63,973 nucleotides of DNA from IMG/VR virus record IMGVR_UViG_3300008114_000027, positions 1 through 63,973 of that record; one strand, given 5' to 3'. Position numbers and translations under genes: made by a program. The number at the start of each line of letters is the position of its first letter. Position 1 is the first letter of the stretch. This stretch comes from a virus (Duplodnaviria; Caudoviricetes). The notes under the pieces were generated by a model. The model made no database searches. It was not told where the DNA came from and was given only the letters and a program-made list of their open reading frames with translations. This document shows positions 1 through 63,973 of the stretch, in pieces.

Positions 1-320
1 GGTCAACTTGGTGCCTTGTGGACTCACCCCGCACCGCCCATTATCTTCCGCTCTCGCGTCCCGAAACGCGCGCGTCCATGGTGTGCGTGTGCGTGTGTGT
101 GGTGACCTTCGAGCGCCCCTGTTTCGCTCCTGATTGCCTCGTATATTTTTCACGGGTACCCGACCTGACTGTATGTTTTTTCGGCGTATCCTTCGCTCTG
201 AACGTATAGTGTTTGCAAGGGTTTGGTGTATTTTACCGCTCTGCAGCCCGCGTCAACACTCGGAAAATAAAAAAAGTACCCGCATAAATTAAGGGTTTCA
301 GAGTTTTTATGTAAAATTTA

Positions 321-353
321 TTTGGAAATTGAAAATAGTTGATAGCATATTTG
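321..353 (+). promoter_or_regulatory. Probable early promoter, Bacteroidota sigma-A type
   Basis: TTTG at 321-324, 21-nt spacer, CATATTTG at 346-353 (one mismatch to TAnnTTTG). AT-rich upstream; precedes the whole + strand gene run. Confidence 0.55.
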
Positions 354-529
354 CACCGTCAAACAACGACAACGTGCTTTTACCCTCTCACGGTTAATCA
401 AGAGGGTCAGCCCTGAGGCAACAAGGGGACGGGAGGCAGCCCGATAATACAGTCAACATGCTGTAGCAATTTAATTAGCTAAACTGCCCTGAGCCGCACA
501 AATAGTGCGGGAGCCGAGACAAGCGAATA

Positions 530-591
530 GGCTAGCTGCACAGGGCAGCGCGCAACGGCGTAAGGTGGTTCGACTCCACCGCTAGCTACTA
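530..591 (+). ncRNA. tRNA-like element (acceptor stem plus T-arm, no normal D or anticodon arm)
   Basis: GGCTAGC (530-536) pairs with GCTAGCT (581-587). T-arm GGTGG-TTCGACT-CCACC (564-580). 3' end reads A-CTA. Only 62 nt. Confidence 0.6.
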
Positions 592-607
592 ACCAAATTT
601 CAATACC

Positions 608-967
608 ATGTACAAGATTGCATTTCACCTAGCGCGCGGCGCTAACTTTCAAAAGTTTCAAATTCGTGACGCTAACAACGAAGCGACCTATATTGAGCCT
701 AACGACTTCGACATTATCCTGCACAACTGCAAACTCAAAAATCAGAAGGGCGCGTCACTGCGTATATTCAAGGGCGGCGACAAGGCACGCTGCGCGTGGA
801 TAGAGTTCGAGCGCTACGAGGTCGTAGCTAAGGGTAACTACACGTCCGAGGTCGACGTGCGCTTCAATCCTAGGGTATCACCTACGTGGAACGTCGGCGG
901 CGTCGACAATCAGGACGACAGAACATTCGCTCAACTGCGTACCAACGGCCGCAAGGTCTACAAGTAA
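608..967 (+). CDS. Hypothetical early protein (119 aa)
   Basis: ATG after AT-rich leader; first ORF of the co-oriented run. Confidence 0.8.
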   Translation: MYKIAFHLARGANFQKFQIRDANNEATYIEPNDFDIILHNCKLKNQKGASLRIFKGGDKARCAWIEFERYEVVAKGNYTSEVDVRFNPRVSPTWNVGGVDNQDDRTFAQLRTNGRKVYK

Positions 968-973
968 AAACAC

Positions 974-1013
974 AGCCCCGCCACGAGAGTGAGCGGGGCT
1001 TTGGCAGTATAAC
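974..1013 (+). repeat. Intergenic bulged-hairpin motif, copy 1
   Basis: AGCCCCGC-CAC-gaga-GTG-a-GCGGGGCT-TTGGCAGTATAAC. Confidence 0.85.
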
Positions 1014-1033
1014 TAAATCAATTTTTTTTTATT

Positions 1034-1396
1034 ATGAAAGTAGAGTTAAACATTGGGCTTGGCAACAATCCCTTCGACGCGTCAGGCGCGGCAATGCTAG
1101 CAGCTAACGTGCTAACTAAAAACGGTGCAACAGAACTTGTGTTCCGCACCTCACAGGGCACCTACGAAGAGCAGGCGGAGCCCAACGTCATCATGAAGTT
1201 TGAATGGGACGTCGAGGGCGCCAAAGCGTTCCACGCCATGTCATTTCAGGACCTGCTCGAGGCGCTCGCAGTCATCATGACTCAAGAGTGTATCGCCTTC
1301 TACGTGCAGGAGTGGAGCGACGGCGGGCTAACGTACCGCACAGGTTGGGACGGCGACCGTCTAGACTTCTCGCTCGAGTACTTCGAGCGCTTCTAA
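1034..1396 (+). CDS. Hypothetical early protein (120 aa)
   Basis: ORF bounded by two hairpin motifs. Confidence 0.8.
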   Translation: MKVELNIGLGNNPFDASGAAMLAANVLTKNGATELVFRTSQGTYEEQAEPNVIMKFEWDVEGAKAFHAMSFQDLLEALAVIMTQECIAFYVQEWSDGGLTYRTGWDGDRLDFSLEYFERF

Positions 1397-1401
1397 TCTA
1401 C

Positions 1402-1443
1402 AGCCCCGCCACTAGCAAGTGTGCGGGGCTTTCTAGGTGTAAC
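1402..1443 (+). repeat. Intergenic bulged-hairpin motif, copy 2
   Basis: AGCCCCGC-CACT-agca-AGTG-t-GCGGGGCT-TTCTAGGTGTAAC. Confidence 0.85.
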
Positions 1444-1461
1444 CAATTAAATAATTTTATC

Positions 1462-1752
1462 ATGAGCAACATGCTATCAATTCACGACGAACTAAACAAC
1501 TTCGTTGACTACTACAACTCAGATGACGAACTGCGCTTTAAAATGCGCTCAGCCGTTATCGACTACCTCCAAGAGGTGCGCGAAGAGCCGCCCACGGTTA
1601 TATTCACGAAGATTTCGTACAAGGGCGACGACGTGTACGAGAAACACTTTGTGGGCAGCCTTGACCCGTGCAAAGAAAAGTTCCTGCTCACTGACCTGTC
1701 GGCCATGGTGCACAAGTACCAAGCGCTAGGCTGCGTGGTAGTCATCCGTTAA
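1462..1752 (+). CDS. Hypothetical early protein (96 aa, MSNMLSIH...)
   Basis: Start moved to ATG 1462, which follows the repeated leader TAACCAATTAAATAATTTTATC. Confidence 0.8.
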   Translation: MSNMLSIHDELNNFVDYYNSDDELRFKMRSAVIDYLQEVREEPPTVIFTKISYKGDDVYEKHFVGSLDPCKEKFLLTDLSAMVHKYQALGCVVVIR

Positions 1753-1758
1753 TTAACA

Positions 1759-1800
1759 AGCCCCGCCGCTCACCGCGTGCGGGGTTTTGTCAGTAGAAAC
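1759..1800 (+). repeat. Intergenic bulged-hairpin motif, copy 3
   Basis: AGCCCCGC-CGC-tcacc-GCG-t-GCGGGGTT-TTGTCAGTAGAAAC. Confidence 0.85.
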
Positions 1801-1814
1801 AAATACAAATCACA

Positions 1815-1949
1815 ATGAAGTTTACACTCCTTATCGCTTCACTAGCATGCATGGTGACAAGCGCAATCATCGCTGACCTTTTCCTCTTCGGGATATCCGT
1901 AGTGTCAGTGTTCAGTTCAATCCTATTAACCTTTCAAAAATCAAAGTGA
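1815..1949 (+). CDS. Small hydrophobic membrane peptide (44 aa; not in ORF track)
   Basis: MKFTLLIASLACMVTSAIIADLFLFGISVVSVFSSILLTFQKSK; TGATG coupling to the next gene. Confidence 0.7.
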   Translation: MKFTLLIASLACMVTSAIIADLFLFGISVVSVFSSILLTFQKSK

Positions 1950-2245
1950 TGAAAAATCCATTGGAAAAGTACGCGCGACTTGACAGCGCAACAGGCAAGG
2001 GTATGAACGAGGGCTTCTGCGTCAACGACGGCGAGGCTTACTTTGCCGAGCGCGAAGACCTTATCGCTTACCTGAGAGCGCGCAATGTCGACGAGTACAA
2101 CATACTCTCGGACGACTTCATACTCGACGAGGCTTACGAACTCGAAGACTACTACTACACCGAATGGGAGGTCGAAGATGAGGACACCTACTACATTGAG
2201 GTCAACGGCGAGTGGCTAGAGGTCATCAACGCAAAGGTTAACTGA
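1949..2245 (+). CDS. Acidic hypothetical early protein (98 aa)
   Basis: Very D/E-rich C-terminal half; its stop TGA lies inside the CTGATGA core of hammerhead 1. Confidence 0.8.
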   Translation: MKNPLEKYARLDSATGKGMNEGFCVNDGEAYFAEREDLIAYLRARNVDEYNILSDDFILDEAYELEDYYYTEWEVEDEDTYYIEVNGEWLEVINAKVN

Positions 2246-2285
2246 TGAGGCTTGAGTAGCCGAAACGCCGCGAGGCGTCTTAACC
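2236..2285 (+). ncRNA. Hammerhead ribozyme, type I, copy 1
   Basis: GGTTAA-CTGATGA-GGCT-tgagt-AGCC-GAAA-CGCC-gcga-GGCG-TC-TTAACC. Complete core; predicted cut after C2279. Confidence 0.95.
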
Positions 2286-2302
2286 AATCAATAAATTTTA
2301 TC

Positions 2303-2773
2303 ATGAAAGCAAACGCAACACGCATGACTGCTGAGGCAGTTAAACAACACAGCAAACGTGGGTACAATCCTCCACTATGGGAAGAGACAGTTGACCGCTA
2401 CCTGAAGTATGACAAGGTCGAGTTCTACCTGCTAGACCGCGACAAGCACAAGTCATACGATGAGTTCTTTGTCATCTACACCTTGCCTAGCGGCTTGAGG
2501 CTCATGGGCAGCCTTTCCTACAGTTCATCACTGACAAGCGCAGGCTTTTACGAGCTAAACTTGTTAGACCACGACATGGACGCGCTTATCGAGGATGTGC
2601 TAGCAGGCAAGCCCGTAGACATGAAGGACTACCTGTTCGACACTGACAGGGTGCTGCTGCAATCCCGCACAGACGTGACCTATAAAACGACGCCCGAGGC
2701 GCGTGACTACATGACTGAAGGCAGCACTAGGTTCGGCTTCATATTCACCAAGCAATACATTCACACAGCCTAG
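2303..2773 (+). CDS. Hypothetical early protein (156 aa)
   Basis: Start moved to ATG 2303 after the ribozyme and conserved leader. Confidence 0.8.
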   Translation: MKANATRMTAEAVKQHSKRGYNPPLWEETVDRYLKYDKVEFYLLDRDKHKSYDEFFVIYTLPSGLRLMGSLSYSSSLTSAGFYELNLLDHDMDALIEDVLAGKPVDMKDYLFDTDRVLLQSRTDVTYKTTPEARDYMTEGSTRFGFIFTKQYIHTA

Positions 2774-2780
2774 TACAACA

Positions 2781-2820
2781 AGCCCCGCCGCGTAAAGCGT
2801 GCGGGGATTTGTGGGTACAA
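2781..2820 (+). repeat. Intergenic bulged-hairpin motif, copy 4
   Basis: AGCCCCGC-CGC-gtaaa-GCG-t-GCGGGGAT-TTGTGGGTACAA. Confidence 0.85.
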
Positions 2821-2831
2821 ATCAAAATACA

Positions 2832-3017
2832 ATGACAAAAATCATCATGCTCTTTTGCCTGTTCACCGGAAAGGTTCAGCAGGTCGACAACCTCTACACC
2901 GTGCACGCCGGCACCGGCACCTACGAGTATGCCTGCGAGGGCGAGGTACTCCATTGGATAGAGACAGGGACATTCAACTACGACGACAGCCTGTGCGGCT
3001 GCGGCGAACTTAACTAA
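2832..3017 (+). CDS. Small hypothetical protein (61 aa)
   Basis: ATG 2832 after an A-rich leader. Confidence 0.7.
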   Translation: MTKIIMLFCLFTGKVQQVDNLYTVHAGTGTYEYACEGEVLHWIETGTFNYDDSLCGCGELN

Positions 3018-3037
3018 TCAAATCAAATCAAATCACC

Positions 3038-3166
3038 ATGAAAAAAGTAATCATTTTAGCAATCATCATCATCGCGCTCGCGTCATGCAGCACCAAGAAA
3101 CTTACACACTCACACTACACCAAGGGGGTAACGCACGGGCAGGACGGCTGCGCGTGGCACCGATAG
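3038..3166 (+). CDS. Small predicted lipoprotein (42 aa; not in ORF track)
   Basis: MKKVIILAIIIIALAS-CSTKK...: basic N-region, hydrophobic core, LAS-C lipobox. Confidence 0.75.
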   Translation: MKKVIILAIIIIALASCSTKKLTHSHYTKGVTHGQDGCAWHR

Positions 3167-3223
3167 GTTAACTGATGAGGTCTGAGTGACCGAAACCTAG
3201 GGCTCGCGCTCTAGGTCTTAACC
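3166..3223 (+). ncRNA. Hammerhead ribozyme, type I, copy 2
   Basis: GGTTAA-CTGATGA-GGTC-tgagt-GACC-GAAA-CCTAGGGC-tcgc-GCTCTAGG-TC-TTAACC; cut after C3217. Confidence 0.95.
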
Positions 3224-3240
3224 AAATAAATAATTTTATC

Positions 3241-3414
3241 ATGACAACTTACTTCATCTGCAACACAGACAGCTACGGGCAAAGAACAGGCACCTACCGC
3301 TCCATTCAAATAAGCGAAGCCGATATAGAAACTAATCACCATGGATGGAAATTCTACAACGGCATGTTTCTTTACGAGAGCGAGCACCAAGTCATACTAG
3401 CCTGCCAAGATTAA
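3241..3414 (+). CDS. Small hypothetical protein (57 aa; not in ORF track), flanked by two hammerheads
   Basis: MTTYFICNTDSYGQRTG...ILACQD; ATG after the conserved leader. Confidence 0.75.
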   Translation: MTTYFICNTDSYGQRTGTYRSIQISEADIETNHHGWKFYNGMFLYESEHQVILACQD

Positions 3415-3464
3415 GGTTAACTGATGAGTCCTGAATGGACGAAACGTCGTGAGACGTCTTAACC
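3415..3464 (+). ncRNA. Hammerhead ribozyme, type I, copy 3
   Basis: GGTTAA-CTGATGA-GTCC-tgaat-GGAC-GAAA-CGTC-gtga-GACG-TC-TTAACC; cut after C3458. Confidence 0.95.
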
Positions 3465-3481
3465 AATTAAATAATTTTATC

Positions 3482-3856
3482 ATGAGCAAAACAACGCGCG
3501 CTATCGGACAGCGCAATTCATTCACCAAGGCTTCAGAGCCTGCACCATTCAAAGTTAACCGCTTCGAGGTAGCTAGACTAGTCAAAGCACAAACCGACGC
3601 GATAACAAGCGGCGTATGGGACTACCCAATGGATTATAAATTCGCCAACAGCGGCGAGTTATGGGACGCAGTCAACGCAGGCAAGAGCGTGCAAAAGTTC
3701 GTGCGAGAGTGCATGATTGAGTTCGGCACGATTACAGGCGCCCTGCTAGGGAGTCAATTCAACCACGTGTCGCACAGCAGCAAGCACGCCATTCGCAAGG
3801 GCGTCATGAGAGCACAGCAGTACAAACAAATCATCGAACAATTAAAAACAAAGTAA
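3482..3856 (+). CDS. Hypothetical early protein (124 aa)
   Basis: Start moved to ATG 3482 after the conserved leader. Confidence 0.8.
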   Translation: MSKTTRAIGQRNSFTKASEPAPFKVNRFEVARLVKAQTDAITSGVWDYPMDYKFANSGELWDAVNAGKSVQKFVRECMIEFGTITGALLGSQFNHVSHSSKHAIRKGVMRAQQYKQIIEQLKTK

Positions 3857-3858
3857 CC

Positions 3859-4227
3859 ATGGGATTCTTCAGTTGGAAAACATCGGACACGGACAAGTCC
3901 ATCAGCAACGCATACAGCAAGAGAGGTGCGTTCAAAGTTTATATGATAACACCTACAGACAGGTACCTAGAACAGGAGTACGAGGGCTACGGGGTATTCG
4001 GTGGCAAGGACTACTACGAGCTAGTGTACGAGCTAAACAAGTGCAGGTACCATGGTCCTGAGGACGTGGAAGACAGGTCCAAGGGGATAAGGATAGCCTT
4101 CGAAAAAAACAACAAGGGCAATCTAGTCCTGCCAAAGTTTGCCGAGAGCGAAGACGCTTCGTGGTTGGAGCTACCTGATAGCAGGATATGCGAACAGCAA
4201 GGATACTTTTACCAATCAATAATATAA
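3859..4227 (+). CDS. Hypothetical phage protein (MGFFSW..., 122 aa)
   Basis: ORF tightly packed behind the previous gene. Confidence 0.8.
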   Translation: MGFFSWKTSDTDKSISNAYSKRGAFKVYMITPTDRYLEQEYEGYGVFGGKDYYELVYELNKCRYHGPEDVEDRSKGIRIAFEKNNKGNLVLPKFAESEDASWLELPDSRICEQQGYFYQSII

Positions 4228-4237
4228 AACAGGACCA

Positions 4238-4280
4238 AGCCCCGCCACTGCAAAGTGCGCGGGGATTTGGCGGTAGAAAC
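4238..4280 (+). repeat. Intergenic bulged-hairpin motif, copy 5
   Basis: AGCCCCGC-CACT-gcaa-AGTG-c-GCGGGGAT-TTGGCGGTAGAAAC. Confidence 0.85.
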
Positions 4281-4301
4281 AATTTAAAAAACAAATACAA
4301 T

Positions 4302-4676
4302 ATGGGACGTTCAGTATCAACACTACACGGCGCTAGATTATCATCGTATATCAGCGTCGACGACGAGGCTAACCACGAATGGATGGTCGAGGACCTGCAG
4401 GAGGTAGGTCAGGAGTTAAAACTAACTAGCTGCCAACGATGGGACGGGCGCGAGGTTCAAATTATCATGTCTGGACATGGCGTAGAGGTCGGTATCTCGG
4501 AGTACTGCGGGATAGTATCGATCGGGATACGAACCGAGGAGGAGTCTGATCCGATCGGCGACAAGTGGATAGACAAGAACGGGCAAGAGATTATCAAAGC
4601 CTTTCACCATCACGGCACGCCGATACGCAGCGTCGGAACATTCAGCAACGGGGAAACTATTTACGAAAAAAAATAA
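4302..4676 (+). CDS. Hypothetical early protein (124 aa, MGRSVST...)
   Basis: Start moved to ATG 4302 after the motif and A-rich leader. Confidence 0.8.
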   Translation: MGRSVSTLHGARLSSYISVDDEANHEWMVEDLQEVGQELKLTSCQRWDGREVQIIMSGHGVEVGISEYCGIVSIGIRTEEESDPIGDKWIDKNGQEIIKAFHHHGTPIRSVGTFSNGETIYEKK

Positions 4677-4683
4677 TAGCACA

Positions 4684-4851
4684 ATGAACATTAAAGTTTA
4701 TTTCGAGACGCAATCACCCGCATACGCGGAGCACGTCGCAACATTTCACGACAGCGGGACCTACACGGCTTGCTTTCCTGCACTAGACAAACTAAGAGAA
4801 GCGAACGGTTTTGATATCATCACCGAGAGCGTAGAGGAGGACGAGTCATGA
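4684..4851 (+). CDS. Small hypothetical protein (55 aa; not in ORF track)
   Basis: MNIKVYFETQSPAYAEHVATF...; ATGA overlap with the next ORF. Confidence 0.7.
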   Translation: MNIKVYFETQSPAYAEHVATFHDSGTYTACFPALDKLREANGFDIITESVEEDES

Positions 4852-5201
4852 GCGGAAGAAAGTTTTACAACAGCGGCAGGATTGCCAACGTGTTCAGTCA
4901 TCAGGACAGGCAGCGCCTGCTACACCACCACTCGATGGTCTACAAGATTTTTGTGGAGCTAAGCGAGGCGGGCTACTGGATGAAGCCGTCACTCATCGCT
5001 GAGTTTGAGGCGTGGAGCGACGAGGTCGAGATACGCATGGGCAAGAAGCCCGACAGCGACTACAGCTACAAGGTGCTAGAAAACTGCGCGGACTACGGCC
5101 CACTCACGCTGGCCGAGTACTTCGAAACCTGTGCAAGGCACACGCTTGCTTTGTGCGAGAGCCTTGGGGCGGAGTACAACGACCACCTGCCACGGATTTG
5201 A
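4848..5201 (+). CDS. Hypothetical protein (117 aa)
   Basis: ORF in the co-oriented run. Confidence 0.75.
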   Translation: MSGRKFYNSGRIANVFSHQDRQRLLHHHSMVYKIFVELSEAGYWMKPSLIAEFEAWSDEVEIRMGKKPDSDYSYKVLENCADYGPLTLAEYFETCARHTLALCESLGAEYNDHLPRI

Positions 5202-5222
5202 TATTAGTTTGGTTACACCATC

Positions 5223-5263
5223 GCCTCGCCATCCTTCGGGAGGCGGGGTTTTGGTGGTAGAAA
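5223..5263 (+). repeat. Intergenic bulged-hairpin motif, copy 6 (divergent)
   Basis: GCCTCGCC-a-TCC-ttcg-GGA-GGCGGGGT-TTTGGTGGTAGAAA; c(UUCG)g loop, same 3' tail. Confidence 0.75.
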
Positions 5264-5287
5264 GTCATAATAAAACATAAACACAAC

Positions 5288-5455
5288 ATGAAAGTAAGGA
5301 CACGCACTATTTTAGCGGCGACATTCACCGCTTACTGTATCGCCATGGCGGTTACAATGAATGAGGCACACGAGTACAGCAAGACCAAGCGGTGCTTGGA
5401 AGAGTACGGCGAGGGCGACGTAGGGATGTGCATGTGCTATGAAAACTGTAAATAA
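5288..5455 (+). CDS. Small Cys-rich protein with N-terminal hydrophobic segment (55 aa; not in ORF track)
   Basis: MKVRTRTILAATFTAYCIAMAV...CMCYENCK. Confidence 0.65.
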   Translation: MKVRTRTILAATFTAYCIAMAVTMNEAHEYSKTKRCLEEYGEGDVGMCMCYENCK

Positions 5456-5473
5456 TTTAAACCAAATAAAAAG

Positions 5474-5803
5474 ATGAAGAGATACTTCACATACCAAAAA
5501 CAGCGCATGATATTCGAGAGCGCCATGACCCACGTCATAATCGAGGAGACCACCAATCAGACTCAGTCACTGAAGCTAAGGAAGGGGGTGCACCTCTCGG
5601 ACTGGATGATGACCAAGGAAGAGGGCGAGGCGAGGCTCGAAGAGATTGCCAAGTACGAGTGCGACGGGGCCACCATAGAAGGCGGCGCCGTCTCCAACGA
5701 GGGCAGCAGGTACCAACTGCACAGCATAGAGAACCTGAGCGAGATTGAACTACTCAAGATGTCGCGCGTGCTACCACTAACATTCAAAGTATATCAACCA
5801 TAA
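5474..5803 (+). CDS. Hypothetical protein (109 aa)
   Basis: ORF with A-rich leader. Confidence 0.75.
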   Translation: MKRYFTYQKQRMIFESAMTHVIIEETTNQTQSLKLRKGVHLSDWMMTKEEGEARLEEIAKYECDGATIEGGAVSNEGSRYQLHSIENLSEIELLKMSRVLPLTFKVYQP

Positions 5804-5807
5804 AGCA

Positions 5808-6044
5808 ATGAACATGAAACTAAAAGGGTATCAGCCTATGGCCATGAAGATTGGCAACGGCGAGGTCGGGCTAGACGACAACGACTTCATCGAGTGGAGA
5901 AATTTCTACAGGAACAAACTGAGCGGGATGTTTGTCGACTTCATGGTCGACGAGTTAGAGGCGGCCATGGAGATGGGCGAGGACGGCTTCACGCTCATGA
6001 TATATAACCAATACAAGGGGCTACTCACCCCTGCACTAAACTAA
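5808..6044 (+). CDS. Hypothetical protein (78 aa)
   Basis: Packed ORF. Confidence 0.7.
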   Translation: MNMKLKGYQPMAMKIGNGEVGLDDNDFIEWRNFYRNKLSGMFVDFMVDELEAAMEMGEDGFTLMIYNQYKGLLTPALN

Positions 6045-6050
6045 CACAGC

Positions 6051-6230
6051 ATGCAACAGGTAATCTCAAAGCAGGGGACGTTCCGCAAGGATAACTCCAT
6101 CACCGTGTTCGAGGGAGACGTCACGGTGAAAAGCGACGACAGGTACACCACCATATCGGGCACGCACTACAGGCACAACTACGATTGGGGTAACCATTGG
6201 ACAGTAAACGGAGGCAGGGTATGGAAATAG
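6051..6230 (+). CDS. Small hypothetical protein (59 aa; not in ORF track)
   Basis: MQQVISKQGTFRK...GGRVWK fills the gap between neighbours. Confidence 0.6.
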   Translation: MQQVISKQGTFRKDNSITVFEGDVTVKSDDRYTTISGTHYRHNYDWGNHWTVNGGRVWK

Positions 6231-6397
6231 ACAACCTAATACTCATCACGTTCCTGTCCTATTGGGGCAGCCTAATCCTGTTGGCTAGTCAATGGTCAAG
6301 AAGGAAACCAATCACGAGGGTATCACTCATACTCCTATCAATCGCGCTCGCGTGGTTGACAGGGTACCTAGCATGGAGTTCGATATGCGCTGGATGA
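6221..6397 (+). CDS. Small two-TM membrane protein
   Basis: Two hydrophobic stretches separated by SRRKPITR. Confidence 0.6.
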   Translation: MEIDNLILITFLSYWGSLILLASQWSRRKPITRVSLILLSIALAWLTGYLAWSSICAG

Positions 6398-6549
6398 CAT
6401 GGACAATATCTATAGCCGTCTCAGTCAGCGTGCTGTGCTGGTACTATAGCAGGGGTGGGAGGGGAGTCTTCTACCTGATAGCGGGACTCATAATGCTCAG
6501 CATCGTGAGGCCGCACGTGAACAGGGCAACCGCACGCAAGGTGTGGTAG
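6373..6549 (+). CDS. Small two-TM membrane protein
   Basis: Two hydrophobic stretches and a basic tail; start taken at ATG 6373. Confidence 0.55.
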   Translation: MEFDMRWMTWTISIAVSVSVLCWYYSRGGRGVFYLIAGLIMLSIVRPHVNRATARKVW

Positions 6550-6747
6550 CTTATCTAGGCGCATAAACTAGCGCGTGATTGATAACATCTATAAGAATTT
6601 AGGTATCGATTGAAATTATTTATAAGACTTTCGATCCCTAGTTCGTATAAAAAATGTAACTTTCAGCACGCGTTAGTTAGCGCACACTAAACCGTTTAAG
6701 TATATAAATTTCAAGCAGTTAATAAAATTAAAAACAAAACAAAACAG

Positions 6748-7152
6748 ATGTACAAGATACCAACAACATGTCTCGGGTGGATAGACCTCCTGCCCGCAGA
6801 GGTAAGAGAGCAGGCCATAAAGAACGCCAGCCCGAGGTCATTACAGGACGACTGCAACAGCATGTACGACGCATTGGCAATCTCATTCGTGTGGAAGAAC
6901 ACGCCCGAGGGCGAGGAGTACTGGAAGGATATGGCTGACAGTCACACACCAAACTTCCTCTCGTTCATAGTGCAGTTCAGGGACTGTATCAACCTGTCGG
7001 AGGTGGCTAGGTTCGGCGGCATAAAGCGCCAGACATTGGAGGACGCGCTGAGGGATGAGGACAAGCACACACCTGCCATGAACCAGCGCATCATGACGAT
7101 GTTCACTCAAATGCAGAGGGCACTCAACGAGATAAACAGCGATGAGGAGTAG
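6748..7152 (+). CDS. Protein with C-terminal HTH-like segment
   Basis: INLSEVARFGGIKRQTLEDAL resembles an XRE-type HTH. Confidence 0.55.
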   Translation: MYKIPTTCLGWIDLLPAEVREQAIKNASPRSLQDDCNSMYDALAISFVWKNTPEGEEYWKDMADSHTPNFLSFIVQFRDCINLSEVARFGGIKRQTLEDALRDEDKHTPAMNQRIMTMFTQMQRALNEINSDEE

Positions 7153-7369
7153 AGAGTCAAGGGCGCTGTCGATAATCAAGTTCTTCATAGACAACCCGAT
7201 CCCGTACAAGAGGGCAGCGAAGGTATTCTACCCCTCGCGTGAGAGGGCGCTGCTGATGAGGGTCTTCAAGAACAGTAACGACTACGACGACGAGGACTTG
7301 AGGGTGTGGGAACTAATCATAAAACAGATAAAAGAGTATGACAAGAAGGTCAAGAAAGAGGCGGGCTAA
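7142..7369 (+). CDS. Hypothetical protein (75 aa)
   Basis: Overlap-coupled ORF. Confidence 0.65.
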   Translation: MRSRESRALSIIKFFIDNPIPYKRAAKVFYPSRERALLMRVFKNSNDYDDEDLRVWELIIKQIKEYDKKVKKEAG

Positions 7370-7766
7370 CGCGGGACGTTACCGCCTGCCAAAGGAGAAG
7401 AGGTCGAGAGGCCCATCCAAACTAGCCATGCTGAGGGAGGAGCAGAGGGTGACACTCACGGTCCGAATGGGCGACGCCAAGGTCGAGCAGAGACTGGTCA
7501 GGACTATAAAGCAGGTCCTCGACAGGCTGGACAACCCGACGTACAGGACACCGCTTAGGATGGCGGTATACTTCGACCACCTGTTCGTCACCATCGAGCC
7601 TAACCACATGAAGCGCAAGCGCAGGCTGATGAAGATGTTCAGGCTGAGGCCCACGGTGGAGGACATAAGGTGGGTCAACCTCATATGGAAAGAGCAGAGC
7701 GCCATGGCCGTGAGGTCGAGAAGGCTTGGCATAAGGACAGGTATAATAAACAAACAGATATCATAG
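7338..7766 (+). CDS. Very basic, Arg-rich hypothetical protein (142 aa)
   Basis: R/K-rich composition; possible nucleic-acid binder. Confidence 0.6.
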   Translation: MTRRSRKRRANAGRYRLPKEKRSRGPSKLAMLREEQRVTLTVRMGDAKVEQRLVRTIKQVLDRLDNPTYRTPLRMAVYFDHLFVTIEPNHMKRKRRLMKMFRLRPTVEDIRWVNLIWKEQSAMAVRSRRLGIRTGIINKQIS

Positions 7767-7767
7767 C

Positions 7768-8400
7768 ATGAATTTACTACAGAAACTACAGGCCATCCAG
7801 TCAAAGGTTAGGGCGGTGGCAAAGGACAACGACACGCAGAGTCGTTTCAACCCGAACGGATTTAAGTACGTGAGCGGGGACAAAATCATCGGCGTCATCC
7901 GCCCGCTGATGGACGAGTACAAGGTGATCCTGAAGAGCGAGGTGCTGGCGATAAACAATTCAGTCCAGCAGTACACCACGAGCAAGGGCGCGACAAAGAA
8001 CGAGGTTCTAACCAACATCTCGATGAAGATGACTTGGATAGACACCGAGTCAGGAGAGCGCGAGGAGTGCATGTGGGGTGCCAACGGGATGAACGACTGG
8101 GACAAGGGGTTCGGAAGCGCCGTGACCTACGGTATCAGGTACTTCATACTCAAGTCATTCCTAGTTAGCACGGACAGCGACGACGTGGACGCTATCGTTA
8201 GGGACTACGAGGATCAGGAACGCGCCCCGTCTAACGCAGCGCCAGCGCCAGAATCCGACAAGCCTTGGATTGAGGACAACGCAGAGGCCATGGCCAAGGT
8301 CGAGGGCTTCATGTCCAGCGGCGGATCAATCGACGACGTGTACAAGAAGTACCGAATGAAGAAGGTTACAAAGGAACGTCTAATTAAACTAAGCAAATAA
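7768..8400 (+). CDS. erf: ERF-family single-strand annealing protein
   Basis: N-terminal LLQKLQAIQ...FKYVS and the DKGFGSAVTYGIRYFILKSFLVSTDSDD signature. Confidence 0.85.
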   Translation: MNLLQKLQAIQSKVRAVAKDNDTQSRFNPNGFKYVSGDKIIGVIRPLMDEYKVILKSEVLAINNSVQQYTTSKGATKNEVLTNISMKMTWIDTESGEREECMWGANGMNDWDKGFGSAVTYGIRYFILKSFLVSTDSDDVDAIVRDYEDQERAPSNAAPAPESDKPWIEDNAEAMAKVEGFMSSGGSIDDVYKKYRMKKVTKERLIKLSK

Positions 8401-8870
8401 TGAATCAAGTACAGCTATTCAACCAAGACCTCATGAGCAGGGATGGTATCAAGAAACTATCGGACGCCATCGTGCAGTCACTAGAGGACGGAGACTTCAA
8501 CCCGCTAGACTTTAAGCTAGCGGCCAAGGGCTTCGAGAAACTGATGGAGGCCGTGAAGAAACCGATCGACAGGGCGGCGATGACCGAGGCGGAGAAGTAC
8601 TCGGCAAAGAACTTCACCTACAAGGGCGCCGACATACAGGTGGCGGAGAACCTAGGCGTGTCTTACGACTACAGCGGATGCAACCACCCCGAGTACGTCA
8701 GGGTACTCGAAGAGTTCAACGCCATAGCAAAGCGAAAGAAGGAGATAGAGGCGCAGCTACAGGCTACTAAGCATAGCTTCACCATGGTCGACGAGGAGAC
8801 GGGCGAGGTGGTGACGGTGTACCCTCCAGTTAAGTCCTCCACATCAGGGATCAAGATTACCATAAAATAA
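8400..8870 (+). CDS. Hypothetical protein coupled to ERF (156 aa)
   Basis: TAATG coupling with erf. Confidence 0.75.
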   Translation: MNQVQLFNQDLMSRDGIKKLSDAIVQSLEDGDFNPLDFKLAAKGFEKLMEAVKKPIDRAAMTEAEKYSAKNFTYKGADIQVAENLGVSYDYSGCNHPEYVRVLEEFNAIAKRKKEIEAQLQATKHSFTMVDEETGEVVTVYPPVKSSTSGIKITIK

Positions 8871-8877
8871 TAAGCAC

Positions 8878-9111
8878 ATGAAACTAATGAAGGGAAAGGT
8901 CATGATCAAGCCAGTGCTTGAGAAGGCCAGCGAGCTGATCGATATCGAGCAAAGGCGCGTAACCAAGGCGGTGATTGTACAGACAGGCGAGTGCGAGTAC
9001 GTCAGGTCAGGTATGACGGTACTCATCAAGCCTACAGGGCTGAAGATGTTCACGCAGAGCGAAGACCAGACGCTGATCGTGGACGAGGACAGCATACTCG
9101 CAGAGGTATGA
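8878..9111 (+). CDS. GroES-like co-chaperonin (divergent)
   Basis: KVMIKPV...AVIVQTG...VRSGMTVL...LIVDEDSILA pattern. Confidence 0.6.
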   Translation: MKLMKGKVMIKPVLEKASELIDIEQRRVTKAVIVQTGECEYVRSGMTVLIKPTGLKMFTQSEDQTLIVDEDSILAEV

Positions 9112-9422
9112 ACACCACACCGTGCAAGTTTTACAGGGCAGGATCTATAGCACGATCCGCCCTTGACTTTGTTGATGCCGAGATGGGGCAGCTGGTCCAT
9201 GTGTACCCTGCGGACAACAACGAAAATCTGGCGCTCATCATTGACGAAAGGGGCGACTTCATCACTACCTTTGTTAGCTTTGTTCGTGTCACAGACGTGG
9301 GCAGGGAGGACAGGATAGAGAGGATGATATCCGAGATACTCAAAGTGTCAAGGTCCTACGTCCCGTCGATGATCAGGGACCAGTACGAGAGGGATATTAT
9401 AAACATAAAAAGAAAGCCATGA
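9108..9422 (+). CDS. Hypothetical protein (104 aa)
   Basis: ATGA coupling at both ends; start moved to 9108. Confidence 0.7.
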   Translation: MNTTPCKFYRAGSIARSALDFVDAEMGQLVHVYPADNNENLALIIDERGDFITTFVSFVRVTDVGREDRIERMISEILKVSRSYVPSMIRDQYERDIINIKRKP

Positions 9423-9787
9423 AAAAGAAACTAATTATAGGCGGGGTGATTGTGCTGATAGTCACAGCCGTGATACTAATCATGAGGGACGACAAGCCTC
9501 AGCTATCGGCAACCGACCAGCTCATACAGGATGAGATCGACCACATCAAGGAGCGGGTCGAGATGAGGGACGCCGTGATCAACGAGCTGGTGATCGAGCT
9601 AAGGATGAGGGACTCACTCATAGCAAGCATACAGCAGGGGAAAACTTCTATAACCAACAAATACTATTACGATGAAAAATTTATTCTTAGTTCTAGCGAC
9701 AGCGCTAACCGTTCTCTTCGCGTCAACAACCAACGAATGTTTGTCTCAGACTTCTTCAGCGGCAGATACGCTCCCAAATCTAAGTGA
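9419..9787 (+). CDS. N-terminally anchored coiled-coil membrane protein (i-spanin-like)
   Basis: MKKK followed by a TM helix and a predicted coiled coil; overlaps the next gene by 116 nt. Confidence 0.5.
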   Translation: MKKKLIIGGVIVLIVTAVILIMRDDKPQLSATDQLIQDEIDHIKERVEMRDAVINELVIELRMRDSLIASIQQGKTSITNKYYYDEKFILSSSDSANRSLRVNNQRMFVSDFFSGRYAPKSK

Positions 9788-10112
9788 TGACCAAGTATTC
9801 AACCTGTGCTACAGCTCACTGAATTATTGGTGGGGATACTCTAACATTCAGGACGCGCTGCTCCAGCAGTACATACAGAAAGTAAAACTGTACGAGAAGA
9901 TGACAGGGGTACAGGCACAGAGCGTCGAGGATCTGGAGAGACTCTACCGTATACGTGAGGCGCAGATAGCAGAGAAGGACAGCAGGATAGACGAGCTGGA
10001 GGGTCAGTTAAAAAAAGCTAACAGGCGCAAGTCTACCATAAAAGTTGGTATGTTTGTCATCACACCAGCAGCCCTATTAGCGGGCGTTTATATAGGAACT
10101 AAATTAAAATAA
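9672..10112 (+). CDS. Signal peptide, coiled coil and C-terminal TM protein (spanin-like)
   Basis: MKNLFLVLATALTVLFA signal; C-terminal GMFVITPAALLAGVYIG. Confidence 0.5.
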   Translation: MKNLFLVLATALTVLFASTTNECLSQTSSAADTLPNLSDDQVFNLCYSSLNYWWGYSNIQDALLQQYIQKVKLYEKMTGVQAQSVEDLERLYRIREAQIAEKDSRIDELEGQLKKANRRKSTIKVGMFVITPAALLAGVYIGTKLK

Positions 10113-10117
10113 AAGTC

Positions 10118-10411
10118 ATGAACGTAGGACAAGAAGTTGTATGTATCAAGGACCACTCCCGAGGCATAGTCAGGGAGGGTGAGATGTACACCGTGCAGGA
10201 TGTCACGGAGACCCCATGCTGCCAGACAGTACTCATAGACATAGGCAAGAGACACGGCAGCAAGATCATCATGTGCACGTGCGGGAATAAGTTCCCCATC
10301 GACGTGCCGATTCATTACCTAGCCGCCTTCCTGTTTGCCCCTCTGGATGACCTGTTCAACACGGAGATCTCGGAGCTGATGTCCGAGGTTGAGACGACAA
10401 TAGAATTATAA
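10118..10411 (+). CDS. Small protein with possible Zn-binding Cys pairs
   Basis: PCCQ and MCTCG motifs. Confidence 0.65.
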   Translation: MNVGQEVVCIKDHSRGIVREGEMYTVQDVTETPCCQTVLIDIGKRHGSKIIMCTCGNKFPIDVPIHYLAAFLFAPLDDLFNTEISELMSEVETTIEL

Positions 10412-10429
10412 ACCAACACACACATAACA

Positions 10430-10654
10430 ATGATAAACATTGAGAGCAAACCAAAGAAGACGATCCAACACTTTGATGGATCGATCACACTAGACAAGAC
10501 CTACACGTACACCGTATCGAAGTGTATCAACGGCGAGGTCAAGTACATTGTAGAGATGCACGATGAACTACCCGAGGCACTAACTAGTGCAATCATTGGA
10601 GGTATCCTCAACTACTGCACGACCATAGGTATAGGTCAGGTTGAAAACAAATAA
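10430..10654 (+). CDS. Hypothetical protein (74 aa)
   Basis: Packed ORF with A-rich leader. Confidence 0.7.
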   Translation: MINIESKPKKTIQHFDGSITLDKTYTYTVSKCINGEVKYIVEMHDELPEALTSAIIGGILNYCTTIGIGQVENK

Positions 10655-10665
10655 TTTCACAAACG

Positions 10666-11112
10666 ATGAAACAGACAGAAGAAATTTCACAAACAATGCA
10701 ACAGACAGAAGAGAAGAAAGAGCTGACCCTAGAGGAAGCTAAGAAACAGATGGAACGTAACAAGATCGTGTCGTTCCTCATGTACACCATAGTGATGGGC
10801 TACCTAGCCGATGAGCTAGCTGGCAAGTACATAACCAAGGATGTGAAGATGACCTTCAACAGGTTCTTTGACACGTTCATGAAGCGCAACAAGCACAACC
10901 TAGACCAGCTGTTCAACATGTCGATAGACGAGATGCCCGACAGAGGGGCCGCGTTCTTGGAGACACAGCAGATGATCGAGATGCTGGCGGGAAGGGTTGC
11001 CATGCTGCCAGTCCACGCCTACCCAGACATCGTCATGATCATAGACGCCTATGTCGCGGGGCAGGTTATAAGAGAAGGTGATACAGACACAGAAGAGAAG
11101 CCATCCGAATAG
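10666..11112 (+). CDS. Hypothetical protein (148 aa)
   Basis: Last + strand ORF. Confidence 0.75.
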   Translation: MKQTEEISQTMQQTEEKKELTLEEAKKQMERNKIVSFLMYTIVMGYLADELAGKYITKDVKMTFNRFFDTFMKRNKHNLDQLFNMSIDEMPDRGAAFLETQQMIEMLAGRVAMLPVHAYPDIVMIIDAYVAGQVIREGDTDTEEKPSE

Positions 11113-11123
11113 GGTGGCTTTTA
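11098..11123 (+). terminator. Terminator hairpin at the convergence of the two gene blocks
   Basis: AAGCCATCC-gaata-GGGTGGCTT followed by TTA. Confidence 0.55.
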
Positions 11124-11714
11124 TCTTTCCGCTATAAACTCTCGCACCACATACGAGGTAGCAGTCTTGGGCTGCTCCACGTCTGGTGACTTCTTAACCT
11201 TAACAACCGATCGGCCACCTTCTGGACAGAAGTAGTCGGCCATCCTCTCCTTAGTAACCCTCCTGCCTTGGTTCCCCAAGTTTGTCTTGAAGGTCTCGTA
11301 GCCAGACATGTCCACGCCTAGCGCGTACATCCGCATCTCAACGTCGGCTACCGTGTTACCCATCTCGTTGATTATACTATACCTATTGACGCCGTCGTGG
11401 CTGGACACCGCAAGTTCTGGGGTGCTATCCTCCACGCTCACGTCCATGCTCACGCCGTACTGTTTAGCAGCAAACATGAGCGCCACAATCTCCGCGTGGA
11501 TCGTCGGCACCAGACCCTTCTGGTCCATGCCAGCGTACTGACCACGGAACACCGGGCTATACTGACCTGTTCGCTTGTCGTAAAGCCTTACGGCTACCTC
11601 AATAATTGAATTGTAGCTTGTCCTGTCTACGCGCTCTACTATATAGCCCGCTTCCGAGAACAGGCCGTGAACTTTTAGCAGGTAGGACTGCTCTGTCTTT
11701 AACGTTACATTCAT
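11121..11714 (-). CDS. Hypothetical protein (197 aa)
   Basis: Long ORF, last of the - strand block. Confidence 0.75.
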   Translation of the reverse strand: MNVTLKTEQSYLLKVHGLFSEAGYIVERVDRTSYNSIIEVAVRLYDKRTGQYSPVFRGQYAGMDQKGLVPTIHAEIVALMFAAKQYGVSMDVSVEDSTPELAVSSHDGVNRYSIINEMGNTVADVEMRMYALGVDMSGYETFKTNLGNQGRRVTKERMADYFCPEGGRSVVKVKKSPDVEQPKTATSYVVREFIAER

Positions 11715-12288
11715 TTCCTATGTGTTTATTGTATCTGCTGACCTGATATATTGAGGACTGTAGCCTCTTGCGTTTCATCACGCTGTCGCCTGTGTTACTA
11801 TCCCTTGACCCACCGTCGTTGGTGTTCCCTTCTATGGTGTCGACCCACTTGTCTCCCCATGACTCTACAAAACCAGTGTGCCCGATCCTGTTTAGGTTCG
11901 GGTAGTACAGCGTGAACACGTCACCAGATTTTGGGGTGATAGTATTTGAGAGGGGCTTCCTCCTGTCGTAGATCCTGTTGATTGCTGTGGCAGACGGTGA
12001 CCATGCCGTTACCTTGTGCTCTATATTGCACGCGTCCAGTATGAACTTGACGAACGCCGCACACCATGGGGCTGGGGTTGTTATGCCCGCGTTCAGCAGG
12101 TACTCTGCCACTCGCTTGCCTCTGTTGTTGCCGCCCACCTCGCGCACGCCCACCTCCTTGTTAGCCTTCTCGACTACACAAGGGCAAGCATAGCCAGTAG
12201 AAATCCAAGCAAATACAACGACAAGAATAGCGCATACTTTCTTGGAAACCTTGGGGAACCTGATACCCAGTCCTTGTACTCTTTCCAT
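11599..12288 (-). CDS. CHAP-domain endolysin with N-terminal hydrophobic or signal segment
   Basis: PWCAAFV (catalytic Cys), GHTGFVE (His) and TIEGNT motifs; start uncertain. Confidence 0.85.
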   Translation of the reverse strand: MERVQGLGIRFPKVSKKVCAILVVVFAWISTGYACPCVVEKANKEVGVREVGGNNRGKRVAEYLLNAGITTPAPWCAAFVKFILDACNIEHKVTAWSPSATAINRIYDRRKPLSNTITPKSGDVFTLYYPNLNRIGHTGFVESWGDKWVDTIEGNTNDGGSRDSNTGDSVMKRKRLQSSIYQVSRYNKHIGNECNVKDRAVLPAKSSRPVLGSGLYSRARRQDKLQFNY

Positions 12289-12530
12289 ATAGAAGGCTGA
12301 TTATATTTTAACGCGCCATGAGCGATCGCGTTACCAAACATTACTGTGACCGACGCCATGAACAGGAACTGAATCCAGTCGTCCGGTATAATATGATTTG
12401 CCTCGGGGTCCATCACCAGATATCTCTGCGATAAGAACAGCGACAGGAACACCACGGGGATTGTGATAAACTCAGGGAAGAACTTGATAGTTCTTAGTAA
12501 CCACACGGCTAGAGACTTTGCTTTATTCAT
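12174..12530 (-). CDS. Putative holin (multi-TM)
   Basis: About three hydrophobic helices, directly upstream of the endolysin. Confidence 0.55.
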   Translation of the reverse strand: MNKAKSLAVWLLRTIKFFPEFITIPVVFLSLFLSQRYLVMDPEANHIIPDDWIQFLFMASVTVMFGNAIAHGALKYNQPSIWKEYKDWVSGSPRFPRKYALFLSLYLLGFLLAMLALV

Positions 12531-12789
12531 TGCCTTTCTTTTTTGCGTACCGTTTCTTAATCAAGTCAACAAACTTGAATGTCATTATAATCAAACCAAG
12601 AAGAGCGGTGACACTACCCATAGATACGCTTATTAATCTTATCCATTGCTCGAGATCAGGCATGAACGACGGCACCGTTAATACTGTTGTAGCAAACAAC
12701 CACTTGACACACACGATCGCATCGTCTTGGTTGCTATGTAATTGGCTAATTACCTCAGTAAATATGGTATGTCGCATCCTTTCAATCAA
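12523..12789 (-). CDS. Putative holin or antiholin (2 TM, basic C-tail)
   Basis: Hydrophobic helices and KKRYAKKK tail; TATTTTTG promoter element at 12800-12807. Confidence 0.55.
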   Translation of the reverse strand: MIERMRHTIFTEVISQLHSNQDDAIVCVKWLFATTVLTVPSFMPDLEQWIRLISVSMGSVTALLGLIIMTFKFVDLIKKRYAKKKGNE

Positions 12790-12853
12790 AATATTTCTAC
12801 AAAAATAAGTTAAAATTTGTATCGGTTAGTGTGTAATTTTATTTAGGTGAGCT

Positions 12854-15800
12854 CTATTGATCCGCCGCCTGAGCTACAAGATAGTTGATGTACTTCTCCT
12901 TGGCCGTGCTTGTCTCGTCAGACACAAACCCCATCTCGTTGTATGCGCCTTCGCCCATGTCGTAGATGTAGTACTCGCCGCCGAATATATTGCCCAGCTC
13001 GATAGCCTTCTTAACCTTGAAGCCTTGGTTCATGGTGATGTTCTGGCCTATGCTGTACTCGTACCTGCTGAGGATCTCGTCAACGTTCTTGAGCTGTTCC
13101 TCGTATGGTAATCCCTTAGTGGCAACCTTGATGAGTGAGTGCGCGTACTTGTTCATAGCTACCTGCTTGGTTACCATGTCTTGGTTCCTTGATATCGCGT
13201 GCTCCTTGATACCGTTCAGCACCTTGCCAACCTCGGCGTCTCTCTCCTCCTTGGTAATCTTACCAGCGCCCACCTCGTAGTCTAGCTTGTCAATCTTCTG
13301 CTTCGCGTCGTACTCCATGTCCTTGAACTCTTGGATAAAGTCCTTCATTCTCGGTGCAAAGTCGTCGGCCACGTTCTTACCGAACGCCCTGATCACGTCG
13401 ACAGATATCACGTTGGTCCCTAGGAGGTGGCGCACCAGCTCGTCGTTCACGTCCCGCTTGTAAGACTCCTTCTCGTAGTTCTTGTCCACGTCCGTCGCCG
13501 CAATAAAATCTTGAGTCGATTTAATGAAGCCGGGCTTGGACCTGTCTAACGCATAGCCAATTGTGTTGTACGTTAGATCCCAAAGGTCGTCGTTCATCGT
13601 GGTTATCTGCCCACCCCTGTAGTCCTTGTTAGTATATATCTCCTTGGCAACGCTGAGCACGGCCTCCTCGCCGAAGAACGGCTGGAGTAACTCGACCATC
13701 GCGGCGCCAGCTTTGGAGTCGTCTGGTCTGAACTCGCCGGTGTTAGAGTACGCGTTGTATGCCTTGGTCATAAAGTTGAAAGGGTTCATCCAGTCAAGGT
13801 CGACCATCGAGTATCCGCGCGCCGTCTTCTTTAAAACAATCTTTGTGTTATTCCTAGAGTACTTAGGTGCGCCCTCGTATATCACGCGCTCGTCGTCGTC
13901 GTCCTCATCTGTACCACCACATGCTGAGGCGATCAGCTGGGCGATGGTATTAACCGCAATAACAGCGGCGCCATACGACGTCAACCTCTTCACGCCTACA
14001 GCCATCTGTCTCTTGTTCTTGGTGGCCGCGCCCTCGTTTATATCCTTGACCGCACGCAATGGTATGGTCACCGATACACGCATAGCCTCGGCTACGAATG
14101 TAGGGAACGTGCCCAGAAGCGGTGATGCTGATAGCCTCTTGACAATCTCAGGCGCGTTGTCGTACACGATGTTGGTTTCCTTAAATCTAGACACCGCCAT
14201 GTCGCGCTGCTCTGCCTTTGACTTGGAAGGGAACATAAACTTGACGTCGGCAAGCTCAGCCTCGTACTGCACCACACGGTGGATGTTATCCATCATCTCG
14301 TACACGCCGACACTCGCATTCTTTACTGTAGATAAAGCCTTCTTGACCCTGTTGAACACGTTCTTGTAGTTCTCTTCTGGGTCTATGGTAAGGTTCACCG
14401 CGCCGTAAGCCTCCTCGATAACCTTCCTCATGACAGAAGAGTCAACGCCCGATCCTATAACCCCCGCCTCTATAAGGTCTAAGAGGTACTGGTCGTCTGC
14501 CTTGCCCAGCTCCTTGAACCCGTACTTAATACCTTTTGGCATCTTTGCAAACAGGCTGTACACGTGACCGTTAGCCAACGGCATCACGATGTTGGAGTAG
14601 AAGTTTCTTACCATAGACCTTGGGGAGAATACGGTCTGACCCATCTTCCATCCCGCAGCAATCTTACGCAGTGCAGGAATCTTATAGTTAGTGTCCACCT
14701 TGCCGAGCATGTCCGCGATCTCCGGGGTGGTGTACATTCCCATCAACGGGTCGTACTGGTTCTTGCTGCCCTTGATCTGCTCGCCGAACTCGCTCGACTT
14801 GGTGTCAAAAAATATCTTGTCCTTACCTATAGCCGCCACCCCGGTCAAGAACCTCTTGTTCTCGGCGAAGTGTATCATGTTGGCCATGGTGTTGTAGAAA
14901 TTCGTCATCGGGTCTGTGTATTCCCCAAGGAACGCCCTCAACACGTCTGGTATATCCTTACGCTTTCTAAGCATGTTGTCCATAGCCTTGCCCATCTCGC
15001 CACCAGTCCTTATAAACTCTGACAGGTCAAGCCCCTTGTCTACCCTAGCCATAGCAGCGAGCATGCTGTCGATGCTGCCTAGGTCTAGGTCAGGGTACTG
15101 AGACTGCAAGAATTTAAACGCCGCGTCATACAGCGCCTGCATCTTTGGTGACCTGTCCGCCTGACCAGCTGCCGTGCTCAACCCCTTTGGGAACATAGCC
15201 TTGTTCCAGCTTCCATTGCTGAAGGCCGCGTAGCTACGGTTCATGTACACCCCGAGGTTGTTGCTGATGGCACCGTACAAATTAGATGTCGGGTCGACAT
15301 AGGTCTGTACCTCGCCGGACATGTAGTCGATGTCCTGACGCATGCCGAGGACAATGTCCTGTAGCTCGTCTGATATTATATTGGAAGTACTAGGCTGTAC
15401 CTGACCCGTGAGTAGGCTGTTGATGTGGCTGATTGCCGCGTCGATCTCCGCCTGCGTCTTCCCCTTAAATTCTTTTTTAAACTGTGCGCTGAATCTCTTA
15501 GCCGTACCCTGCATCTCACGCATCCTCTTCTTGATAGAGTTCTCGGTAGCCTTGTTCATGTCGCGTATCTCGCTATGGAATCCTTTACCAAACCAGTAGC
15601 TGAGGAATGACTTGACAGAGCTGAATCGCTGAGGGACTAGCCAGTTCTTTGAGTTGCCCACGTACCTTGATCCTATGCCTGTCGCGTTGAAGTCCATCAC
15701 GCCGCCGGCTACGGATACCATAGCTGCCTCGGTGTCTAGCTTATCTAGCTGAGCGCTGGTGATCGTGGATATGGGGAAGTTACCCTCCAGATCCTTTGCT

Positions 15801-17101
15801 ATAATCTCGGCCAAGTCCTTCGCCTTCATCTTCATGAAGTCACGGTCTGATCCGAAGAGTGACCTAAGGAAGTCGCCGATCTTCTGCATCATGGTCCTGT
15901 TCTTACGGGCAAAGCCTGCGTCCTGAATCATGTTGGCCATCGCCTGATTGATGACGTCCTCCATCTCAGTGAACCTGTTGGTGGCCTGCACCTCGTCTAT
16001 GTAGGACTTGTTCTCTGGCTTCATGATCTCAGCCTTGAACGCCTTGTATATGGCAGGGTCAACCTTCTCCGCTATCTTCAACCATAGCGAAGACATCGCC
16101 GCTAGGGACGTGCTGCTATTCATCGACGCGGGGTTGATGTATATGTTACCCGACTCTATGACCGCGATGACATTGTCGAACGTGTCGTACACATTCACCG
16201 CGTCAGGGTTAGATGCCGCCGCAGTGTACTGCGCTTGGTTAACCGAGATCGATAGGTCTGGGAATTTCTTTGACATCATATCAAACACCACACCCGACGC
16301 TCCCGCGCTTGAGGATGATCCCCTGCTTGACTTGGTCTTTATCTTTCTGTTCTGCTTGAGCGCTGTGTACTTAGGGTTCTTGAAGGTCACCGTGTTGGCA
16401 ACCACCTTCTCGATAAGTATAGGCTTCTGTGGCTTGATAGACTCGGCACGTAACGCCTTGCCGCTTCTTAGCTTCCAGTCAGCCACCACCATGTCGAACC
16501 CTTTGTCCGCTGCTATCTTACCTACCCATCCCACCTGCTCGTTGAAGTCGAACGCCCTTGTGGGGTGTGCCTTTCTGAACTCCTTCTCTGCCTTTGGCAA
16601 GAGGTTAAGTGGGTCCTCATTGAACGGGTAAACCTTGTCCTTCGGGATGAGCACGGCGTGCTTGAACCCTCCGGTGAAGGACTCCGCAATGTCCGGGTCG
16701 GTGTAGTACATGCTAGCCTTGACGGTGCGTGACGCCTCGTCCCTGCCCGTAGCCCTGTTCTTGCCCAAGAATTTTGGGTCAATGCTTTTCTTTGTAAGGT
16801 CTTGGTCGCTGTAATGGAAGAACACGTAGTTACCCTCGCCATCCTCCACCATCATCGCGTCCTTCTTCGTGCCGTACACGTGGTTCTTCTTTGACTTCAC
16901 CTTGATAGGCGGCAGTGAAGACTTCTTTGGTTCGGCTGCCGTGACAGGCTGAGACTTGAACATCTCGGGCATCTCGCCCTTCATCTTGCTAGGGTCTAAC
17001 ACCCCAGAAGATATAAGGTTAGTGACCTCGCCGTTGTGCAGCATGGTCGCAAACTTTTCAAACGAGTGCTCCTCGCCTTTGTACTTTACCTTACAAGCCA
17101 T
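12854..17101 (-). CDS. Large putative ejected (polyvalent-like) virion protein, 1415 aa
   Basis: Position after the tail genes. N-proximal ART-like segment (FHYS...IDPKFLG...MYYT). C-terminal region reminiscent of LPD38-type domains. Confidence 0.65.
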   Translation of the reverse strand: MACKVKYKGEEHSFEKFATMLHNGEVTNLISSGVLDPSKMKGEMPEMFKSQPVTAAEPKKSSLPPIKVKSKKNHVYGTKKDAMMVEDGEGNYVFFHYSDQDLTKKSIDPKFLGKNRATGRDEASRTVKASMYYTDPDIAESFTGGFKHAVLIPKDKVYPFNEDPLNLLPKAEKEFRKAHPTRAFDFNEQVGWVGKIAADKGFDMVVADWKLRSGKALRAESIKPQKPILIEKVVANTVTFKNPKYTALKQNRKIKTKSSRGSSSSAGASGVVFDMMSKKFPDLSISVNQAQYTAAASNPDAVNVYDTFDNVIAVIESGNIYINPASMNSSTSLAAMSSLWLKIAEKVDPAIYKAFKAEIMKPENKSYIDEVQATNRFTEMEDVINQAMANMIQDAGFARKNRTMMQKIGDFLRSLFGSDRDFMKMKAKDLAEIIAKDLEGNFPISTITSAQLDKLDTEAAMVSVAGGVMDFNATGIGSRYVGNSKNWLVPQRFSSVKSFLSYWFGKGFHSEIRDMNKATENSIKKRMREMQGTAKRFSAQFKKEFKGKTQAEIDAAISHINSLLTGQVQPSTSNIISDELQDIVLGMRQDIDYMSGEVQTYVDPTSNLYGAISNNLGVYMNRSYAAFSNGSWNKAMFPKGLSTAAGQADRSPKMQALYDAAFKFLQSQYPDLDLGSIDSMLAAMARVDKGLDLSEFIRTGGEMGKAMDNMLRKRKDIPDVLRAFLGEYTDPMTNFYNTMANMIHFAENKRFLTGVAAIGKDKIFFDTKSSEFGEQIKGSKNQYDPLMGMYTTPEIADMLGKVDTNYKIPALRKIAAGWKMGQTVFSPRSMVRNFYSNIVMPLANGHVYSLFAKMPKGIKYGFKELGKADDQYLLDLIEAGVIGSGVDSSVMRKVIEEAYGAVNLTIDPEENYKNVFNRVKKALSTVKNASVGVYEMMDNIHRVVQYEAELADVKFMFPSKSKAEQRDMAVSRFKETNIVYDNAPEIVKRLSASPLLGTFPTFVAEAMRVSVTIPLRAVKDINEGAATKNKRQMAVGVKRLTSYGAAVIAVNTIAQLIASACGGTDEDDDDERVIYEGAPKYSRNNTKIVLKKTARGYSMVDLDWMNPFNFMTKAYNAYSNTGEFRPDDSKAGAAMVELLQPFFGEEAVLSVAKEIYTNKDYRGGQITTMNDDLWDLTYNTIGYALDRSKPGFIKSTQDFIAATDVDKNYEKESYKRDVNDELVRHLLGTNVISVDVIRAFGKNVADDFAPRMKDFIQEFKDMEYDAKQKIDKLDYEVGAGKITKEERDAEVGKVLNGIKEHAISRNQDMVTKQVAMNKYAHSLIKVATKGLPYEEQLKNVDEILSRYEYSIGQNITMNQGFKVKKAIELGNIFGGEYYIYDMGEGAYNEMGFVSDETSTAKEKYINYLVAQAADQ

Positions 17102-17104
17102 GTA

Positions 17105-17629
17105 TTATCCGAATAGGTTTTCTTCCAACATAAGTAACTCAAACTTGCTGCCGGTGTTAACGCCGAGCAGCTTGTTTATCATGTCGCTGTACTCAGCAAC
17201 CGCCTCCTTCTGTTTAACTCTATAGTCTTGTAGGAAGTCGAAGACGCACAGGTCGCCGATCTTAAATATCTTTGCGCTTGTGTCCTCGTACTCCTCATAC
17301 AGGGCGTACTCTATATCATACGCCTTGCCTATGATGTCTGTCAACCCCATGAACATTAGGGTAGGCTTCTCAATAACCGGCAAGTCCGGGACCACGTTCC
17401 AGTCTATGAGGTAGTCCTCAATCTTCTTGGCGTGAGCCAGCTCGTCCGTGCTCTCCTTGGCAAAGAACTCGGCAGCCTTCATGAAGCCCACGTTCTTGCA
17501 CCAGTTAGATGCTGATCGGTAGAAGTAGTAGGCCTTGAACTCGTCGCTTAGCCTAGGTAGTAGGAGACTGATGACCTCCTCTGGTAGTTGTACTGGGGTT
17601 GGTAGCATATCTTTTTTTATATTGGACAC
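17105..17629 (-). CDS. Ferritin-like protein
   Basis: E..AYYFY.S...W....G....AEFF..ES.DE..HA.KI..YL pattern, plus EY.LYEEY and FLQDY..KQ.E ferroxidase-type helices. Confidence 0.85.
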   Translation of the reverse strand: MSNIKKDMLPTPVQLPEEVISLLLPRLSDEFKAYYFYRSASNWCKNVGFMKAAEFFAKESTDELAHAKKIEDYLIDWNVVPDLPVIEKPTLMFMGLTDIIGKAYDIEYALYEEYEDTSAKIFKIGDLCVFDFLQDYRVKQKEAVAEYSDMINKLLGVNTGSKFELLMLEENLFG

Positions 17630-20562
17630 TGGTCATTTTTAGATGCCAGCCCTTTGTCTTCTAATTGTTTGTAAATGTACGACATATTATCAATTATATA
17701 TTTAGCGGACGGGCTGTCTGCTAATATATTTTTCAGCTCTTCGTTAGCCTTACGCTTCTTCGCTCCACCCTCTGCCGCCTGCACCTTGTTGTATCCCTTC
17801 TCGTACTGCTTGAACTTATCCTCCACGTCTACCTTATCGGGTACGATCTGGCCGGTGTCCTGCATATCTGTACCCGCTTGGGATGTTTCTTTGAGGGATT
17901 GTTCTACTGCTTTTACAAGTTCGGGATTGCTACCATCTGCTTTGGCTTTATGATAGGCTTCGGCAAGGGATTGTGGCGTAACCTCTCTTAATGTTTCTCT
18001 TTTACCAACATAAGAGTCCGTGATGCCAAGGTGTTTCGCTTCAGGGTTGTTTTCTTTTATTATTATACCGTCAATATTCGTAGACTCTTTAACAATGTCG
18101 GCAGCGACCTCCCACACATAAAACACCACGTTACCAAATCCGCTATTTATGTTGTCATTCACAAAGGACGGAACTTCTATCCCTTCGCTTTCAAGGAGCT
18201 TTTTTATTTTATTGAAACTTGTTCTATTATTTAAACCACGAAGGTCTATATATTTTGAAGTGTCTATATTAAGTTCTTTTACACTACCCTTATTTGCACG
18301 AGAAAACCAAGAGGCGTATTTTTTGTTTTTTGTGTGATAGACTATAGGTTCAGAGTCAACGTCACCAACACCTCTATAAAACACGTCTGTTCCGATTAGC
18401 TTTTTCATTGCTTCGGGACTCCTTTTCACCAATTCTTTCAACGCCTTAGCCGTAGCTTCCACATCTCCCCCTACTACTGCTTCTGCCATAGCTTCTGCCT
18501 TTCCTTCAGACCATACCCACTCCGGTAAAAGCCCCGTCTTCTGTTCAGCAAATACCGTATCTTTAACTGTAGCCTTCCTGTTCTTTTCACCAAACGGACC
18601 GTAGTTCAGCCAGCTGTTTTGACCTCTGGTTTCAGTGGTTATGGCAGCAACTGCCGGACCTGTGAACAATCTAACGTGTGCCTGCCATGCGTTCTCTTCA
18701 CCCCTTGCTCTAAAGGCAGCACCTTCTAGTCCGTGACCGAACGCGTCGTGAACCGCACGGAACAAATCGTTTGCTGTTACGGATTGTTCTTTCCCGTTCT
18801 GATCCTTCCATTTAAGCCCGGTGTCTTGGAGCATAGGGTTGTCTTCAACATTAGCGCCAGTTATACCTTCCGTCCCGTAACCAGCATAGGTTCCGTACAC
18901 CGCCATCTTCTTGTTCTTTCGTAGATCACGCATGGCCTCTGATGGGTTTTCATTATACGGATCCGTTTCATCATCAAAGAAAGAGAACTCATATCCCGCC
19001 TCAGTCAGTGCATCATACTGATCTTTTGTCTGACGAATCAAATCATTATACGCCTCCAATACCTTAGGGTTCTTTGGATCGTGCTTCATTTTTTCGTACT
19101 CGTCAGCTATTCTTTTAGCCCTGTCTACGTCCACTGCAACATACTCCGCCTGTCTTGTAAACGGAATGCCAAACTTCTTGGCATAGTTATCAGCAACACT
19201 TACTAAGTTTGGATCAGGACCTGTCACCCCTTCAATCTTTGGAGCGCCCGGCAGCGGTTCAAACTTCCCTATACCCTTAGATGACTTTGTTTTTATACCT
19301 GCTTTAATAAACGGCACTTGCCCGTGACCAGCCTTACCTAATGCAGATCTCTCTTCCATCTCTGATAGAGGTGTGCCTTTAGAGTCTGTCATAAAATCTA
19401 AAAAGTTCAGCCTGTCCTTAAGCATGTGTATTTTAACCCGCTGACCATCCACTGTTTTCATAACGCCAGCGTAAGCAATGTGACGCCTTTCGCTAGGATC
19501 TTTAGATGACTCATCTTCTAGTTTTAACTTAGAAGGAATTTCAATAACCGCGTAAGCAGATTGAGACGGCACTTCAGAAATGAAACCCTCTTCTTGAATC
19601 TTACCAAAGCTGTCTATTATATCCTCTTTATTTTTAAGAGGGAATCCCAATTTCTTACTTAACGATTCAAAGTTTATAAGATCTCCGTTTGATTTTTTAT
19701 CAAATATATTCTTTATCAAATTTGTAACAACTTGCTTTCTCTTTTCAAAAGATGAAAACTCAGCTTTCATAAACAAATCTTTAATCGATTTGTGCATATC
19801 TTTTCCGCTGATGTTCATTGGAAACAAATCCTTACCAGTGTATCCGCTTGTTTTAACAGCGCTTGACATCGCGTTCCTAAAAACAGATAACGGAATATCC
19901 CCGTCTTCCACCATGTAAGCTATTGTGTCTACAGTTGCAATCATTCCATCAACACTGCTGAGAACCTTCCTGTTAGACCCCTTGCTAACAACCACATACA
20001 CAGGAGGTCCGTTCTTATCGATGGCATCATTTACTTGTTTGATTATACTTCTGGCAATTTGAGGGGTGGACGCCCAAAAAGTACCGTCGTCATTAAATTT
20101 AACCGCGAAGTATATTCCGCCATTACCCTGAAGCACAACCCTGTCCTTGCTTCCTTTTGGCTGTTTAGTTTTCTCGTCGTAAACTATTTCTTTACCAAAG
20201 GATAAATCGCCTACCATTTTATTGTCGGGAACCATCGTAAAAACATTATCAGACCAAGCAAATGAAAACACATCAGCGTTATCTACGATGTAACCCTCCT
20301 CCCTTAACTTATCTAACTTAGTTTTACCTTGCTCATCGGTTAGATCAGCAAATAAGTTTACATTAAACTTACCGCCTACAGAGGACTTTGCTTTAAAAGT
20401 TTTTACAGTATCAACCACCTCCCTTCCTTCCTGCGCCTCAACCTTTGGAGTTTGGTCATACTCGGCAAGTATGTTCCTGTACTCACCGCCCGCAAGCAAC
20501 GACATGAACTCTTCCCTAGTGTAGGTCTTGTTGTTGTATATGTACTTACATCCCTTCGGCAT
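17617..20562 (-). CDS. Large multidomain putative ejected protein, 981 aa
   Basis: FRAVHDAFGH...GEENAW...ETRGQNSW domain, ART-like FYRG...YHT.N..YA segment, and AT-rich internal blocks. Confidence 0.65.
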   Translation of the reverse strand: MPKGCKYIYNNKTYTREEFMSLLAGGEYRNILAEYDQTPKVEAQEGREVVDTVKTFKAKSSVGGKFNVNLFADLTDEQGKTKLDKLREEGYIVDNADVFSFAWSDNVFTMVPDNKMVGDLSFGKEIVYDEKTKQPKGSKDRVVLQGNGGIYFAVKFNDDGTFWASTPQIARSIIKQVNDAIDKNGPPVYVVVSKGSNRKVLSSVDGMIATVDTIAYMVEDGDIPLSVFRNAMSSAVKTSGYTGKDLFPMNISGKDMHKSIKDLFMKAEFSSFEKRKQVVTNLIKNIFDKKSNGDLINFESLSKKLGFPLKNKEDIIDSFGKIQEEGFISEVPSQSAYAVIEIPSKLKLEDESSKDPSERRHIAYAGVMKTVDGQRVKIHMLKDRLNFLDFMTDSKGTPLSEMEERSALGKAGHGQVPFIKAGIKTKSSKGIGKFEPLPGAPKIEGVTGPDPNLVSVADNYAKKFGIPFTRQAEYVAVDVDRAKRIADEYEKMKHDPKNPKVLEAYNDLIRQTKDQYDALTEAGYEFSFFDDETDPYNENPSEAMRDLRKNKKMAVYGTYAGYGTEGITGANVEDNPMLQDTGLKWKDQNGKEQSVTANDLFRAVHDAFGHGLEGAAFRARGEENAWQAHVRLFTGPAVAAITTETRGQNSWLNYGPFGEKNRKATVKDTVFAEQKTGLLPEWVWSEGKAEAMAEAVVGGDVEATAKALKELVKRSPEAMKKLIGTDVFYRGVGDVDSEPIVYHTKNKKYASWFSRANKGSVKELNIDTSKYIDLRGLNNRTSFNKIKKLLESEGIEVPSFVNDNINSGFGNVVFYVWEVAADIVKESTNIDGIIIKENNPEAKHLGITDSYVGKRETLREVTPQSLAEAYHKAKADGSNPELVKAVEQSLKETSQAGTDMQDTGQIVPDKVDVEDKFKQYEKGYNKVQAAEGGAKKRKANEELKNILADSPSAKYIIDNMSYIYKQLEDKGLASKNDQCPI

Positions 20563-20574
20563 ACTTGTATCTTT

Positions 20575-23500
20575 TTAGAGTTCGCAATTTACTTTTAATT
20601 TTCCTTCCTTCACCATAGCCTTCTCAATTTTATCGAAGTTATCTATGATAAAGTCTAGGTCAGGGTTGGTCGCCGCGATCTGGTCGCGTAACCTGCCAGC
20701 CATGATCCTGTCGTCAACGCTCATGGCCGATGCCTGTGCCGCGTCAACGCCTGCTATCTGGGACGCAGACCTTCTAGACTGCTCCCTAACCTTAGCCTTG
20801 CTAACTGGCCTTGACTTTGCCAACTCCTTGGCGCGTTCCTTTGCCAGCCTCTTGCCAGCCTGTAGGTCGATAGCCCTGCCGGCAGCTAGTCCAGATGCCA
20901 TCGCGTTGATGAACTCGACCACATCCTTCTTCGTGGCGCGGTCGCTGAACACGTTCATGCCAGACACTGACCTGAACACGCTGTTCACTATGTCCTTGAA
21001 CTTGTCGACAAGGGTGGTTGGAAGTTCAAGCTCTTTATCCGTCACCGCAAGCTGGGCGGTAAGCTCTGTTATGAACTCCTCGGGAGACGATTCTTTGTTG
21101 TAGTTTTCTTCCGCCCACTTCTTCAACCGGTCGATAGTAGACCCCTCAAACATCTCAAGGACCTTGTCCCTAAACTTAGCATAAACCTCCGGGTCTTGAC
21201 CGAACACCTCGAGCAGGACGTTGTGCACGAACTCGTGCGGTGCTACGGCAGCGTCGGCGTTCTCCATGTTAATGTATATGCCGTACACGTTCCCGTCCTC
21301 GTCGTAAGCAAACGCCCCGCCCTCCTTTGGGTTAAAGTCTTCGTTTCTGCCCTGAGCAACTAACGCGTCGTGCATCTCCCTTGCTGTCTCGAATACAAAC
21401 ACCGGGGTGTCCTTGCCAAATGTTTTTCTGAACGCGCGTGCCGCCTTGTCTAGGTACTCAAGCACCGCCGCCTTCGGCTGTCCCTTGTACTTATCTTTAA
21501 GCTCAGTCTTGCGAGATGGTGTATACTCCCCCGGTTTAGTCGTCGCCGTCTCTGCTACGGGCTGCTGCTTTTCAGCTGCCTTTGGTATTGTAAACGCTTC
21601 AGTTGTAGCTATAGGTTTGATTACATCGCTATCACTAAAGTCCGGGTAAATGTTTTTAAAATTCTCCTTCGCCTGTTTTTCTAATATCTCTACGATATTA
21701 CTTGGAGTGTTTTCATTCAACTCATATGAAGCAAAGGAATAGTTGTCTCGGCCTGCCGTCTTATTCTTTCTTGATGTTGCTAATTTAAGGCCGACTACTA
21801 CATACTTTTTACCACCCTGTTTTACAACCGTGGCAAAGGATGCTTTCTTTTGAACGAGGGCCGCTACTTTTTTAGAAGATTTTGGATTGAACTCTGCGCC
21901 TTTAGACGCCTGCTCTATAGCCTCCTTCTCTTCACGGATCATGCCGACCGCCTCCTCTGGGGTGGCGCCCATCTGTACAAAGGCCGTCGCCGTGTCGAGG
22001 TCATCTCCCTCAAGCGTGTCGTCGAACTCTATCACAGACATCATGGCGTCGTCGTATGCCGCCGCGTTGTCCGTCTCCTCCTCTATTGTTATAGCAGGCG
22101 CGCCGTCGAAGTCTACTTCTTGCGTGCCTTGAACCACTCCACTTGGTGTAGTCGTCTCTGTGCCTGTTCCTTGGTCAGGTTGGTTTTGGACAGTGGTTTG
22201 TTGTCCTCCGACACCACCTGATACCCCTTGCTTGTTTTTCTGATCATCTGATTTTAGGTATGGTTGTTCTACATTAAACTCTTTACTTACCTCCTCGAAC
22301 ACGGTGTCGAACATAGCCTGAGGCGCAAGGCCTATGGTCTGCTCTGCTGCCTTGAGACCCACGTCGACGCTGAGGTCGTCGTCCATGATGGACAGGGTGT
22401 CGCCGTTCGGCAGCTTCATGTTAGCCACGTTGTTCTGGTCAGGCGCCCATGACGGGTTGCTCTCCGTGTTAACGAACTCGGCGTTAGAGTCGATGTCCTC
22501 CTGAGATCCTACAACGACAGCACCCTTGCGGCCTGCCCTGTTGTTGGTACCCTCAGGGACAAACACGTAGTTGCCCTCTGGTATGGTGTCGCCGACGTTG
22601 TCGACCATCTTACCATCGGACATCTTCATCGTGCCCTTCATGCCGTTGTACGCTACGGGTATTCCTTCGGCAGCTGCTGTTCTGACGGGGTTGGCTGCTC
22701 GTTCATTTGCTGCTCTAGCCTTCTCAATAGTTCCAGCTGCGCGGGCTTGGGTAGCTGTGCTACTTTTAGTCTTCGATCTATACTCATAGTTTTCTATTTT
22801 TTGAATCCTTTCTTCTATCACCCGAGACATGCTCAGCTTCTGTTGGTCTGTAAGATCCTCCCTCTTGTCGATGTCGTCCAGCAAGGTGTACAGGTTGTCC
22901 TCTGCGGTGGCGATGTCCTTGTCGTTGACAAACTCTTCGCCCTCCATCATCGTCTCCACCTTGCCTACTGTAGGGTACACGGTTGTTACCAAGCCTGACA
23001 TTACATCTGTCCCAACATCTGTAGGCTCTGGGGCTGGCTGAGCTGCCGTCTCTTTAATTATCTTGTCCTGCTCGTATATAGACATGATCTCTTTGTCGAT
23101 GCTTTCGATATCCTCCTTGTCTAATGGAAGCAGGCCAGTCTCTTTACGTGCGTCTACAATGCTATTCTTTAACTGAATAAGGTTGAACACCCTGTCCTTG
23201 TTATCTCCTGTAAGCTCTGCGTATGACGGTATATTGTTCAGCTCGTTGGCTAATTTTGTTAGCTCACCAAGGTCCTTCATCTCCTCTACCGTGGCACCAG
23301 AGTTTGCCCAAGCCACCTGAATATCGGCGCCGTTCTCCCCCATGTTTCTCAAGGTAGCCTGCTCCTGTGGTGTTCTGTACTTGGTACCAAACTTCATCAC
23401 GCCCAAGAACGCAGGAGGAAGTGATCCGGAAATTCCACTCTCAACAACAGCGCTCATGTTCCACCCCGCGTGAAGTACCTCCCTTCCAACAACACCGTTG

Positions 23501-26328
23501 ACAGCGTTGTTTACTGCTTGGTTCAACACCTCGGATGCGGACTCTTCCAGAAATTCTGGGGCAGCCTCGTTGAATATACTCTTAACATACTGTGGTGCCC
23601 AAGCGGTCACCCCATCCTCAAACCCTTTCTCTCTGATCAGGCTGCCTAAGCTATACCTCTGCGCAGGGTTGAAGACGTCGATCTCGTTGAATAAGCTCTC
23701 GCCTATTCCACTCATGACGCCCACCATGTTAGCTACCACACCAGCTTCTTGCTCGCTCATGCCGCTCTTTAGCGCCTGTCTGTAGGCGTCGCCTTGGCTC
23801 ATAAGGTAACCCTGCATAAATCCGGAGGTGACCTGAGCCGCCTTCATCATCTTCGCCCCGCCGCTCAATCCCTTCACAGCAAGTCCGCCCACGCCACCAA
23901 ACAATATGCTTGTCGCGTAAGAACCAAAAGCCTCAGCCGTCTTGTTCATAAACTTAAAGGCTGAGCTACCCTCTGTAATGCTAGTACCTGACTCTGAGAA
24001 TATAGTATTCAAGTCAGTGCTAAAGTCATATAATCTTTCAGCAAAAACTTCTACAGCCGCGTTTGATCCAGCGCCACCTAACGCCTCAAGGGTTACCTTT
24101 GGCGCCTGAGCAATACTGAAAACTGAAGTGGCTAGCGCTGATCCCATGGTGTCAAACAAGACACCTGCCTTTTCGCTGTACGTCCCCTCCTTTGCTATCC
24201 TATTCCTTTCTGCCTTTGATTTCTCGTAAAAATCCTTTTGTATATTAGATCTCCAATAGTCTTTATCTATAAACTCGTATGCCAGCTTAGACTGACCAAG
24301 AGAAGTGTAGGTATTATTTAAGCTGTTCAGCTTGTCTTCGGTAACGCCAGTGGTCTGCTGTACCTTATCATAATCCTTAGTCAGCGTGTTGTACTGCTCG
24401 TAAAGCCCTTGAAGTTTCTTACTGTTCACTCCCGGTACAAGGTTGCCGTTCTCGTCAAAGATAGAAGAGTACCTTGACTGGACCTCTTTAGCTTTCTCTG
24501 ACGCTATGTTGTACTGATCGATAAGTTCTTGAGCCTTTACTGCCTCGGTCGGGTTCAGGTCCTGCCTCATCGATCCGTCCTGCGCCATGAATGGCTTAAG
24601 CTGCGCTTCAATATTTTGAAGCCCTTGACCTATAGGGGTCATCTCGTCCTTGTACTTGTTGTACTTGACTATGTTCTCGTCGCCAGAAATGTTCAACAGC
24701 TTTGACTGGTCCTTGATCTGCTTCTCTACATTCTTCATGTCGTATAGCATACGCTGACCGTCAAGCTGGAATGTTCTCATGTCCATGGTAGACTCGATAT
24801 CACGAGCCGCCTTGAGATCGCTAAGCTGTCTAAACTGTAGCGCCTCCTTTGTAAACGAGCTTGCAAAATCCTCCTCCTCATAAGACAATTGCTGACCGTT
24901 GTTTCTCTTGTAGTCTATCTCGTCCATTCGACTCTTGTACTGAGAATATCTTGACGGGTTAGTCCCGTTAAGGTACATCATAAAGTCGCTCTCTAATGTT
25001 CTAAACGCCCTGTCAACGTTGCCCTCTGCTCTTAGTTCAGATATAAGACCGCCGCCCTTCTTCTTCGACTCAAGCAATAGCTCGTCTAGGTTTATATTTT
25101 TAAATGCATTGGGCGCATACTTTTGGTATTCAGCAACCTCCTGCATTTTTTTAGAGTGCATGTCGCGCATAGCCTGAACAGACATACCCCTAACCACTGG
25201 AGAGTCTGGGTCTAGATTTATTTCAGACGCCAGCTTAGACCTCTCCTGTATTTTGTAAACATCAAATTGTGAGTACAGGTCTGGCACGTCCTGCAATATT
25301 GTACGAGGTTTTTTATAGTCGTACTCTGTATCACCTATAGTAGGTACATAACCCGGAGAGTATATACCCTTGTCTAACTCATCCTGTCTCTCAGCTAAAG
25401 CGTCAAGATCTTTCTTAGCGCCGGCCAATTTTTTTTCTGCACCAACCTCTCCCGCTTTTACTTGAGACTCATACAGCCTGACCTCTTTTTCTTTGTCGGC
25501 GGTAAGCTCTGTAATCTTTGTGCGACTCAGAGCTTCTGTTGACTCGTCCAAGGGCATGGTAGATGCCAAGGAAGGGTTGATATAATACAGCTGCTTGTTA
25601 AGTAACTCTATCTTCTTTTGATATAGACTAGATATAGGGCCGCCCTCACGCTTAGACATTGCGTCTCCGTTAGATTCCAGCTGCCTAATCTTGCTGTCTA
25701 TTTTTAATATCTCTCGGTCCATAGAGGCAACCTTAGCCACGGCCTCACCAGAAATTCCCTTTAGATTATCAGCTACTGTGCGCTGCATATTAGCTGACTC
25801 TTTCTGCAAGTCAGGAACCTTAAGAGACATGGTGCCGGTCGGCGTGTACGTGCCAGATGGAATATCTTTCTTTTTTACATCGCCTTGATTTTTACCAACC
25901 GCCTGCTGAGACTTCTTTAGTTTTATAAGCTGCTGATTCTCCTGATCGGTGAGCCAGTTACTGTTTGTCTTTAGCGCGCTCTCGTACTTGGACTGGAGGC
26001 GGTCGATCTCCTGCTGTACAGGGTCAGACGTTGCGCCACTCGGTTCTGAAGGCTCGGGCTGCTGCGCTGATTGAGCGCTTGAGCTTGCCGCACCACTGCC
26101 CGAAGGTGAGGCGGGTTGCTTTCCCAAGCCGTACTTAGTTGTGATAGCGTTGTACCTCTCGTCCGTCAGCTCTTGGTCTGGGGCATACTTAGCATAGAAG
26201 TCAAGGAGTAACTGCCTGTCGTTACCCATATACTTGGCGTCAATAGCGGCCAATCTTTCGTCCGTTAATTCCTCGTCCGGCGCATACTTCGTGTAGAAGT
26301 CCTGCAGTAACTGTTTTCTATCTGGCAT
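20575..26328 (-). CDS. Giant putative ejected protein with zincin-like motif, 1917 aa
   Basis: PHEFVH followed by EEFITE near the C-terminus; Gly/Ala-rich hydrophobic mid-region; N-terminal tandem repeat. Confidence 0.7.
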   Translation of the reverse strand: MPDRKQLLQDFYTKYAPDEELTDERLAAIDAKYMGNDRQLLLDFYAKYAPDQELTDERYNAITTKYGLGKQPASPSGSGAASSSAQSAQQPEPSEPSGATSDPVQQEIDRLQSKYESALKTNSNWLTDQENQQLIKLKKSQQAVGKNQGDVKKKDIPSGTYTPTGTMSLKVPDLQKESANMQRTVADNLKGISGEAVAKVASMDREILKIDSKIRQLESNGDAMSKREGGPISSLYQKKIELLNKQLYYINPSLASTMPLDESTEALSRTKITELTADKEKEVRLYESQVKAGEVGAEKKLAGAKKDLDALAERQDELDKGIYSPGYVPTIGDTEYDYKKPRTILQDVPDLYSQFDVYKIQERSKLASEINLDPDSPVVRGMSVQAMRDMHSKKMQEVAEYQKYAPNAFKNINLDELLLESKKKGGGLISELRAEGNVDRAFRTLESDFMMYLNGTNPSRYSQYKSRMDEIDYKRNNGQQLSYEEEDFASSFTKEALQFRQLSDLKAARDIESTMDMRTFQLDGQRMLYDMKNVEKQIKDQSKLLNISGDENIVKYNKYKDEMTPIGQGLQNIEAQLKPFMAQDGSMRQDLNPTEAVKAQELIDQYNIASEKAKEVQSRYSSIFDENGNLVPGVNSKKLQGLYEQYNTLTKDYDKVQQTTGVTEDKLNSLNNTYTSLGQSKLAYEFIDKDYWRSNIQKDFYEKSKAERNRIAKEGTYSEKAGVLFDTMGSALATSVFSIAQAPKVTLEALGGAGSNAAVEVFAERLYDFSTDLNTIFSESGTSITEGSSAFKFMNKTAEAFGSYATSILFGGVGGLAVKGLSGGAKMMKAAQVTSGFMQGYLMSQGDAYRQALKSGMSEQEAGVVANMVGVMSGIGESLFNEIDVFNPAQRYSLGSLIREKGFEDGVTAWAPQYVKSIFNEAAPEFLEESASEVLNQAVNNAVNGVVGREVLHAGWNMSAVVESGISGSLPPAFLGVMKFGTKYRTPQEQATLRNMGENGADIQVAWANSGATVEEMKDLGELTKLANELNNIPSYAELTGDNKDRVFNLIQLKNSIVDARKETGLLPLDKEDIESIDKEIMSIYEQDKIIKETAAQPAPEPTDVGTDVMSGLVTTVYPTVGKVETMMEGEEFVNDKDIATAEDNLYTLLDDIDKREDLTDQQKLSMSRVIEERIQKIENYEYRSKTKSSTATQARAAGTIEKARAANERAANPVRTAAAEGIPVAYNGMKGTMKMSDGKMVDNVGDTIPEGNYVFVPEGTNNRAGRKGAVVVGSQEDIDSNAEFVNTESNPSWAPDQNNVANMKLPNGDTLSIMDDDLSVDVGLKAAEQTIGLAPQAMFDTVFEEVSKEFNVEQPYLKSDDQKNKQGVSGGVGGQQTTVQNQPDQGTGTETTTPSGVVQGTQEVDFDGAPAITIEEETDNAAAYDDAMMSVIEFDDTLEGDDLDTATAFVQMGATPEEAVGMIREEKEAIEQASKGAEFNPKSSKKVAALVQKKASFATVVKQGGKKYVVVGLKLATSRKNKTAGRDNYSFASYELNENTPSNIVEILEKQAKENFKNIYPDFSDSDVIKPIATTEAFTIPKAAEKQQPVAETATTKPGEYTPSRKTELKDKYKGQPKAAVLEYLDKAARAFRKTFGKDTPVFVFETAREMHDALVAQGRNEDFNPKEGGAFAYDEDGNVYGIYINMENADAAVAPHEFVHNVLLEVFGQDPEVYAKFRDKVLEMFEGSTIDRLKKWAEENYNKESSPEEFITELTAQLAVTDKELELPTTLVDKFKDIVNSVFRSVSGMNVFSDRATKKDVVEFINAMASGLAAGRAIDLQAGKRLAKERAKELAKSRPVSKAKVREQSRRSASQIAGVDAAQASAMSVDDRIMAGRLRDQIAATNPDLDFIIDNFDKIEKAMVKEGKLKVNCEL

Positions 26329-26330
26329 AA

Positions 26331-27728
26331 TTATATTGGGTTCTTAGGGTCAAATGTTTTTGTTTTCGCAGCGGGAGCGGAAGTGGACGCGCCTAACGAT
26401 GCGATCCATTTGTCGAACTCTTGTTGAACAGCAGAAGGGAATACAACCTTATTCTCCGGGGACATCGGCATGTATATGTCCTCAGCCTCGTGAAACTCCA
26501 CAACGTACTGGCCTGCGTCCTCTTTTAAAGATGCGCCAACGTCGCCTGCCTGCTTCTGACTTTCTAGGAATGCCGCAGCTCCTGACTGTTCCTCCTTCTT
26601 GAACACTCTCTGGGTGGTCTTAGAGCTGAACTTCTTGGCCTTTATCCTTCCAAACACTAAACCGTTTGCGTCCTCCATAGCGTAGAATCCTAAGGGGACA
26701 ACCTGCTCAGATTTTCCATCCTTTGATGTAAGTGTGATAGGAGTGTAGTCGACCTTCTTCTTGCCTACTATATTCTTGATGCCCATGAAGTTCTTTGGAG
26801 CAACCTTCAAGCCCGGGTATATATTCTTATCGGTAACGTCGGCGAAGTCCCATGTGGTCCCCTCCTCTGTCCCCTGACCGTAGTTCACGTATGTGCTGCT
26901 GCCCTCCTTGCCTGACGCCTCCTTCCTCTTCTCTCCGAATCCCATAGCGACGTCGGTGTAGTAATCGACAAACTTATCCGGGCTGTCCCAAGATCCTGCC
27001 TTGACCCCTTCCGCGTACACGTCGTCCCACTGGTTGTCCTGTGGGTTGAGCAGCGTCTTCTCTATCAGACCCTTTACGTCATTACGGTTCAATCCTGTAG
27101 TTGACTGAAACGTCCCGTTGCCGGTCTGTATCTTATTAACCTCTTCCTGTAGACCAAGGTCCTTGATGTACTTGACAGGGTCGAACACCTGCTGGTAGGG
27201 GTTGTTGTTGTAAAAATAATTCTTTCTATCCTTGAGTGTAGTCTGCTGTGCGTACCCCTTGTTGAACTCCACGAGGGCGTCCGGGTCGTACTTGGTAGGG
27301 TCGGCGGTCACCTTCGCCGTCATGTTCGAGTAGTCAGTCTCTAGCTGCTTGCCCTCATTTGATAGCATCTTTAGCTTCATTATGATCGGGGCTGCCTGCA
27401 CCTTGAACTCTGCGCTGTCCGGGTCTAGCCCACGCGCTGCGGCGTCTGCCATGATCTCGCTGAACGCCTCGACCTGCTCTGTGATCTCCGCCTGATTGGA
27501 GTAGTACACCTCGGCAGGGACGATGTCCTCGAACTTATACTTTGCCCACTTAGCCTTGTTCTCGAGCGCAGCCTTCTTAGCAAGCGCTCGCTGCTGCTGC
27601 TCTAGCGTTATAATGTTCGTAAAGAACTGGTTCGGGTCGAACGTGCTCTGGTCTAGAACAACTGCATACCCGCTGTTTCTTTCTGGCGCTATCCCTGCGG
27701 CGGGTGCGTTTGGTATTCCTAGTTCCAT
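26331..27728 (-). CDS. Putative internal virion or ejection protein (465 aa)
   Basis: Position in the cargo gene block; coupled to the upstream gene. Confidence 0.55.
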   Translation of the reverse strand: MELGIPNAPAAGIAPERNSGYAVVLDQSTFDPNQFFTNIITLEQQQRALAKKAALENKAKWAKYKFEDIVPAEVYYSNQAEITEQVEAFSEIMADAAARGLDPDSAEFKVQAAPIIMKLKMLSNEGKQLETDYSNMTAKVTADPTKYDPDALVEFNKGYAQQTTLKDRKNYFYNNNPYQQVFDPVKYIKDLGLQEEVNKIQTGNGTFQSTTGLNRNDVKGLIEKTLLNPQDNQWDDVYAEGVKAGSWDSPDKFVDYYTDVAMGFGEKRKEASGKEGSSTYVNYGQGTEEGTTWDFADVTDKNIYPGLKVAPKNFMGIKNIVGKKKVDYTPITLTSKDGKSEQVVPLGFYAMEDANGLVFGRIKAKKFSSKTTQRVFKKEEQSGAAAFLESQKQAGDVGASLKEDAGQYVVEFHEAEDIYMPMSPENKVVFPSAVQQEFDKWIASLGASTSAPAAKTKTFDPKNPI

Positions 27729-30241
27729 TATTTTTTATATCGATTTTCTATCATAGCCATGGTTGCGGGCATAGGTAGCATCGCTGTTTTCCATAGCTTG
27801 TTTTCTTTTGTTCCTTCAGTATTTACCCTTTCTATAAAAGTTTCTGCGGACATATTTTCATCAGATTCTTTGCTTATCCTAGGGAAATCATCCATGTACA
27901 CCATGCTTCCTATTGTTCTTCTTGCCCCATCTCTATCGTCATCACTTGGGCACTTGCCTTTCATGTTACACTCTTCCCCTTCGTAAGTCCAGTTACCTTG
28001 CATAAAATCTTTCCATGGGATGTTAGGGTCTGTAGCTACCTTACTGCTTGTTTCACTATCTCCAAATTTAAACGCAGCGCCCTCACTCGGTGTTGCTTTT
28101 GAAGAACCTATATAATTACCTTCGTCGTCTACTATGTCTGCGTATAAGTCAGGGTACTCTTCCTTCAACGCTTTAAGTTTAGGCTTCATTTTATTCTTAA
28201 CACTTTGCAAACTACCCTTAGGATGAGTCGCCCTCTCTAACCATTTCTTTTCGTCTTCACTTAGGTCTTCTTTGAATAAAAATTCAATTGCATTCTTTTG
28301 GTCTTTAGGTGACAAGCTCGTTCCTCTCTTCTCGTTTAGATCATCAATATCTTTGAAATATCCTTCTTGGTCTATTAAGTCACCCAACATAGGTATAGCA
28401 AACCACGCAGGGCTATGTGCAGACGTTGATGAATAACACTTGCCTGCTTTACAATCTTCGGAGTTTTGATAATTATTTACAGCAGCACGCCAATCCACAA
28501 CGCCATTTACCATAGGTAGGGGAACTTCTTTAGTGTATGGTTCCCAGCGTCTAGTTTGTCCCGGCATTGTGCCTAGCAACTCTTCGCTTTTATACGTCAT
28601 TGTCACCTCTCCATTTTCAGGCTCAGTCGACGCCTGCTCCGCAAACTTCTGAAGCGAAGGGGACGACTTGATAATGTCCATAGGAAGGCGAGATACCATC
28701 TGTATCGTAGATTGCAACGGGGTTATCTTTGAAATGGCAGGAGCCTCTGGAGCTACCACCGCTGGTGTTGCAGGTGCTGCCTCATTAGGATCTGGTGTTG
28801 CGTCGCTTATTAGCACCTCTTTTCTTAACTCAGAAAGTTGTTTGTATAACTTATCATCAAGTTCCTTATCTTTTCTGACAGAAGGATCATTCCGTTGTCT
28901 TTCCAACTCACGATATTTTTCATAGTCTTCTTTTGACTTCCATACATTTCCATTTGCCGATGTAAACGTATTGTCGCCAGATGACTTAACATCTCCACTT
29001 GGTGCTGCCGCAGCCGCAGCCGCCACATCCTGTGCCTGCATCTGATCCTTAATGTATTCTCCCTCTGGTATAGCGCCAGCCTGTACCGCGTTCATAGTCT
29101 GCTGAGCCTGAGCAAAGCCGGGGCTTACAATAGCTGGAGCAGGAACTGCTGGAGCAGGAACTACTGGAGCAGGAACTACTGGTGCGGGCTGAGAAGGGAT
29201 CACGGCTGTAGGCTGAACTGGTGCTGTATTTGAAACGACAGGGGGCGTGACATTTAGTGCACCTACACCTCCGTTGTTAGCCGTTCCAGTTGTAAAAGAA
29301 TTTCCACCAGTCGCCTGATTGACAACGTCGTTAAAAGGCTGCTGGTTAACTAACGGCGACTCAGCCAACCCGTCGGTAACTCCGGGGATTGTGTTGAACT
29401 GTATGCCTGTAGTCTGGCCCGGTATCACGCTTGTTGCGTTGGCATCGCCCATCATCGGGGAAGATGACCTTACCCTTTCCATTATACTCTTAAACTGTGG
29501 CTGGCCTATACTATTAAATCCTTGTAGGTTGGGGTTAAACTGAGGTGTGCTGGCAGGATTAAAAGACTTTAAAGTCCCGCCTATTCCTTGTACATTGGAC
29601 ATGCTCTGACCTACCGCGTTGTTGTAAGGTGTTAAATTTACACCCTGCTTGTTTATAGGATTATCAAACATCCCCATGCTCTTCATCATGAGAGCGTTCG
29701 CGCCCACACCGGCAAGACCCTTGACCGCCTGATAGGCGTTGATCTTCCCAGCCTCCGCAAGAGCAGATGCTGCCTGTGCCTCCTCGGCATAGGGCTGGTA
29801 CACGTTAGTCATCCACGCCTTGTCCTCGTACTCTCCACGGGTCATCAAGGCCTGCTGTGCTAGCTGGTCGCGGCGCTGGTAGTCCTGAGCCGCAGCCAAC
29901 GCCATCTGGTTCTGTGCGCCCATCTGTGCGCCGTAGACCCCTGTCATCGCTGCCAAGGCCTCTGGCCCAGACGTCGCGTTCTGTGTGATATTGTAAAGGG
30001 CGCCCGATGACGCCTGATCTATAGACTGTTGATAAGCATCCTGACCCGGCATCTGAAAAGAACTCGCCGCGTTAATAGCGCGCTGAGTTCCCTGCATGAC
30101 ACTCTGTGGAATCTCATACTGCGGGCGCTCTAAATTATCAAGCATCTTGCGGGCCTTACCACTCTGGATAAAACCCTGAACGCCTTGAACCACTGCGGGT
30201 ACGGCGGACATTGCAACCATTGCTCCTAATCCTACTGGCAT
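27728..30241 (-). CDS. Putative ejection or pilot protein with Pro/Ala linker (837 aa)
   Basis: Gly/Ala/Gln-rich helical N-terminus, first gene after the muzzle gene, PAPVV repeats. Confidence 0.55.
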   Translation of the reverse strand: MPVGLGAMVAMSAVPAVVQGVQGFIQSGKARKMLDNLERPQYEIPQSVMQGTQRAINAASSFQMPGQDAYQQSIDQASSGALYNITQNATSGPEALAAMTGVYGAQMGAQNQMALAAAQDYQRRDQLAQQALMTRGEYEDKAWMTNVYQPYAEEAQAASALAEAGKINAYQAVKGLAGVGANALMMKSMGMFDNPINKQGVNLTPYNNAVGQSMSNVQGIGGTLKSFNPASTPQFNPNLQGFNSIGQPQFKSIMERVRSSSPMMGDANATSVIPGQTTGIQFNTIPGVTDGLAESPLVNQQPFNDVVNQATGGNSFTTGTANNGGVGALNVTPPVVSNTAPVQPTAVIPSQPAPVVPAPVVPAPAVPAPAIVSPGFAQAQQTMNAVQAGAIPEGEYIKDQMQAQDVAAAAAAAPSGDVKSSGDNTFTSANGNVWKSKEDYEKYRELERQRNDPSVRKDKELDDKLYKQLSELRKEVLISDATPDPNEAAPATPAVVAPEAPAISKITPLQSTIQMVSRLPMDIIKSSPSLQKFAEQASTEPENGEVTMTYKSEELLGTMPGQTRRWEPYTKEVPLPMVNGVVDWRAAVNNYQNSEDCKAGKCYSSTSAHSPAWFAIPMLGDLIDQEGYFKDIDDLNEKRGTSLSPKDQKNAIEFLFKEDLSEDEKKWLERATHPKGSLQSVKNKMKPKLKALKEEYPDLYADIVDDEGNYIGSSKATPSEGAAFKFGDSETSSKVATDPNIPWKDFMQGNWTYEGEECNMKGKCPSDDDRDGARRTIGSMVYMDDFPRISKESDENMSAETFIERVNTEGTKENKLWKTAMLPMPATMAMIENRYKK

Positions 30242-30307
30242 AGTAAATATATTTATTACAAATGTAGTAAAAACATATCAACGAAGAGCGGCAACTAACA
30301 AAGACTT

Positions 30308-33300
30308 TTACTCTATAGCCTCGCTCGGGACGTAGTTAACCTTCGCGCTGATCACCACAATCTTATCTGCCGGTGAATCAAAGCTCACGGTGTGCGCCGC
30401 TGTGTAGCCACGCATCTCCTTGCCGTTCAGTCTAGCCAAGTCCACCGTGGCTAGGTAAGGTATGTCAACGTTCTCGTCAAGCTCGTCCCTCTGGTACTCA
30501 GCCCACACACCGTTCTCGTACTTCTCAAACAGTGAGGTGTCTATTGTGGTGGCCATCGCCGCATAGTTCAATCCCTCGGTGACGTTCACGTATACCGTAG
30601 GAACGGTGTTGGTTCTCAAGCCCAAGGCTAGTGGCCTCTTGACTAGCAACGGCGAGTGGTTGAACACGAACTCAAAGTCGAACGGGTACTGTACACCAAA
30701 GAAGTTACACTCCGTGCCCTCGTTGCACACATACAGCTGGGCGTCGTTGCCGAACTCTACAGCATACCCGCCAAGGTTCTCCGTCCAGTCTGGCACGTAC
30801 TGTAGAAATGATTTCCATCTGCCCTCGCCAAAATTAAACGCGGCACCGTATGAAGACTCGCCGTCTGTTATCCAAAACTTATACTCGGCGTTGAACTCGT
30901 CCACCCCGCTAACGGAATCCCATGCGGATGGTCCGCCATTCAGCGCAATAAAGTTAGTCAAGGATGTGGTGTACTTGTTGAACTTGAGCTTCTCGCTTGA
31001 GATGTCCTGCTGCCCATTGTTCAAAGACATAACAAACATACCAGAGTTGTAGTCGTAGTAGAACAGCTGACCCTCCACCACGCGCACGCTGCCCGGGTGT
31101 ACCGTTCCGTATAAGCTATCGTAAGGGTTGACACCACCGAATGTTCGGTCGGTGTAGCTAACGTTCTGTCCGCCGTCACCGCCAACAGCCATGGTGCGCT
31201 GTATGTAAACGCTCGTCTCCTTCCTTGCCTGTATGACCTTGAGGGTGTAGCCGTTTATGATAATACGATTGATCGATCCAAACTCCTCGCTCATGTCCTG
31301 CTTGTTCAGCAGGTTGAAGTCAAAGCTGCACAGGTTGTTGTTGTTGCTGTTGTCTATGTAAGCGCCGCCGTGTATGATAGATGCTGTAAGCTCGCGTCTT
31401 CTGAACAAGGTATCCTGTATACCTATCCTGCCGTAGTCACTCCAGTTACTGATGTAGTAGTCGGATACGCTAGGGTCCTCGACGTAGTACCTCCATAGCC
31501 AGAAGTTATCTGGTAGCTTGTTGGATATCCTTGGTCGGACATACACGTCACCGAAGTTTAATTCTAAAGTAGCAGGCGTGTCGTCCGTCTGGTTCGTGTT
31601 AAACGTGTAGGTGAGGTAAGTCAATCCGGGTGACGGGTCAGCTACGGTTATAGTACTCTCGTCGGCTACAGGGTCGTAAGAAACAAATGAAACCTGAACA
31701 ATAAATGAAAACCCTACCGCCGGCGTGAACGTGATCGTGTAGTCGCTACCCGAATCGGTAAGCACCGACAGGTCACCGCCCACGACAAAATCAAAACCTC
31801 CGGGCGCTGGGCTAGAGATAACATCCTTAGCCGCGTAGCTGTCCCCCTCGTGCTTCCTATTCGCCGTGTACGGGTTGAGGATGTTCTTGATCATCCCGAT
31901 CTCAAACCAAGGCTCGTTGATCGCATCCTTTCTAGGGGTGTATATCTCTATCAAGAATCCGCCAGACTCGTCTACCAGAGGCACGTAGTCAAACTTTGTT
32001 ACCCATATAGCCTCGGCACCATCCTGACCGCCAGCGGCGTCATAAGACTGCACCTCTACCTCTATATAGTTGCTAACATATGCAGGCAAGGTATCCACAA
32101 ATGAGGCGGACACGGTAAGGAATCTTACAATATCCCCCTTCTGCGGGGTGTGGTTGACGTTCGCTTGAAACGCGCTCTCGTAATAATTATCAAGGGTCAG
32201 CTTCCACAGCTGAGGGTTCTCAACATCAAGCTCTAGTATAGTAACGGTACGGTACTGAAAATTCAAAACCTCCGTGGTCTTCCTAGCTAGTATCTGGTAG
32301 TACCTAGCCCAGCTTGGAGGTTCATGCTTCACGTACATACGAGGGGATACCCAGTACGGTGAGTGAGTGTCGGCAAATTTATCTGTAATTTCTATCCCAT
32401 CCTGTGATGGGTATGGGACGTACACGCTTGCCGTGTCAGAAGTTAAAACACCCCCGCTTCTCATTCCCCTGTCGTAGTACTGTATACCGAACTCGTGAGT
32501 CGCGCCCTTCTTCAAAGACTGGTACGGCTTTGTAAGAATTAAAGTTTGACTCTGTCTTTGCCCCATAGCCTGAAGCCAGACCGTTGCGTTTGGTGCGCCA
32601 GTCGGCTCAATATTGCCAGTCAATAAACTGATTGCACATGGATATCCTGCGCTTGTTAGTGCAGTAACTAAGTCATCCCCTAAATTCGCTAATGTTCCGG
32701 CAGCTACATCTGCGGCTGTTATAACAAGATTAATATTAAAAAAAGTACCCGCGCTAATTGTAGGATCGTTCTGAAATTGAAAGGAAATAATATCACCCTC
32801 TTGATAAGGAAACGTTGTAAACACAGAATCAAAATCAACTTCTTGTATAACTCCAAATTGATTTTTAACATCATAAAAAATTATTCCACTCTGTGCAGTC
32901 GCGTTCCTAATCTCATGCAGCACCCTAGCCCCGTCTAAGTCAATCTCGATTGGATCATAACCCTCAACGAAATTACCGTAGCACAGCTGCTTGGTCGGGA
33001 GTAGCTCCATAAAGCCGGACACCTGAGGCACGCGGTCATAGTTTCTTAAGCCCTCGGCGAGGGTGATGGGTATGATAGCGTTGAGTCCGTTGAAGACAAC
33101 CTCATAAGTCGTGTCATCTGATATACCCTCGAGCGCCTTGTCAAGCTCGGTGAACATTCCAAACTGTCCGATGTTACCAGAGCGGACAGCGACCCTCAAC
33201 TTTTTTACAAGGAAGCTACCTGTCGGTACCTCAAGCGTTATGATGTTCTCTGCAAGGGAGTCCAAGTAGTTACGACCGCTGATGAACTCCTGCTCCACCG

Positions 33301-33988
33301 GGATCGGAAGCTCTGATATGGGGGACCACACACTCTCCTCGTCGTTCTCGTACACCCACTGTGTCATGAACTGGTATAGCTGCCCGTATAATTTATTTGA
33401 AAAGATGTTAGGGTCTGTGCCGTACTCTATTGTAGCCGCCGCGTATGGTGGCGGGTACTTGATGACGTCGAGTACCTGCTCGGTTATGCTAGGGTACCCC
33501 GCTATAGCGGAGTCGATGTTCAGCATGCGTGGGGGATTAAAATCCCAGTAGCCCTCGGCGTCTATGATATAGGAATTGAAGTAGCCGTCGGTCCAGAACA
33601 GTAGCCTGTTAGCAACCTTGGCGTCGTACACCTTGCTCGTCACCTTGAAGTTCAAGATGCCGTCCTGTAATATTAAGGTAAAGTCCTGAGTGGATATGTT
33701 GTACTTCCAGATGCTGTGGTCAAGGTCACTGTTGTGAACAAAGAACACGATCGAGTTATCCTCTACCCATGGGCAGCTGCCTATGACGGTGTTGATACCA
33801 GCCGCCAACTCATCGTTCTCGTACAGCAGGTTGCCAGCCATGGACGTGATCGCCCCGTTGTTGCTGTCCCCTGCGTTACCGCCACGCGCGTTGTTAGCTG
33901 ATCGGTAGTCCCCCTCGGGGATTAGCCTCTCCTCGTCGTCGGTGTTGATGCCCCCGTAAAAGAATAGATCCTGTGACTGCTTTGCCAT
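30308..33988 (-). CDS. Tail stabilisation or muzzle protein (P22 gp10-like), 1226 aa
   Basis: N-terminal F.GGINTD......PEGDYR.A.N.R; LFWTDG..NPPR; SLKKGATHEFGIQYYD; follows the ring genes. Confidence 0.75.
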   Translation of the reverse strand: MAKQSQDLFFYGGINTDDEERLIPEGDYRSANNARGGNAGDSNNGAITSMAGNLLYENDELAAGINTVIGSCPWVEDNSIVFFVHNSDLDHSIWKYNISTQDFTLILQDGILNFKVTSKVYDAKVANRLLFWTDGYFNSYIIDAEGYWDFNPPRMLNIDSAIAGYPSITEQVLDVIKYPPPYAAATIEYGTDPNIFSNKLYGQLYQFMTQWVYENDEESVWSPISELPIPVEQEFISGRNYLDSLAENIITLEVPTGSFLVKKLRVAVRSGNIGQFGMFTELDKALEGISDDTTYEVVFNGLNAIIPITLAEGLRNYDRVPQVSGFMELLPTKQLCYGNFVEGYDPIEIDLDGARVLHEIRNATAQSGIIFYDVKNQFGVIQEVDFDSVFTTFPYQEGDIISFQFQNDPTISAGTFFNINLVITAADVAAGTLANLGDDLVTALTSAGYPCAISLLTGNIEPTGAPNATVWLQAMGQRQSQTLILTKPYQSLKKGATHEFGIQYYDRGMRSGGVLTSDTASVYVPYPSQDGIEITDKFADTHSPYWVSPRMYVKHEPPSWARYYQILARKTTEVLNFQYRTVTILELDVENPQLWKLTLDNYYESAFQANVNHTPQKGDIVRFLTVSASFVDTLPAYVSNYIEVEVQSYDAAGGQDGAEAIWVTKFDYVPLVDESGGFLIEIYTPRKDAINEPWFEIGMIKNILNPYTANRKHEGDSYAAKDVISSPAPGGFDFVVGGDLSVLTDSGSDYTITFTPAVGFSFIVQVSFVSYDPVADESTITVADPSPGLTYLTYTFNTNQTDDTPATLELNFGDVYVRPRISNKLPDNFWLWRYYVEDPSVSDYYISNWSDYGRIGIQDTLFRRRELTASIIHGGAYIDNSNNNNLCSFDFNLLNKQDMSEEFGSINRIIINGYTLKVIQARKETSVYIQRTMAVGGDGGQNVSYTDRTFGGVNPYDSLYGTVHPGSVRVVEGQLFYYDYNSGMFVMSLNNGQQDISSEKLKFNKYTTSLTNFIALNGGPSAWDSVSGVDEFNAEYKFWITDGESSYGAAFNFGEGRWKSFLQYVPDWTENLGGYAVEFGNDAQLYVCNEGTECNFFGVQYPFDFEFVFNHSPLLVKRPLALGLRTNTVPTVYVNVTEGLNYAAMATTIDTSLFEKYENGVWAEYQRDELDENVDIPYLATVDLARLNGKEMRGYTAAHTVSFDSPADKIVVISAKVNYVPSEAIE

Positions 33989-34045
33989 CTAAAAGAAATT
34001 TGAACAAAGATAACAAAAAAAGACCCACCTTATTTTGAATAAAGA

Positions 34046-34783
34046 TTATCTCAAGTTCAGGCCGCTTCCCTTGTACAACTCGTCGAGTAGCTCTCTGAGT
34101 GTAGGAGATTTTGCGAGGATGTTGCTGTCCCACATAGAGTCCCTGTACTGTCTCTCCTTGTCCTTGCTCCTAGCGTAAGCCTTGTCGATATCGCTGTGCT
34201 CGTGTATCTGCCATATAAGATAGTTACGGAAAGCATCCACGTATGGGAGCGGGATGAAGGTGAACTCGCTTACATTCTTTCCGGCACTAAGGTACTCTAC
34301 AACCCCCCTGCCCACCGGGATACTCTCCGAAAATAATATGCGTCTATTCTCATGGTCAACCCTGTAGTAGTTGACGTTCTTTCCGCCGCCCTCTCCGTAC
34401 CTCACGTATGAGGCGTACCAGTAACCGGGCATGAAGTATCCGTCCCCCGTGTCTGATGTCTTTGCAGGCTCGCACACGCCGGGCACGTCGTTAAGGTTAA
34501 TCGTGTTGTCGACCGTCAGGTCCCATAGCCTGCCACCGTGAGCGTAAGCCACACGGCTGATCGCTATAAAGTCTGCTGGCATTGGCCACACCCTGTTCGC
34601 CAAGTTTATCTCGATAGGCTCGGACACCAGAGATGGCATCTCAAACCCGCGTAGTTTTTCTTGATAGAAGCTGACAGCTATCTCGAGTAGCCACATATAG
34701 TCAGAGCTTGATATCCCTAGATTCTTTGTTCTGGAGATGGTGCTGAGCACTAAGCTCTGTATGTTCTTTACTGGCTGGTCCAT
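34046..34783 (-). CDS. Tail ring or adaptor protein
   Basis: MPADF.AISRV and VEYLS...IP..Y.DA...Y..W pattern; synteny. Confidence 0.6.
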   Translation of the reverse strand: MDQPVKNIQSLVLSTISRTKNLGISSSDYMWLLEIAVSFYQEKLRGFEMPSLVSEPIEINLANRVWPMPADFIAISRVAYAHGGRLWDLTVDNTINLNDVPGVCEPAKTSDTGDGYFMPGYWYASYVRYGEGGGKNVNYYRVDHENRRILFSESIPVGRGVVEYLSAGKNVSEFTFIPLPYVDAFRNYLIWQIHEHSDIDKAYARSKDKERQYRDSMWDSNILAKSPTLRELLDELYKGSGLNLR

Positions 34784-35376
34784 TATTTAGCAGGCTGTGT
34801 TGGTTTATCCGTGTCCGCGACGCGGTTGTTGTATATCTCTTCAATCGGACTCGCCTGATCCCTCATCATCTGAAGAACCATAGAAAACATCTGGGACTGC
34901 ATACCCTCCACGCAAACGTTGTCGTTGTCTGATAGGGCATTAAAGTCTGGAAGTATCTGCAAGTCTATCTTGGTCTCGTTAGGGTTGGCGGAGAAGTACA
35001 TCTTGTTTCCAACTATCCTGTCCACGGAGCACTTGATCATTGGTAAGAGGTAGGACATAATGTTCGCCTCCTCAATCCCCTGACTCACCGGGAAGTACTT
35101 CTGCCCCTTGCTAACCCACACTATTCCTGCAAGGCCGTTGATTGGGCTTACCGGAAGTACTATGTAGTACTGACCGTTGGCGGTCATGACGGTGCACTCG
35201 TATGGCAGCGCCATGTTGCGTACCATCTTCTTATTCTGAGACGCCAAGTCTGCGTACACCATACTCACCAGCCTTGATATGACCGGCTTCGGGTACTTGC
35301 CCTGAAGGTCGCTAGGCGCGTCACCTCCAGCAAGGCGGTTCTGAATAAGTTCTAATAATACTCTCTTTGTTATCAT
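34783..35376 (-). CDS. Tail ring or adaptor protein
   Basis: Middle of three similar-sized coupled genes before the muzzle gene. Confidence 0.55.
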   Translation of the reverse strand: MITKRVLLELIQNRLAGGDAPSDLQGKYPKPVISRLVSMVYADLASQNKKMVRNMALPYECTVMTANGQYYIVLPVSPINGLAGIVWVSKGQKYFPVSQGIEEANIMSYLLPMIKCSVDRIVGNKMYFSANPNETKIDLQILPDFNALSDNDNVCVEGMQSQMFSMVLQMMRDQASPIEEIYNNRVADTDKPTQPAK

Positions 35377-36095
35377 TGACCTTGCTTAGTTTGTGAAGTC
35401 TGGTAGTTGAACTCGTCTCTAATCTTGATAGCGTACTCTCTCACGATGAGGTTAACCAAGTCCTCGTACACCGCCTCTGGAAACTCGAACTCTACACTCT
35501 CGCTCGGCGTCCCTACTGGGAGCACGGATGAGTTTGTGTGCACCGTCCCCGGTGGTAAGTATATCGGCCTCCCGCCAATGATGTCGTAGTCGAACACCGG
35601 CGTGGCTGGCCTGCGTACATAAGTAAATCCTATATAAGTTATGCCCGTTGGTCTTACAAGGAATCGATCGTTCTCGTCAACAGCTATTGGCTGCTCTAGT
35701 GTCGGGAACATTAACTCGGTAGACATCCTGTAGCCAAAGTCTTGCTGGTTAAGGAACTCGACCATTCTCAAATTCTCCGTGTATGTACCGCAAGAGTTCA
35801 AAAACTGACTGTATGAGGATCTTGCCGTGTAGTAATAATCGTCCGGATACTCTCCGTACCCGTAGCTATCAAGCTCTATAGCGGGAATGTTTGGGCTGCC
35901 CACGGTCACGATGAAGGGGTAGAGATCTCGTGAGATCTCCTGCTTCTCCTCGAACACCTTGAGCAGCTCGTTTATCTTATACACGCATATCCAAGGGAGC
36001 AGGGCGTTGAAGTTGTTCGGGGTAACATAACCACCGAACTGATCCTTGCCTAGCTTCTCTAGTGTGCGAGCGTATATGTCCCCTAAGTTGAGCAT
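35373..36095 (-). CDS. Tail tubular or ring protein (P22 gp4-like)
   Basis: KDQ.GGYVTP..FN, YPDDY, YVRRP..P and EFPE...EDLV motifs. Confidence 0.65.
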   Translation of the reverse strand: MLNLGDIYARTLEKLGKDQFGGYVTPNNFNALLPWICVYKINELLKVFEEKQEISRDLYPFIVTVGSPNIPAIELDSYGYGEYPDDYYYTARSSYSQFLNSCGTYTENLRMVEFLNQQDFGYRMSTELMFPTLEQPIAVDENDRFLVRPTGITYIGFTYVRRPATPVFDYDIIGGRPIYLPPGTVHTNSSVLPVGTPSESVEFEFPEAVYEDLVNLIVREYAIKIRDEFNYQTSQTKQGQ

Positions 36096-36113
36096 TATAT
36101 TTAATCTTTATTT

Positions 36114-38375
36114 TTAATACTGTCTGTAAGCAAAGCCATCTATAGCGTAGAAGGTATTACCAATCTCCGAGCTTGAAACTACAATGACAGTGTTTGTGTT
36201 GAACGGAAGCGAGGTGACTGGGTCAATATTAAAATCTCCTATCACCGCCAATGCGCCGCCAATATTAACCGTACCGCCTATCTTCCAGACACCGTCGGCT
36301 GGAACATAGCACAAGTTAAATTGTATATCATAAGCGTTATCACCAACCACTAGTCCAAATACAGTTGTGTTAGTATTTGAATTTACAAATTTTATTTCAG
36401 TCGCTACGTCTGAAGCTGTTCCCTTTATATTAAACTTGTAAAATATTTTTTCATTTAACCAATCGGCTGGAATGAATAAATTGGCAGAGCCTTCCTCATC
36501 AACATAAAAGCCTAGCATTCTAAATTTATGCAAGCCGTTAACGGTAGTCGTTAAAGTGTTTACTTCGTTTGTTAGGTCTAATAAATCATTATACAAGTTT
36601 GAAATGACCGTCTGAATGTCGGTAAGCCAAGCGTTGATTAAATTTATTTGATTTCCTAAACTAGTCACCTCGTTGAGTATGATGGCAATAACATCCCAGA
36701 TGTCTTGAATATCATCAAGGTATGTGCTAGGAGTTAATGACGCTAAGAATAATTGAAGTTGGTCTATTGCATCTTGAATATCACCAGCCGCGTTTTGAGA
36801 TTGAGTTAAATACGTGGCAATGTTTACTGTGTATTGAGAATATTCTGGGAAATCCGCAATGAAAGCATCAAGCAACGCCACTATCCCGTTTAAGTCCGTT
36901 ACGACAAATCCAAACGAAACCTCCAAAGCATTTGTCCAAACCTCTAGCTGGTCAACATCATCCGCAAATGTTGAAGACGTTGGGTCTAGCGCTAGAGCTG
37001 CTGATTGTATCTGAGTTACTTGCGCTAAAATACCAAGAAGGTCTGCATCGTATGAAGCAATAGCCGCAACAATGGCGTTGTAAGCCTCTAGAGCGTCTGC
37101 ATTTTCTTGAACCGCATTACCAAGCCCGATGACTTGAAGGTTTAAATTATCAATCTCTGACTGTATCTGAGCGATTATAGACGTTGCGTCTAGGTTGCTG
37201 TTGTCAACCCAGTAAGGTACGTCCTGATTCTCATCGCAACATCCGCAGCTGCACTCTCCGCTCTCGTCAAGCACAGACTCTAGCTGAGCCACAGTCGCAG
37301 CGTACATGGCGTTGTTCCCACAAGTCTTGTACTCCTTAGCCAAGGCATACAGCTGAAGTACCATAAGTATGGTAGCCTCAAGACCGCTCGCCTGACCTCT
37401 CTGGAATGACGCGTAGTACTTGTCCTTTAAGCTCTCGATGCATGGCGTGAGACCACAGAGTGTTCCAACGCATGTTACAGCCGTCTCGCCCGTATCCCTT
37501 ACAGTGTAAGTGTAGACAAGCCCGTCGTCTTGGGTCACGCTCATGTTCAAAACAAGCACGTGAGTCCATGTGCCGACAGCAAGCTCGTTAAAGGTTAGGC
37601 TAGGAGATGTCGTGGTAACCGGGTTTGTATCAGGCTCTGGGTACAGACCGTTAGGGTAGTATCCGCTAAGTGATCTGCTCACAATAACCTGACCCGTAGG
37701 GATCACAGAGCTGTCCGCAAATATGATCTGGCCGAACTGTGTGCTCTCGCAGTCGTATGTTGTTGTCACCGCAGGGGTAACAAAGTTGCACCCGTTCCAT
37801 GTGTAAGTGCTGCCAGCAAAGGCTGCGCGGGTAACGTCAAAGGAAAAAGTTCCAGTCGGTATACCCTCGTTCACTAGGGTAGTCTGTGTGACTACGATTG
37901 TGGATATATCATCGCCCGTATCATAAGTAGCCGTAGCTACAGTGAACGTGCCGTTGTTCTCGGTCTCCGTGTTGCCTGTAGTCACGATGCTGTCTCCAGC
38001 TATCAGCACCCTACCAGCCTCGGTTAAGTCAAAGTTAAACGTTGAAGGGGCGTTCACCTCGTCAACAGACCCGCCCGTGATAGCGTATCTCAACGAGTAT
38101 GTGAACGAGTAAGTCCCGTTCAGGATCTCCCCGTTAGAATCTAATGGCAGGTTGAACCATGCGCTGTTCGTGGTGGACATCAAGTTCACCAGAGGGCTAC
38201 CAACCGTTGTCCCGGTGTAGATCGCCACGCCGGTAGGCCCGGTGACAACACCAAGACCTTTAGCGTTCAGAGCCGATAGGCTTATCCCCTCAGCCACATA
38301 GTTTGATGCGTCAACAATTCTTCCTTTCTTTGTTACCGCGTTTATTTCAAGGTATACGTTAGCTGTTAGAGCCAT
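36114..38375 (-). CDS. Structural protein with beta-rich N-terminus, CSCGCC cluster and acidic coiled coil (753 aa)
   Basis: Composition and location among tail genes; own TATTTTTG element at 38396-38403. Confidence 0.6.
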   Translation of the reverse strand: MALTANVYLEINAVTKKGRIVDASNYVAEGISLSALNAKGLGVVTGPTGVAIYTGTTVGSPLVNLMSTTNSAWFNLPLDSNGEILNGTYSFTYSLRYAITGGSVDEVNAPSTFNFDLTEAGRVLIAGDSIVTTGNTETENNGTFTVATATYDTGDDISTIVVTQTTLVNEGIPTGTFSFDVTRAAFAGSTYTWNGCNFVTPAVTTTYDCESTQFGQIIFADSSVIPTGQVIVSRSLSGYYPNGLYPEPDTNPVTTTSPSLTFNELAVGTWTHVLVLNMSVTQDDGLVYTYTVRDTGETAVTCVGTLCGLTPCIESLKDKYYASFQRGQASGLEATILMVLQLYALAKEYKTCGNNAMYAATVAQLESVLDESGECSCGCCDENQDVPYWVDNSNLDATSIIAQIQSEIDNLNLQVIGLGNAVQENADALEAYNAIVAAIASYDADLLGILAQVTQIQSAALALDPTSSTFADDVDQLEVWTNALEVSFGFVVTDLNGIVALLDAFIADFPEYSQYTVNIATYLTQSQNAAGDIQDAIDQLQLFLASLTPSTYLDDIQDIWDVIAIILNEVTSLGNQINLINAWLTDIQTVISNLYNDLLDLTNEVNTLTTTVNGLHKFRMLGFYVDEEGSANLFIPADWLNEKIFYKFNIKGTASDVATEIKFVNSNTNTTVFGLVVGDNAYDIQFNLCYVPADGVWKIGGTVNIGGALAVIGDFNIDPVTSLPFNTNTVIVVSSSEIGNTFYAIDGFAYRQY

Positions 38376-38438
38376 GGTCTTTAATATATTTTAAGCAAAA
38401 ATACAAAAACACTTTGTTAGTACAACGAATTAAAAAAG

Positions 38439-38464
38439 AAATTCCCCTCACATTGGAGGGGAAT
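38439..38464 (-). terminator. Intrinsic terminator
   Basis: ATTCCCCTC-acattg-GAGGGGAAT with a + strand A-tract, which reads as a U-tract on the - strand. Confidence 0.7.
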
Positions 38465-38533
38465 CTCTGAACCAAATAACAAATCAATTAACAAATCAAT
38501 TAACAAACCACTTTAATAGAACCACAAATATAG

Positions 38534-39592
38534 TTATCCTCTGAGTGTCTGACAAATTTCTCCTGTTAAAATATTATAATAACCGCTGTAGCTATCATTC
38601 TTTCCCTGTGCTGGCATGAACTCTATGTACAGCTCAAGGATAGCCTGACCGGCAGCAGGATCGTAGGTTAGCGTGTGCTCCACCGCGTTGTACACTGCAT
38701 TTCCTTCCGCCTCGACTAGAGATATTGATCTAGAACTAGGGTCAGACTTTAGGTATCTGCGCTTGAAGCTCTCACCCTCATTGCCGCTTGAAAGGCTTGT
38801 GGTGTCACCAACCTGCCCGTTATTATAAAGTCTCCACTCGACCACATAGTCACGGCCAGTCATGTTGTAGCTTGTCTTCAACGATCCAATCTTGTAAAAG
38901 TCTGAGATGACCCCGTTGATAAATATGTTGCCGTCATACACACCACCTGTTGCCGGCGTGATCTGAGGAAAGATGTTTGTGAAGCAAGTCGCAGGGTCCC
39001 TGTTCTCTACAATCACAACAGTCTTTGAACGCTCGATCACTTCCTCTATCGGGATAGAAAGCATGGTAGCTATCTCGTCGTGGGTCATGTAGACATCGCG
39101 TCCTCTGTACTCACAGACAATGGGCATGTTATTCTCTCTCTCAATAGTCCAGCCGCCCTCGACCTCGTTTATCTTTAGCACCTCCTCGAATACGTCATAG
39201 GTAACCTTGTTCGCGTGAAGCCAGTTCTCTCTCTGCATATGGAACACGTGAGATGATTCCTGTTTACCCTCGTAAGTGTACCCGTGCTCGTGTATAAGAT
39301 TGTGCACAAAGTTCAAAGCATAGGCGCCGTAAGGGTCCTCAATCTTTTGAGGCGTCGTGTACACCGTCTTCCACTCGTAGAACGATGGGGCTTGCGGGCG
39401 AGGCGTCTTGTTTATGCGTGACGCTGCAAGGTCCGCCTTGTACTGTGCCTGTATCTCAGCTATTACCGTCGGAGACTTTCTCGTGTAAACCTTGTTGATC
39501 ACAAACTTACTGGAGATTCTCTTGACAATTACCGAGTTTTCCAATTCCTTTAACTCAAGAGGTAGCCCGAGCGTGTTAAAATCTAGCGTCAT
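38534..39592 (-). CDS. Hypothetical protein (352 aa)
   Basis: Long ORF with no recognisable motif. Confidence 0.75.
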   Translation of the reverse strand: MTLDFNTLGLPLELKELENSVIVKRISSKFVINKVYTRKSPTVIAEIQAQYKADLAASRINKTPRPQAPSFYEWKTVYTTPQKIEDPYGAYALNFVHNLIHEHGYTYEGKQESSHVFHMQRENWLHANKVTYDVFEEVLKINEVEGGWTIERENNMPIVCEYRGRDVYMTHDEIATMLSIPIEEVIERSKTVVIVENRDPATCFTNIFPQITPATGGVYDGNIFINGVISDFYKIGSLKTSYNMTGRDYVVEWRLYNNGQVGDTTSLSSGNEGESFKRRYLKSDPSSRSISLVEAEGNAVYNAVEHTLTYDPAAGQAILELYIEFMPAQGKNDSYSGYYNILTGEICQTLRG

Positions 39593-39643
39593 ATATATTG
39601 TTTATTTGTTATACCTAAAACTTATAGCCCTTGGTATAGTTAA

Positions 39644-39919
39644 TTAAATTTCATTTGGTGGTATCTCTAAATCTGGAATTGGCTCTAACACATCAACGCC
39701 CTTTACAATCGCGTTGTATTGAGCAAGAGTCAATGTCTCGGTGTTCTCCGTACCAACAAAAGTTTTTGAATAGATTAAGTACATCTGCTGCTGTACTATT
39801 AGCTTAGTATCCTCTAAACTTGTGGGATAGTCAACATCCTCACACTTCTGGGTAATAGACATCACTACTTTTTGGGAGTCGTTATCATTGAACGTGTATG
39901 TGTACTTGTAGTATATCAT
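39644..39919 (-). CDS. Small protein after tail fibre (possible fibre chaperone)
   Basis: ATGA-coupled to the fibre gene. Confidence 0.5.
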   Translation of the reverse strand: MIYYKYTYTFNDNDSQKVVMSITQKCEDVDYPTSLEDTKLIVQQQMYLIYSKTFVGTENTETLTLAQYNAIVKGVDVLEPIPDLEIPPNEI

Positions 39920-42162
39920 CGTTTTAAATTAAAGGATTCACCACACCAATCAACTGATGCAGACCTAGTGTTTAAAGTTCCTGCCGAGCCTCCTAGTCTA
40001 TAAAAAGGAAGTCCACCATAGTTACCAGACACCCTTGTAAATCTATAAGCAAAGGAGTAGGTTATGCCGTCTGTTGAATAGAAGAAGATAGCGTCACCGC
40101 TATTTGACGAGGTAATAAATATTCCTAGATAGATGTAAGTAGCGGCGGTAATTGGTACTGTAGTCGCTGTTAGTATAGTTAATGAATTGGCCACATTTGT
40201 AATTCGAATATTCCAAAAGGCGGGGGTCACACCACCTGATGCAAATGTCGGCATCTCCCACATTAATCCCGTCTGCCCGTTTGTTGCTACCGTAGATGTT
40301 GAGGCGTTCAGTCCAGCATTAAAATTCCAATCCTGCGCAGCCGTTGGCACCGTGTCAATCTTTACTTTTGATACCCATAGCTGGGGACACAAGCCATTAA
40401 CCCCGAATACAGTACTTCCTCCAAACCTTCTATAGTCCACACTTGCATATAAAAATCCGGTGATAGTTGTTCCTGCACTCAACCTCATTACCCCCCAATC
40501 TGTATTAGTCTCAGCGCCCGACGCTAGACCAGATCCGGTACCAGAAGTTACCCCGTAAAACATTTTAGTTGCCTGAGAACCCGTGGTAGGGTTTATATTT
40601 TCAAAGTCATCATAGAAGTCAAAGCCGCCCTGATTTGGGTGGGTGTTAAATTGTGACCATCTTGTTCCCGTGTAAAGAAAGGTTATCTCCCTTTCAGGCA
40701 TCAAGAAGTATGGAGACTTTTGTGCTAACTTAAATCTATTTGTGGCGGTTGATGTAGTAGCCTCGTTCTCAATAATAACTACATTATTTGTTGAACTGTT
40801 TACTATTGTAACTATTTTACCAGCCGACGGGTTTGCTAGTCCACCTAAACTTATAATGTTGTTTGTATTGTTTGGGGTAAAGTCAATAACCTTTACTACA
40901 TCTACAGCGCCGGGCCATCCCGTAGGTGCCCAGTTATCCTCTCTAGCATTGGTAGATGTAGCGGATATAACAGCAAGGTCCACGTTGGGTACATACTCGT
41001 TTGACCATACCCCGGCCACCGAGTCGTACAATAAAGTCTGACCCGTTAACGGGGATGATATGAGAACGTTGTGAAGCTCGTCCAGCTCATAGCCGTTGTC
41101 TACCTTCACAAATATTTTTCCATGAATTGCGTGGGCGTACTCCACGTACCCCACAATGACAGAGTGCTGCGGCGCCGTCGGCTTAACGTTGGTGATGGCG
41201 CCAGCTGTCGTCGGGGAAAGGTACAGGACCTGACCGTCCACCCACGTCTCTCCCTGTAAAGAGCCTGTGGTGTTGATTTCCTTTACCTGACCAGACACGG
41301 TAATAAAACCTTCCTGATTTCCAAGAATAGTCTCGGTCACTATACCAAGGGTACCCGCCGAGTTGGCGTCGTTATCACCCTGTGCAAGCCTAACCGAAAG
41401 TCTCTGTCCCGTGGCACCGGTAACCAGCACCACCTGATAATTAGCCTCCAACAAATCTATTAAAGGTGTCGTCTTGTTGACCACCCTAGCCACTAACTCT
41501 TGACCAATTTGAAGAGTCACGTTGTTACCCTTCAGCCTCAAATCCATCGTGCCGTCGGTATCGTTCCATCGCATTCTCCCTACCTGTAAAGCATTAGTAG
41601 GAGTAAGGTCAGCTTGAAAAAAGTCTGACGTGATTCCGTGAGTACCCAAGTCAACGTCGCCTGTCGCCCCGGTGTACGGAACAAATCCTCCGCCAGAAGA
41701 TCCACCTACCTGAACATACGCGGAGCCGTCCCAACGATAGAGGTAGTTAGTGTCCTCTGCTATGTAGATCACATCCACAACCCCGGTTGCTGGGAATGAC
41801 GCCAAGTCCGGATAGGACCTCACGCTGAGTGTTCCCAGATCCGTACAGCAGCTAACAAACAAGGTAGAGTTAAGGTACTCGTAAACTTCCCTAACCTTCA
41901 GTATATAATCGTTGACATCAAAGTTAGGCTGAGGCAATGCGGTATAAGGCTTGCCGTCTATATCGATAAGACCTATCACGGTAAACACGTACATCGACTC
42001 GCCGTTCACAATAGCAAACAGCTTGTTAGTCGCCATGTTGATCTCTATCTGGTCGGTAACCTTCAAGGACAGGACAACCACGTCGTTCGTGTTTATAAAC
42101 AAGATACGACCCGTGGCGGTCTTCTCTATAGACTTTAAGTCAGCCTCGATGTTGTATACCAT
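39916..42162 (-). CDS. Tail fibre or receptor-binding protein
   Basis: YPDLASFPATG...IYIA.DTN.LYRWDGSAY, FVPYTGATGDVDLG and LDELHNV motifs; Thr/Gly-rich AT-richer C-terminus. Start moved to ATG 42162, downstream of the promoter element at 42167-42174. Confidence 0.7.
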   Translation of the reverse strand: MVYNIEADLKSIEKTATGRILFINTNDVVVLSLKVTDQIEINMATNKLFAIVNGESMYVFTVIGLIDIDGKPYTALPQPNFDVNDYILKVREVYEYLNSTLFVSCCTDLGTLSVRSYPDLASFPATGVVDVIYIAEDTNYLYRWDGSAYVQVGGSSGGGFVPYTGATGDVDLGTHGITSDFFQADLTPTNALQVGRMRWNDTDGTMDLRLKGNNVTLQIGQELVARVVNKTTPLIDLLEANYQVVLVTGATGQRLSVRLAQGDNDANSAGTLGIVTETILGNQEGFITVSGQVKEINTTGSLQGETWVDGQVLYLSPTTAGAITNVKPTAPQHSVIVGYVEYAHAIHGKIFVKVDNGYELDELHNVLISSPLTGQTLLYDSVAGVWSNEYVPNVDLAVISATSTNAREDNWAPTGWPGAVDVVKVIDFTPNNTNNIISLGGLANPSAGKIVTIVNSSTNNVVIIENEATTSTATNRFKLAQKSPYFLMPEREITFLYTGTRWSQFNTHPNQGGFDFYDDFENINPTTGSQATKMFYGVTSGTGSGLASGAETNTDWGVMRLSAGTTITGFLYASVDYRRFGGSTVFGVNGLCPQLWVSKVKIDTVPTAAQDWNFNAGLNASTSTVATNGQTGLMWEMPTFASGGVTPAFWNIRITNVANSLTILTATTVPITAATYIYLGIFITSSNSGDAIFFYSTDGITYSFAYRFTRVSGNYGGLPFYRLGGSAGTLNTRSASVDWCGESFNLKR

Positions 42163-42174
42163 AGTACAAAAATA

Positions 42175-42204
42175 AATAAAGGCGGTCAATTAACCGCCTT
42201 TATT
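42175..42204 (-). terminator. Intrinsic terminator
   Basis: AATAAAGGCGG-tcaattaa-CCGCCTTTATT inverted repeat. Confidence 0.7.
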
Positions 42205-42222
42205 ATAGTTATTTTTAATCAA

Positions 42223-43155
42223 TTACTGTAGAAGACTCTGCAAGAACTCCACATCCTTTGGGCTGACGTTCAAGAACTCTAGGAGACCAAGCTCCTTCTC
42301 TGTCTTGTTCTTACCCTTGGACTCGACGATGGTCTTAACCTCGGCGCCGTTCTTGTTCTTCACTGTCCAGAAGCCATCCTTCTCTATCAGCAAGCCTTCC
42401 TTGGTAAGGGACTTGATAAGAGAGTTCACGTTAGACTCACCCTTGCTAGAGTTTGCCATGGCGTCCACGTTAGCAACGGCACGGTCAAGTCTCTCTCTGA
42501 AGCCGTCCCTGTTAGCAATGGCACGGTCGTACAACAACGTGCGGTCGTCGTCCTCTACACCTGTAGGCGTGAACGCGAGCAAGATCATCACGTTGTTCAG
42601 CTTCGAAGAACTCATGCGAGTCTCGTCCACCAGCAACATAGACATGTACTTGTGCTGAACGCTTACATTAGCGATACGAGCCTTGGCCTCGGCAGCTGGT
42701 ACCAAGAAGTAGAACCTTCCGGCAGGGTTAGCCACCACGTTGTTTGTAAAGTTAGAGCTGTAGAAGTACAGTGCCACCAGCTTCTCAAGGTTAGCCACCG
42801 GGTCGATAGGCATGCCGTTGTGTACCGGGATGTGCTTTGCATTAAAGATAGGCTCGCCAGTCTTGCTGAAGGTTGGCTGCGTCTCCGCATACATCCACTG
42901 GTGCATCATACCGTCCTCGCCCAAGAACCTGCCCGTAGGCTTGACCATGGTCGGCAATCCCTGAACCTGCTTGGTGCCCAGAGGAACATCTGTAATTCCT
43001 GCCCTGAACGTGGTGATTGATTTAAGACCAGCATTGTTCAAGTTGATGATGACTGGAGCTTTCTTCTTCCCTGTGAATGAGTTCGGGAAGATGCCCTTTA
43101 AAATTTCCAACTCTTTAGAAAAGTCGGTCTGTCTTTTTCCGTCAATATATAACAT
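42223..43155 (-). CDS. Hypothetical protein downstream of capsid gene (310 aa)
   Basis: Synteny only. Confidence 0.7.
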   Translation of the reverse strand: MLYIDGKRQTDFSKELEILKGIFPNSFTGKKKAPVIINLNNAGLKSITTFRAGITDVPLGTKQVQGLPTMVKPTGRFLGEDGMMHQWMYAETQPTFSKTGEPIFNAKHIPVHNGMPIDPVANLEKLVALYFYSSNFTNNVVANPAGRFYFLVPAAEAKARIANVSVQHKYMSMLLVDETRMSSSKLNNVMILLAFTPTGVEDDDRTLLYDRAIANRDGFRERLDRAVANVDAMANSSKGESNVNSLIKSLTKEGLLIEKDGFWTVKNKNGAEVKTIVESKGKNKTEKELGLLEFLNVSPKDVEFLQSLLQ

Positions 43156-43188
43156 GTTGCATTTAATTTATGAGACAAATATAAAACA

Positions 43189-43216
43189 AAAAAAGGTAGC
43201 CTTGGCTACCCTTTTT
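43189..43216 (-). terminator. Terminator after the major capsid gene
   Basis: GGTAGC-cttg-GCTACC flanked by A and T tracts. Confidence 0.7.
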
Positions 43217-43238
43217 ATATATGATTCCTGTACTAGGA

Positions 43239-44648
43239 TTACAATGAACTGTCGTACATGTAACCGCACTGCTTCAATGAGAAGAAGTCAAGACCGAAGT
43301 GAGTCAAGTAGTGAGTCAATCGGTTGTCGATGTCGTTCGTTGGAACAGGCGCGTTAGCTCCAGTCTCCCAAATCTTCAACATACGATCCTGACCGTTGTC
43401 ACCGTTCACACCGTAAGCAAGCTCCATGTGACGGCGGGTCATACCCTGAGCGTCTACACCTGAACCTGAAGGCATGAAGTATGCTGTGTTAGCAAACAAG
43501 TTGCCAGACACACCACCAACACCGAACACTTGTGGGTCATAAGACAAGTCAAATGAGCGAAGGTTGAAAACCATACCCTCCTTAACAACGCACTCGAAGT
43601 CGAATGTTGCGTACATGCTCTCAACGTTCTCAGCTGCTCCGAAGATCATCTCAGCAGACTGACGACGAACAGCAGAGATGTTAGCGTTCTGGAACTCAGT
43701 AGCCAACGCAGCTTGAAGTGGACGGTTGATACCGCGACATAGCCATCCCATGAAGTTGTTGTCAGGGTTGTTAGGCTTCAATGCGTCGATCAACGCGTTC
43801 AAGTCCTCAATACCAACACCTGCACCTGTAGTGTCAACGTTCACACCGTTTGCCAATGTAGCGAAGCGGTCCATCATACCGTGAGTTGTCTGTGACAACG
43901 ATGACTGATCAGACTCGATACCTAGGATAAGCTGACCGATAGTCGACTTAAGGTGACGGAACTCAGCCTGCGTGCGCTGAACACCACCCCAGTTACCTAC
44001 GAAGTTTCCGTTCTCGTCAGTCTCAGGGAATAGCTGGTCAATAGCAGCGTTACCTGTGATAAGTGCAGAAGTCTTCAAAGTCTGTAGCTTGAATGAGAAC
44101 TTGTCCCATGAGCTAGACTTTGCGTTTGGCTGTCCACTGTTCTCGTTGTAAGCGTTTGAGTAGATAGCGTACTGCTTGCCTGCTGTAGGCACGGTCCAGC
44201 TTGTTCCTGTCAAAGACTTTGCTGTAACAGTAACATCACCAGATGATGGGATGTCTACAGTTATTACTTGACCACGTGTGTTTGTAGCCATGTCCATGAT
44301 AAGGTCACCCTCTGTCACGTACACTGTGCGTGTAGATCCAACGGTCTCGATCTGAGCGTCAGCAATTGTGAACTCAAGAGTTCCTCCAGTTGAACCAGAG
44401 TCAGCCTTAACTTGGATGTAAGTGTCGTAGAAGCTCTCCTCGAAGTGGAAACCGCCCGATGCGTTACGGATAGGGCGTGTAGCTTGCATACGCTTCAAGA
44501 GCAACAAGTCGTCCATGAACTGACCGTACTGCTTGAATAGTTTTGTCTGAAAGTCTGGACGTACAAAGTCAGACACCGCAAGGATGCTCGACTGCTGATA
44601 GCCAGAGGTGTTAGGGGCCACCGAGTTCGGTGAATATTCTAATGCCAT
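43239..44648 (-). CDS. Major capsid protein (469 aa)
   Basis: Position two genes after portal, size, apparently strong codon bias, and a terminator directly after. Confidence 0.75.
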   Translation of the reverse strand: MALEYSPNSVAPNTSGYQQSSILAVSDFVRPDFQTKLFKQYGQFMDDLLLLKRMQATRPIRNASGGFHFEESFYDTYIQVKADSGSTGGTLEFTIADAQIETVGSTRTVYVTEGDLIMDMATNTRGQVITVDIPSSGDVTVTAKSLTGTSWTVPTAGKQYAIYSNAYNENSGQPNAKSSSWDKFSFKLQTLKTSALITGNAAIDQLFPETDENGNFVGNWGGVQRTQAEFRHLKSTIGQLILGIESDQSSLSQTTHGMMDRFATLANGVNVDTTGAGVGIEDLNALIDALKPNNPDNNFMGWLCRGINRPLQAALATEFQNANISAVRRQSAEMIFGAAENVESMYATFDFECVVKEGMVFNLRSFDLSYDPQVFGVGGVSGNLFANTAYFMPSGSGVDAQGMTRRHMELAYGVNGDNGQDRMLKIWETGANAPVPTNDIDNRLTHYLTHFGLDFFSLKQCGYMYDSSL

Positions 44649-44677
44649 TTTTTTTTAAATTTTAATTATTGGTTGGG

Positions 44678-45826
44678 TTATCTATTCTGCTTCCAGCTCT
44701 CCATAGCCTGTTCTGCTGGGCTGATCACCTTACCCTGTTGACTTGGTGGTGTCACTCTTCCATTTGTTATCGGGCCGAGATTGTGCTGTTCTCGCACAAT
44801 TTGTTCTCTTATCTTGCCCTCAGCCGCCTTGATAGATTCGCGGATTATGTCGTCCATCTTTGCCAACCGCAAATTGGTCTCCACCGCTTGTCGTACAGCC
44901 GCCACCCCTTCATCGTCCGGGTTGGCATAGTTGAATATTCCTACCGCCATCAGGTTTTTAAGTTCAGCCCCGACCTCCGCATCGCTAACCGCGATATTAA
45001 CTTGGACAGCGCCTACTCCTTCAATACCTGTGTCAACAGCCTTGCTGATCGCCTTGATAGGTGTGCCTATTGACGGAACTAGAGAGTCCCACTTCGCCTG
45101 ACGCACCGCATAATCTTGCTCTTGAGCCTTAGCTTGTTGTTGCAAATTTACAAAATAATTATCATTAGATACATACTGCTCTCTTTTTTTTGTGATAGCG
45201 TCCAACGCGTTGGTTGCCTCTATCTTTAAAAGGGCAGGGTACTTAGTGTCTTCGTTCACATACGACAGGTCGATGTTGTACTTTTGGGCAACACCCTCCA
45301 TCAACTCATCAAGTCCAACAGATGCCAGCTTCGGGTTGCTTAGTAGCATCTCAATAGCGATAGCCTTTACAGGATCATTAGTAAGGTCGTCGTCTGTCGT
45401 GTTGATTACCGTGGTCGCAAGGTTCAAGTCGTTGATCCCTGTTGCCTTACTGAAGTTGTTGATCTGTCTGATAGACTCGTTAGCGAACGGGTCCTTCACC
45501 ATGTTCAACACCTTCATCTCCTCCTGAACTTGACTGTACTGACTCGCAATACTCTCAAGCTCATTGAACCTGTTCAGCTTATTCTGTAGGTCATCCTCGC
45601 CAGACAAACCAAATCTCGAGAAGTCAAATCCCTGTGGCGTTAAGTCAGCTGCTGGCGCAATGTCTCCCGCCGGTGCTGGCTCAGCCGCTGGTATATGTTC
45701 TGGTGTAGGCTCTGCCGCCGGTGCAGGATTCTGTGCCGCGTATGCCGCCGCCATGTCGTCCGCGCTCGCGTTAGGGTTGCTAGAGCTGTAGCTCATCGCA
45801 AACTCTGCTGGTACTTGTGTGTTCAT
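44678..45826 (-). CDS. Putative scaffolding or head assembly protein
   Basis: Acidic, Pro/Ala-rich N-terminus, helical; lies between portal and capsid. Confidence 0.55.
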   Translation of the reverse strand: MNTQVPAEFAMSYSSSNPNASADDMAAAYAAQNPAPAAEPTPEHIPAAEPAPAGDIAPAADLTPQGFDFSRFGLSGEDDLQNKLNRFNELESIASQYSQVQEEMKVLNMVKDPFANESIRQINNFSKATGINDLNLATTVINTTDDDLTNDPVKAIAIEMLLSNPKLASVGLDELMEGVAQKYNIDLSYVNEDTKYPALLKIEATNALDAITKKREQYVSNDNYFVNLQQQAKAQEQDYAVRQAKWDSLVPSIGTPIKAISKAVDTGIEGVGAVQVNIAVSDAEVGAELKNLMAVGIFNYANPDDEGVAAVRQAVETNLRLAKMDDIIRESIKAAEGKIREQIVREQHNLGPITNGRVTPPSQQGKVISPAEQAMESWKQNR

Positions 45827-45841
45827 GTCTTATTGTTTGTT

Positions 45842-48181
45842 TTATATTTTACCTGTAATCTCCCTTCCCTGTGCCGCCTGTAGCCTTCCCTCTAAGGTCA
45901 TGGTCTCCAAGTCGGCGTTCTTCTGCGCCTCAATCTCTGCGAGCTTAGCTTGGAGCTTGTCTGAGATCTCCTTGCTCTTCTCGTTCATCCTCATCTCGGT
46001 AAGCATCTGCTCACCCTGAACTCTAGCCTGCTCAGCTGCCTGCGCGGCCTTCATATTATTCTCCGCATTTATTGCGGACATTCTCTCCTGATTCTCCTGA
46101 TTCTTTTCGTCGGCTCTTTGCTCTGCAAGCGCCAGATACCAAGCGGCAAGCTCGTCGTTCCCGTCCTCTAAAGTCTTCTCAACATACAGCGCATCTGCGG
46201 TGTTGATACCCTTCATGCCGTTCCTTCCAGCAGCCAAGCTCTGCTCAATAAGCCCCATAATATAAGCCTTGCGCTGAGCTGTCGTGGTAGCCTTGAGCTT
46301 GATCCCGCACTCGTTAAGTGTCAGATCCTTCAAGCCGTTAACAGCCGAGAAGTATACCGTGCCCAAGTAGCCCTCGTAGTAGTCGGCGCATTTCTTGTCC
46401 GCCGCGATGTTTACTCGTGCCTTCTGAATAATCTTGCGTGCAGCCTTCTCCTTGATACGGATGATAGCCTGTCTTATGTTGTACAGCGCGTTGTTCGTGC
46501 TGTCGAGTTCCATCTGACCAACACCCACCAGCTTCTCTGGTGACGCGTTAGGTGACGCGGACGCCGTGTCTGTTATGCCTGCGATCCTCTTCATCTGACT
46601 CTCGATAAACATCTGGTAGTTAATCCACTCGTCGAGCTGTCTGCCGACACCGTTCTCCAACTCCACCATGGCGTTAGCCCCGCTAAACTTCTGACCAAGC
46701 TCTAGCCTTGTTGCGTAGAACTGATTACCCGTCTCACGGCGGATACGCGCAATCTCAAGGGCGCTGACCTTGCCAAGACCTAAGTCCATGTTAGCAAGTA
46801 GTCCCACGTCTATAGCCATACCCTTCGGAGCTGCCGCAAGTATTGCCGCCCTTAACTTTAAGGTAGCTATCTGCTGGTCGTCAAGAAGACTCTGCCATCT
46901 CTCGACCACAGACTTGCCCGCGATACGCTCGCTGAAGTATGAAAGGGCGCAGCTGCCGTCGCCGTTCTTGATCATGTTCTTCTGTAGACCGTAGTCGTAC
47001 ACATAACTAGAACCAACAACCCAGCACCCCTCGTATATATTCTGCTGGTATACCTTGTCCGTCTTTCTCTCTCTACCGTCCGCGTACTTTGTCTTCACGC
47101 GGTCCTCTTTTTTGTACACGTAGTTGCCGTTGCCGGTCTTTCTACCAACATACAAGTTGAAGTCGTCGGTCTTGTACTCGAAGTCTAGCACGTCTACAAG
47201 GAAGTCGTACCATGTGTACCTCTGTGTCACAGGATCCTTTGATGTCCACGCGTAGTTTGTAGGGTCGCTAATATTATTTGATGTGCTGTACATCCTAGCC
47301 AAGCCTTCAAGCTCCTTGTCCGATAGACCCGGCAGCTTGTCTTTTAGCTCGTGAATAGGTACACGCTTTATGTAGCCGGCAAACGGAGGCTCAGCCTCAG
47401 GGTTGTCGTCGTCCCACACCGTGATGTACATTGACGGGTTTATATACTTGACGCCAACGGCGCCTGTATTGTTAACGTATATCCTTCCACATATAAAGGA
47501 TGTCTGCAAGGCAGAGTCGATCATCTTGTCGCGTACCTTGTTCCAGTCGCTGATATCAAATCCGTGCTCCGCGATCATCGACAGTCCAACCTCTATAGGC
47601 AGGCGTATGCCGTGATACTTCTCATACAGCTCCATCTCTGACTTGCTCTGTGGCTCCCAGTCCGGTGTCTTGTATGGTATACCAAGCTCCTGCTTCAGCG
47701 GGTTGGTGACCTTGGCGTCTATGTACATTTTCCACTTGATCTTTTCTTTAAGATACTTATCTGACTTGGATGTGGAAGACACGACGACCTTGTAATCACT
47801 CTGCGTTAGCAAGCCCTTTATTACGCTAATCAATAGCGGGGCGCTGCTCACGATGCTGTTCTGGTCAAAGCCTATGTTGTTGTAACCCTTTCTTGTATTC
47901 TCGTTGTAACCGTCTGTCCCTGCGGAGTTCGGTTTGGAGATCTCTCCACGGTATATCTTCTTGTACTTTAATGTACTCTGTCTACCCTCTGAGTAACTCT
48001 TGAGCATATTGAAATAGCCAAGGTTACCGTACACCGTGCCGCCAGAACCGTATGGTATAGGCGCCGAATACCAGCGGCCGTATATAGCCTGAGCTGCTGA
48101 CACACCCCATGCCATGTCCTTCTTTTTATCGGGCGAAATTGAGTCTGATGGGAACGGTGAAATCTTTCCAGTAGGTATCAT
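45842..48181 (-). CDS. Portal protein (779 aa)
   Basis: N-terminal FPSD.ISP..K, IAGIT....ASP and LVGVGQM....TNNA motifs, C-terminal coiled coil; follows TerL. Confidence 0.8.
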   Translation of the reverse strand: MIPTGKISPFPSDSISPDKKKDMAWGVSAAQAIYGRWYSAPIPYGSGGTVYGNLGYFNMLKSYSEGRQSTLKYKKIYRGEISKPNSAGTDGYNENTRKGYNNIGFDQNSIVSSAPLLISVIKGLLTQSDYKVVVSSTSKSDKYLKEKIKWKMYIDAKVTNPLKQELGIPYKTPDWEPQSKSEMELYEKYHGIRLPIEVGLSMIAEHGFDISDWNKVRDKMIDSALQTSFICGRIYVNNTGAVGVKYINPSMYITVWDDDNPEAEPPFAGYIKRVPIHELKDKLPGLSDKELEGLARMYSTSNNISDPTNYAWTSKDPVTQRYTWYDFLVDVLDFEYKTDDFNLYVGRKTGNGNYVYKKEDRVKTKYADGRERKTDKVYQQNIYEGCWVVGSSYVYDYGLQKNMIKNGDGSCALSYFSERIAGKSVVERWQSLLDDQQIATLKLRAAILAAAPKGMAIDVGLLANMDLGLGKVSALEIARIRRETGNQFYATRLELGQKFSGANAMVELENGVGRQLDEWINYQMFIESQMKRIAGITDTASASPNASPEKLVGVGQMELDSTNNALYNIRQAIIRIKEKAARKIIQKARVNIAADKKCADYYEGYLGTVYFSAVNGLKDLTLNECGIKLKATTTAQRKAYIMGLIEQSLAAGRNGMKGINTADALYVEKTLEDGNDELAAWYLALAEQRADEKNQENQERMSAINAENNMKAAQAAEQARVQGEQMLTEMRMNEKSKEISDKLQAKLAEIEAQKNADLETMTLEGRLQAAQGREITGKI

Positions 48182-48260
48182 GTATGTACTATTACGGCAA
48201 AATTACTATAAATTGGTATAAAGATACAAAATTAGTTAATTTTCTTAACGACAGCTAAAA

Positions 48261-48288
48261 CAAAAACCCCTCACGGTGGAGGGGCTCT
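48261..48288 (-). terminator. Intrinsic terminator
   Basis: CCCCTC-acggtg-GAGGGG with a + strand A-tract. Confidence 0.65.
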
Positions 48289-48296
48289 TGTCATCT

Positions 48297-48581
48297 TTAA
48301 CCTGTATAGCTCTTATTTAAGGCCGTTGCCTTACTAATCAACTTGTGAATGGACTCGTCCTTTCCCTTGTACACAATAGGAAAGTCAAACATTACATAGG
48401 CAAGTTTCTGTGTGCTGTTCTTTGCAGTCACCTTGCTGTTGAACACCGCGTTCATGTTCTTGACTACGGCGCTAACTGTCTCTAGAACCTCGGACTGCAT
48501 AAGCATCTCCCCGTTCTTTGCAATGACAGACACTCGAAATCCATTCTTTGCGTCCTTAATTTTTACGTGAGTTTGTTTCAT
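48297..48581 (-). CDS. YegP/DUF1508-like small protein
   Basis: KDAKNGFRVSVIAKNGEMLMQSE pattern. Start moved to ATG 48581, downstream of TATATTTG at 48602-48609. Confidence 0.55.
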   Translation of the reverse strand: MKQTHVKIKDAKNGFRVSVIAKNGEMLMQSEVLETVSAVVKNMNAVFNSKVTAKNSTQKLAYVMFDFPIVYKGKDESIHKLISKATALNKSYTG

Positions 48582-48616
48582 TTTAAAAAATTTTGTGTCT
48601 ACAAATATATACAATG

Positions 48617-51007
48617 TTAGTCATACATCTCTATAAATCCGGAGAAGTCAGATGACGTGTTATCTTTTTTTATCATATCCGGGTAAGCACTCTCAGCCCC
48701 AAGCAGCGCCATGCCGCACGCCGCGAAGACGTCGAGGTCTGTCATGTCGCTAAAGCTCTGTGCACTCTCGATCTCCTCGAGCAGCTCTATGTGCCTTGCC
48801 CTGTGACCCGTGTTCTTCACGTAATCACCGAACTTGGCAAATATCTTTTCTTGTACAGCTGGCCCGGTCCTCACCCCCGGGATCGGGTCGATCTTTCCAG
48901 TGGTCGGGTCGATCATGTGCATGAGGTATCCCTCCGCGTGGTGATCCCTGAAATACTTTATGACGTGCGAGACGTTACGCTCGGTGTTCACCATCGCGCC
49001 GCAGTACACTGCAGCAAGGAGCATGTCCTCGCAGTACTCATCCGTAGTATCCACACGGTTGTTGTAGGTCATGACGAAGTCGCCGGTCACGTGCTCCAGC
49101 GGGTCCTTGTCGCTCCCGTCCACCAGCGGGTCGTTACGCATGTACATGCCTCCACCACCGTTAGACTTCTTCTTCCCGCTGACGTCCTTGGTGTCGTAGC
49201 TGAACGGGTCACACCCGAGTACATACCTTCCCACCACATCCGGGCTTGGCCTGTATGTCTGGTTACGGTCGTCGTACATGTACTTGTTTGTCATCTCCGG
49301 TATAGGGCGCAGGCTTATTATCCACTTGCCGGGTTTAGCTGGCGTGCCGTCCACTATCCTAACAGAAGACCAAGGGCCGTTTACCCACTCCAAGTTCACG
49401 CTAACCGTCCTCTTGTCCCCAAACTTCAATGCGCTGATCCTTCCCTTCAGCACCCCCATGTCCCAGTAGTTCGAGCGGTTAGCCTTTCGGCCAGCTTCTC
49501 TTAGGTTCCACGGGTTGTTCCTTATCTCGTTGTTCAGAGAGTTCCAGTCCTTTATCTCCTCGTAGTATGCGCGGGTTTTCTTGAGCGTGGACTTTGCGCC
49601 CTCGTCAATAAGCTGACCCTCCAAGTTCATGTAAGGCTTCTCAGGATCCTCTATCACAGACATGCCGTACATGTCTACCCTTCCGTCGTACCCGTCGTAT
49701 GCAGGGACAAACAAGGTCACCAAGCCAGAGGCTGTGATCCCGTTGTCGTTCCTCTTGTGGGAATAAGACTTCACACACAGCTCAAAGTACTCCTTACCAC
49801 CGCCGCTCTCGAACTCACCGAACGTTGACGTGTACAGGGCAAAGCCGTGTATGTTCTGTCCCTGAGCGAGTGAGTTTCTTATGGTGTCGGTGAACTCGTG
49901 GAAGACATTCCCAGACTGCTTCTTGCCCGACTCGTCATTCAGGTAGGCGTGCAGCTTGTTACCGTCGAACGCCTTGTTGGCTGACGACCTTGGCCTGATC
50001 CACCCGCCATGCTCCACCGTGTCCCCGGAAAACGTCACGCTTCCCTTCTTGGTAAACACGAGGGCGTTGGTGTCTGCGGTAGAGGCGCACGGTTTCAAGA
50101 ACCATGGGTAGTGCCTCCAAGGCGCGAGTATCTTCTTCTGGTAAACGTCCTCGATAGCCGTGTCCTCGGTCAGCGCCTGTATCGCAAACGTGCCAAGCGA
50201 ATTGTCCACGGCTATCCTCATGCCCACGTGCGATCCCATGAAGGTTGCACCGACACGTCGACGTTTAGGGAAGACCACGCCGAACACTGTCCTGTAGCCC
50301 ATGTCAACGTAGTAACCCTCGTCATCTAGGATGTAGGAGTCTATCGCCTCGGTACGGACAAACTGTGCAGCGGTTGCCTTGTTGTTAAAATATTTCTGCC
50401 TTACACTAGTGCCCTTCCTGTAGGTGAGGACATACTTGAACTTGGACCACGTGGTGGTGTAAGCCCACCTAAAGAATATAAATATCCTGCGGTCCACGTC
50501 CCGGTAATCCGGAAGCCTGTCCCTCCTGTTGTCGTTGTCGATCGGGGTGTAGCACAAATAGGTGTAGTGCCATCCGTCGATGTATGTAGGCGTGCCGTTG
50601 ATGAAGCACCAGTAGCCACGTCTTGCCCGGTTATTGGTCGTGCGTATGAACTCTATCTCGTCCTTATAAAAAAGAGGATCGGACTCCACCTCGTCGAAGT
50701 AGTCCTCCGGGAACAGCTTATCCTTAGCCTTGAGGTTTCTCTTCCTCCTGATAATCTCCTCTATACCCTTGAGCTTGGCGGGCAGGGCAAAGAACTTATT
50801 GTTCCGGTAATGGTCAAAGGTCTGATCCTCTGGCGCCATCCCGTACCCGTCAATCTCTTTTATCGCCTCGTCCCATGGCTTACCAAAGAACGACTCGACT
50901 GAGGGCAGCTCCACGCGGATAGCGTTCTCGCCGCCAAGGTCCGGGTCATCCTCGTTGTACATGACATGGGCCTGTTCCTTTTTATATTTCTCGTGGTGCT
51001 GTGACAT
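48617..51007 (-). CDS. terL: Terminase large subunit
   Basis: KRRRVGAT (Walker A type), YLNDESGK (Walker B), YTST, nuclease LGCDPF, NTERN and D.DVFAACG. Confidence 0.85.
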   Translation of the reverse strand: MSQHHEKYKKEQAHVMYNEDDPDLGGENAIRVELPSVESFFGKPWDEAIKEIDGYGMAPEDQTFDHYRNNKFFALPAKLKGIEEIIRRKRNLKAKDKLFPEDYFDEVESDPLFYKDEIEFIRTTNNRARRGYWCFINGTPTYIDGWHYTYLCYTPIDNDNRRDRLPDYRDVDRRIFIFFRWAYTTTWSKFKYVLTYRKGTSVRQKYFNNKATAAQFVRTEAIDSYILDDEGYYVDMGYRTVFGVVFPKRRRVGATFMGSHVGMRIAVDNSLGTFAIQALTEDTAIEDVYQKKILAPWRHYPWFLKPCASTADTNALVFTKKGSVTFSGDTVEHGGWIRPRSSANKAFDGNKLHAYLNDESGKKQSGNVFHEFTDTIRNSLAQGQNIHGFALYTSTFGEFESGGGKEYFELCVKSYSHKRNDNGITASGLVTLFVPAYDGYDGRVDMYGMSVIEDPEKPYMNLEGQLIDEGAKSTLKKTRAYYEEIKDWNSLNNEIRNNPWNLREAGRKANRSNYWDMGVLKGRISALKFGDKRTVSVNLEWVNGPWSSVRIVDGTPAKPGKWIISLRPIPEMTNKYMYDDRNQTYRPSPDVVGRYVLGCDPFSYDTKDVSGKKKSNGGGGMYMRNDPLVDGSDKDPLEHVTGDFVMTYNNRVDTTDEYCEDMLLAAVYCGAMVNTERNVSHVIKYFRDHHAEGYLMHMIDPTTGKIDPIPGVRTGPAVQEKIFAKFGDYVKNTGHRARHIELLEEIESAQSFSDMTDLDVFAACGMALLGAESAYPDMIKKDNTSSDFSGFIEMYD

Positions 51008-51732
51008 TAGCTCTTAGATTCTGGGAACACTACCCCAGCCTTGGCGTGGGATGGCGGCACTGATTTTATATTCATCATCACGATCTCCTCCGGCCTGATG
51101 CCAAGAGAGGTATACGCCATGAACTCGTCGATGTCCGACTCTATAAGCCGGGACGTCTCGCCGTCAAGTATGCGCGTTCGTGATTCGCTTATCGCCTGTC
51201 TGAGAAGCTCGACCGTCTTTACGCGGTGGCTCTGCTTCAGCGGGTCGTCCGGCATCGGGGTGCCGAGAACCTCCTGCAAGTCCTCCTGACTCTTGAGCAT
51301 GATGGCCCAGTCTGCGGGCTGCTGAAGGGTGAGGAATGTTGATAACTTTCTAAGTATCAGCCTGTTCTGATTCAGAAGCAGGTCGAGGTATTTGTTGTCG
51401 TACTTGTTGAACTGGTCGGTCTGCACGCCAAGCTCGTCGAGAACCCACGTCTTGCGCTTGCCTATCTGCGGGTACTTCTCTATCGCCGGGCTACCTGCCG
51501 AGTACATCAGTATAATGTACCTCATCACGAACTCGTTGTCAAGCCCGCCAAGGTCAACGTTGATCGTTCGCCTAACTGGCTTGCCCCTGTCGTCCTCCTC
51601 GGTCACTATAAACGGGTGCGATGTCGCGTGGAATATCGGCACGGCGTTGAGATCCGGGAATGAGTTGACCACACTCTCGGATTCGTCCAGCCTGTGGAAC
51701 GGGTACCTTATGTTTCCGTAATTCTTAGTCAT
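51007..51732 (-). CDS. Hypothetical protein coupled to TerL (possible small terminase)
   Basis: TAATG coupling with terL; start taken at ATG 51732. Confidence 0.5.
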   Translation of the reverse strand: MTKNYGNIRYPFHRLDESESVVNSFPDLNAVPIFHATSHPFIVTEEDDRGKPVRRTINVDLGGLDNEFVMRYIILMYSAGSPAIEKYPQIGKRKTWVLDELGVQTDQFNKYDNKYLDLLLNQNRLILRKLSTFLTLQQPADWAIMLKSQEDLQEVLGTPMPDDPLKQSHRVKTVELLRQAISESRTRILDGETSRLIESDIDEFMAYTSLGIRPEEIVMMNIKSVPPSHAKAGVVFPESKS

Positions 51733-52414
51733 GTATTGCTGTGATATCTGCTGACCTGAAGTAGACGTACTCCTGATCAAGGTGCATGTTGTACTTGTCC
51801 TCTAACTCGCCGACAGTCCTGCCGCTGCCCATGACCATCACATTGTCGCCCGGGGCGCACTCGTTGATATGGCGACCGTTGTCGTACTTGCCATTGAATG
51901 ATGGAACGTACACCACCTCGTACTTGTCCTTGATAGGCTCGCCCATGCTGGTGAAGCTGAGGTCTAAGAACGCGTGAGCCTTTGGCATCACCTTCTTTCC
52001 GATCACCCTGTCGTTGAGTCCAACATACGTGTCCCCAGACTTCTTGAGCAGGAGCTCTGCGTATGGGATTACCATGAGGGTATCACCCTCGCACTCGAAC
52101 ATAACAAGCTCGCTGTTTCTGTTCTTTAATATCTTGCCTATCGCGGACTGGCTCCACCACACCTTGTCGCCGGGTGACACCTCAAGCTCGGACTTGAACG
52201 AGTAGTTAAGGTAAGGTATGTCTGTCTTGCTGGACAGCTTTACCACCTCACCACAACGTGCGGACATCTCCGCGATAGACGTGGTGGCTATAGTCTTCAC
52301 TAGGATTTCATTTCCTGATAGGTTCACGCTCTCCTTGGTCAGCTCCTCGATACGTACAAGTACGCGACCCTCCCGCATTAGCATGCGATCTAACTGTTGT
52401 CTTGTAATTTGCAT
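51725..52414 (-). CDS. Tandem GroES-like domain protein
   Basis: Two repeats of RVL...GEVV...V.PGD.V (EVSPGDKVW and ECAPGDNVM). Start at ATG 52414, downstream of the promoter element at 52419-52426. Confidence 0.55.
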   Translation of the reverse strand: MQITRQQLDRMLMREGRVLVRIEELTKESVNLSGNEILVKTIATTSIAEMSARCGEVVKLSSKTDIPYLNYSFKSELEVSPGDKVWWSQSAIGKILKNRNSELVMFECEGDTLMVIPYAELLLKKSGDTYVGLNDRVIGKKVMPKAHAFLDLSFTSMGEPIKDKYEVVYVPSFNGKYDNGRHINECAPGDNVMVMGSGRTVGELEDKYNMHLDQEYVYFRSADITAIHD

Positions 52415-52429
52415 GAGACAAAGATATAA

Positions 52430-52458
52430 AAAAAACCCTCCCACGTTAGGGAGGGTCT
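52430..52458 (-). terminator. Intrinsic terminator
   Basis: ACCCTCCC-acgtta-GGGAGGGT with a + strand A-tract. Confidence 0.7.
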
Positions 52459-52538
52459 CTTTAAACAAAACACAAAACACATATAAGAACGTAAGACAGC
52501 GAAGCTGCCAATGCAAAAGTACACCATAGGTGCTTCCG

Positions 52539-53069
52539 TTACATCTTTTTTATTTCCTTTATACGTGCCCTGTAATGCTGTATCATCTCCTTTATCTCGG
52601 GGATCGTTATGTTCAGGGGAAGGCTCGACTTTGCGTCAAGCTCATTGAGGCGGTCCAGACCTATCCTAGATATCAGACCCTCGCGGTACGCTATAAGGTT
52701 TCCGTGCTTGTCCCTGTTACAGTAAACGCACTGGCCGTGTACGTTGTGCTCGTGGTATCTCAGGTTTGGATAGCTGCCCACGCTGTAGTAATGGCCGGCG
52801 TCGTACTTGTTACCAAGCGGACGGGCGCAGCTGATACACGCGGTGCCCTTGTCCCTCATGCGGATGAACGTGTTGAACACAGCCTGAAGCTCTCTCCTCC
52901 ACTCTGACGCTGGCTTTATCTTCTCCTTCCACTCCTTCTTCTCCGCAGCCCACTCCTTCTTCTTGACCTTCTGGGAATACTCTATAAGGCACGATGGTTT
53001 CTCGCACGTCGCCTGAAGCGTGCTGAAGCGTGGGGTAAACTTTTCCTTGCACACCTTGCACCTTTTCAA
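52539..53069 (-). CDS. ninG: NinG/Rap-like recombination endonuclease
   Basis: CKVC...C...C, FNTFIRMRD...CISC, DAGHY and N.HGQCVYCN...GN...YR.GL motifs. Confidence 0.85.
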   Translation of the reverse strand: MKRCKVCKEKFTPRFSTLQATCEKPSCLIEYSQKVKKKEWAAEKKEWKEKIKPASEWRRELQAVFNTFIRMRDKGTACISCARPLGNKYDAGHYYSVGSYPNLRYHEHNVHGQCVYCNRDKHGNLIAYREGLISRIGLDRLNELDAKSSLPLNITIPEIKEMIQHYRARIKEIKKM

Positions 53070-53242
53070 TTCAACCCCCTTATAGAGACCAGCTCATACA
53101 TGTTGTATCCGTAACATATTTCACAAAATAGAAAGCGTCTACCACTATATTCTGGAGACTTGAGATCCTCGACGTGCACGTAACGTGACGTGCCATCGTG
53201 TTTATCAATCCACATTATAGAATGGTAGACGCGTTTTTTCAC
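53066..53242 (-). CDS. Small hypothetical protein (about 58 aa; not in ORF track)
   Basis: Open frame from GTG filling the gap and overlapping the ninG start. Confidence 0.4.
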   Translation of the reverse strand: MKKRVYHSIMWIDKHDGTSRYVHVEDLKSPEYSGRRFLFCEICYGYNMYELVSIRGLN

Positions 53243-53250
53243 ATCATATG

Positions 53251-53574
53251 CTAAAAGGGCAAGTCATCTCCTAGATCTGCTTTAGCCTTTACTGGGGCTG
53301 GTGTGCCCGCAGGGGACATCGCATCAATCTTCCAAGCTGACGCCTGAGTGAACCACTTGCCGTTCCATTCTCGGCTGCTGATGTTTGCTCCAACGGTCAC
53401 GGTATCTCCGACGTTCACGCCATCAACCAAGTCAACCTTGTTGTTGATAAGCTCGAACGCTAGGTCGTCCTTGTACTGCCCGTTTTGAATTTCAATTACA
53501 AAGATTCTCTTTGTAAGTTTTTCAGAGATGACGTCCGCGCCACCAATGAAAGTAACCTTTCCTTTAAATTCCAT
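53251..53574 (-). CDS. Single-stranded DNA-binding protein (DUF3127 type)
   Basis: MEFKGKV...SREWNGKWFT...AWKI and acidic DDLPF tail. Confidence 0.85.
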   Translation of the reverse strand: MEFKGKVTFIGGADVISEKLTKRIFVIEIQNGQYKDDLAFELINNKVDLVDGVNVGDTVTVGANISSREWNGKWFTQASAWKIDAMSPAGTPAPVKAKADLGDDLPF

Positions 53575-53575
53575 C

Positions 53576-53845
53576 TTAAGATGTTTTTATGTTGTTGTTT
53601 GTAAATATTACACTCGCGTTCTCTTCCTGAATCATCAGTAGTTCTTCGCTGTTGTATTCGATTTTAATGTAGGCCCACTTGTCAAAGGCTACCGTGTCGC
53701 CGGGCCTTGACTCCGCCTTGTCGCCGGCAAACACAACCTCACCCGCGTAGGGCTTGGACATGATATGCTCTGGCGCGATTATAACTGTTGACGTCACCTC
53801 CGGTGGAAGCTGGCGTACAATGATTATGTTTCCTATTGGTCTCAT
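53576..53845 (-). CDS. groES: GroES-like co-chaperonin
   Basis: MRPIGN.IIV...GEVVFAG.....PGDTVAF.K......I.....E.LMI.E. Confidence 0.75.
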   Translation of the reverse strand: MRPIGNIIIVRQLPPEVTSTVIIAPEHIMSKPYAGEVVFAGDKAESRPGDTVAFDKWAYIKIEYNSEELLMIQEENASVIFTNNNIKTS

Positions 53846-54231
53846 TTGGTTAAGAAATAAAATGATATAGCAGACAACACCACGACAGCTATCTCGGTTA
53901 TCAGCACCGTCACGGCAAATGACTTCAGGCTCTTGTGCATCATCTGCATATCCTCGTCACACTTAAGGATGACTGTGTCCCTTAGCTTTACCCTATCCTT
54001 TTCTTTACTGAGAGAATCCTGCAAGCCAGATATCTCGTAGCCCATGGCCTCGATCTGCATACTATACTGTTCATTCTTTAGCGGCATGTTTACAATCCTG
54101 TCCGCCACATCCTCGTACAGCTTGACATTCTTCTTCTTTGACAGCTCGTTGTCGTTTACCGAAAGCAAAGTATACTTTACTTTTACGAACGATCCGTTGC
54201 TAGTCGTTGTTACTGTTCCTAAATCTTCCAT
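53842..54231 (-). CDS. Coiled-coil protein with C-terminal TM
   Basis: Hydrophobic C-terminus FAVTVLITEIAVVVLSAISFYFL. Confidence 0.6.
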   Translation of the reverse strand: MEDLGTVTTTSNGSFVKVKYTLLSVNDNELSKKKNVKLYEDVADRIVNMPLKNEQYSMQIEAMGYEISGLQDSLSKEKDRVKLRDTVILKCDEDMQMMHKSLKSFAVTVLITEIAVVVLSAISFYFLTK

Positions 54232-54272
54232 CACATTTATTTTTTTACAAACTTAAAACAATGTTTGACATA

Positions 54273-54815
54273 TCATGACTCGTTAACAAAAATTGTACTT
54301 ATTCCGGGACATGACATCTTTGTCACGTCAACTATTGACTGGCAAAGTTTAGAGTGCTTCAGCTTCCTTTCCATGACAAGCTCCGGTATATAGTCAACCA
54401 TTCTCGTGTACTCGTAGTTGGTTAGCCTGCTCATATCAAAGGAGTTAGTGCTGAATGATCCGGTTACCACAGACCACACGTCGTCGTGTTCTATGTAGTA
54501 AGAGCCGTTGCCAGAGATGATGTACGAGCACGTCTTATAACTGTTACCAACAAAGTAGCTGACCGTGACCAGCAGCTTGTTAGACACACCAAAGTCCGCG
54601 TAACCGTATAGCTGGTCGTTATCAATCTTCATCTTCTTCATAACGTATGACGCCTGCCTCTCGCTGTTACACTTCTTGCACAGGCAGTCGAACTCTCCCT
54701 TATACACCTTAGTGATCCTCTCGTGGTAGAACGTGTCATTGCCGCACACGATACATCTCTTTACCGTGTACTCAGAATGGAGCCTTGTCTGATGTTGGGG
54801 TCTCGTCTTGTTCAT
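54273..54815 (-). CDS. Hypothetical protein with N-terminal Zn finger
   Basis: CIVC...CKKC. Confidence 0.6.
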   Translation of the reverse strand: MNKTRPQHQTRLHSEYTVKRCIVCGNDTFYHERITKVYKGEFDCLCKKCNSERQASYVMKKMKIDNDQLYGYADFGVSNKLLVTVSYFVGNSYKTCSYIISGNGSYYIEHDDVWSVVTGSFSTNSFDMSRLTNYEYTRMVDYIPELVMERKLKHSKLCQSIVDVTKMSCPGISTIFVNES

Positions 54816-56721
54816 AATCTTCTTTGTAAATTGTTTCTGTCTTTAAGAATTGATTGTTTGGTCTCATGCTGTACTTCTCCACGTCCAGCTCCACCTTCTG
54901 CGACTCGGGCTTTGGGATGGGTATGGAGGACTGGCTCGGTGTAAGGTACATCTCCACAGCCTTGCCCATCTCGTCGACCCCTCCAAACAGGAACCTCCTC
55001 TGCCTGAAGTCGTACTCGATGGTTATCGTCCCCTTGATTCCGGTGATCTTCTGCTTCTTGATCTTGAGGAACGCCACCTGAGCGGTCGGGTCTGTCGGGT
55101 CCTCTTGGTGGTTGGGCCTGTGGTACATCATTATGTTGTCCACCTTGTTGTTCCACATCGCCCCGCCGGCAAGGTCAAACACCCCGGGCATCGGGTAGTT
55201 CTGGCTGCCCTCCTTCCTCATCGCCTTGGGGTGGGCAACGATGTCCATGTAGACGTTGTTGATCTGGGCGAACCTCTGCACGTCGCTGAGGAATGTCTCG
55301 AGGTACTTGTCGTCCCTGCCGCCGGACTTGGAATAATCGTTCGCCATCTGATTGAACGGGTCTATCACGCACCCGTCCACGCTCTCCTTGATGATGAGCT
55401 CCAAGAACTTCTCCTTTATGTAGTCGGGCGTCGGGGTGATCGACACGGGGTCCAAGAAGAAGAAGTGCTTCGATACCCAGTCGTATGCCCACTCGTACCT
55501 TGCCCTGTTCGGCCTGTTCGGGTTAGCAACGTCGGTGCTGGCACCTAGCAGCATCTCCACTAGGTCGATGTAGAACTCCTCTGCGGGGTTATCCTCCGGC
55601 GCAAATATCGCCCACTTCTCCTTGAACATGATAGACCTCAAGAGCATCAGGTACTTTGACCACAGACCCTTCCCGTAGTTACCTATACCGGACAGCAGGG
55701 TGATCTCCTTCTTCCTGCGCTTGAAGTGCTTGTCAAGCATCGGTATGTTCCATGGCTTGACAGCCTCACGGCCAGAGTCGTATATCTGCATGGCGTTCTC
55801 CTTCACGTCCTCGCCGTACAGCACATCCTTCGCCTTGACGCTCGGGTCGTAGAAGTCGTCGCTCCTTGAGATCACGACCTCGTCACGTGACTTAGAATCG
55901 ACTAACACACCGTTAGTCATAGTAGCGGACCCGAAAATGTTTTGAGGCGATTTATAGGCGCTCTTAATAGCCGACACGCACTCCTGCTCGCTGAACGATG
56001 AGTTGTTTATCGCGTAGCTTCCAACGATCAGGTACACCGCGTTGGTCTCCGGGATGCCGTAGCGGCAGCACGCGGACGCCAGCTTGTAGATGTACGAGTT
56101 CCTCTCACCTGTACGGAAGGCGTCGTTGCGGTTGGCTAGCCACTTGATGATCGTCTGGTATATCGCCGTGTAGTCCGTCACCACCTCGACAGACTTCACC
56201 TTGGTCTGGCTTAACAGCTTAGTGAACACCTTGGCGTCTTCCCTTACAAGAATCTCCGGGTCGTGTGACTCGTAGCACACACGGCTGACGTTCACGCCAG
56301 ACCTGTCCACTGTCGGGAACAGCTCACGCAGGGCATCAAAGTGTTCGCGGTGTTTGGACCCGTCGGCTATGCGTACAAGAGCCTTGACGCCGTTACCTCC
56401 CGGGCTTACCCAGCACGCGTAGATGTACTCCGTGGTGAACAGGTTACGCTTGAAGTCGTCTACATCCTCCACGTCGTCAAAGTCTAGGACGATGAACCCG
56501 CTGTGCTCGATCAGCCCGCTGTCCACCCGCTCGTTAAACTTTCCGCTGAAGCATACACTGGGCAGGTTCTTCTTTAAATTGTTTGCCCTGTCCTTGTCGA
56601 TCTGTGTCCTGATCTCGGCTATGCGCTCGGCGCTCTTGCCCTTGCGTATGCGGTCTATCGCAACCTCAACGCTTACATAGTGTGGCGTCCTGTCGAATAT
56701 GTTTGAGAATATTGTTATCAT
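54772..56721 (-). CDS. BT4734/VirE-N-type primase fused to PriCT and SF4-like helicase
   Basis: KKNLP.V.FSG.F, HSG.IVLDFD, SPGGNGVK and SR.CY.SHDP; GERN..IYKLA (PriCT); GIGNYGK, VIDPFN, VAHP.K and LAGGAMWNNKVDN. Confidence 0.85.
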   Translation of the reverse strand: MITIFSNIFDRTPHYVSVEVAIDRIRKGKSAERIAEIRTQIDKDRANNLKKNLPSVCFSGKFNERVDSGLIEHSGFIVLDFDDVEDVDDFKRNLFTTEYIYACWVSPGGNGVKALVRIADGSKHREHFDALRELFPTVDRSGVNVSRVCYESHDPEILVREDAKVFTKLLSQTKVKSVEVVTDYTAIYQTIIKWLANRNDAFRTGERNSYIYKLASACCRYGIPETNAVYLIVGSYAINNSSFSEQECVSAIKSAYKSPQNIFGSATMTNGVLVDSKSRDEVVISRSDDFYDPSVKAKDVLYGEDVKENAMQIYDSGREAVKPWNIPMLDKHFKRRKKEITLLSGIGNYGKGLWSKYLMLLRSIMFKEKWAIFAPEDNPAEEFYIDLVEMLLGASTDVANPNRPNRARYEWAYDWVSKHFFFLDPVSITPTPDYIKEKFLELIIKESVDGCVIDPFNQMANDYSKSGGRDDKYLETFLSDVQRFAQINNVYMDIVAHPKAMRKEGSQNYPMPGVFDLAGGAMWNNKVDNIMMYHRPNHQEDPTDPTAQVAFLKIKKQKITGIKGTITIEYDFRQRRFLFGGVDEMGKAVEMYLTPSQSSIPIPKPESQKVELDVEKYSMRPNNQFLKTETIYKEDYEQDETPTSDKAPF

Positions 56722-57530
56722 CCGTTGTATGGTATCTTGTTTATGTTATCGTCTGTCTTGAACTCCCCGTGCTCGTAGCACTCGTACCGCTGCCCGTCCT
56801 TTGACCACTGCTTCCAGAACACCTTGCGTTCCGTGTCGTAGAACACCCCGGTCGCCCCTCGCTTTACAGACCCGCTCTTCGCGTCTAGCCTGTAACGGTC
56901 GTTCTGCTCCCTGCTGATCCAAGACTGCATCTTGTTCTTCCAGCTCTTGACCTTCTTACCCTCTGCGTCTATCCACCCACACCTGTCGTAGTAGTCGAAG
57001 AACAGCTTTGCGAATACGGAGTCGAACCCGTTCTCTTTTGCATACAGCTCGACCGCAGAGAACTCTGGTATGACAAACATTTTTGTTTTTCCCTTACTAT
57101 CATTTATCTTACTATTAGTATTAATATTACTATATGTCGGATTGCCATCCGACCCGGATTCGGATTGCCATCCGAGTTTGCTCGGATTCAGATCCGAGTT
57201 ATCCGGATTCAGATCCGAGTTTATTCTAGAGTTCCACTCGTTACAAACGGGTAACATCCTGTACAAATCCTTGTTGTCTTTTTTAATATATTCAATAAGC
57301 CCAAGATCTTTTAACCTTGTGAACCATCTATACACCGTGTCTGGCTTGCTCGTGATGTATGGTATGTCAGAGACTACCTTGCCCCTGCTTACCCACTTGT
57401 ATACCTTGTCGTCTACTAGTACGTCATTAGCCCAAGTCAACGACTCGCGCAAGTAACTTAGGAAGGCAGACTGTTCGATAGTGAGTTTGTGTTTGACCAT
57501 AAACTCCGCATCTATGTTAATGTATTTCAT
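56718..57530 (-). CDS. Replication initiator (lambda O-like architecture)
   Basis: N-terminal winged-HTH-like region, central repeat-encoded linker, C-terminal FFDYY...GW......VKSWK; directly upstream of the primase-helicase. Confidence 0.7.
   Translation of the reverse strand: MKYINIDAEFMVKHKLTIEQSAFLSYLRESLTWANDVLVDDKVYKWVSRGKVVSDIPYITSKPDTVYRWFTRLKDLGLIEYIKKDNKDLYRMLPVCNEWNSRINSDLNPDNSDLNPSKLGWQSESGSDGNPTYSNINTNSKINDSKGKTKMFVIPEFSAVELYAKENGFDSVFAKLFFDYYDRCGWIDAEGKKVKSWKNKMQSWISREQNDRYRLDAKSGSVKRGATGVFYDTERKVFWKQWSKDGQRYECYEHGEFKTDDNINKIPYNG
57137..57218. repeat. Four iterons, putative replication origin
   Basis: CGGAT-N4-ATCCGA units starting at 57137, 57160, 57182 and 57203, next to an AT-rich tract at about 57080-57135. 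Confidence 0.75.
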
Positions 57531-57540
57531 ATTATTAAAA

Positions 57541-57640
57541 TAAAAAAACCCCTAGGTACGAGCTAGGGGTTGAGTTAGGCAAGGTTTTTAATCTTACCTG
57601 CCCAAACCCTAGAAGGCTCGTACTTCTTCTAGGGACTGGG
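57541..57640 (-). promoter_or_regulatory. Structured leader or attenuator of the replication operon
   Basis: Three hairpins; the last is a terminator with a U7 tract just before the ATG. TATATTTG element at 57668-57675. Confidence 0.7.
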
Positions 57641-57710
57641 AATATGCTATATGTAAATATGCTGTCGCAAATATATGATAAACTCGCTACAAAATAAAAT
57701 ACAACAAGTG

Positions 57711-58151
57711 TTAAATACTTCTTTGGTCTTCATGTGTTGCCCCACAATTTTCACAATCCTCAAATCTCATTTCTGCAAAATCACTTGGGTTAATGCACAT
57801 GTTTATTACCCTTATTGTGTAGTCACTTGGCATGAATGATATTAAGTTTACCTCGTGTTCACATCGCTTGCAAGGTATTTTTTTATAAACTACGCGATTC
57901 TTTTTTTCGTAAAACAGTTCGTCGGAATCTGAAACGCCTTTAATACATATACTAACCATTCCTTTGCAATCTACTTTCACCAACTCCCCGTCTACCTCTT
58001 TCTTCATTTGACGATCTTGTACCTCAGCCACAATAAAGTCATCTACAATACTTCTAACCACCTTGTAGTTTGGGCTTTTACCAACAACGCTTATCTCCAT
58101 AATAACTACGTTAGTGCCTACTGTTATTTCGTTTCCTTGTGAATCTTTCAT
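57711..58151 (-). CDS. Hypothetical protein with C-terminal Zn ribbon
   Basis: CKRC...CENC; low GC. Confidence 0.65.
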   Translation of the reverse strand: MKDSQGNEITVGTNVVIMEISVVGKSPNYKVVRSIVDDFIVAEVQDRQMKKEVDGELVKVDCKGMVSICIKGVSDSDELFYEKKNRVVYKKIPCKRCEHEVNLISFMPSDYTIRVINMCINPSDFAEMRFEDCENCGATHEDQRSI

Positions 58152-58178
58152 TTTGTTTTTATTGTTTAACAAATATAA

Positions 58179-58466
58179 TCAAACTTCTTGTCTAATTGTT
58201 TTGTGGTACTTGCCATCCTTGTTGATGGTTGTCCGGATAGTGGGCACGGGGTGCAGGTCGTAGCACACGTTAAGCTCCACGACCTCGCCGTACACGTCGA
58301 CTTTTTTATTTCTTACCACGCGCGTTTCTAATAGGTACGTGTCGCCAACCTTGTACTTGGTGTTCTCCTCAATGAACTTCTTCTCCAGCGCGACCATGGC
58401 GGCGCGGATTTCCATGTGCTTCTTGTGTGACCTAGACCTGTAGTCTAGCAATTCCTGTGGTGTCAT
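58179..58466 (-). CDS. Hypothetical protein (95 aa)
   Basis: ORF in the - strand run. Confidence 0.7.
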   Translation of the reverse strand: MTPQELLDYRSRSHKKHMEIRAAMVALEKKFIEENTKYKVGDTYLLETRVVRNKKVDVYGEVVELNVCYDLHPVPTIRTTINKDGKYHKTIRQEV

Positions 58467-58630
58467 ATGAACTGATTTATGTTGTAAGGTTTTAACTCCC
58501 CCGTGTCGTCGATGACAAGGTAGTGAGGGCTGTTCATCACAGCCTTGACGGTGTAAGACACCCCGTGCGTCAGGCGACGGGATGTCGGGTTGTGGGCTAC
58601 CACAACAAATTCTTTAAAGAACAGGTCCAT
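58463..58630 (-). CDS. Small hypothetical protein (55 aa; not in ORF track)
   Basis: MDLFFKEFVVVAHNPTS...; ATGA coupling. Confidence 0.6.
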   Translation of the reverse strand: MDLFFKEFVVVAHNPTSRRLTHGVSYTVKAVMNSPHYLVIDDTGELKPYNINQFI

Positions 58631-58673
58631 CTATTTAAAGGAAGGGGCTATTTGTTTAATTAGGCAAGCGAGA

Positions 58674-59693
58674 TTATTTCTTCAGCCATTCAGATACCGA
58701 CCAGTAGGGCGTGATCTCGTGCTTGTCAGGGTCTAGGGTGAAGCACGGGAAGTGGTCCTGATGCTTTAGGGAGAACAGCCTCTTGCCGTAGCCGCTGTTC
58801 TGCAAGCTGCCGCTGTTCAACGCCACGCGAGTGGTGCCGCCCTCCATGTACTTGATTAGCCCGGCAACGTGGCTGTCCCCTGCCGCGCAGATCTCACGGT
58901 CGTTAGCCTCCATTCGCATGTAGCGCATCTGCCCGTGTACAGGGTTCATCATCGTGCGGCCCCTGAAGAAGTGAGCCACAGCCAGCTTGTACACCTGCTT
59001 GCCAACCTTCATGTCCACGTGGCCGATCCCTGAATGGTAGATGGTGTGGCGCTTGAATATCTCCGCATACGCAGAGTACCCCACAGCGTTCTCCTCACGC
59101 ATTACAGAGTGGTTGTCCCACGTTGAGCAGATAACCTTGTGCTTGACAGACATTAGCCAGCTCTCCAAGAAACGGATCTGCCAGTAAGGAGGCAGCGCGT
59201 TGTCGGAAACTTCCAGCACACCGCGTAGTTTTATGGACATTTGAAGCAAATCTCCGACAAGGATCACATACAAATTAGGCGTGTTTATGATCTCATCCGT
59301 GATGGCGATCAGCTTGTCGTAGTCGGTAGCCCAAGAACCCATGTGCGTGTCCCCTAATACAAGGACGCATATAGGCTTTTTTGATTTAATCTCCCAGCTC
59401 GCGTAGTCTTGAGATCCCTTGTGGGTCTTGAATATATTCTGAAAGTCTTGCAAGGGCTTGATAGCGTTCCTCCAGTCGAACTCCCCCATCTCTACCTTGT
59501 CGGTGCTGATGTCCTCGGTGCCGTACTGCTTGAGGTCGCGCCCCTTGCGGACTATGTTCTCGTTGTACTTGGTTGCAATGTTACTCGGCGTGGTGTTATA
59601 CTTTGGAGCTAGGCGCCTGCCGTATGCCCTGATAGATTCGCCGGCCATGAAAGGCTCCTGCTCAAAAATTTTCTCCCAACGTTTTTCTGCCAT
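58674..59693 (-). CDS. Calcineurin-like metallophosphoesterase
   Basis: GDTH, GDLL, DNH, AH and GDSH motifs in the expected order. Confidence 0.8.
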   Translation of the reverse strand: MAEKRWEKIFEQEPFMAGESIRAYGRRLAPKYNTTPSNIATKYNENIVRKGRDLKQYGTEDISTDKVEMGEFDWRNAIKPLQDFQNIFKTHKGSQDYASWEIKSKKPICVLVLGDTHMGSWATDYDKLIAITDEIINTPNLYVILVGDLLQMSIKLRGVLEVSDNALPPYWQIRFLESWLMSVKHKVICSTWDNHSVMREENAVGYSAYAEIFKRHTIYHSGIGHVDMKVGKQVYKLAVAHFFRGRTMMNPVHGQMRYMRMEANDREICAAGDSHVAGLIKYMEGGTTRVALNSGSLQNSGYGKRLFSLKHQDHFPCFTLDPDKHEITPYWSVSEWLKK

Positions 59694-59701
59694 GTGTGTT
59701 A

Positions 59702-60028
59702 TTATTTTTCGCCATCGGCGAGTATGAATGAATCAACGCCATACTTCTGTACTGACCATGCCTTTATAAAGGACTCGTACTCCACGTCTATAAGGTACTC
59801 AGCCCCAGTCATCGTTGTGATGTGGGCTATCATCTTCTCCTTCTTACCTATCACGCACTCGATACACTTTGCGGACTCGATGCACTCCATGTCAATCGCT
59901 ATGGCGTACCACCCCTCCTCCACGTCGTCATCGTTCACGGGTATGCCAAGCCTTGAAGCCTCGTCCTCAACGTCGCTGATGTTTGACCATAAGTAATGAG
60001 TAATCAAGATTCTCGCTTTGTCGGACAT
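59702..60028 (-). CDS. Hypothetical protein (108 aa)
   Basis: Start at ATG 60028, downstream of TACTTTTG at 60047-60054. Confidence 0.65.
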   Translation of the reverse strand: MSDKARILITHYLWSNISDVEDEASRLGIPVNDDDVEEGWYAIAIDMECIESAKCIECVIGKKEKMIAHITTMTGAEYLIDVEYESFIKAWSVQKYGVDSFILADGEK

Positions 60029-60087
60029 GGGCGTAAGTGTGAGTAGCAAAAGTATAGAACAAATCGACGCGATAAACACAGCGCGTG

Positions 60088-60531
60088 TTAAAAAAGTTCT
60101 ACCTGCTCGTTAGGGTACGGGACCTGAACGTCAAGTGTCTCGGCAGCAAAACGGATCACGCGGTCGACGTAGTCGTTGAACTCCACCGTGCTCAAAGACT
60201 TGGTTTCTTTTATCACGCTAAGCACCTCACCAGTCTCCGGGACTATGTACTCGCGGCGGCAGAACCTGTCCTTCAAGAAGTCGTGGGTCTCCTCGACCGT
60301 GACGTCCCAGCCATACTCCACCAGACGCGCATACACAATAGGTACGACGACAGCCCAGTAGTAGCTGTTCTGCTTGCCGGACCGTCGCCTTGCCCTCTTC
60401 TGTATGGTGACCTTGAGGTCGGTGTCGCCAATGTTCCTGATGTAGCTGAGCATGTCAGCCCTGTTGTAGATTATCAGCCTGCCGTCCTTTGACTCGCCAT
60501 GGAATGATACCTTCATGACCTGATCCTCCAC
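60088..60531 (-). CDS. NinB/YbcN-like protein
   Basis: RRSGKQNSYYW, E..HDFLK..F and TKSLST.EF.DY...V..FA motifs. Confidence 0.75.
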   Translation of the reverse strand: MEDQVMKVSFHGESKDGRLIIYNRADMLSYIRNIGDTDLKVTIQKRARRRSGKQNSYYWAVVVPIVYARLVEYGWDVTVEETHDFLKDRFCRREYIVPETGEVLSVIKETKSLSTVEFNDYVDRVIRFAAETLDVQVPYPNEQVELF

Positions 60532-60785
60532 ACGTGCTCGCTCTTCCCGTACATCCCCTTCTTCTTGACGTCAGACTTTATGAGGTAGCCACGCGCCGTC
60601 AGGTCCGTGAGGGTGCGGCGTATGCTCGTGATCGGGTACACCTTTAAAGCCTCGTAGATGTGTGAGGGCTGCCACTCGCCAACAGACTGGAACAGTCTTA
60701 GCACCACGGCCTCTTGCTTCTCGTTCTTCTGAATAGACACGGAAAGATCCGCGCCTGTCTCGTTTGTTGTGTTGTAGTATGTCAT
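60513..60785 (-). CDS. Winged-HTH protein
   Basis: PITSIRRTLTDLT..G.L.K......G.YG. Confidence 0.65.
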   Translation of the reverse strand: MTYYNTTNETGADLSVSIQKNEKQEAVVLRLFQSVGEWQPSHIYEALKVYPITSIRRTLTDLTARGYLIKSDVKKKGMYGKSEHVWRIRS

Positions 60786-61663
60786 CCTTCAAAATTTAAT
60801 TCTAACTCTGTCTGACTTCTCTGTGATAGATCGTTGACCCCGCACATCCCGTTGCACTCGAATAGAGGCTCGACGTTGCGCCTTGGCATGTCGTCTATGC
60901 ACTTGTTGTTGGGGTAATCTTTGTGAGGCTTCAAGAACACTAGGTGACTCTTAGGGTCGTGCTTCTTATTCTCCATGGCATCATACGACTGGTCCTTTAG
61001 CATCGTAACGGGTTCACCCTTCAGCTCGGTAAGCTCGTGCTCCAGATCAGCCATCACGTTGAACTTGTCGGGGAAGTCGACCTGCATCTTCTGCCAGTAA
61101 CCTATCCCGCCCTGAACACATCCCGTGTTGAAGCAGTTGTTGTTCTTAAAGCCCAGCCTGTACATCAGGGGAACTTCTATGCCAGCCTTCTCGACAAGGT
61201 CGATACAGTCCTGCTTGTTGTACCCAAGCATGAGCAGCGGGTATATAGCCTTCGTCCTCTTGCCGTGATTCATTGTCATCGACAGCGCCCTGTTAAACTC
61301 TTTCCTCTCGAACTCGAAGCCGAACACTTGGTGCTCGTACTCGTTCTGCTTCTCCCACTTCTCCCTTACAAGCCTCTTAAGGTTCGTTGAGCATATAGCC
61401 CCGGTAGCCGTGTTCAGAGACTTGAACCTGCGCCACACATCAAATATGTTCCCGTACTTCTCACCTATACCGGTGATCACCTCTATGCTCAAGCCATACC
61501 ATTTCTCGCAGTCATCCTTGAAACGGTACGTGTCGGGGTGCTCGTTCTGTGTGTCGATCATGACAACCCTGCACCTGTCCTTTCCGTACAGATCAATTGC
61601 AACCTTGCAGGCCACTGCGGACGTTACGCCCCCGCTCCACCAGCATACTATGCTATTACTCAT
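60782..61663 (-). CDS. PAPS-reductase-like, PP-loop family protein
   Basis: WWSGGVTSAVA PP-loop, EHPDTYRF, C...LK, NNNC..GCV.GG.GYW and C-terminal C...C. Confidence 0.75.
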   Translation of the reverse strand: MSNSIVCWWSGGVTSAVACKVAIDLYGKDRCRVVMIDTQNEHPDTYRFKDDCEKWYGLSIEVITGIGEKYGNIFDVWRRFKSLNTATGAICSTNLKRLVREKWEKQNEYEHQVFGFEFERKEFNRALSMTMNHGKRTKAIYPLLMLGYNKQDCIDLVEKAGIEVPLMYRLGFKNNNCFNTGCVQGGIGYWQKMQVDFPDKFNVMADLEHELTELKGEPVTMLKDQSYDAMENKKHDPKSHLVFLKPHKDYPNNKCIDDMPRRNVEPLFECNGMCGVNDLSQRSQTELELNFEG

Positions 61664-61674
61664 TGTATTGTTTT

Positions 61675-61875
61675 TTAATTTATGCACACAGCGTTAGGGT
61701 TCTCGCTGTTCATCTCGTAGTCCCTTCCACTGAAGGACCCCTTACTCACGGCGTGGTGAACCAATTCAAAATCATTCCCCTCGTCATCGCACGCGAAGAT
61801 AACATCAAAATCTAATGCGTCGGGGTTTTGTTTTACAAACTGATTGATTAAATCAGCGTACTGTTTTAGTGTCAT
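61675..61875 (-). CDS. Hypothetical protein (66 aa)
   Basis: Coupled ORF; DDEGN motif. Confidence 0.7.
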   Translation of the reverse strand: MTLKQYADLINQFVKQNPDALDFDVIFACDDEGNDFELVHHAVSKGSFSGRDYEMNSENPNAVCIN

Positions 61876-62126
61876 TATATATCGAATTTTAAATTATAGC
61901 ATGATATTATTTCCCTGATCCTGTCCCTCATCTTCAGGGCAAGTTCCACCTCCTCCTCTGACGCTTCGCCTCCCGGGCTGACTATGCTGGCGCCGTACTT
62001 GACAACGCCGCGAAGTTCTTGGTCGAGGTCCTGCATGGCGTTAACCCAGCACGTGGACTCGAGGGCGTGGCGGGCGTTGATCTCGTCCCCGTCTTCAAAC
62101 TCCAAGGTAACCTTAGGCATTGTCAC
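61875..62126 (-). CDS. Hypothetical protein (about 81 aa)
   Basis: Coupled ORF. Confidence 0.7.
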   Translation of the reverse strand: MTMPKVTLEFEDGDEINARHALESTCWVNAMQDLDQELRGVVKYGASIVSPGGEASEEEVELALKMRDRIREIISCYNLKFDI

Positions 62127-62511
62127 CTCCTATGCACTTAGGGAACGTGCAGCTGTTGTTGCGCGTACAGCTCTCACCCTCTTTCTTTACCCCATTCCAA
62201 AAACACTCGTCATCAAGATTACCTTCATAAACATAGTTGCCTACCCAGTCATTACTGACAGAAATTACTTCTCCAGTAGCTGGCATATACATGCTATAGC
62301 CTGCAGAATAAACATAGATTCCGATAGGCAGTGTCCATACACCCTCTTCCAGTGGAGGAAGCAACGGTATCCCGTGAAGAACCTCAGAGTCTTTTAGTGG
62401 GAGGTGGGCAAGTGTTCTGGATAAAATATCTTGTGGATTGTTTTCATCTACCGTAGCCTTAGGGTCTACAACAAGTAGATACTTTTCGGTGTTAATTATT
62501 TTATGTATCAT
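62113..62511 (-). CDS. Hypothetical protein (132 aa)
   Basis: Coupled ORF. Confidence 0.65.
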   Translation of the reverse strand: MIHKIINTEKYLLVVDPKATVDENNPQDILSRTLAHLPLKDSEVLHGIPLLPPLEEGVWTLPIGIYVYSAGYSMYMPATGEVISVSNDWVGNYVYEGNLDDECFWNGVKKEGESCTRNNSCTFPKCIGGDNA

Positions 62512-62729
62512 TGCTCGTCTTCTTTTGTTGGAGGAATAATTGGTAGATAATCTTCGTGGTGTATTGTCTGCACACCCTCTAGGTATGCCTCCACAATCTG
62601 CTCGCGTTGCATTACCTTAGCCTGTTCAATCAGTTCATCAAATGTTGACCAGTCTAAACTTAGATGTGAGGATGAGCCATATTCTTCAAGCTGTTCCTTT
62701 AACCAGTCTACTGCTGTTAGTTTACTCAT
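62508..62729 (-). CDS. Small hypothetical protein (TAVDWL...EQAK.M.REQI..AY type)
   Basis: ATGA coupling; motif I associate with Bacteroidota phage small genes. Confidence 0.7.
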   Translation of the reverse strand: MSKLTAVDWLKEQLEEYGSSSHLSLDWSTFDELIEQAKVMQREQIVEAYLEGVQTIHHEDYLPIIPPTKEDEQ

Positions 62730-62747
62730 TGTGTTATGTGTTACTTG

Positions 62748-62903
62748 TTAATCCCATCTATTCTCCTCGGACTCTACCTGCCTGCGTACATTGTTCTCGT
62801 CAAGCTCCAGCATGCGAACAAACGCATCCTTGGGCGCAAGCCTACCGTTCCTCAGATCCCGGCAGCGGGTGTTCTTCTTGGGTAAGTGTCTCGGTACTCC
62901 CAT
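62748..62903 (-). CDS. Small hypothetical protein (51 aa; not in ORF track)
   Basis: MGVPRHLPKKNTRCRDL... fills the gap. Confidence 0.5.
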   Translation of the reverse strand: MGVPRHLPKKNTRCRDLRNGRLAPKDAFVRMLELDENNVRRQVESEENRWD

Positions 62904-62907
62904 GGCC

Positions 62908-63117
62908 CTACACATTATATACCGACACGTTTTCTATGTCACCCCACCACTCTACCATGCCAGCCTTGACGTTGCCAGTCAGGCGGGAGTATAGCGGGTC
63001 GGATGGCGAGATCCTGCTGCTGCTGTTCAACTCCTTGATCTCGGACTCCTCGAGGTCTAGCTCCTGATAGACCATCACCTCTACCTTGTACTGTAATCTT
63101 ACTTTCATAGTGTTCAT
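62908..63117 (-). CDS. Hypothetical protein (69 aa)
   Basis: ORF downstream of TATGTTTG at 63174-63181. Confidence 0.65.
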   Translation of the reverse strand: MNTMKVRLQYKVEVMVYQELDLEESEIKELNSSSRISPSDPLYSRLTGNVKAGMVEWWGDIENVSVYNV

Positions 63118-63214
63118 TATTTATATATGTTCCACCGTGCATTATATGCACACTGCACCGTGCTGCTGTGACGCAAACATACAAACAAGATCGCAACCAC
63201 AAAACCAAAAATTG

Positions 63215-63718
63215 TTAACGGCGAACAACACTACCCGGGTAGCCTCGAACCCTAGATCCCCTGTAACAGTAAGACGGGTTCACCCAGTAAACGTCCCTGT
63301 AACCGACAACCCCCAGTATGAAGCCGTACCGCTCCAGCTCCTCCACGCCAGCCTTGTAAGTATTTAAACTTACACCGGACTCCGATAGATACCTTGGCAC
63401 GTTAACCCACACGTACCCCTTGTTCAGATCCAGCTCGAACGTCACCCACACGAACAGCCTCAGAGCAGGGTTCCCCAAGTTCATCCACAGCAGCCTCCTC
63501 CCTCCACCCACATACAAAGACACCTTGTCGTCGCGCTCCAAGTCCGCAGACGCAGGTAACCACAGACCGTCACGGTCCTGCTCGTAACGACCCTCCACGA
63601 CGATAGAACTCACCGGGATCTCCACACCCCTAGATAACGGATTAACACCGATGCGCGAGTCGTCAACGTCGGGGCGGTAACTGCGCCTGTCAAAATTTGA
63701 TTTTTTGGAAGTAGCCAT
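63215..63718 (-). CDS. HTH protein, RepL-like C-terminal pattern
   Basis: GVSLNTYKAGVEEL...GFI......YWVNP.Y.YRG. Confidence 0.55.
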   Translation of the reverse strand: MATSKKSNFDRRSYRPDVDDSRIGVNPLSRGVEIPVSSIVVEGRYEQDRDGLWLPASADLERDDKVSLYVGGGRRLLWMNLGNPALRLFVWVTFELDLNKGYVWVNVPRYLSESGVSLNTYKAGVEELERYGFILGVVGYRDVYWVNPSYCYRGSRVRGYPGSVVRR

Positions 63719-63973
63719 AACGTGCTGATAGTGTTTGTGTTACAAGGGTTTTTGGGGTCAACTCGATTCGGCCTATAAGGATATTCTATAAGGACGAAAC
63801 GAGTGGGTGCGAAAATACGCACGGAGCCCTACATACACAAGCCCTTTAGCGTTTTTTAACTTTGTCAAATTTTGACAGCACTTTTCCGGGGACGAGGGGG
63901 TGCGATCATAACCGCGCGTTATCTGGGGACACGACACGCTTGTACCGGGGTGGTAACACGCGTATGTCGGGGT

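Follow-up and report, generated by a model that had tools for sequence, protein, structure and literature searches.

The window, the whole stretch of 63,973 nt that was analysed, represents a podophage genome that is nearly complete at about 64 kb. Its host is probably a member of Bacteroidota; the terminase matched phages of Flavobacteriia-class hosts and one unclassified record, nothing else, and Shine-Dalgarno-like motifs were found before only 1 of 29 and 2 of 47 ORFs. The features of the early operon and its end are as follows:

321-353, + strand: candidate host-type (Bacteroidota-like) early promoter, TTTG, 21 bases, cAtaTTTG
372-529, + strand: structured leader RNA ahead of the tRNA-like domain; at least five hairpins, from predicted pairs and compensatory changes
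530-588, + strand: tRNA-like element with a 7-bp acceptor stem, small hairpins, T arm GGUGG-UUCGACU-CCACC and discriminator A588, then the leader CUAACCAAA
608-967, + strand: cassette gene A, 119 aa, no known family
974-1013, + strand: hairpin module 1, stem GCCCCGC/GCGGGGC with one bulge, then UUUGGCAGUAUAAC; fold z -4.89
1034-1396, + strand: cassette gene B, 120 aa
1402-1443, + strand: hairpin module 2, then the hammerhead-type leader TAACCAAUUAAAUAAUUUUAUC
1462-1752, + strand: cassette gene C, 96 aa
1759-1799, + strand: hairpin module 3
1815-2245, + strand: cassette genes D (44 aa) and E (98 aa); the stop of E is the TGA of the hammerhead core
2236-2285, + strand: hammerhead 1 (type I), predicted cleavage at 2279/2280, which would leave a 23-nt leader
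2303-2773, + strand: cassette gene F, 156 aa
2781-2821, + strand: hairpin module 4
2832-3166, + strand: cassette genes G (61 aa) and H (42 aa)
3166-3223, + strand: hammerhead 2, with a long stem III, predicted cleavage at 3217/3218
3241-3414, + strand: cassette gene I, 57 aa
3415-3464, + strand: hammerhead 3, predicted cleavage at 3458/3459; Hammerhead_1, 29.5 bits
3482-4227, + strand: cassette genes J (124 aa) and K (122 aa)
4238-4279, + strand: hairpin module 5
4302-5201, + strand: cassette genes L, M and N
5222-5263, + strand: hairpin module 6, the last element, with a divergent stem and the same 3' motif UUUUGGUGGUAGAAAG; conserved collinear genes follow
11100-11128, + strand: ordinary intrinsic terminator closing the + strand operon, a GC stem followed by UUUUAUCUUU, unlike the hairpin modules

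The block at 321-353, which is identical in the closest relative, is a candidate promoter by its fit to the Bacteroidota consensus, with one mismatch. The pattern TTTG..TAnnTTTG matched three times in the window, always on the - strand and never in an element slot.

All ten elements were found at the positions given in the first-pass annotation, namely three type I hammerheads, six hairpin modules and one tRNA-like fold, and no further copies were present elsewhere in the 64-kb genome. Nine of them lie between a stop codon and the following ATG, as that annotation had described, and the gene before hammerhead 1 ends within the ribozyme core (stop TGA, 2243-2245). None of the ten reached an Rfam gathering score. 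The reported identity of the 30-base leaders at 1440-1469 and 3460-3489 was reproduced, as was the TAACCAA that follows the tRNA-like element, at 590. TAACCAA with an ATG 8-25 bases later occurred 11 times in the window against 2.04 expected, a number reached in none of 100 shuffles, and five of these occurrences sit in element slots. The leaders align and are of similar length (14-28 nt after GUA, 23 nt after predicted hammerhead cleavage, and 19 nt after the tRNA-like fold).

The core sequence and covariation both confirmed that the proposed hammerheads are real. The core pattern CTGATGAG..CGAAAC was found three times in the window (2242, 3172, and 3421), all on the + strand, against 0.01 expected, and none of 100 shuffles reached three. 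All three carry the type I core elements CUGAUGAG, CGAAAC and a GUC cleavage triplet, and the minimum-energy fold of each is the canonical three-way junction. In the Rfam scan, hammerhead 3 scored 29.5 bits against a gathering threshold of 34 for RF00163, hammerhead 2 matched only the HH9 model with 17.2 bits, and hammerhead 1 was not listed. Covariation was assessed using 122 unique copies of this hammerhead subclass from IMG/VR loci. Each position of stems II and III shows 4-6 pair types through covariation, and stem I covaries between GGUUAA/UUAACC and GAUUAA/UUAAUC, which supports the three helices around the core, with stem I short and open. The predicted cleavage site lies 18-26 nt ahead of the first ATG in 95 of the 122 copies, and the catalytic core is intact in all 122, although the search pattern itself selected for the core. 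The conserved A before and AA after stem I, together with the UNANU loop, suggest a tertiary contact of loop II with stem I. Judged from sequence, self-cleavage of the hammerheads is well supported, and the subclass is common across uncultured phage contigs at a short, set distance before the start codon.

Each hairpin module consists of a GC hairpin and the motif UUUGGYGGUAnAAAC. The pattern GCCCCGCC..GCGGGG was detected five times in the window (975, 1403, 1760, 2782, and 4239) against 0.00 expected, and a looser scan of both strands added only one divergent hairpin, the sixth copy at 5223, making the six slots the sole sites in 64 kb. A survey of the fetched loci yielded 99 unique copies of hairpin plus motif, which were compared with 495 random positions. 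An ORF ends 0-40 nt upstream of the module in 81 of 99 copies (82 of 495 random positions), and an ORF starting with ATG begins within 80 nt downstream in 83 of 99 (198 of 495). The stems vary yet stay paired, while the 3' motif is kept. A lower stem proposed within this motif gave no signal, with 35 of 104 paired compared with a shuffled mean of 29.8 and maximum of 36. The hairpin motif, too, is common across uncultured phage contigs at a short, set distance before the start codon; it could serve as a processing or stabiliser site, an attenuating terminator, or a promoter.

The tRNA-like fold had been taken for a third interchangeable slot element, but this view was abandoned, because the fold is part of a larger leader RNA and occurs in the first slot only in all three genomes. 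It makes up the 3' end of a leader RNA that spans about 230 nt, is conserved and covaries; 12 of 51 predicted pairs in the part at 372-529 stay paired despite changes on both sides among three genomes; this part had no Rfam match. In the tRNA-like element, which is kept in both relatives compared, the 7-bp acceptor stem directly abuts the 5-bp T arm with the loop UUCGACU. An acceptor stem on a T arm with a UUCRANY loop is the arrangement of tRNA-like processing elements of the mascRNA and t-element type. A true tRNA at 530-588 was rejected, as ARAGORN was negative and the best Rfam match, tRNA-Sec, scored 14.8 bits against a cut-off of 47; only 27 nt separate the acceptor stem from the T arm. 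ARAGORN found no tRNA genes in the window or in five related loci. A second, unrelated tRNA-like element was detected in three other hammerhead-bearing loci with the same layout of structured RNA, tRNA-like fold and short leader, and in two of these three with a small ORF that runs into a hammerhead. This second element stayed below threshold against the mascRNA model (19.6 bits versus 42.5, E 0.32).

The relatives found comprised only three related genomes and one fragment, and contigs of related strains were obtained from four public runs, three of which are probably DNA. The three close relatives are collinear with the window downstream of 4.85 kb and differ in gene content and order in the first 5 kb; positions 4847-9550 are 95.9% identical to the closest relative, whereas 1-4850 is a mosaic. 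In line with the original proposal, the related genomes carry different element types ahead of orthologues of genes B, G, I, and D, the D orthologue being a 44-aa copy in L242/L244 assigned at 86% identity, which the element comparison itself listed as a different 44-aa ORF. The type also differs before a 90-aa ORF, the pairing of whose two copies is putative. After orthologues, the type differs in only one of six families (B). Because the type changes before orthologues and holds after them, each element travels with its upstream gene; association of an element with its downstream gene did not hold. A unit of hairpin and leader, CGCAGTATAAAACAATTAATTT.., is located ahead of B in one relative and ahead of I in another.

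Breakpoints of gene gain, loss and reordering fall at or inside the elements, as the first-pass annotation had suggested for gain and loss. Synteny with the relatives breaks at 2267, inside hammerhead 1, and the relatives' contigs join 596 to 2294/2298, 2772 to 972, 1396 to 3416, 3466 to 2832, and 3160/3164 to 3412/3414, with all joints at elements. However, breakpoints were also found at gene junctions without an element (3016; 3861 to 4228; 4678 to 4847), so the elements are not required for exchange.

The reading that we consider probable is an early cassette array in which a polycistronic RNA is cut or insulated at every boundary and the repeats double as cassette-exchange patches. The elements with their conservation, covariation and spacing, the swaps of element type and the breakpoints are directly observed; we infer all RNA cleavage events in this scheme, as well as the mechanism of the hairpin. 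The early + strand operon would start at one host-type promoter and first yield the conserved structured leader RNA ending in the reduced tRNA-like domain, followed by an array of small cassettes of one to three ORFs of unknown function each. At its 3' end each cassette carries either of two RNA modules, after which comes an A-rich leader lacking a Shine-Dalgarno sequence, with 14-28 nt to the next ATG. The type I hammerhead would cut itself during transcription, leaving an upstream message whose end is capped by the ribozyme helices and carries a cyclic phosphate, and a downstream message with a 5'-OH and the 23-nt leader UUAACCAAU... The hairpin with UUUGGYGGUAnAAAC would act post-transcriptionally as a barrier against 3' exonucleases, and a host endonuclease may cut its conserved single-stranded tract. 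RNase P, perhaps together with a 3' tRNA-processing enzyme, would cut the tRNA-like domain and split the leader RNA from the first message. As near-identical repeats, the modules and leaders may provide short homology patches for cassette swap, loss, and gain.

The rather unlikely alternative that the hairpins are attenuating intrinsic terminators, the terminator half of a PeSL-like cassette producing a falling expression gradient, with RNA processing left to the hammerheads alone, draws on their form and position. A GC-rich stem of 8-11 bp is followed by 3-4 U, 7-21 nt after stop codons, and 3-4 U after a strong stem could terminate transcription; the elements are linked to the upstream gene, and the T4-type PeSL stem-loops are effective terminators in hyperplastic regions. 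However, hairpins 1-5 continue with GG after the 3-4 U and fail the simple rule of a GC-rich stem followed by at least 5 T in 8 bases (five of six hairpins; the + strand listing contains part of hairpin 6), whereas the true operon end carries a different, long-U terminator. Six terminators in series would also starve the conserved genes from 5288 on, no hairpin is followed by a host-type promoter motif, and termination alone leaves the conservation of GGYGGUAnAAAC across many phages unexplained.

Two further readings are much less likely. That the repeats are chiefly DNA, as recombination patches or selfish passengers spreading with the cassettes, with little role in expression and hammerheads that may be weak or inactive, is very unlikely. 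The cassette mosaicism, the breaks at and inside repeats, and the occurrence of the CGCAGTATAAAACAATTAATTT.. unit ahead of different genes would suit it, but the intact core in the 122 sampled hammerheads (a feature for which the search pattern selected), the covarying helices, the strict spacing to the ATG, and the hairpin stems that covary and remain paired point to selection at the RNA level. Even less likely is a promoter function of the hairpin with GGYGGTAnAAAC, specific to host or phage and perhaps dependent on the hairpin as in N4; it and the hammerhead would then both simply set a 5' end at a fixed distance from the ATG. The alignment and similar length of the leaders after GUA, hammerhead cleavage and the tRNA-like fold are consistent with a promoter, as is the conservation of the 3' motif as a sequence rather than a helix. 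Against it, the motif does not fit the Bacteroidota -33/-7 consensus, the first slot has a different promoter, and the element lies close behind the upstream stop codon and tracks the upstream gene; moreover, no RNA polymerase was recognised, DFDxD being absent from eight large ORFs.

The favoured cut-or-insulated array has several counterparts. RNase III cuts the early polycistronic RNA of T7 at conserved stem-loops between genes, and the upstream products are left with these as 3' caps. The present modules are likewise conserved stem-loops between early genes of one polycistronic RNA, but unlike the T7 sites they are hairpins of about 10-16 bp with one or two bulges. Punctuation by tRNAs or tRNA-like processing signals is known from mitochondrial tRNAs, plant mitochondrial t-elements, and MALAT1-mascRNA. 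Similar to t-elements and mascRNA, an acceptor and T-arm fold is placed here at a transcript boundary, where tRNA-processing enzymes could cut it; unlike them, it is phage-borne, used once at the operon head, and fused to a larger conserved structured RNA.

A more speculative idea, and the least likely of all, is that the hairpin with UUUGGYGGUAnAAAC represents a phage RNA signal, widespread but undescribed, which has a job equivalent to that of the ribozyme and is read by a dedicated nuclease, for which host Cas13b is a candidate. Cas13b was considered since the module's 3' flank is similar to the 3' half of the repeat in a Cas13b-linked array and since Cas13b also processes 'long' repeats carrying an insert. 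The likeness is weak (z 4.05; reached by 1 of 200 shuffles), and the other five repeat and orientation combinations tested showed none (|z| < 1.3). A type VI-B repeat spans 36 nt, pairs GUUG with CAAC at its ends and has a U-rich loop; by this definition the hairpin was rejected as a repeat mimic, because the GUUG/CAAC ends are missing and no GUUG lies upstream of any of the six. According to the accessible text of Camara-Wilpert 2023 (PMC10651486), solitary CRISPR repeat units were found for all CRISPR types except type VI, and these units and RNA anti-CRISPRs, as described there, are likewise short repeat-like hairpin RNAs in phage intergenic DNA. If the idea were true, the phage would either recruit crRNA processing for cutting its early RNA or use the hairpin as a decoy for Cas13b, and type VI, the sole CRISPR type without a repeat mimic in the accessible part of that 2023 survey (PMC10651486), would have its first.

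Clustered phage hammerheads and the shuffling of T4-type PeSL are direct precedents. In the accessible text of Perreault et al. 2011 (PMC3088659), hammerheads are described in clusters that flank prophage and phage genes, tandem arrangements cleave transcripts of about 2 kb in vitro, and long phage transcripts are proposed to be processed into gene-length mRNAs. Cutting of phage polycistronic RNA by clustered hammerheads, as proposed and demonstrated in vitro there, is thus not new, and the placement of several hammerheads between small, variable phage genes on one strand is shared. Unlike in that work, a single type I subclass is used here (A-GGUUAA / UUAACC-AA stem I, UNANU loop II, 18-26 nt to ATG), and it alternates with a non-ribozyme hairpin motif behind a tRNA-like leader; the accessible text of PMC3088659 contains no mention of such alternation. 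PeSL, as far as the accessible parts of both reports describe it, combines a sigma70-type promoter with a terminator stem-loop and acts on transcription (Arbiol 2010 PMC2839356; Comeau 2014 PMC4122927). Both systems, for PeSL by the same parts (PMC2839356, PMC4122927), concentrate short conserved intergenic repeats in hyperplastic, ORFan-rich regions and show indels or replacements between close relatives bounded by repeats; here the hypervariable ORFan region breaks at the repeats and also at element-free junctions. In contrast to PeSL, the stem-loop is present here but no host primary-sigma promoter motif was found in the slots; with a ribozyme as one of the two repeat types, these units appear to work at the RNA level.

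In summary, the ribozyme part is a known phage habit, and its combination with hairpins and a tRNA-like leader is new. In the first 5 kb of the early operon, tiny genes split by hammerheads or hairpins form a fast-shuffling array behind a structured leader RNA.

All ten RNA elements claimed by the first-pass annotation for the early region were found at their positions. The hammerhead core pattern occurred 3 times in 64 kb (0.01 expected). The three hammerheads (2236, 3166 and 3415) all had the stem I GGUUAA/UUAACC, a complete core of CUGAUGAG and CGAAAC, and a GUC cleavage triplet, and their predicted folds were three-way junctions. None of them reached the Rfam gathering score, hammerhead 3 scoring 29.5 bits against 34. 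Predicted cleavage would yield 23-nt leaders, identical in length in all three and starting with UUAACCAA. The stop codon of gene E was a TGA within the hammerhead 1 core, and stops in all three frames were present in the first 20 nt of each hammerhead (2236-2256, 3166-3186 and 3415-3435), as TAA in stem I, TGA TGA in the core and TGA in loop II; thus, an ORF recombined upstream of a hammerhead would terminate within the 5' part of the ribozyme.

A pattern with the same stem I matched at least 118 stretches in IMG/VR, and the predicted hammerheads of the window belong to one widespread subclass. Subclass statistics were taken from the 122 unique copies with intact helices among the matches listed. 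In these copies, stems II and III showed 4-6 pair types per position, stem I covaried between GG/CC and GA/TC, the A preceding stem I and the AA following it were almost invariant, loop II was UNANU in most copies, and the cleavage site lay 18-26 nt upstream of the first ATG in 95/122. Among the matches listed, 113 related copies had a loop II of 5 nt, which most often began with U-(G/A)-A. Because the search pattern fixed the hammerhead core and part of stem I, conservation at those positions is not independent evidence. A BLAST search of hammerhead 3 against cultured phages gave 7 weak, partial matches.

The hairpin pattern occurred 5 times in 64 kb (0.00 expected), and a loose scan of both strands of the window added only a divergent sixth copy. 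The six hairpins (starting at 974, 1402, 1759, 2781, 4238 and 5222) comprised a 7-bp GC stem, separated by a one-base bulge from an upper stem of 3-4 bp, and then UUU(G/C)NNRGUAnAA; the upper stem covaried among the copies (CAC/GUG, CGC/GCG and CACU/AGUG). An extended lower stem, CCACC/GGUGG, was not supported by the pairing test, and GGYGGUA was therefore regarded as a sequence motif. The leaders after GUAn read AAAC(C)AA, resembling the post-ribozyme UUAACCAA. Searches seeded with the 3' motif detected 99 unique hairpin-plus-motif copies in the fetched viral loci, with very unlike stems. An ORF ended within 40 nt upstream of 81/99 copies, compared with 82/495 random positions, and an ATG-started ORF began within 80 nt downstream of 83/99, compared with 198/495. 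The hairpin motif and a hammerhead were located on the same strand in 19 loci. A generic hairpin pattern returned mainly unrelated single matches. The 3' motif matched 103 stretches in a genome collection, about the number expected by chance according to our own estimate, and no host was identifiable in that scan; the hairpin was present in 11/104 genome-collection matches versus 33/111 viral-contig matches. A BLAST search of one hairpin-motif copy against cultured phages gave no match.

Ribozyme cleavage, as predicted from the sequence, is the best-supported step of the proposed mechanism. The hairpin module would act as a stabiliser-plus-cleavage site, and this reading is favoured over that of attenuating terminators, since six serial terminators would starve the conserved downstream genes and termination leaves the conserved 3' tract unexplained; five of the six hairpins also failed a simple terminator rule. 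A role as host promoter was rejected, as the hairpin motif did not match the Bacteroidota promoter consensus and the corresponding pattern was absent from the slots. Exact matches to this pattern were restricted to 38525-38556, 48198-48230 and 63174-63203, all on the - strand, which is the coding strand there; the count (3 vs 1.12 expected) is not significant by itself. The first overlaps the start of an ORF (38534-39592), and distances of 17 and 41 bp separate the second and third from ORFs running away from them.

The 3' flank of the hairpin resembled the repeat of a Bacteroidota CRISPR array that adjoins a Cas13b gene (z 4.05), the observed score being reached by 1/200 shuffles in a gapped test, and the gene was assigned to Cas13b by NF038190 (746 bits). 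The other five repeat/orientation combinations tested showed no likeness to the flank, an ungapped profile of the flank against CRISPR repeats gave only negative scores, and the hairpin lacks the GUUG/CAAC ends of the type VI-B repeat. That a host Cas13b reads the module as a mimic of its repeat is very improbable. The array itself (loci L474 and L480 of the Bacteroidota genome) is of type VI-B; it has 36-nt repeats separated by 30-nt spacers, and a 1130-aa Cas13b is encoded beside it. Read in the cas13b orientation, the repeat terminates in GGGTATAAACAAC.

The tRNA-like fold had been proposed as an interchangeable slot element, which was not borne out. It forms instead the end of a larger conserved leader RNA, in which 12/51 predicted pairs were compensatory. 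Its 7-bp acceptor stem abuts the T arm, with only 27 nt in between, and neither ARAGORN nor Rfam called 530-588 a tRNA. The fold and the preceding ~160 nt were kept in both close relatives. The related features are as follows.

321-353, + strand: candidate host-type promoter, read from the sequence
11,100-11,128, + strand: ordinary long-U terminator at the end of the + strand operon
L011 702-752 (reverse complement), L012 12404-12454 and L053 6291-6341 (reverse complement), three other hammerhead-bearing loci: second, unrelated 51-nt tRNA-like element

The 51-nt element ends a conserved non-coding stretch holding two GTATGCGGT repeats and is followed by a short leader; among Rfam models, mascRNA matched it best, with a score under the threshold. 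It is succeeded in L011 and L012 by a small ORF running into a hammerhead, and a search of 1.5 kb in L053 revealed no hammerhead. Based on the element in these three loci, the predicted layout of structured RNA, tRNA-like end and short leader recurs in another phage lineage. The window also lacks ~75 nt of the 5' part of the leader (at 372) that are present in L242 and L245, contigs of the close relatives; similar short repeats (CAAACAACGACAA / GAAGCAAGACAA) flank the missing stretch, suggesting its deletion between direct repeats.

The close relatives were represented by the viral contig loci L090/L242/L244 and L079/L048/L245 and the fragment L045. Two scans of metagenome contigs found no more relatives, and single-protein scans of viral contigs returned only the two relatives already known. 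From 4847 on, the closest relative was collinear and 95.9% identical, and upstream the genomes were mosaic. As had been suggested, elements were swapped in front of orthologous genes: the type differed before the early cassette genes B, G and I. The same held for D, of which the closest relative has a 44-aa copy (86% identity) listed as 'other44' in the element comparison, and for two putatively homologous copies of a 90-aa ORF. The element type was constant after A, C, E (3/3), H (4/4), I (3/3) and N, and differed downstream of B only. Each RNA module thus moves together with the gene upstream of it, save after B.

Breakpoints had also been expected within the elements, which held for a part of them. 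One break, at 2267, fell within hammerhead 1, where its core ends. A search for public runs returned small shares only; contigs of further relatives from four runs, which bear on rearrangement joints rather than on RNA ends or expression, showed several joints at elements. These linked the tRNA-like leader with gene F, the 3' end of F with hairpin 1, the 3' end of B with hammerhead 3, and hammerhead 3 with gene G. The cassette at the H-I boundary was deleted in public-run contigs. Other breaks (3016, 3861 to 4228 and 4678 to 4847) were at element-free junctions; accordingly, cassette exchange is aided by the repeats but can proceed without them.

The window, an entire IMG/VR virus record (63,973 bp), was 97% complete by CheckV and without end repeats, and encoded a portal, a large terminase, virion proteins and a primase-helicase. 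The terminase matched 87 records, only from phages of Flavobacterium, Cellulophaga, Tenacibaculum and Maribacter apart from one unclassified record, the best match showing 25.9% identity. Shine-Dalgarno-like motifs preceded 1/29 + strand and 2/47 - strand ORFs. These two observations suggest that the host is likely a member of the Bacteroidota. No near match to the window was found in cultured phage records. Genes on the + strand extend from ~600 to 11,112, and the remaining part is encoded by the - strand. Among 10 early proteins checked, there were one Pfam match under its cut-off and one PHROG of unknown function.

The longest gap of the + strand operon (6550-6747, 198 nt) contains an inverted repeat (~6662-6691) and AT-rich tracts and may be the border of early and middle transcription. 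Two tandem copies of a 30-nt unit (93% identical) at 10653-10712 span the position where the ORF at 10666 begins. A GT/GC-rich simple tract (78-100, gtgtgcgtgtgcgtgtgtgtg) is located close to the left end of the record; this region shares 80% identity with the closest relative. A crAss-type virion RNA polymerase was sought and rejected, none of 8 large ORFs carrying a DFDxD motif; the 1917-aa ORF among these (20575-26328, - strand) had no Pfam or PHROG match, nor had several further large virion-region ORFs a family match. The - strand ORF at 60782-61687 encodes a PAPS-reductase-like protein (phrog_424, E 3e-51), a kind often tied to DNA modification in phages.

Clustered hammerheads that flank variable prophage genes, with mRNA processing proposed and in vitro cleavage shown, are described in Perreault 2011 (PMC3088659); here, by contrast, a ribozyme alternates with a non-ribozyme motif at equivalent boundaries. 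Promoter-early stem-loop (PeSL) cassettes account for modular shuffling in T4-type phages (PMC2839356, PMC4122927). Four features appear to be new: the alternation, the linkage of each module to its upstream gene, the fixed spacing of modules to start codons, and the leader RNA with a tRNA-like end. None was found described in literature searches, whose coverage excluded supplements and key subscription papers, and hammerheads were mentioned in none of the papers listed for Flavobacterium or Cellulophaga phages. The hammerhead subclass may already be in the supplementary figures or lists of Perreault 2011. A RAGATH literature search gave nothing on the hairpin motif, which may be published, as the 2015 RAGATH paper was outside its coverage; both this motif and the leader RNA may represent new RNA families.

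Hammerhead and hairpin motifs provide simple search handles for hypervariable early cassettes of uncultured Bacteroidota phages, which likely serve host takeover or anti-defence. Synthetic operons use ribozyme or nuclease 'insulators', and the present arrangement is their natural counterpart. In summary, it represents a concrete and testable case of natural RNA 'punctuation' built of interchangeable parts (ribozyme, hairpin motif and tRNA-like fold) in phages of hosts not using Shine-Dalgarno sequences, in which a defined, short and unstructured 5' leader may matter for translation.

Follow-up and report, generated by a model that had tools for sequence, protein, structure and literature searches.

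The RNase III signals of the T7 early genes and the lambda tI/sib element are imperfect intercistronic hairpins; once cut, they leave the upstream message with a hairpin at its 3′ end, and sib adopts its complete RNase III structure only upon read-through of the terminator. RAGATH candidates are RNAs found beside hammerheads, and pistol, hatchet, and twister-sister were discovered via the same kind of association. Arbiol et al. (2010) reportedly described composite promoter-terminator cassettes, the PeSLs, in T4-type phages.

In the sections of Comeau et al. 2014 (PMC4122927) drawn on here, PeSLs are small composite terminator/promoter sequences bordering shuffled genes of T4-type phages. According to the corresponding parts of Perreault et al. 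2011 (PMC3088659), hammerheads in the operons of phages and prophages border individual genes or small blocks whose identity varies, and their presumed task is to divide long phage transcripts into mRNAs one gene in length. The passages of Saba et al. 2024 (PMC11685472) that concern factor loading give the ops hairpin as GCGGTAGC and describe Bacteroides opsX as a nascent pause hairpin reaching to −12 to −9 plus a sequence-specific non-template element, with the start codon at +41/+42 or +9.

Six Hairpin Copies in the Early Region of a crAss-Related Phage

The window, meaning the whole stretch of 63,973 nucleotides that we analyzed, represents a ~64 kb phage that is crAss-related by its muzzle-protein match. 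Its early-gene array is co-directional and carries six copies of a hairpin motif together with three type I hammerheads. Host RNA polymerase most likely starts on this array at the first of these two features:

321 to 353, + strand: candidate host-type promoter of the early array, TTTG-N21-cATATTTG, from sequence
360 to 600, + strand: structured, conserved leader that includes an acceptor-like stem and a T arm resembling that of tRNA (564–580), from compensatory changes relative to the related phage G001

G001 has a perfect TAGATTTG at the promoter position, and a scan of the window found no further TAnnTTTG on the + strand before position 9266. The leader ends in TAACCAAAT, the same leader as in the spacers; ARAGORN and Rfam were both negative on it. 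Relatives of this phage are present, as contigs, in one metatranscriptome.

The six hairpins proposed by a first-pass annotation are all confirmed on the + strand with our model R1 (52–69 bits), whose next best match in the window scores only 19 bits:

962 to 1022, + strand: motif copy 1, 61.7 bits
1390 to 1452, + strand: motif copy 2, 60.1 bits
1747 to 1808, + strand: motif copy 3, 64.4 bits
2769 to 2830, + strand: motif copy 4, 58.3 bits
4226 to 4288, + strand: motif copy 5, 69.2 bits
5210 to 5272, + strand: motif copy 6, 52.1 bits; a separate check of this copy gave p 0.025

The simple pattern CGCC-N6-24-GCGGGG matches nine times against 1.35 expected, a count reached in 0/100 shuffles. Every copy starts directly past a stop codon and ends 25–45 nt short of the next ATG; copy 1, for example, is flanked by ORFs 608–967 and 1034–1396.

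Copy 1 reads AGCCCCGC-CAC-GAGA-GTG-A-GCGGGGCT, with the tail TTGGCAGTATAAC. Copy 2 has the upper stem CACT/AGTG, loop AGCA, and a T bulge, and its tail CTTTCTAGGTGTAACC continues into the common leader TAACCAATTAAATAATTTTATCATG; copy 3 (CGC/GCG, T bulge, tail TTTTGTCAGTAGAAAC) has the flank ACAA paired with TTGT; copy 4 (CGC/GCG, loop GTAAA, T bulge) has the tail ATTTGTGGGTACAAAT; and the tail of copy 5 (CACT/AGTG, loop GCAA, C bulge), ATTTGGCGGTAGAAAC, is the family consensus. Copy 6 has the stem CCTCGCC/GGCGGGG including a U-G pair, a 5′-side A bulge, the loop c(UUCG)g, upper pairs TCC/GGA, the tail TTTTGGTGGTAGAAAG, and the flank CACCA paired with TGGTG. Five of the six share AGCCCCGC...GCGGGG, copy 6 having CCTCGCC...GGCGGGG instead; one base is left unpaired in each, in the 3′ arm of copies 1–5 and in the 5′ arm of copy 6. 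The upper stem covaries as first described, since CAC/GTG, CACT/AGTG (twice), CGC/GCG (twice), and TCC/GGA all stay paired. The fixed-spacing tail is likewise real: a scan of the window for TTTGGNGGTANAAAC with up to two mismatches gave matches only 3′ of these hairpins (four copies), one more copy having three mismatches and copy 2 diverging further, and when mismatches were allowed no such tail was found in the window without a hairpin.

A Phage-Specific RNA Family Defined by Its Tail

The motif belongs to a large family, of which we gathered 81 distinct copies, nearly all on contigs of uncultured viruses; bacterial genomes rarely carry it, Rfam 15 has no entry for it, and it was not found among GenBank phages. 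Rfam ribozyme, RAGATH, and JUMPstart models gave no match, nor did any other Rfam family, in line with the earlier failure to recognize a described ribozyme fold by eye. The six hairpins are true copies of an undescribed, phage-specific RNA motif, which is also present in 34–42 kb phages with HK97-type heads. The commonest protein family at motif-bearing loci occurs at no more than 12 of 64; such sparse sharing suggests either that a host factor is involved or that the RNA is autonomous.

In the family form, CCYC/GGGG makes up the base of the hairpin, the pairs above it covary, and 3–4 U, GGYGG, UA, and a leader rich in A come next. It is the tail rather than the bulge that defines the family: the bulge after which the first-pass annotation had named the motif is limited to this clade, and 40 of the 81 copies have an uninterrupted stem. 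The T run is 3 long in 28 copies, 4 in 52, and 5 in 1, and GG comes next. Tail conservation is partly ascertained because most copies were found by patterns or models that fix portions of the tail; with UA left out of the search pattern, it is still conserved after GGUGG, T following in 15/23 and A in 14/23 hairpin-bearing matches, versus 21/74 and 19/74 in hairpin-less ones.

In 58 copies the seven-pair helix is 95.3% paired (slid controls, 38–57%), and 65 cells are changed on both sides, compared with 16.0 in shuffles, none of 500 of which reaches 65. At pair 3, U-G pairs with U on the 5′ arm occur in 26/58 copies, which argues for reading as RNA from the sense strand, as the opposite strand would have A-C mismatches. 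Together with the strong covariation, these pairs bear out the suggestion, made first from the loops, that the motif functions as RNA.

The same pairs, weak in DNA and mismatched in its opposite strand, count against an element acting as DNA, be it a cruciform, a recombination site, or an N4-type hairpin promoter for a virion RNA polymerase. Such an element would suit the crAss-related nature of this phage and the coincidence of cassette-swap junctions with the elements, and, in the parts of a preprint used here (10.1101/2020.03.07.982082), a crAss-like virion polymerase acts on denatured DNA and phi14:2 lacks a detected common early promoter motif. It is nevertheless extremely improbable, given that the family extends to the 34–42 kb HK97-type-head phages, which are unlikely to carry a virion polymerase, that the large proteins of this phage yielded neither a DFDxD motif nor a PDB relative, and that a host-type promoter lies upstream of the array.

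Pairing below the stem, noted earlier in several copies, holds as a tendency. In 79 copies with distinct flanks, the mean ΔΔG of flank–tail pairing is −8.9 kcal/mol versus −6.4 kcal/mol in shuffled flanks, with 70/79 copies below their own shuffles (set-level z −10.9). There are compensated flank/tail variants (AGUGG with CCACU, GGGGG with CCCC, UCGUGG with CGAG), but covariation of this lower helix is not clean: across 32 variant-tail copies, folding with the native tail beat folding with the consensus tail in 13, fell short of it in 17, and tied in 2 (Wilcoxon p 0.32), and a Y/R table was not significant. With a lower helix of only 4–8 bp, the duplex is near the lower size limit for RNase III.

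Gene Context and Comparison with Terminators

All 64 distinct copies examined have a co-directional ORF upstream (55 scored as same/same, 5 at contig ends, 1 without an upstream call, and 3 as “opposite,” which on inspection are ORF-calling artefacts), and none of them lies at a convergent operon end. The stop codon is mostly 28–48 nt 5′ of GGGG and the next ATG mostly 26–51 nt 3′ of it. At seven loci the motif is directly 3′ of the major head protein gene, a classic site for a 3′ hairpin or attenuator, including the sole copy in each of two complete genomes; from tail to ATG, these capsid-linked copies leave only 8–16 nt. Three contigs, L201, L183, and L162, have the motif in a 5′ leader, ~40 nt 3′ of a canonical TAnnTTTG box, a location that fits an attenuator or factor-loading site better than a 3′-end former.

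Among the late-strand intergenic hairpins of this phage, six have perfect stems and T-rich runs of 5–8, mostly adjoining a TAnnTTTG box, and the motif differs from these canonical terminators, as had been proposed for plain terminators in general. That it is an ordinary intrinsic terminator, whose likeness in tail and flank reflects recent kinship through spreading mobile gene cassettes, is unlikely. It does share with Rho-independent terminators a GC-rich hairpin and U run directly past stop codons and, in some copies, stable tetraloops (GAGA, GCAA, UUCG); moreover, GCCCCGCC...GCGGGG-N-TTT occurs without the tail in more than 120 unrelated viral contigs, and the seven head-gene loci fit as well. 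However, the tail stays while the hairpin sequence changes fully, in phages without common neighbor genes; 3–4 U, then GG and the conserved tail, stand where the late terminators have runs of 5–8; the 5′ flank is complementary to sequence past the T run; and the motif occurs solely between co-directional genes, in spacers where it interchanges with hammerheads, which do not terminate. In addition, up to six copies follow one another, and six in series behind a single upstream host-type promoter cannot be efficient stops.

Promoter and Factor-Loading Readings of the Tail

A hairpin promoter with a −7 box, another early suggestion, finds little in its favor: the TA of TAnnTTTG is absent, and motif-bearing phages carry canonical TAnnTTTG promoters elsewhere, three of them the boxes ~40 nt upstream of the motif. 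The related idea of a PeSL-like cassette, in which one unit stops at the hairpin and the tail supplies a promoter core restarting transcription at the A of GGTA, is improbable for similar reasons, although the elements are the very points of cassette gain and loss, TTTG lies 6 nt 5′ of the conserved TA, and the + strand of the early array is otherwise without TAnnTTTG. Like PeSLs, as far as the sections consulted describe them, the motif is a short conserved repeat bordering small accessory genes at indel and replacement junctions of a hyperplastic early region; PeSLs have a recognizable host promoter, whereas the tail lacks both the −7-box TA and the −33 TTTG of Bacteroidota promoters, the −33 stretch being variable hairpin. 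Furthermore, the capsid-linked copies have little room before the ATG, the hammerhead spacers that alternate with the motif require read-through, and in RNA the flank pairs with the would-be promoter.

The near letter-for-letter conservation of UUU-GGYGGUA in unrelated phages suggests sequence-specific recognition by a protein, and neither termination nor RNase III accounts for it. One reading would be an ops/opsX-like pause and loading site, at which the hairpin holds polymerase, a host NusG-family factor or sigma reads the exposed non-template TTTTGGYGGTA, and polymerase becomes resistant (or sensitive) to downstream stops. A conserved host protein would fit as reader, the leader copies of L201, L183, and L162 would be well placed, and the core of copy 5, GGCGGTAG, is identical to the beginning of the E. 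coli ops element. We consider this reading unlikely too, and rank it below an ordinary terminator yet above a PeSL-like cassette. A loading site normally occurs once, within the leader, but here we find six intercistronic copies as well as single copies behind capsid genes; the 3′ half of the ops/opsX hairpin (..AGC) is not kept, position 8 being A, G, T, or C; Rfam JUMPstart gives no match; neither an NGN-domain gene nor a NusG paralogue was found in the window; and the sense-strand U-G pairs and flank pairing argue for an RNA role beyond a pause hairpin. Set against the parts of Saba et al. 2024 (PMC11685472) used here, in which B. fragilis polymerase obeys the E. coli consensus pause, the motif resembles ops/JUMPstart (RfaH) and opsX (UpxY) in its RNA hairpin, its ~12-nt sequence-specific stretch, and a start codon tens of nucleotides on, shares GGCGGTA with E. 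coli ops, and lies in a 5′ leader in some copies; it differs in lacking the GCG..AGC non-template hairpin and in its many copies per operon, between cistrons.

Interchange with Hammerhead Ribozymes

The early array also contains three hammerheads that the first-pass annotation had not recorded with the motif, in spacers equivalent to those of the motif:

2236 to 2285, + strand: type I hammerhead 1, CUGAUGAG...CGAAAC...GUC, from sequence; its core contains the stop codon of ORF 1949–2245
3164 to 3223, + strand: type I hammerhead 2, a weak HH9 match (Rfam)
3415 to 3464, + strand: type I hammerhead 3, RF00163, 29.5 bits, E 3.6e-4, under the gathering score of 34

The element 3′ of the ORF 1034–1396 family is the motif in the window and a hammerhead in G001 and G002, and the type of upstream element differs between the window and a relative for the families of ORFs 3241–3414, 1815–1949, and 2832–3017. 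In additional relatives, contigs connect 1396 with 3416 and 3466 with 2832, and junctions of cassette gain and loss coincide exactly with the elements. In a second clade, one motif lies within an array of four to five hammerheads. A likeness to RAGATH, raised at first sight, therefore holds in the literal sense: the motif occurs in hammerhead arrays of two clades, with swaps at orthologous junctions.

This shared niche and direct replacement would suit a novel class of self-cleaving ribozyme, or a dedicated nuclease guide, substituting for hammerheads, as would the conserved unpaired nucleotides (U run, UA-N-AAA) beside helices and a post-tail leader like the hammerhead-cleaved 5′ end (GUC|UUAACCAAU versus GGUG UAACCAAU). 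Such a class is very unlikely, since the motif folds into an unbranched hairpin that has a single U bulge, without the catalytic core or three-way junction of hammerheads and with no junction or covarying pseudoknot seen; its loops vary freely in the window, Rfam ribozyme models do not match, and simple pairing explains half of the conserved letters.

A Possible Role in Punctuating Phage Messages

The reading we favor, and hold tentatively, is that the motif is an intercistronic RNA punctuation element, acting as a leaky pause-type terminator, an RNase III-type processing hairpin, or both. It would be read within the sense transcript of co-directional gene arrays of Bacteroidota phages. The GC-clamped hairpin would fold first; 3–4 U followed by GG-Y|G would then set a pyrimidine-then-G step 7 nt beyond the stem, a sequence that we take to resemble a consensus elemental pause. 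We infer pausing or termination at Y, where the geometry, being that of an intrinsic terminator, would make a weak, leaky stop. In read-through RNA, the C-rich 5′ flank may pair with GGYGG to form an interrupted duplex of ~15–20 bp with the U run bulged, presumably similar in shape to phage RNase III processing signals and lambda tI/sib, and an enzyme of this type may cleave it.

Like the T7 signals and sib, the motif lies in spacers of a host-transcribed early operon and combines an imperfect hairpin with an asymmetric internal loop, and its flank–tail pairing (P1), as in sib, needs sequence past the U run. It differs from them in its short lower helix, in the near-exact U run and GGYGGUA across unrelated phages, in its Bacteroidota host, and in that cleavage is here a prediction.

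By either route, the upstream mRNA would keep a protective 3′ hairpin and the next mRNA would start with an A-rich, unstructured UA-N-AAAC leader, an outcome that the hammerheads of neighboring spacers would reach equally through self-cleavage. Because it occupies hammerhead slots between genes, the motif most likely marks the end of one message and the start of the next.

Genome Setting and the Early Array

The 63,973-base record is linear and an estimated 97% complete. Its small + strand genes run from 608 to ~11,100 and all remaining genes lie on the − strand, including those for portal, large terminase, primase-helicase, and a protein matching the crAss muzzle protein (gene calls are simple ORF chains). 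The − strand also carries a PAPS-reductase-like gene (phrog_424, E 3e-51; 60782-61687) and encodes a 1917-aa protein (20575-26328) for which PHROG, Pfam, and PDB hold no relative. Start codons follow A-rich leaders that lack Shine-Dalgarno sequences, and TAnnTTTG boxes are enriched in the window (47 vs. 34 expected), mostly ahead of late-strand genes. Both traits point to a Bacteroidota host.

No TAnnTTTG box lies on the + strand upstream of position 9266, and the full −33 TTTG/−7 TAnnTTTG pattern occurs three times in the window, each time on the late strand. A host-type promoter candidate nonetheless precedes the early array and is conserved in the related phage G001 (64.7 kb) as a perfect TAGATTTG; because this site is conserved and a conserved, structured leader follows it, the early array is most simply read as a single host-transcribed operon. 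The 3′ domain of that leader has a tRNA-like T arm (GGTTCGAnTCC, 564-580) and an acceptor-like stem, and neither ARAGORN nor Rfam returned a match across ~360-600; possible roles are a tRNA-like decoy or a signal for processing by RNase P/Z.

Features of the window (coordinates, strand, description)
321-353, +, promoter candidate of host type, TTTG-N21-cATATTTG
~360-600, +, structured leader of ~240 nt between the promoter candidate and the first gene, with compensatory changes relative to G001
962-1022, 1390-1452, 1747-1808, 2769-2830, 4226-4288, 5210-5272, +, tailed hairpin motif, copies 1 to 6
2236-2285, 3164-3223, 3415-3464, +, type I hammerheads 1 to 3 (core pattern, three matches vs. none expected)
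1440-1464, 2281-2305, 3219-3243, 3460-3484, +, four repeats of a 25-nt translation leader, TAACCAAT(T/C)AA(A)TAATTTTATCATG
38373-38536, 42160-42225, 43153-43241, 48179-48299, 52412-52541, 57528-57713, −, canonical late-strand terminators with perfect GC stems

The first-pass annotation had placed six bulged hairpins with a fixed-spacing 3′ tail at 974-5263, and all six are there. With a covariance model made from 21 copies they score 52-69 bits, and anything else in the window 19 bits or less; the tail, too, occurs in the window solely behind these hairpins. Upper stems vary in sequence among copies while pairing is kept, as the annotation had noted. Its bulge holds for the window, where all six copies leave one base unpaired at equal height (3′ side in copies of the majority type, five in number, and 5′ side in the remaining one), but not for the family, in which 40 of 81 copies have an uninterrupted stem; the bulge is a trait of the window's clade. 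Each window copy starts 5-20 nt past a stop codon and ends 25-45 nt ahead of the next ATG, and between 967 and 5290 the spacers exceeding 55 nt all contain either a motif hairpin or a hammerhead.

A Phage Family with a Conserved Tail

Searching for the stem and TTT with no tail requirement returned >120 viral contigs, just one of them with the tail, while the hairpin plus tail pattern returned 14 viral contig stretches and the GGGG plus tail pattern GGGGNTTTGGYGGTANAAAC 60 viral contigs. RNAfold closes a hairpin exactly on GGGG in 50 of 53 new viral loci. Across a 596-Gb genome collection the exact tail GGGGNTTTGGYGGTANAAAC matched 27 times, against ~35 expected by chance on our own estimate. 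Five genomes (Bacteroidota or phage-like contigs) have one or two motif copies each, and within one Bacteroidota family 2 of 81 genomes gave a match (70 candidates scored per genome). Since the motif is commoner in viral contigs and only 4-5 of the 27 genome-collection matches are true motifs, on Mucilaginibacter, Flavobacteriaceae, or phage-like contigs, the element is phage-specific.

In form, the motif is an RNA hairpin of the sense strand, followed by a conserved 3′ tail. Over 58 distinct copies the hairpin is 95.3% paired, compared with 38-57% in slid controls, and doubly changed cells number 65 vs. 16 in shuffles, with none of 500 shuffles as high. The pairs at its base are C-G, C-G, C/U-G, and C/U-G, with U-G at pair 3 in 26 of the 58; these U-G pairs favor the sense RNA strand, and we consider an element acting at the DNA level extremely unlikely. 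R2, one of our covariance models, finds more divergent copies in which the GGGG end itself is replaced (GGC, CTGC) and TTTTGGTGGTAGAA is kept. Stems measure 9-12 bp, loops 4-9 nt, and hairpin energies −10 to −18 kcal/mol.

The 81 distinct copies were mostly retrieved by searches in which part of the tail was fixed. Among them the T run is 3 long in 28, 4 in 52, and 5 in 1, tail position 6 holds T (59 copies), C (17), A (3), or G (2), and TA follows GG in 76. When CGGGGTTTTGGTGG alone was fixed, the next base was T in 15/23 hairpin-bearing matches and the one after it A in 14/23, vs. 21/74 and 19/74 in matches without a hairpin, an excess showing that conservation of UA goes beyond ascertainment. 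One GC-rich contig, L134, has a Shine-Dalgarno site; it was taken to be a probable chance match and excluded from alignments A1 and A3 and from the 79-copy flank test described below.

Rfam 15 has no family for the motif: within window 1-7000, even at E up to 10, its models match none of the hairpin copies, nor do they at gathering scores across the whole window or in 12 other loci that carry the motif. The first-pass failure to match the motif by eye to hammerhead, twister, pistol, hatchet, or HDV folds agrees with the Rfam models for these, for twister-sister, and for RAGATH, which match no copy. A blastn search of 50,697 GenBank phage records returned no copy of the motif. Against GenBank phages, 5 kb of the early array had no match; a 161-nt query matched only an A-rich leader in Cellulophaga phage phi19:1, in a region without the motif; and a 44-nt query gave chance 17-mers only. 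Four 10-mer tail strings searched in literature full text had only primers and unrelated sequences among the matches listed. The motif forms a family that is real, well defined, and apparently undescribed.

Outside the window's clade, hairpin loops fall into a few recurrent A-rich types. CUGAAAYAAAG occurs in L163, L168, L198, L202, L126, and L131 (loci, like other L numbers here, from other viral contigs) and, as C-UGAAAYAAA-G, recalls the boxB loops of lambdoid nut sites; AGAAAC/AGCAAC occurs in L172, L179, L186, and L211, its GAAAC repeating the end of the tail. The copy at L130:6753-6808, in the related phage G002, is orthologous in position to window copy 5 and has both the upper stem and the loop of copy 4 (CGCGTAAAGCG), which suggests exchange or conversion between motif copies.

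A Probable Lower Helix

Most copies have a C-rich 5′ flank predicted to pair with GGYGG and bulge out the U run, giving in most copies a predicted architecture of a 4-8 bp lower helix (P1) and a 9-12 bp hairpin with the U bulge between. The pairing below the stem claimed by the first-pass annotation is borne out as flank complementarity: in 79 copies with distinct flanks the mean ddG is −8.9 vs. −6.4 kcal/mol in composition-preserving shuffles, with a set-level z of −10.9, 70/79 copies below their own shuffles, and 17/79 individually at p ≤ 0.05, although relatedness among copies limits their independence. The mean z had been −1.14 in a previous run with 25 copies. Compensated P1 variants include AGUGG/CCACU, GGGGG/CCCC, UCGUGG/CGAG, and ACUGG/CCAGU, but formal covariation did not reach significance, either at the P1 center base (Fisher p 0.21; 18 usable of 81 copies) or in a tail swap test (p 0.32), partly because the U of GGUGG pairs with both A and G. 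On these folding models the lower helix is likely real.

Several other roles for the hairpin and tail were set aside for want of support. For a Shine-Dalgarno role, GGYGG would have to pair with CCUCC, to which it has mismatches, and its distance to the ATG is 12-35 nt; the motif has no 3′ CCA, as an RNase P minihelix would; a terminator for the opposite strand would find no T run there; and T-box-like pairing of UGGYGG with tRNA 3′ ends was likewise dropped.

Placement between Co-directional Genes

The motif is placed between co-directional cistrons. A co-directional ORF precedes each of the 64 distinct copies examined, and another follows wherever the downstream gene is known; three apparent orientation exceptions proved to be ORF-calling artefacts, and none of the 64 stands at an operon end against a convergent gene. 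For most contigs we examined the motif's flanks, and in these any one protein family occurs at 12 of the 64 loci at most. In ten records examined over their full length, of which seven are ≥90% complete, there are 1-3 copies each; records of the window's clade have 4-6.

At seven loci the motif lies directly 3′ of a gene whose representative at L188 matches phrog_10, the major head protein (E 3.4e-34), and this is the sole copy in two 100%-complete genomes of 37.6 and 41.6 kb. Another group has it 3′ of an ArdC-like anti-restriction gene. In L201, L183, and L162 it follows a canonical TATATTTG or TATCTTTG box by ~40 nt and is thus within a 5′ leader.

Exchange with Hammerheads at Cassette Borders

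Only hammerhead 3 is detected by Rfam (RF00163, E 3.6e-4, under the gathering score). The CUGAUGAG core of hammerhead 1 contains the stop codon of ORF 1949-2245.

The motif is interchangeable with self-cleaving ribozymes. The window's six motifs and three hammerheads correspond to five and four, interleaved, in G001, and a separate clade (L173, L184, L193, L210) has one motif amid 4-5 hammerheads. Behind the family of ORF 1034-1396 the window has a motif, whereas both G001 and G002 have a hammerhead, and the families of ORFs 3241-3414, 1815-1949, and 2832-3017 have one element type upstream here and the other in a relative. RAGATH are RNA motifs associated with hammerhead or twister neighborhoods, and the first-pass suggestion that the motif is RAGATH-like fits its recurrent position beside hammerheads in two clades and the junction swaps with them.

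More junctions come from relatives' contigs in public runs, compared with window 1-7000: one DNA run, the metatranscriptome X18, and two runs whose "RNA" label is doubtful. No transcript starts or ends were reported from these contigs, and coverage gaps are given no weight. In them the stop codon at 1396 is joined to hammerhead 3 (at 3416), and hammerhead 3 (at 3466) to the gene behind motif 4 in the window (at 2832), with further junctions at 596→2294, 3160→3412, 3861→4228, and 4678→4847, and single genes are deleted exactly between elements. Whole-gene deletions, replacements, and reorderings have their breakpoints at stop codons or at motif or hammerhead borders. The early region is a cassette-shuffling hot spot.

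The 25-nt translation leader (TAACCAAT..ATCATG) follows motif copy 2 and all three hammerheads, and a similar one, TAACCAAAT, lies 3′ of the tRNA-like leader. Cassette-swap junctions of relatives fall within the 25-nt leader. A short AATCA/AAATCA tandem repeat ahead of ORF 3038-3166 (3015-3037, +) varies in length among related contigs, with 5- and 11-letter insertions. A 198-nt AT-rich noncoding spacer (6547-6750, +), with counterparts of 196-198 nt in G001 and G002, closes the motif/hammerhead part of the array and may hold a second promoter or an origin.

Hammerhead arrays of the window's kind are described by Perreault et al. 2011 (PMC3088659), where they are proposed to cut long phage transcripts into gene-length mRNAs. 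That the motif is itself a new RNA-cleaving module used interchangeably with hammerheads, as a minimal self-cleaving ribozyme or as the recognition signal of a novel nuclease, seems to us quite improbable; a new ribozyme or nuclease signal as such we rate as highly improbable.

Candidate Mechanisms

The motif shares with intrinsic terminators a stable GC-rich hairpin but falls short of the ~6-8 U tract behind the stem, having 3-4 T in 80/81 copies. It is unlike the canonical terminators of the same genome, of which the six on the late strand have T-rich runs of 5-8 and often abut TAnnTTTG promoter boxes, a canonical arrangement of terminator and promoter. With six copies in one operon, each can be at most a leaky stop, and a plain terminator is an unlikely explanation.

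The reading we prefer, tentatively and a little short of probable, combines a leaky terminator or pause with processing. In U3-4 GG-Y|G a pyrimidine-G step would fall 7 nt beyond the stem, in terminator geometry, and its letters are those of the consensus elemental pause. The B. fragilis polymerase obeys the consensus pause, according to Saba et al. 2024 (PMC11685472). RNA that reads through could close the lower helix and form an interrupted duplex similar to phage RNase III signals and lambda sib; a T7-type RNase III signal has about two turns of imperfect duplex with an internal loop, to be compared with the P1 of 4-8 bp and hairpin of 9-12 bp predicted here. Either route would leave the upstream mRNA protected by a hairpin and the downstream mRNA beginning with its leader, the same outcome as hammerhead cleavage. 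In kind, the motif is most likely a phage intercistronic terminator/processing hairpin, notable for its conserved tail and its exchange with hammerheads.

The main fact that terminator and processing roles leave unexplained is the conservation of UUU-GGYGGUA, whose near letter-perfect retention in unrelated phages suggests a host protein that reads the sequence. This keeps alive an ops-like pause or loading site, to which we give a rather small probability. The motif core equals the GGCGGTA of E. coli ops, and Bacteroides opsX sites, as described in PMC11685472, share its layout of hairpin, element, and start codon. However, the nontemplate hairpin GCGGTAGC of E. coli or YGCGNAGCR of Bacteroides is absent, N-A-A-A coming after GGYGGTA; the Rfam JUMPstart model has no match in window 1-7000 or in 12 other loci; and a six-frame search for the NGN domain (PF02357) gave no match in the window but did match control genomes. 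A NusG-type factor for the motif may be host-encoded.

The first-pass idea of a hairpin promoter with a Bacteroidota −7 box is weak on sequence grounds: the tail's TTTG lacks TA, no TTTG lies upstream, and the sigma-A pattern, −33 TTTG and −7 TAnnTTTG with a spacing of 19-21 nt, is missing. N4-type hairpin promoters, read by a virion RNA polymerase, have stems of 5-7 bp and 3-nt loops and thus differ from the motif in both dimensions, and in a nonexhaustive check of large proteins for a phage virion polymerase, the 1415-aa and 1917-aa proteins showed neither a DFDxD motif nor a PDB relative. Sigma-54 or ECF promoters were also set aside for lack of support. A terminator-promoter resembling PeSL (cf. 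PMC4122927) would combine both functions in one element, and we give it a low probability.

Significance

To our knowledge, little is known of how messages are organized in Bacteroidota phages, including relatives of the abundant crAss group, whose hosts do not use Shine-Dalgarno-led translation. The motif recurs and can now be looked for by its defined consensus (CCYC-stem-GGGG, U3-4, GGYGGUA, A-rich leader), with two covariance models and 81 distinct copies at hand, and it marks gene borders in many uncultured phages. Because it swaps with hammerheads, it offers a direct handle on hammerhead function in phage operons, and because it coincides with cassette-swap junctions, it may help explain the shuffling of early accessory genes. 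If a host factor reads the tail, the motif would bring to light how phages exploit a step in the transcription or RNA decay of Bacteroidota.

Follow-up and report, generated by a model that had tools for sequence, protein, structure and literature searches.

According to Perreault et al. 2011 (PMC3088659), prophages of Clostridium scindens, Azorhizobium caulinodans, and Agrobacterium tumefaciens carry clusters of hammerhead ribozymes around single genes; cleavage was reported in vitro for three clusters and in vivo for the A. tumefaciens cluster, and it was proposed that long phage transcripts are processed in this manner into single-gene mRNAs. The same paper describes HHphage of the haloviruses HF1 and HF2, which lies 13 nt upstream of the start codon in an early polycistronic transcript and for which the mapped 5′ end is at most 3 nt away from the cut. 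In a 2019 review (PMC6765202), the role of bacterial and phage hammerheads was still called open.

Here, we analyzed a viral record of 63,973 nucleotides (IMG/VR record IMGVR_UViG_3300008114_000027), referred to below in its full length as the window, in which portal, large terminase, and primase/helicase genes are found and whose host probably belongs to Bacteroidota. It carries three hammerheads, HH1 to HH3, all located within 1.25 kb on the strand of the open reading frames (ORFs), with every copy lying between ORFs and occupying the gap from a stop codon to the next ATG, and with one 57-amino-acid (aa) gene between HH2 and HH3. As in the clusters of Perreault et al. 2011, nearby coding-strand hammerheads surround single genes or short phage blocks and the flanked genes vary; there, however, cleavage was demonstrated, whereas that of HH1 to HH3 is predicted from sequence. 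The available text of PMC3088659 does not mention an open stem I of 6 bp, A's on its flanks, a stop codon in the ribozyme, a leader of 18 to 30 nt, or a swap with GC hairpins, all considered below, and our literature search found no paper on regularities of leader length or stop overlap; Dataset S1 of PMC3088659 may include the subclass. HHphage, as described there, shares with the present elements the short distance from hammerhead to downstream start codon, but it belongs to an archaeal virus, has a variant core with insertions, and is a single site heading a transcript instead of an intercistronic one. We consider it probable, at about three chances in four, that HH1 to HH3 are genuine, selectively maintained type I hammerheads acting as intercistronic punctuation in a plus-strand block of small genes of this tailed phage of ~64 kb.

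HH1 spans positions 2235 to 2287 with its flanking A and AA (ribozyme proper, 2236 to 2285; predicted cut, 2279/2280), HH2 spans 3165 to 3225 (3166 to 3223; 3217/3218), and HH3 spans 3414 to 3466 (3415 to 3464; 3458/3459), all on the plus strand. The original prediction had read a full catalytic core, an invariant stem I, and compensatory changes in the other two stems from these sequences, and this reading holds throughout. CTGATGA, GAAA, and the cleavage triplet GTC are present in all three copies, which agree with the conserved hammerhead core at each of its positions (C3 U4 G5 A6 N7 G8 A9, G12 A13 A14, A15.1–U16.1, G10.1–C11.1, and H17, which is not G). Stem I is GGTTAA/TTAACC in each; stem II is GGCT/AGCC, GGTC/GACC, and GTCC/GGAC, respectively, so that three of its four pairs change in a compensatory manner with the G10.1–C11.1 pair constant; one C-G pair of stem III becomes U-A between HH1 and HH3; and loop II follows UGARU (TGAGT, TGAGT, and TGAAT). 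The length of stem III is 4 bp plus A-U in HH1 and HH3 and 8 bp plus A-U in HH2. Each copy is predicted to form the canonical three-way junction at minimum free energy (MFE; z of −2.3 to −2.9), with which the centroid agrees, the MFE being −15.8 kcal/mol for HH1 and −21.9 kcal/mol for HH2. The strand order in these folds is that of type I, with stem I open and stems II and III closed by loops, and the covariance model alignments concur. A loose core pattern gave three matches in the 64-kb window versus 0.38 expected, a count reached by 4 of 100 shuffles.

The covariance model, R1, was built on 19 seed sequences, with HH1 and HH3 included and HH2 left out. HH3, HH1, and HH2 scored 77.4, 75.7, and 57.8 bits, respectively, and the next best match in the window scored 12.8 bits; R1 found exactly three matches in this phage and 154 in the window together with 99 loci of other viral contigs. 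The Infernal search with Rfam models suggested as a check succeeded only in part: scanning the whole window at gathering thresholds returned no match, while in E-value mode HH3, but neither HH1 nor HH2, was reported for RF00163 (Hammerhead_1), at 29.5 bits and thus short of its gathering score of 34. HH1 and HH3 are also weak partial matches to RF03152 (RAGATH-1 hammerhead), at 17.9 and 21 bits versus a gathering score of 56.3. Hammerhead_1 has the topology and core of HH1 to HH3 and aligns end to end with HH3, whereas the RAGATH-1 matches cover the hammerhead part only, the extra upstream hairpin of RAGATH-1 not being convincingly present here. Missing these thresholds bears on membership in Rfam families and not on hammerhead identity; since they miss HH1 to HH3, the annotation of phage genomes probably underrepresents this abundant subclass. 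A blastn search of positions 1 to 8000 against cultured phage records gave no match.

Hammerheads were reportedly found in the human microbiome by Jimenez et al. in 2011. HH1 to HH3 are new members of a large, widespread, and already described phage hammerhead class, which also allowed the proposed selection on the fold to be assessed. Among 126 distinct members, 99.8% of cells are paired versus 67.2% in shuffles and 25 to 42% in slid controls, in an alignment that was fitted to the model, which favors pairing; changes on both sides account for 538 cells and affect 13 of 15 pairs. Orthologous hammerheads of sister phages point the same way, with compensatory differences in stems I and II, among them a C-G to U-A change in stem II of the HH3 orthologue in the phage designated G002. 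We therefore regard the claim of a maintained fold as upheld. Two or more hammerheads occur in 33 loci, at single-gene spacings of 168 to 2231 nt. An independent scan in which loop II and the flanks were left free identified full hammerheads at 51 of 100 unique sites, of which 48 have the A flank; the leaders here have a median length of 22 nt.

Hammerheads owe rapid cleavage at low Mg2+ to a tertiary contact between loop II and stem I. The stem I of HH1 to HH3 is short, AU-rich, and open, without a loop for docking on loop II; at all 92 parsed sites of the class, this stem has exactly 6 bp. Fast cleavage at cellular Mg2+ would thus need a putative tertiary contact involving the conserved flanking A's. 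Candidates for such a contact are the A before stem I (135/135 sites), the A that is the first base after it (133/135 unique sites), and loop II, which throughout the class reads U-N-A-R-U.

The leaders extend from 2280 to 2302 (HH1), from 3218 to 3240 (HH2), and from 3459 to 3481 (HH3), all on the plus strand. As foreseen, the predicted cuts after 2279, 3217, and 3458 leave 23 nt each before the ATGs at 2303, 3241, and 3482, and the 3′ strand of stem I supplies the first 6 nt of an AT-rich leader, which is free of G in all three cases. In the predicted fold of the RNA from 3218 to 3458, the HH2 leader is unpaired. The further suggestion that selection keeps the leader at a fixed length was not sustained: the three leaders differ from one another at one to three positions, and their equal length follows from their being near-identical copies of one 23-nt sequence, while those of the sister phage G001 measure 23, 19, 20, and 21 nt. 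A fourth copy stands without a hammerhead at 1439 to 1461 (plus strand), after a GC hairpin and before the ATG at 1462, with three mismatches to the pattern. In the subgroup with the GGTTAA stem, 42 of 46 leaders are 18 to 24 nt long and 10 are exactly 23 nt; class-wide, 106 of 132 fall within 18 to 30 nt (median, 24), so that what is conserved is a narrow range of lengths and not a fixed value. Nor is the supposed link to initiation without a Shine-Dalgarno sequence a general one, since a Shine-Dalgarno-like 4-mer occurs in 40 of 121 short leaders of the class; the GGTTAA subgroup has it in 4 of 44. In the predicted fold of the uncut RNA, pairing involves only the first 6 nt of the 23-nt leader, and the start codon therefore needs no cleavage to be unmasked. 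The leader start TAACYAA is found downstream of hammerheads, GC hairpins, and a tRNA-like element alike, which makes the leader a unit of its own.

The GC-rich hairpin repeats were identified by pattern scan at 976 to 998, 1404 to 1428, 1761 to 1784, 2783 to 2806, and 4240 to 4264, five matches versus 0.04 expected, all intergenic and all on the plus strand. They are alternative intercistronic elements to the hammerheads. None of the five was called by a terminator scan of positions 1 to 11500, and we accordingly term them hairpins and not terminators; a sigma-70 promoter scan of the same positions stayed at chance level (14 matches versus 10.5 expected). At the head of the gene block stands a structured RNA (366 to 592, plus strand) whose T-arm and acceptor end resemble those of a tRNA; it is conserved in G001, where its flanks diverge, and a TAACCAA leader and the ATG at 608 come immediately after it. 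ARAGORN detected no tRNA or tmRNA, and the element is hence not a standard gene of this kind. An Rfam scan of positions 1 to 2100 in E-value mode gave chance-level matches only, a search of viral contigs for the tRNA-like 3′ end returned the sister phage only, and a looser pattern recovered mostly ordinary tRNAs from these contigs.

Comparison with Pfam and PHROGs of ten small proteins encoded around the hammerheads yielded one lipoprotein signal and two very weak matches, to Pfam Phage_L5_gp82 (16.8 bits; cut-off, 27) and to a PHROG of unknown function (E value, 2.9e-4). All of the ORFs concerned lie on the plus strand. The 98-aa ORF upstream of HH1 (1949 to 2245) has no Pfam or PHROG match, and a hammerhead also comes after its G001 orthologue (67% identity), while the 156-aa ORF downstream of HH1 (2303 to 2773) has neither a Pfam or PHROG family nor an orthologue in the first 7 kb of G001. 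The lipoprotein signal comes from the 42-aa ORF upstream of HH2 (3038 to 3166), which matches Pfam LPAM_1 (E value, 7.6e-4; 20.2 bits; cut-off, 20) and whose orthologues in G001 and G002 are likewise followed by a hammerhead. The 57-aa ORF (3241 to 3414) forms a single-gene cassette between HH2 and HH3, and its G001 orthologue is preceded by a GC hairpin and not by a hammerhead. For the 124-aa ORF downstream of HH3 (3482 to 3856), the G001 orthologue (87% identity) again has a hammerhead upstream. In all, three genes have a hammerhead upstream in one of the two phages and a GC hairpin in its place in the other. Since the sister phage has the same genes behind a GC hairpin, no individual gene depends on a 5′ end made by a ribozyme.

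This exchange of neighbors raises the question whether the conserved blocks, namely, the 5′ strand of stem I with the core on one side and the cleavage triplet with the TAACCAA leader start on the other, are mainly recombination linkers for swapping small gene cassettes, any effect on expression being secondary. The gene order of the window and of G001 differs for 11 orthologous genes despite 55 to 94% identity of their proteins, and the junction of ribozyme and leader is a site of homology breakpoints: HH2 in G001 follows the same upstream gene and has one loop change, and homology stops ~8 nt past the cut. Related sequence was found in six runs of aquatic, sediment, and wastewater libraries (shares of 0.05 to 0.11) as assembled contigs, probably of DNA in four of the six, which cannot show RNA ends and are uninformative for the parts of the stretch they leave uncovered. 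Related phages and junctions between cassettes are present in the four runs that were aligned: in the contig of one relative, 3160 is joined to 3412, skipping 3161 to 3411 so that HH2 and its gene are gone, and in another, 3466 is joined to 2832. Within loci, 40 of 80 pairs have the same stem I, versus 10% of pairs between loci, and the TAACYAA junction motif is common to all three kinds of element. A pure linker, however, needs neither compensatory changes in stems II and III, nor an intact core, nor a stem III hairpin that can be of any sequence, and recombination at conserved blocks is the expected by-product of any repeated functional element. We thus deem a mainly recombinational role unlikely.

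The position of the stop codons suggests yet another option, in which ribosomes translating the upstream gene block folding, so that the cut would report on, or be timed by, upstream translation. The TGA of the 98-aa ORF (2243 to 2245) lies within the CUGAUGA core of HH1, the TAG of the 42-aa ORF (3164 to 3166) overlaps stem I of HH2 by one base, and the TAA of the 57-aa ORF (3412 to 3414) abuts HH3. Class-wide, the stop of the upstream frame falls within nucleotides 1 to 25 of the ribozyme at 103 of 131 sites and at most 12 nt before the ribozyme at 23 more. A ribosome that terminates at a stop codon within the ribozyme would sit over stem I and the core and might slow folding. Nonetheless, the stops often coincide with triplets that belong to the hammerhead consensus anyway (TAA in stem I, TGA in the core, and TGA in loop II), and the overlap may reflect genome compaction alone; cleavage conditional on translation appears quite improbable to us.

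Very improbable, in our estimate, is that the cleavage products are rejoined through their shared stem I, by the reverse hammerhead reaction or by an RtcB-type ligase of the host, into a circular 241-nt RNA with the 57-aa gene (3218 to 3458) or into transcripts that skip cassettes. Stem I is identical in HH1 to HH3, the RNA between HH2 and HH3 would have the 5′-OH and 2′,3′-cyclic phosphate ends of established hammerhead chemistry, and the possibility is raised in PMC3088659, where, however, no spliced or circular product was detected. Moreover, the predicted fold of 3218 to 3458 does not pair the 5′ end with the 3′-terminal strand of stem I, and this phage has no match to the RtcB (PF01139) or RNA ligase (PF09414) families. 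Stem I is also nonuniform in half of the within-cluster pairs, and one of the four hammerheads of G001 has the variant GATTAA/TTAATC. Finally, that the motifs are inactive relics or chance matches is hardly credible, in spite of scores below Rfam gathering, given R1 scores of 58 to 77 bits versus 12.8 for the next best window match, a perfect core, and covariation inside this phage, among sister phages, and class-wide.

We return to intercistronic punctuation as the preferred reading of HH1 to HH3, which, with their catalytic core intact, would be expected to cleave as other phage hammerheads did in published assays. Points against this reading are the scores below Rfam gathering, the short open stem I, the start codon that is accessible before any cut, the genes that stand behind GC hairpins in the sister phage, and the possible slowing of folding by a terminating ribosome. 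Here, RNA polymerase would read through the hammerhead sites, and each ribozyme would fold and cut after its own GUC. Hammerhead cleavage produces 5′-OH and 2′,3′-cyclic phosphate ends; the upstream message would retain nearly the whole ribozyme, including stems II and III, with a 3′-terminal 2′,3′-cyclic phosphate, and the downstream message would begin with a 5′-OH and a short unstructured leader to which the ribozyme contributes the first 6 nt only. Neighboring cistrons might in this way be uncoupled, each receiving a standard 5′ end regardless of the sequence upstream, and message stability or translation may be affected as a consequence. Analogous arrangements exist in the early polycistronic transcript of phage T7, which is cut by the host RNase III, and in RiboJ, a synthetic, engineered ribozyme insulator. 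In both, cuts between cistrons or before the ribosome-binding region provide messages with ends of their own and expression independent of the upstream sequence. T7, however, relies on a protein enzyme of the host and RiboJ is engineered, whereas here the RNA itself would cut, in a natural phage.

More tentatively, hammerhead, GC hairpin, and tRNA-like processing element could be interchangeable "cistron insulators" placed before a common UAACYAA start, as parts of a modular junction system, an extension that we put forward as possible but doubtful. The window offers a natural test bed for the role of bacterial and phage hammerheads: three ribozymes that look active share like slots within 4 kb with five GC hairpins and one tRNA-like element, and the sister phage carries the same genes behind other elements. 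Three regularities of the class, namely, a stop codon that falls in the ribozyme, a stem I of 6 bp flanked by A's, and a leader of 18 to 30 nt, give the general notion of polycistronic RNA processing the form of specific hypotheses open to reporter tests. If such a system were to exist, small early genes could be reshuffled freely while keeping a standard, upstream-independent 5′ end and a structured 3′ end on the upstream message, and it would represent a natural counterpart of engineered ribozyme insulators and provide a functional rationale for phage hammerheads.

According to our analysis, the plus strand carries three type I hammerheads, HH1 (2236-2285), HH2 (3166-3223) and HH3 (3415-3464), which fit well into a type of phage element that is already known. 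Their predicted cuts fall after 2279, 3217 and 3458, each 23 nt before an ATG (2303, 3241 and 3482, respectively). All three have an intact core, with CUGAUGA, GAAA, the A15.1-U16.1 and G10.1-C11.1 pairs and a GUC cleavage triplet, and share the stem I GGUUAA/UUAACC; compensatory changes distinguish their stems II and III, and loop II reads UGAGU in HH1 and HH2 and UGAAU in HH3. The canonical junction is the predicted minimum-free-energy fold of each. The original prediction holds in everything it stated about the sequence, including the UGARU consensus of loop II, the compensatory stems and the distances from predicted cut to ATG. The Rfam search that it had suggested was less productive, since the window gave zero matches at gathering thresholds, and with relaxed thresholds only HH3 matched Hammerhead_1, at 29.5 bits where 34 are required. 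A covariance model was seeded with 19 sequences, namely HH1, HH3 and 17 hammerheads of other viral contigs, HH2 being left out. Run with filters off, it picked out the three hammerheads of the phage and nothing else at a comparable score (77.4, 75.7 and 57.8 bits, the next best reaching 12.8).

The virus record is complete (63,973 bp, estimated at 97%). Its minus strand encodes the portal protein, the large terminase, virion structural proteins, a primase/helicase and an exonuclease, while small plus-strand ORFs form a block over about the first 11 kb. At HH1 to HH3 the ribozymes take up the whole intergenic space: the stop codon of the preceding ORF lies within the CUGAUGA core of HH1 (TGA, 2243-2245), overlaps one base of stem I in HH2 (TAG, 3164-3166) and adjoins HH3 (TAA, 3412-3414). 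Pfam and PHROGs searches gave no informative family match for the flanking small proteins, the sole usable one being a lipoprotein signal peptide in the 42-amino-acid ORF before HH2.

The same architecture recurs in other viral contigs. A pattern made of the core and loop II only found at least 117 stretches; after sites <40 nt from the start or <200 nt from the end of a locus were dropped, 99 unique sites were kept among the matches listed. Type I hammerheads could be parsed at 92 of them, each with a stem I of precisely 6 bp, the adjacent bases being unpaired. Applied to the window and 99 loci (943,612 bases), the covariance model returned 154 matches at E ≤ 0.001. When the best 150 of these were aligned (126 distinct rows), standard pairs occupied 99.8% of the cells, versus 67.2% in shuffles and 25 to 42% in slid controls; fitting the alignment to the model favors pairing, but the margin over both controls is nonetheless very large. 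Both sides of a pair had changed in 538 cells, and covariation was detected at 13 of 15 pairs. Among 135 sites unique by context, stem I is always preceded by A and, in 133, followed by A; loop II reads UGAAU at 65 sites and UGAGU at 27, the other 43 having mostly different U-N-A-R-U variants, and the predicted cut follows GUC at 113 sites and GUA at 19. Because the first pattern had fixed loop II, a second scan used stem I and the core only and left out the loci already fetched, which yielded a set without UGARU loops. It gave 100 new unique sites, 51 of them full hammerheads, with the flanking A in 48 of the 51, loop II again mostly U-N-A-R-U and a median leader, from cut to ATG, of 22 nt (interquartile range, 20 to 24). 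Twelve unparsed sites were inspected; most look like matches in coding sequence, and two are hammerheads missed by the parser.

Tight packing is also a property of the class. In loci L004 to L102, 103 of 131 ribozymes have an upstream open frame of at least 40 codons that terminates within their first 25 nt, and in a further 23 it does so no more than 12 nt before the ribozyme. Where the stop lies inside the ribozyme, it is often UAA in stem I or UGA in the core or in loop II. At some sites the stop triplet also draws on the flanking A.

Downstream of the cut, we observed conservation of a narrow range of leader lengths and not of a fixed number. The three leaders of the window repeat a single sequence with 1 to 3 differences and are equally long because they share it; the same leader stands before ATG 1462 (identical to that of HH3 from the third base on), 3' of a GC-rich hairpin and without a ribozyme. 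In G001, a sister phage, the leaders measure 23, 19, 20 and 21 nt. Class-wide, 106 of the 132 sites with an assignable start codon have leaders of 18 to 30 nt (median, 24), and in the subgroup with the window's stem I (GGTTAA) 42 of 46 have 18 to 24 nt; exactly 23 nt occurs in 10 of 46, a count that includes the window's three and near-identical relatives. The proposal that selection maintains a 23-nt leader is weakened by these figures. Nor is the arrangement specific to initiation without a Shine-Dalgarno sequence, the suggested link: a Shine-Dalgarno-like 4-mer is present in 40 of 121 short class leaders (4/44 with the GGTTAA stem I and 36/77 with other stems). The motif TAACYAA (at 590, 1010, 1440, 2281, 3011, 3219, 3460 and 9651, plus strand) starts leaders about 18 to 27 nt before eight start codons, irrespective of what stands upstream, which can be a hammerhead, a GC hairpin, a tRNA-like element or just a stop codon. 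It may therefore be that the leader dictates the stem I sequence in the GGTTAA subgroup, rather than the reverse, and TAACYAA may act as an independent leader element or mark the preferred junction of cassettes.

Two of these other elements also punctuate the small-gene block. GC-rich hairpins occur between small genes at 976-998, 1404-1428, 1761-1784, 2783-2806 and 4240-4264 (plus strand), five copies versus 0.04 expected by chance, with a common outer stem and a variable inner part; after each come a few T residues in a row and a tail that is loosely conserved. A scan with simple terminator criteria did not call them terminators. They sit in slots taken by hammerheads in sister phages. The block is headed by a structured RNA of roughly 225 nt (about 366-592, plus strand) with a tRNA-like T-arm (567-580) and a 7-bp acceptor-like stem, directly 5' of a TAACCAA leader and ATG 608. 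ARAGORN and Rfam did not recognize it. It is kept in G001, where the upstream sequence and the downstream gene are different and two of its hairpins show what look like compensatory changes. Enzymes of tRNA processing may act on it and so set the 5' end of an mRNA.

G001 is nearly equal in size to the window phage (64,659 bp, 97% complete) and has four hammerheads. Window 600-5800 and G001 (L147) 2000-6900 have eleven small proteins in common, at 55 to 94% identity and in rearranged order, along with phage-specific cassettes such as 2303-2773 in the window and 4057-4287 in G001. Just upstream of genes 1034, 2832 and 3241 (named by start coordinate), one phage has a hammerhead and the other a GC hairpin. 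In G003, a more distant relative, the orthologue of gene 1462 has a hammerhead on each side, where the window and G001 have hairpins. In alignments anchored on stop and start codons, HH2 and the lipoprotein gene before it are nearly identical in the window and G001, the homology stopping about 8 nt past the cut. Related-phage contigs from public runs include a skip from 3160 to 3412, by which HH2 and its gene are lost, a join of the end of HH3 to gene 2832, and the tRNA-like element joined by its 3' end directly to the leader of the gene 2303 homologue, from one base past the HH1 cut on. Since breakpoints are located at conserved blocks, these blocks may serve mainly as recombination linkers, but the covariation of the variable stems argues for a function of the RNA. 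The anchored alignments also show changes in single orthologues: the HH3 orthologue of another relative, G002, has a C-G to U-A compensatory change in stem II; in G001, the ribozyme after the gene of 57 amino acids (3241 in the window) takes the last six bases of that gene, GATTAA, as stem I, with the 3' strand altered to TTAATC; and the G001 counterpart of HH1 has an entirely different stem III and a GUA site and is still a valid hammerhead.

The reading that we consider most likely, as proposed in 2011 for prophage hammerheads, is that the small-gene block yields a long RNA, which cuts itself between the cistrons. Given the type I topology, the upstream product would retain stems II and III, with a cyclic phosphate at its 3' end, and this structure would presumably have the same role as the GC hairpin that replaces the hammerhead in the sister phage; the downstream product would begin with a 5'-OH, just six ribozyme nucleotides and a leader predicted to be unpaired. 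A simple translational role is disfavored, as the start codon is predicted to be exposed without cleavage and no individual gene requires a hammerhead. Stop codons within the ribozyme suggest that cleavage and translation of the preceding gene might be coupled. Religation or circularization of the products via the common stem I is doubtful, since the predicted fold of 3218-3458 leaves the ends apart, no match to the RtcB or RNA ligase families was found in the phage and the authors of the 2011 report (PMC3088659) did not detect such products.

That report, by Perreault et al., describes hundreds of bacterial hammerheads close to prophage genes, individual genes of varying identity flanked by multiple ribozymes, cleavage of three clusters in vitro and one in vivo, the processing hypothesis itself and a halovirus hammerhead 13 nt 5' of a start codon. 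Our literature searches gave no paper that states the regularities reported here for the class; the subclass may already be present in the 2011 alignments. The purpose of phage and bacterial hammerheads was still called unresolved in a 2019 review (PMC6765202). For those of the window, the motif, its conservation, its position and the swaps are observed, and cleavage and its consequences are inferred. A parallel in a different system comes from a 2026 paper (PMC13725137), where ribozyme self-cleavage in the 5' untranslated regions of eukaryotic RNA viruses is reported to enable cap-independent translation.

Cultured phage records gave no DNA match to the window. Its terminase has only distant relatives (about 26% identity), 86 of 87 records being from phages of Flavobacteriia and the remaining one labelled only Caudoviricetes. 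An exact search with the window's stem I and core returned five bacterial contigs, three of Bacteroidota, among them a complete Paraflavitalea chromosome, and two metagenome bins; furthermore, G is absent from the window's hammerhead leaders. These three lines of evidence point to a host in Bacteroidota. The Paraflavitalea chromosome, a cultured Bacteroidota genome, carries two hammerheads of the same class about 170 nt apart (L155, 3830-4074, minus strand), presumably in a prophage, and is a possible experimental handle.
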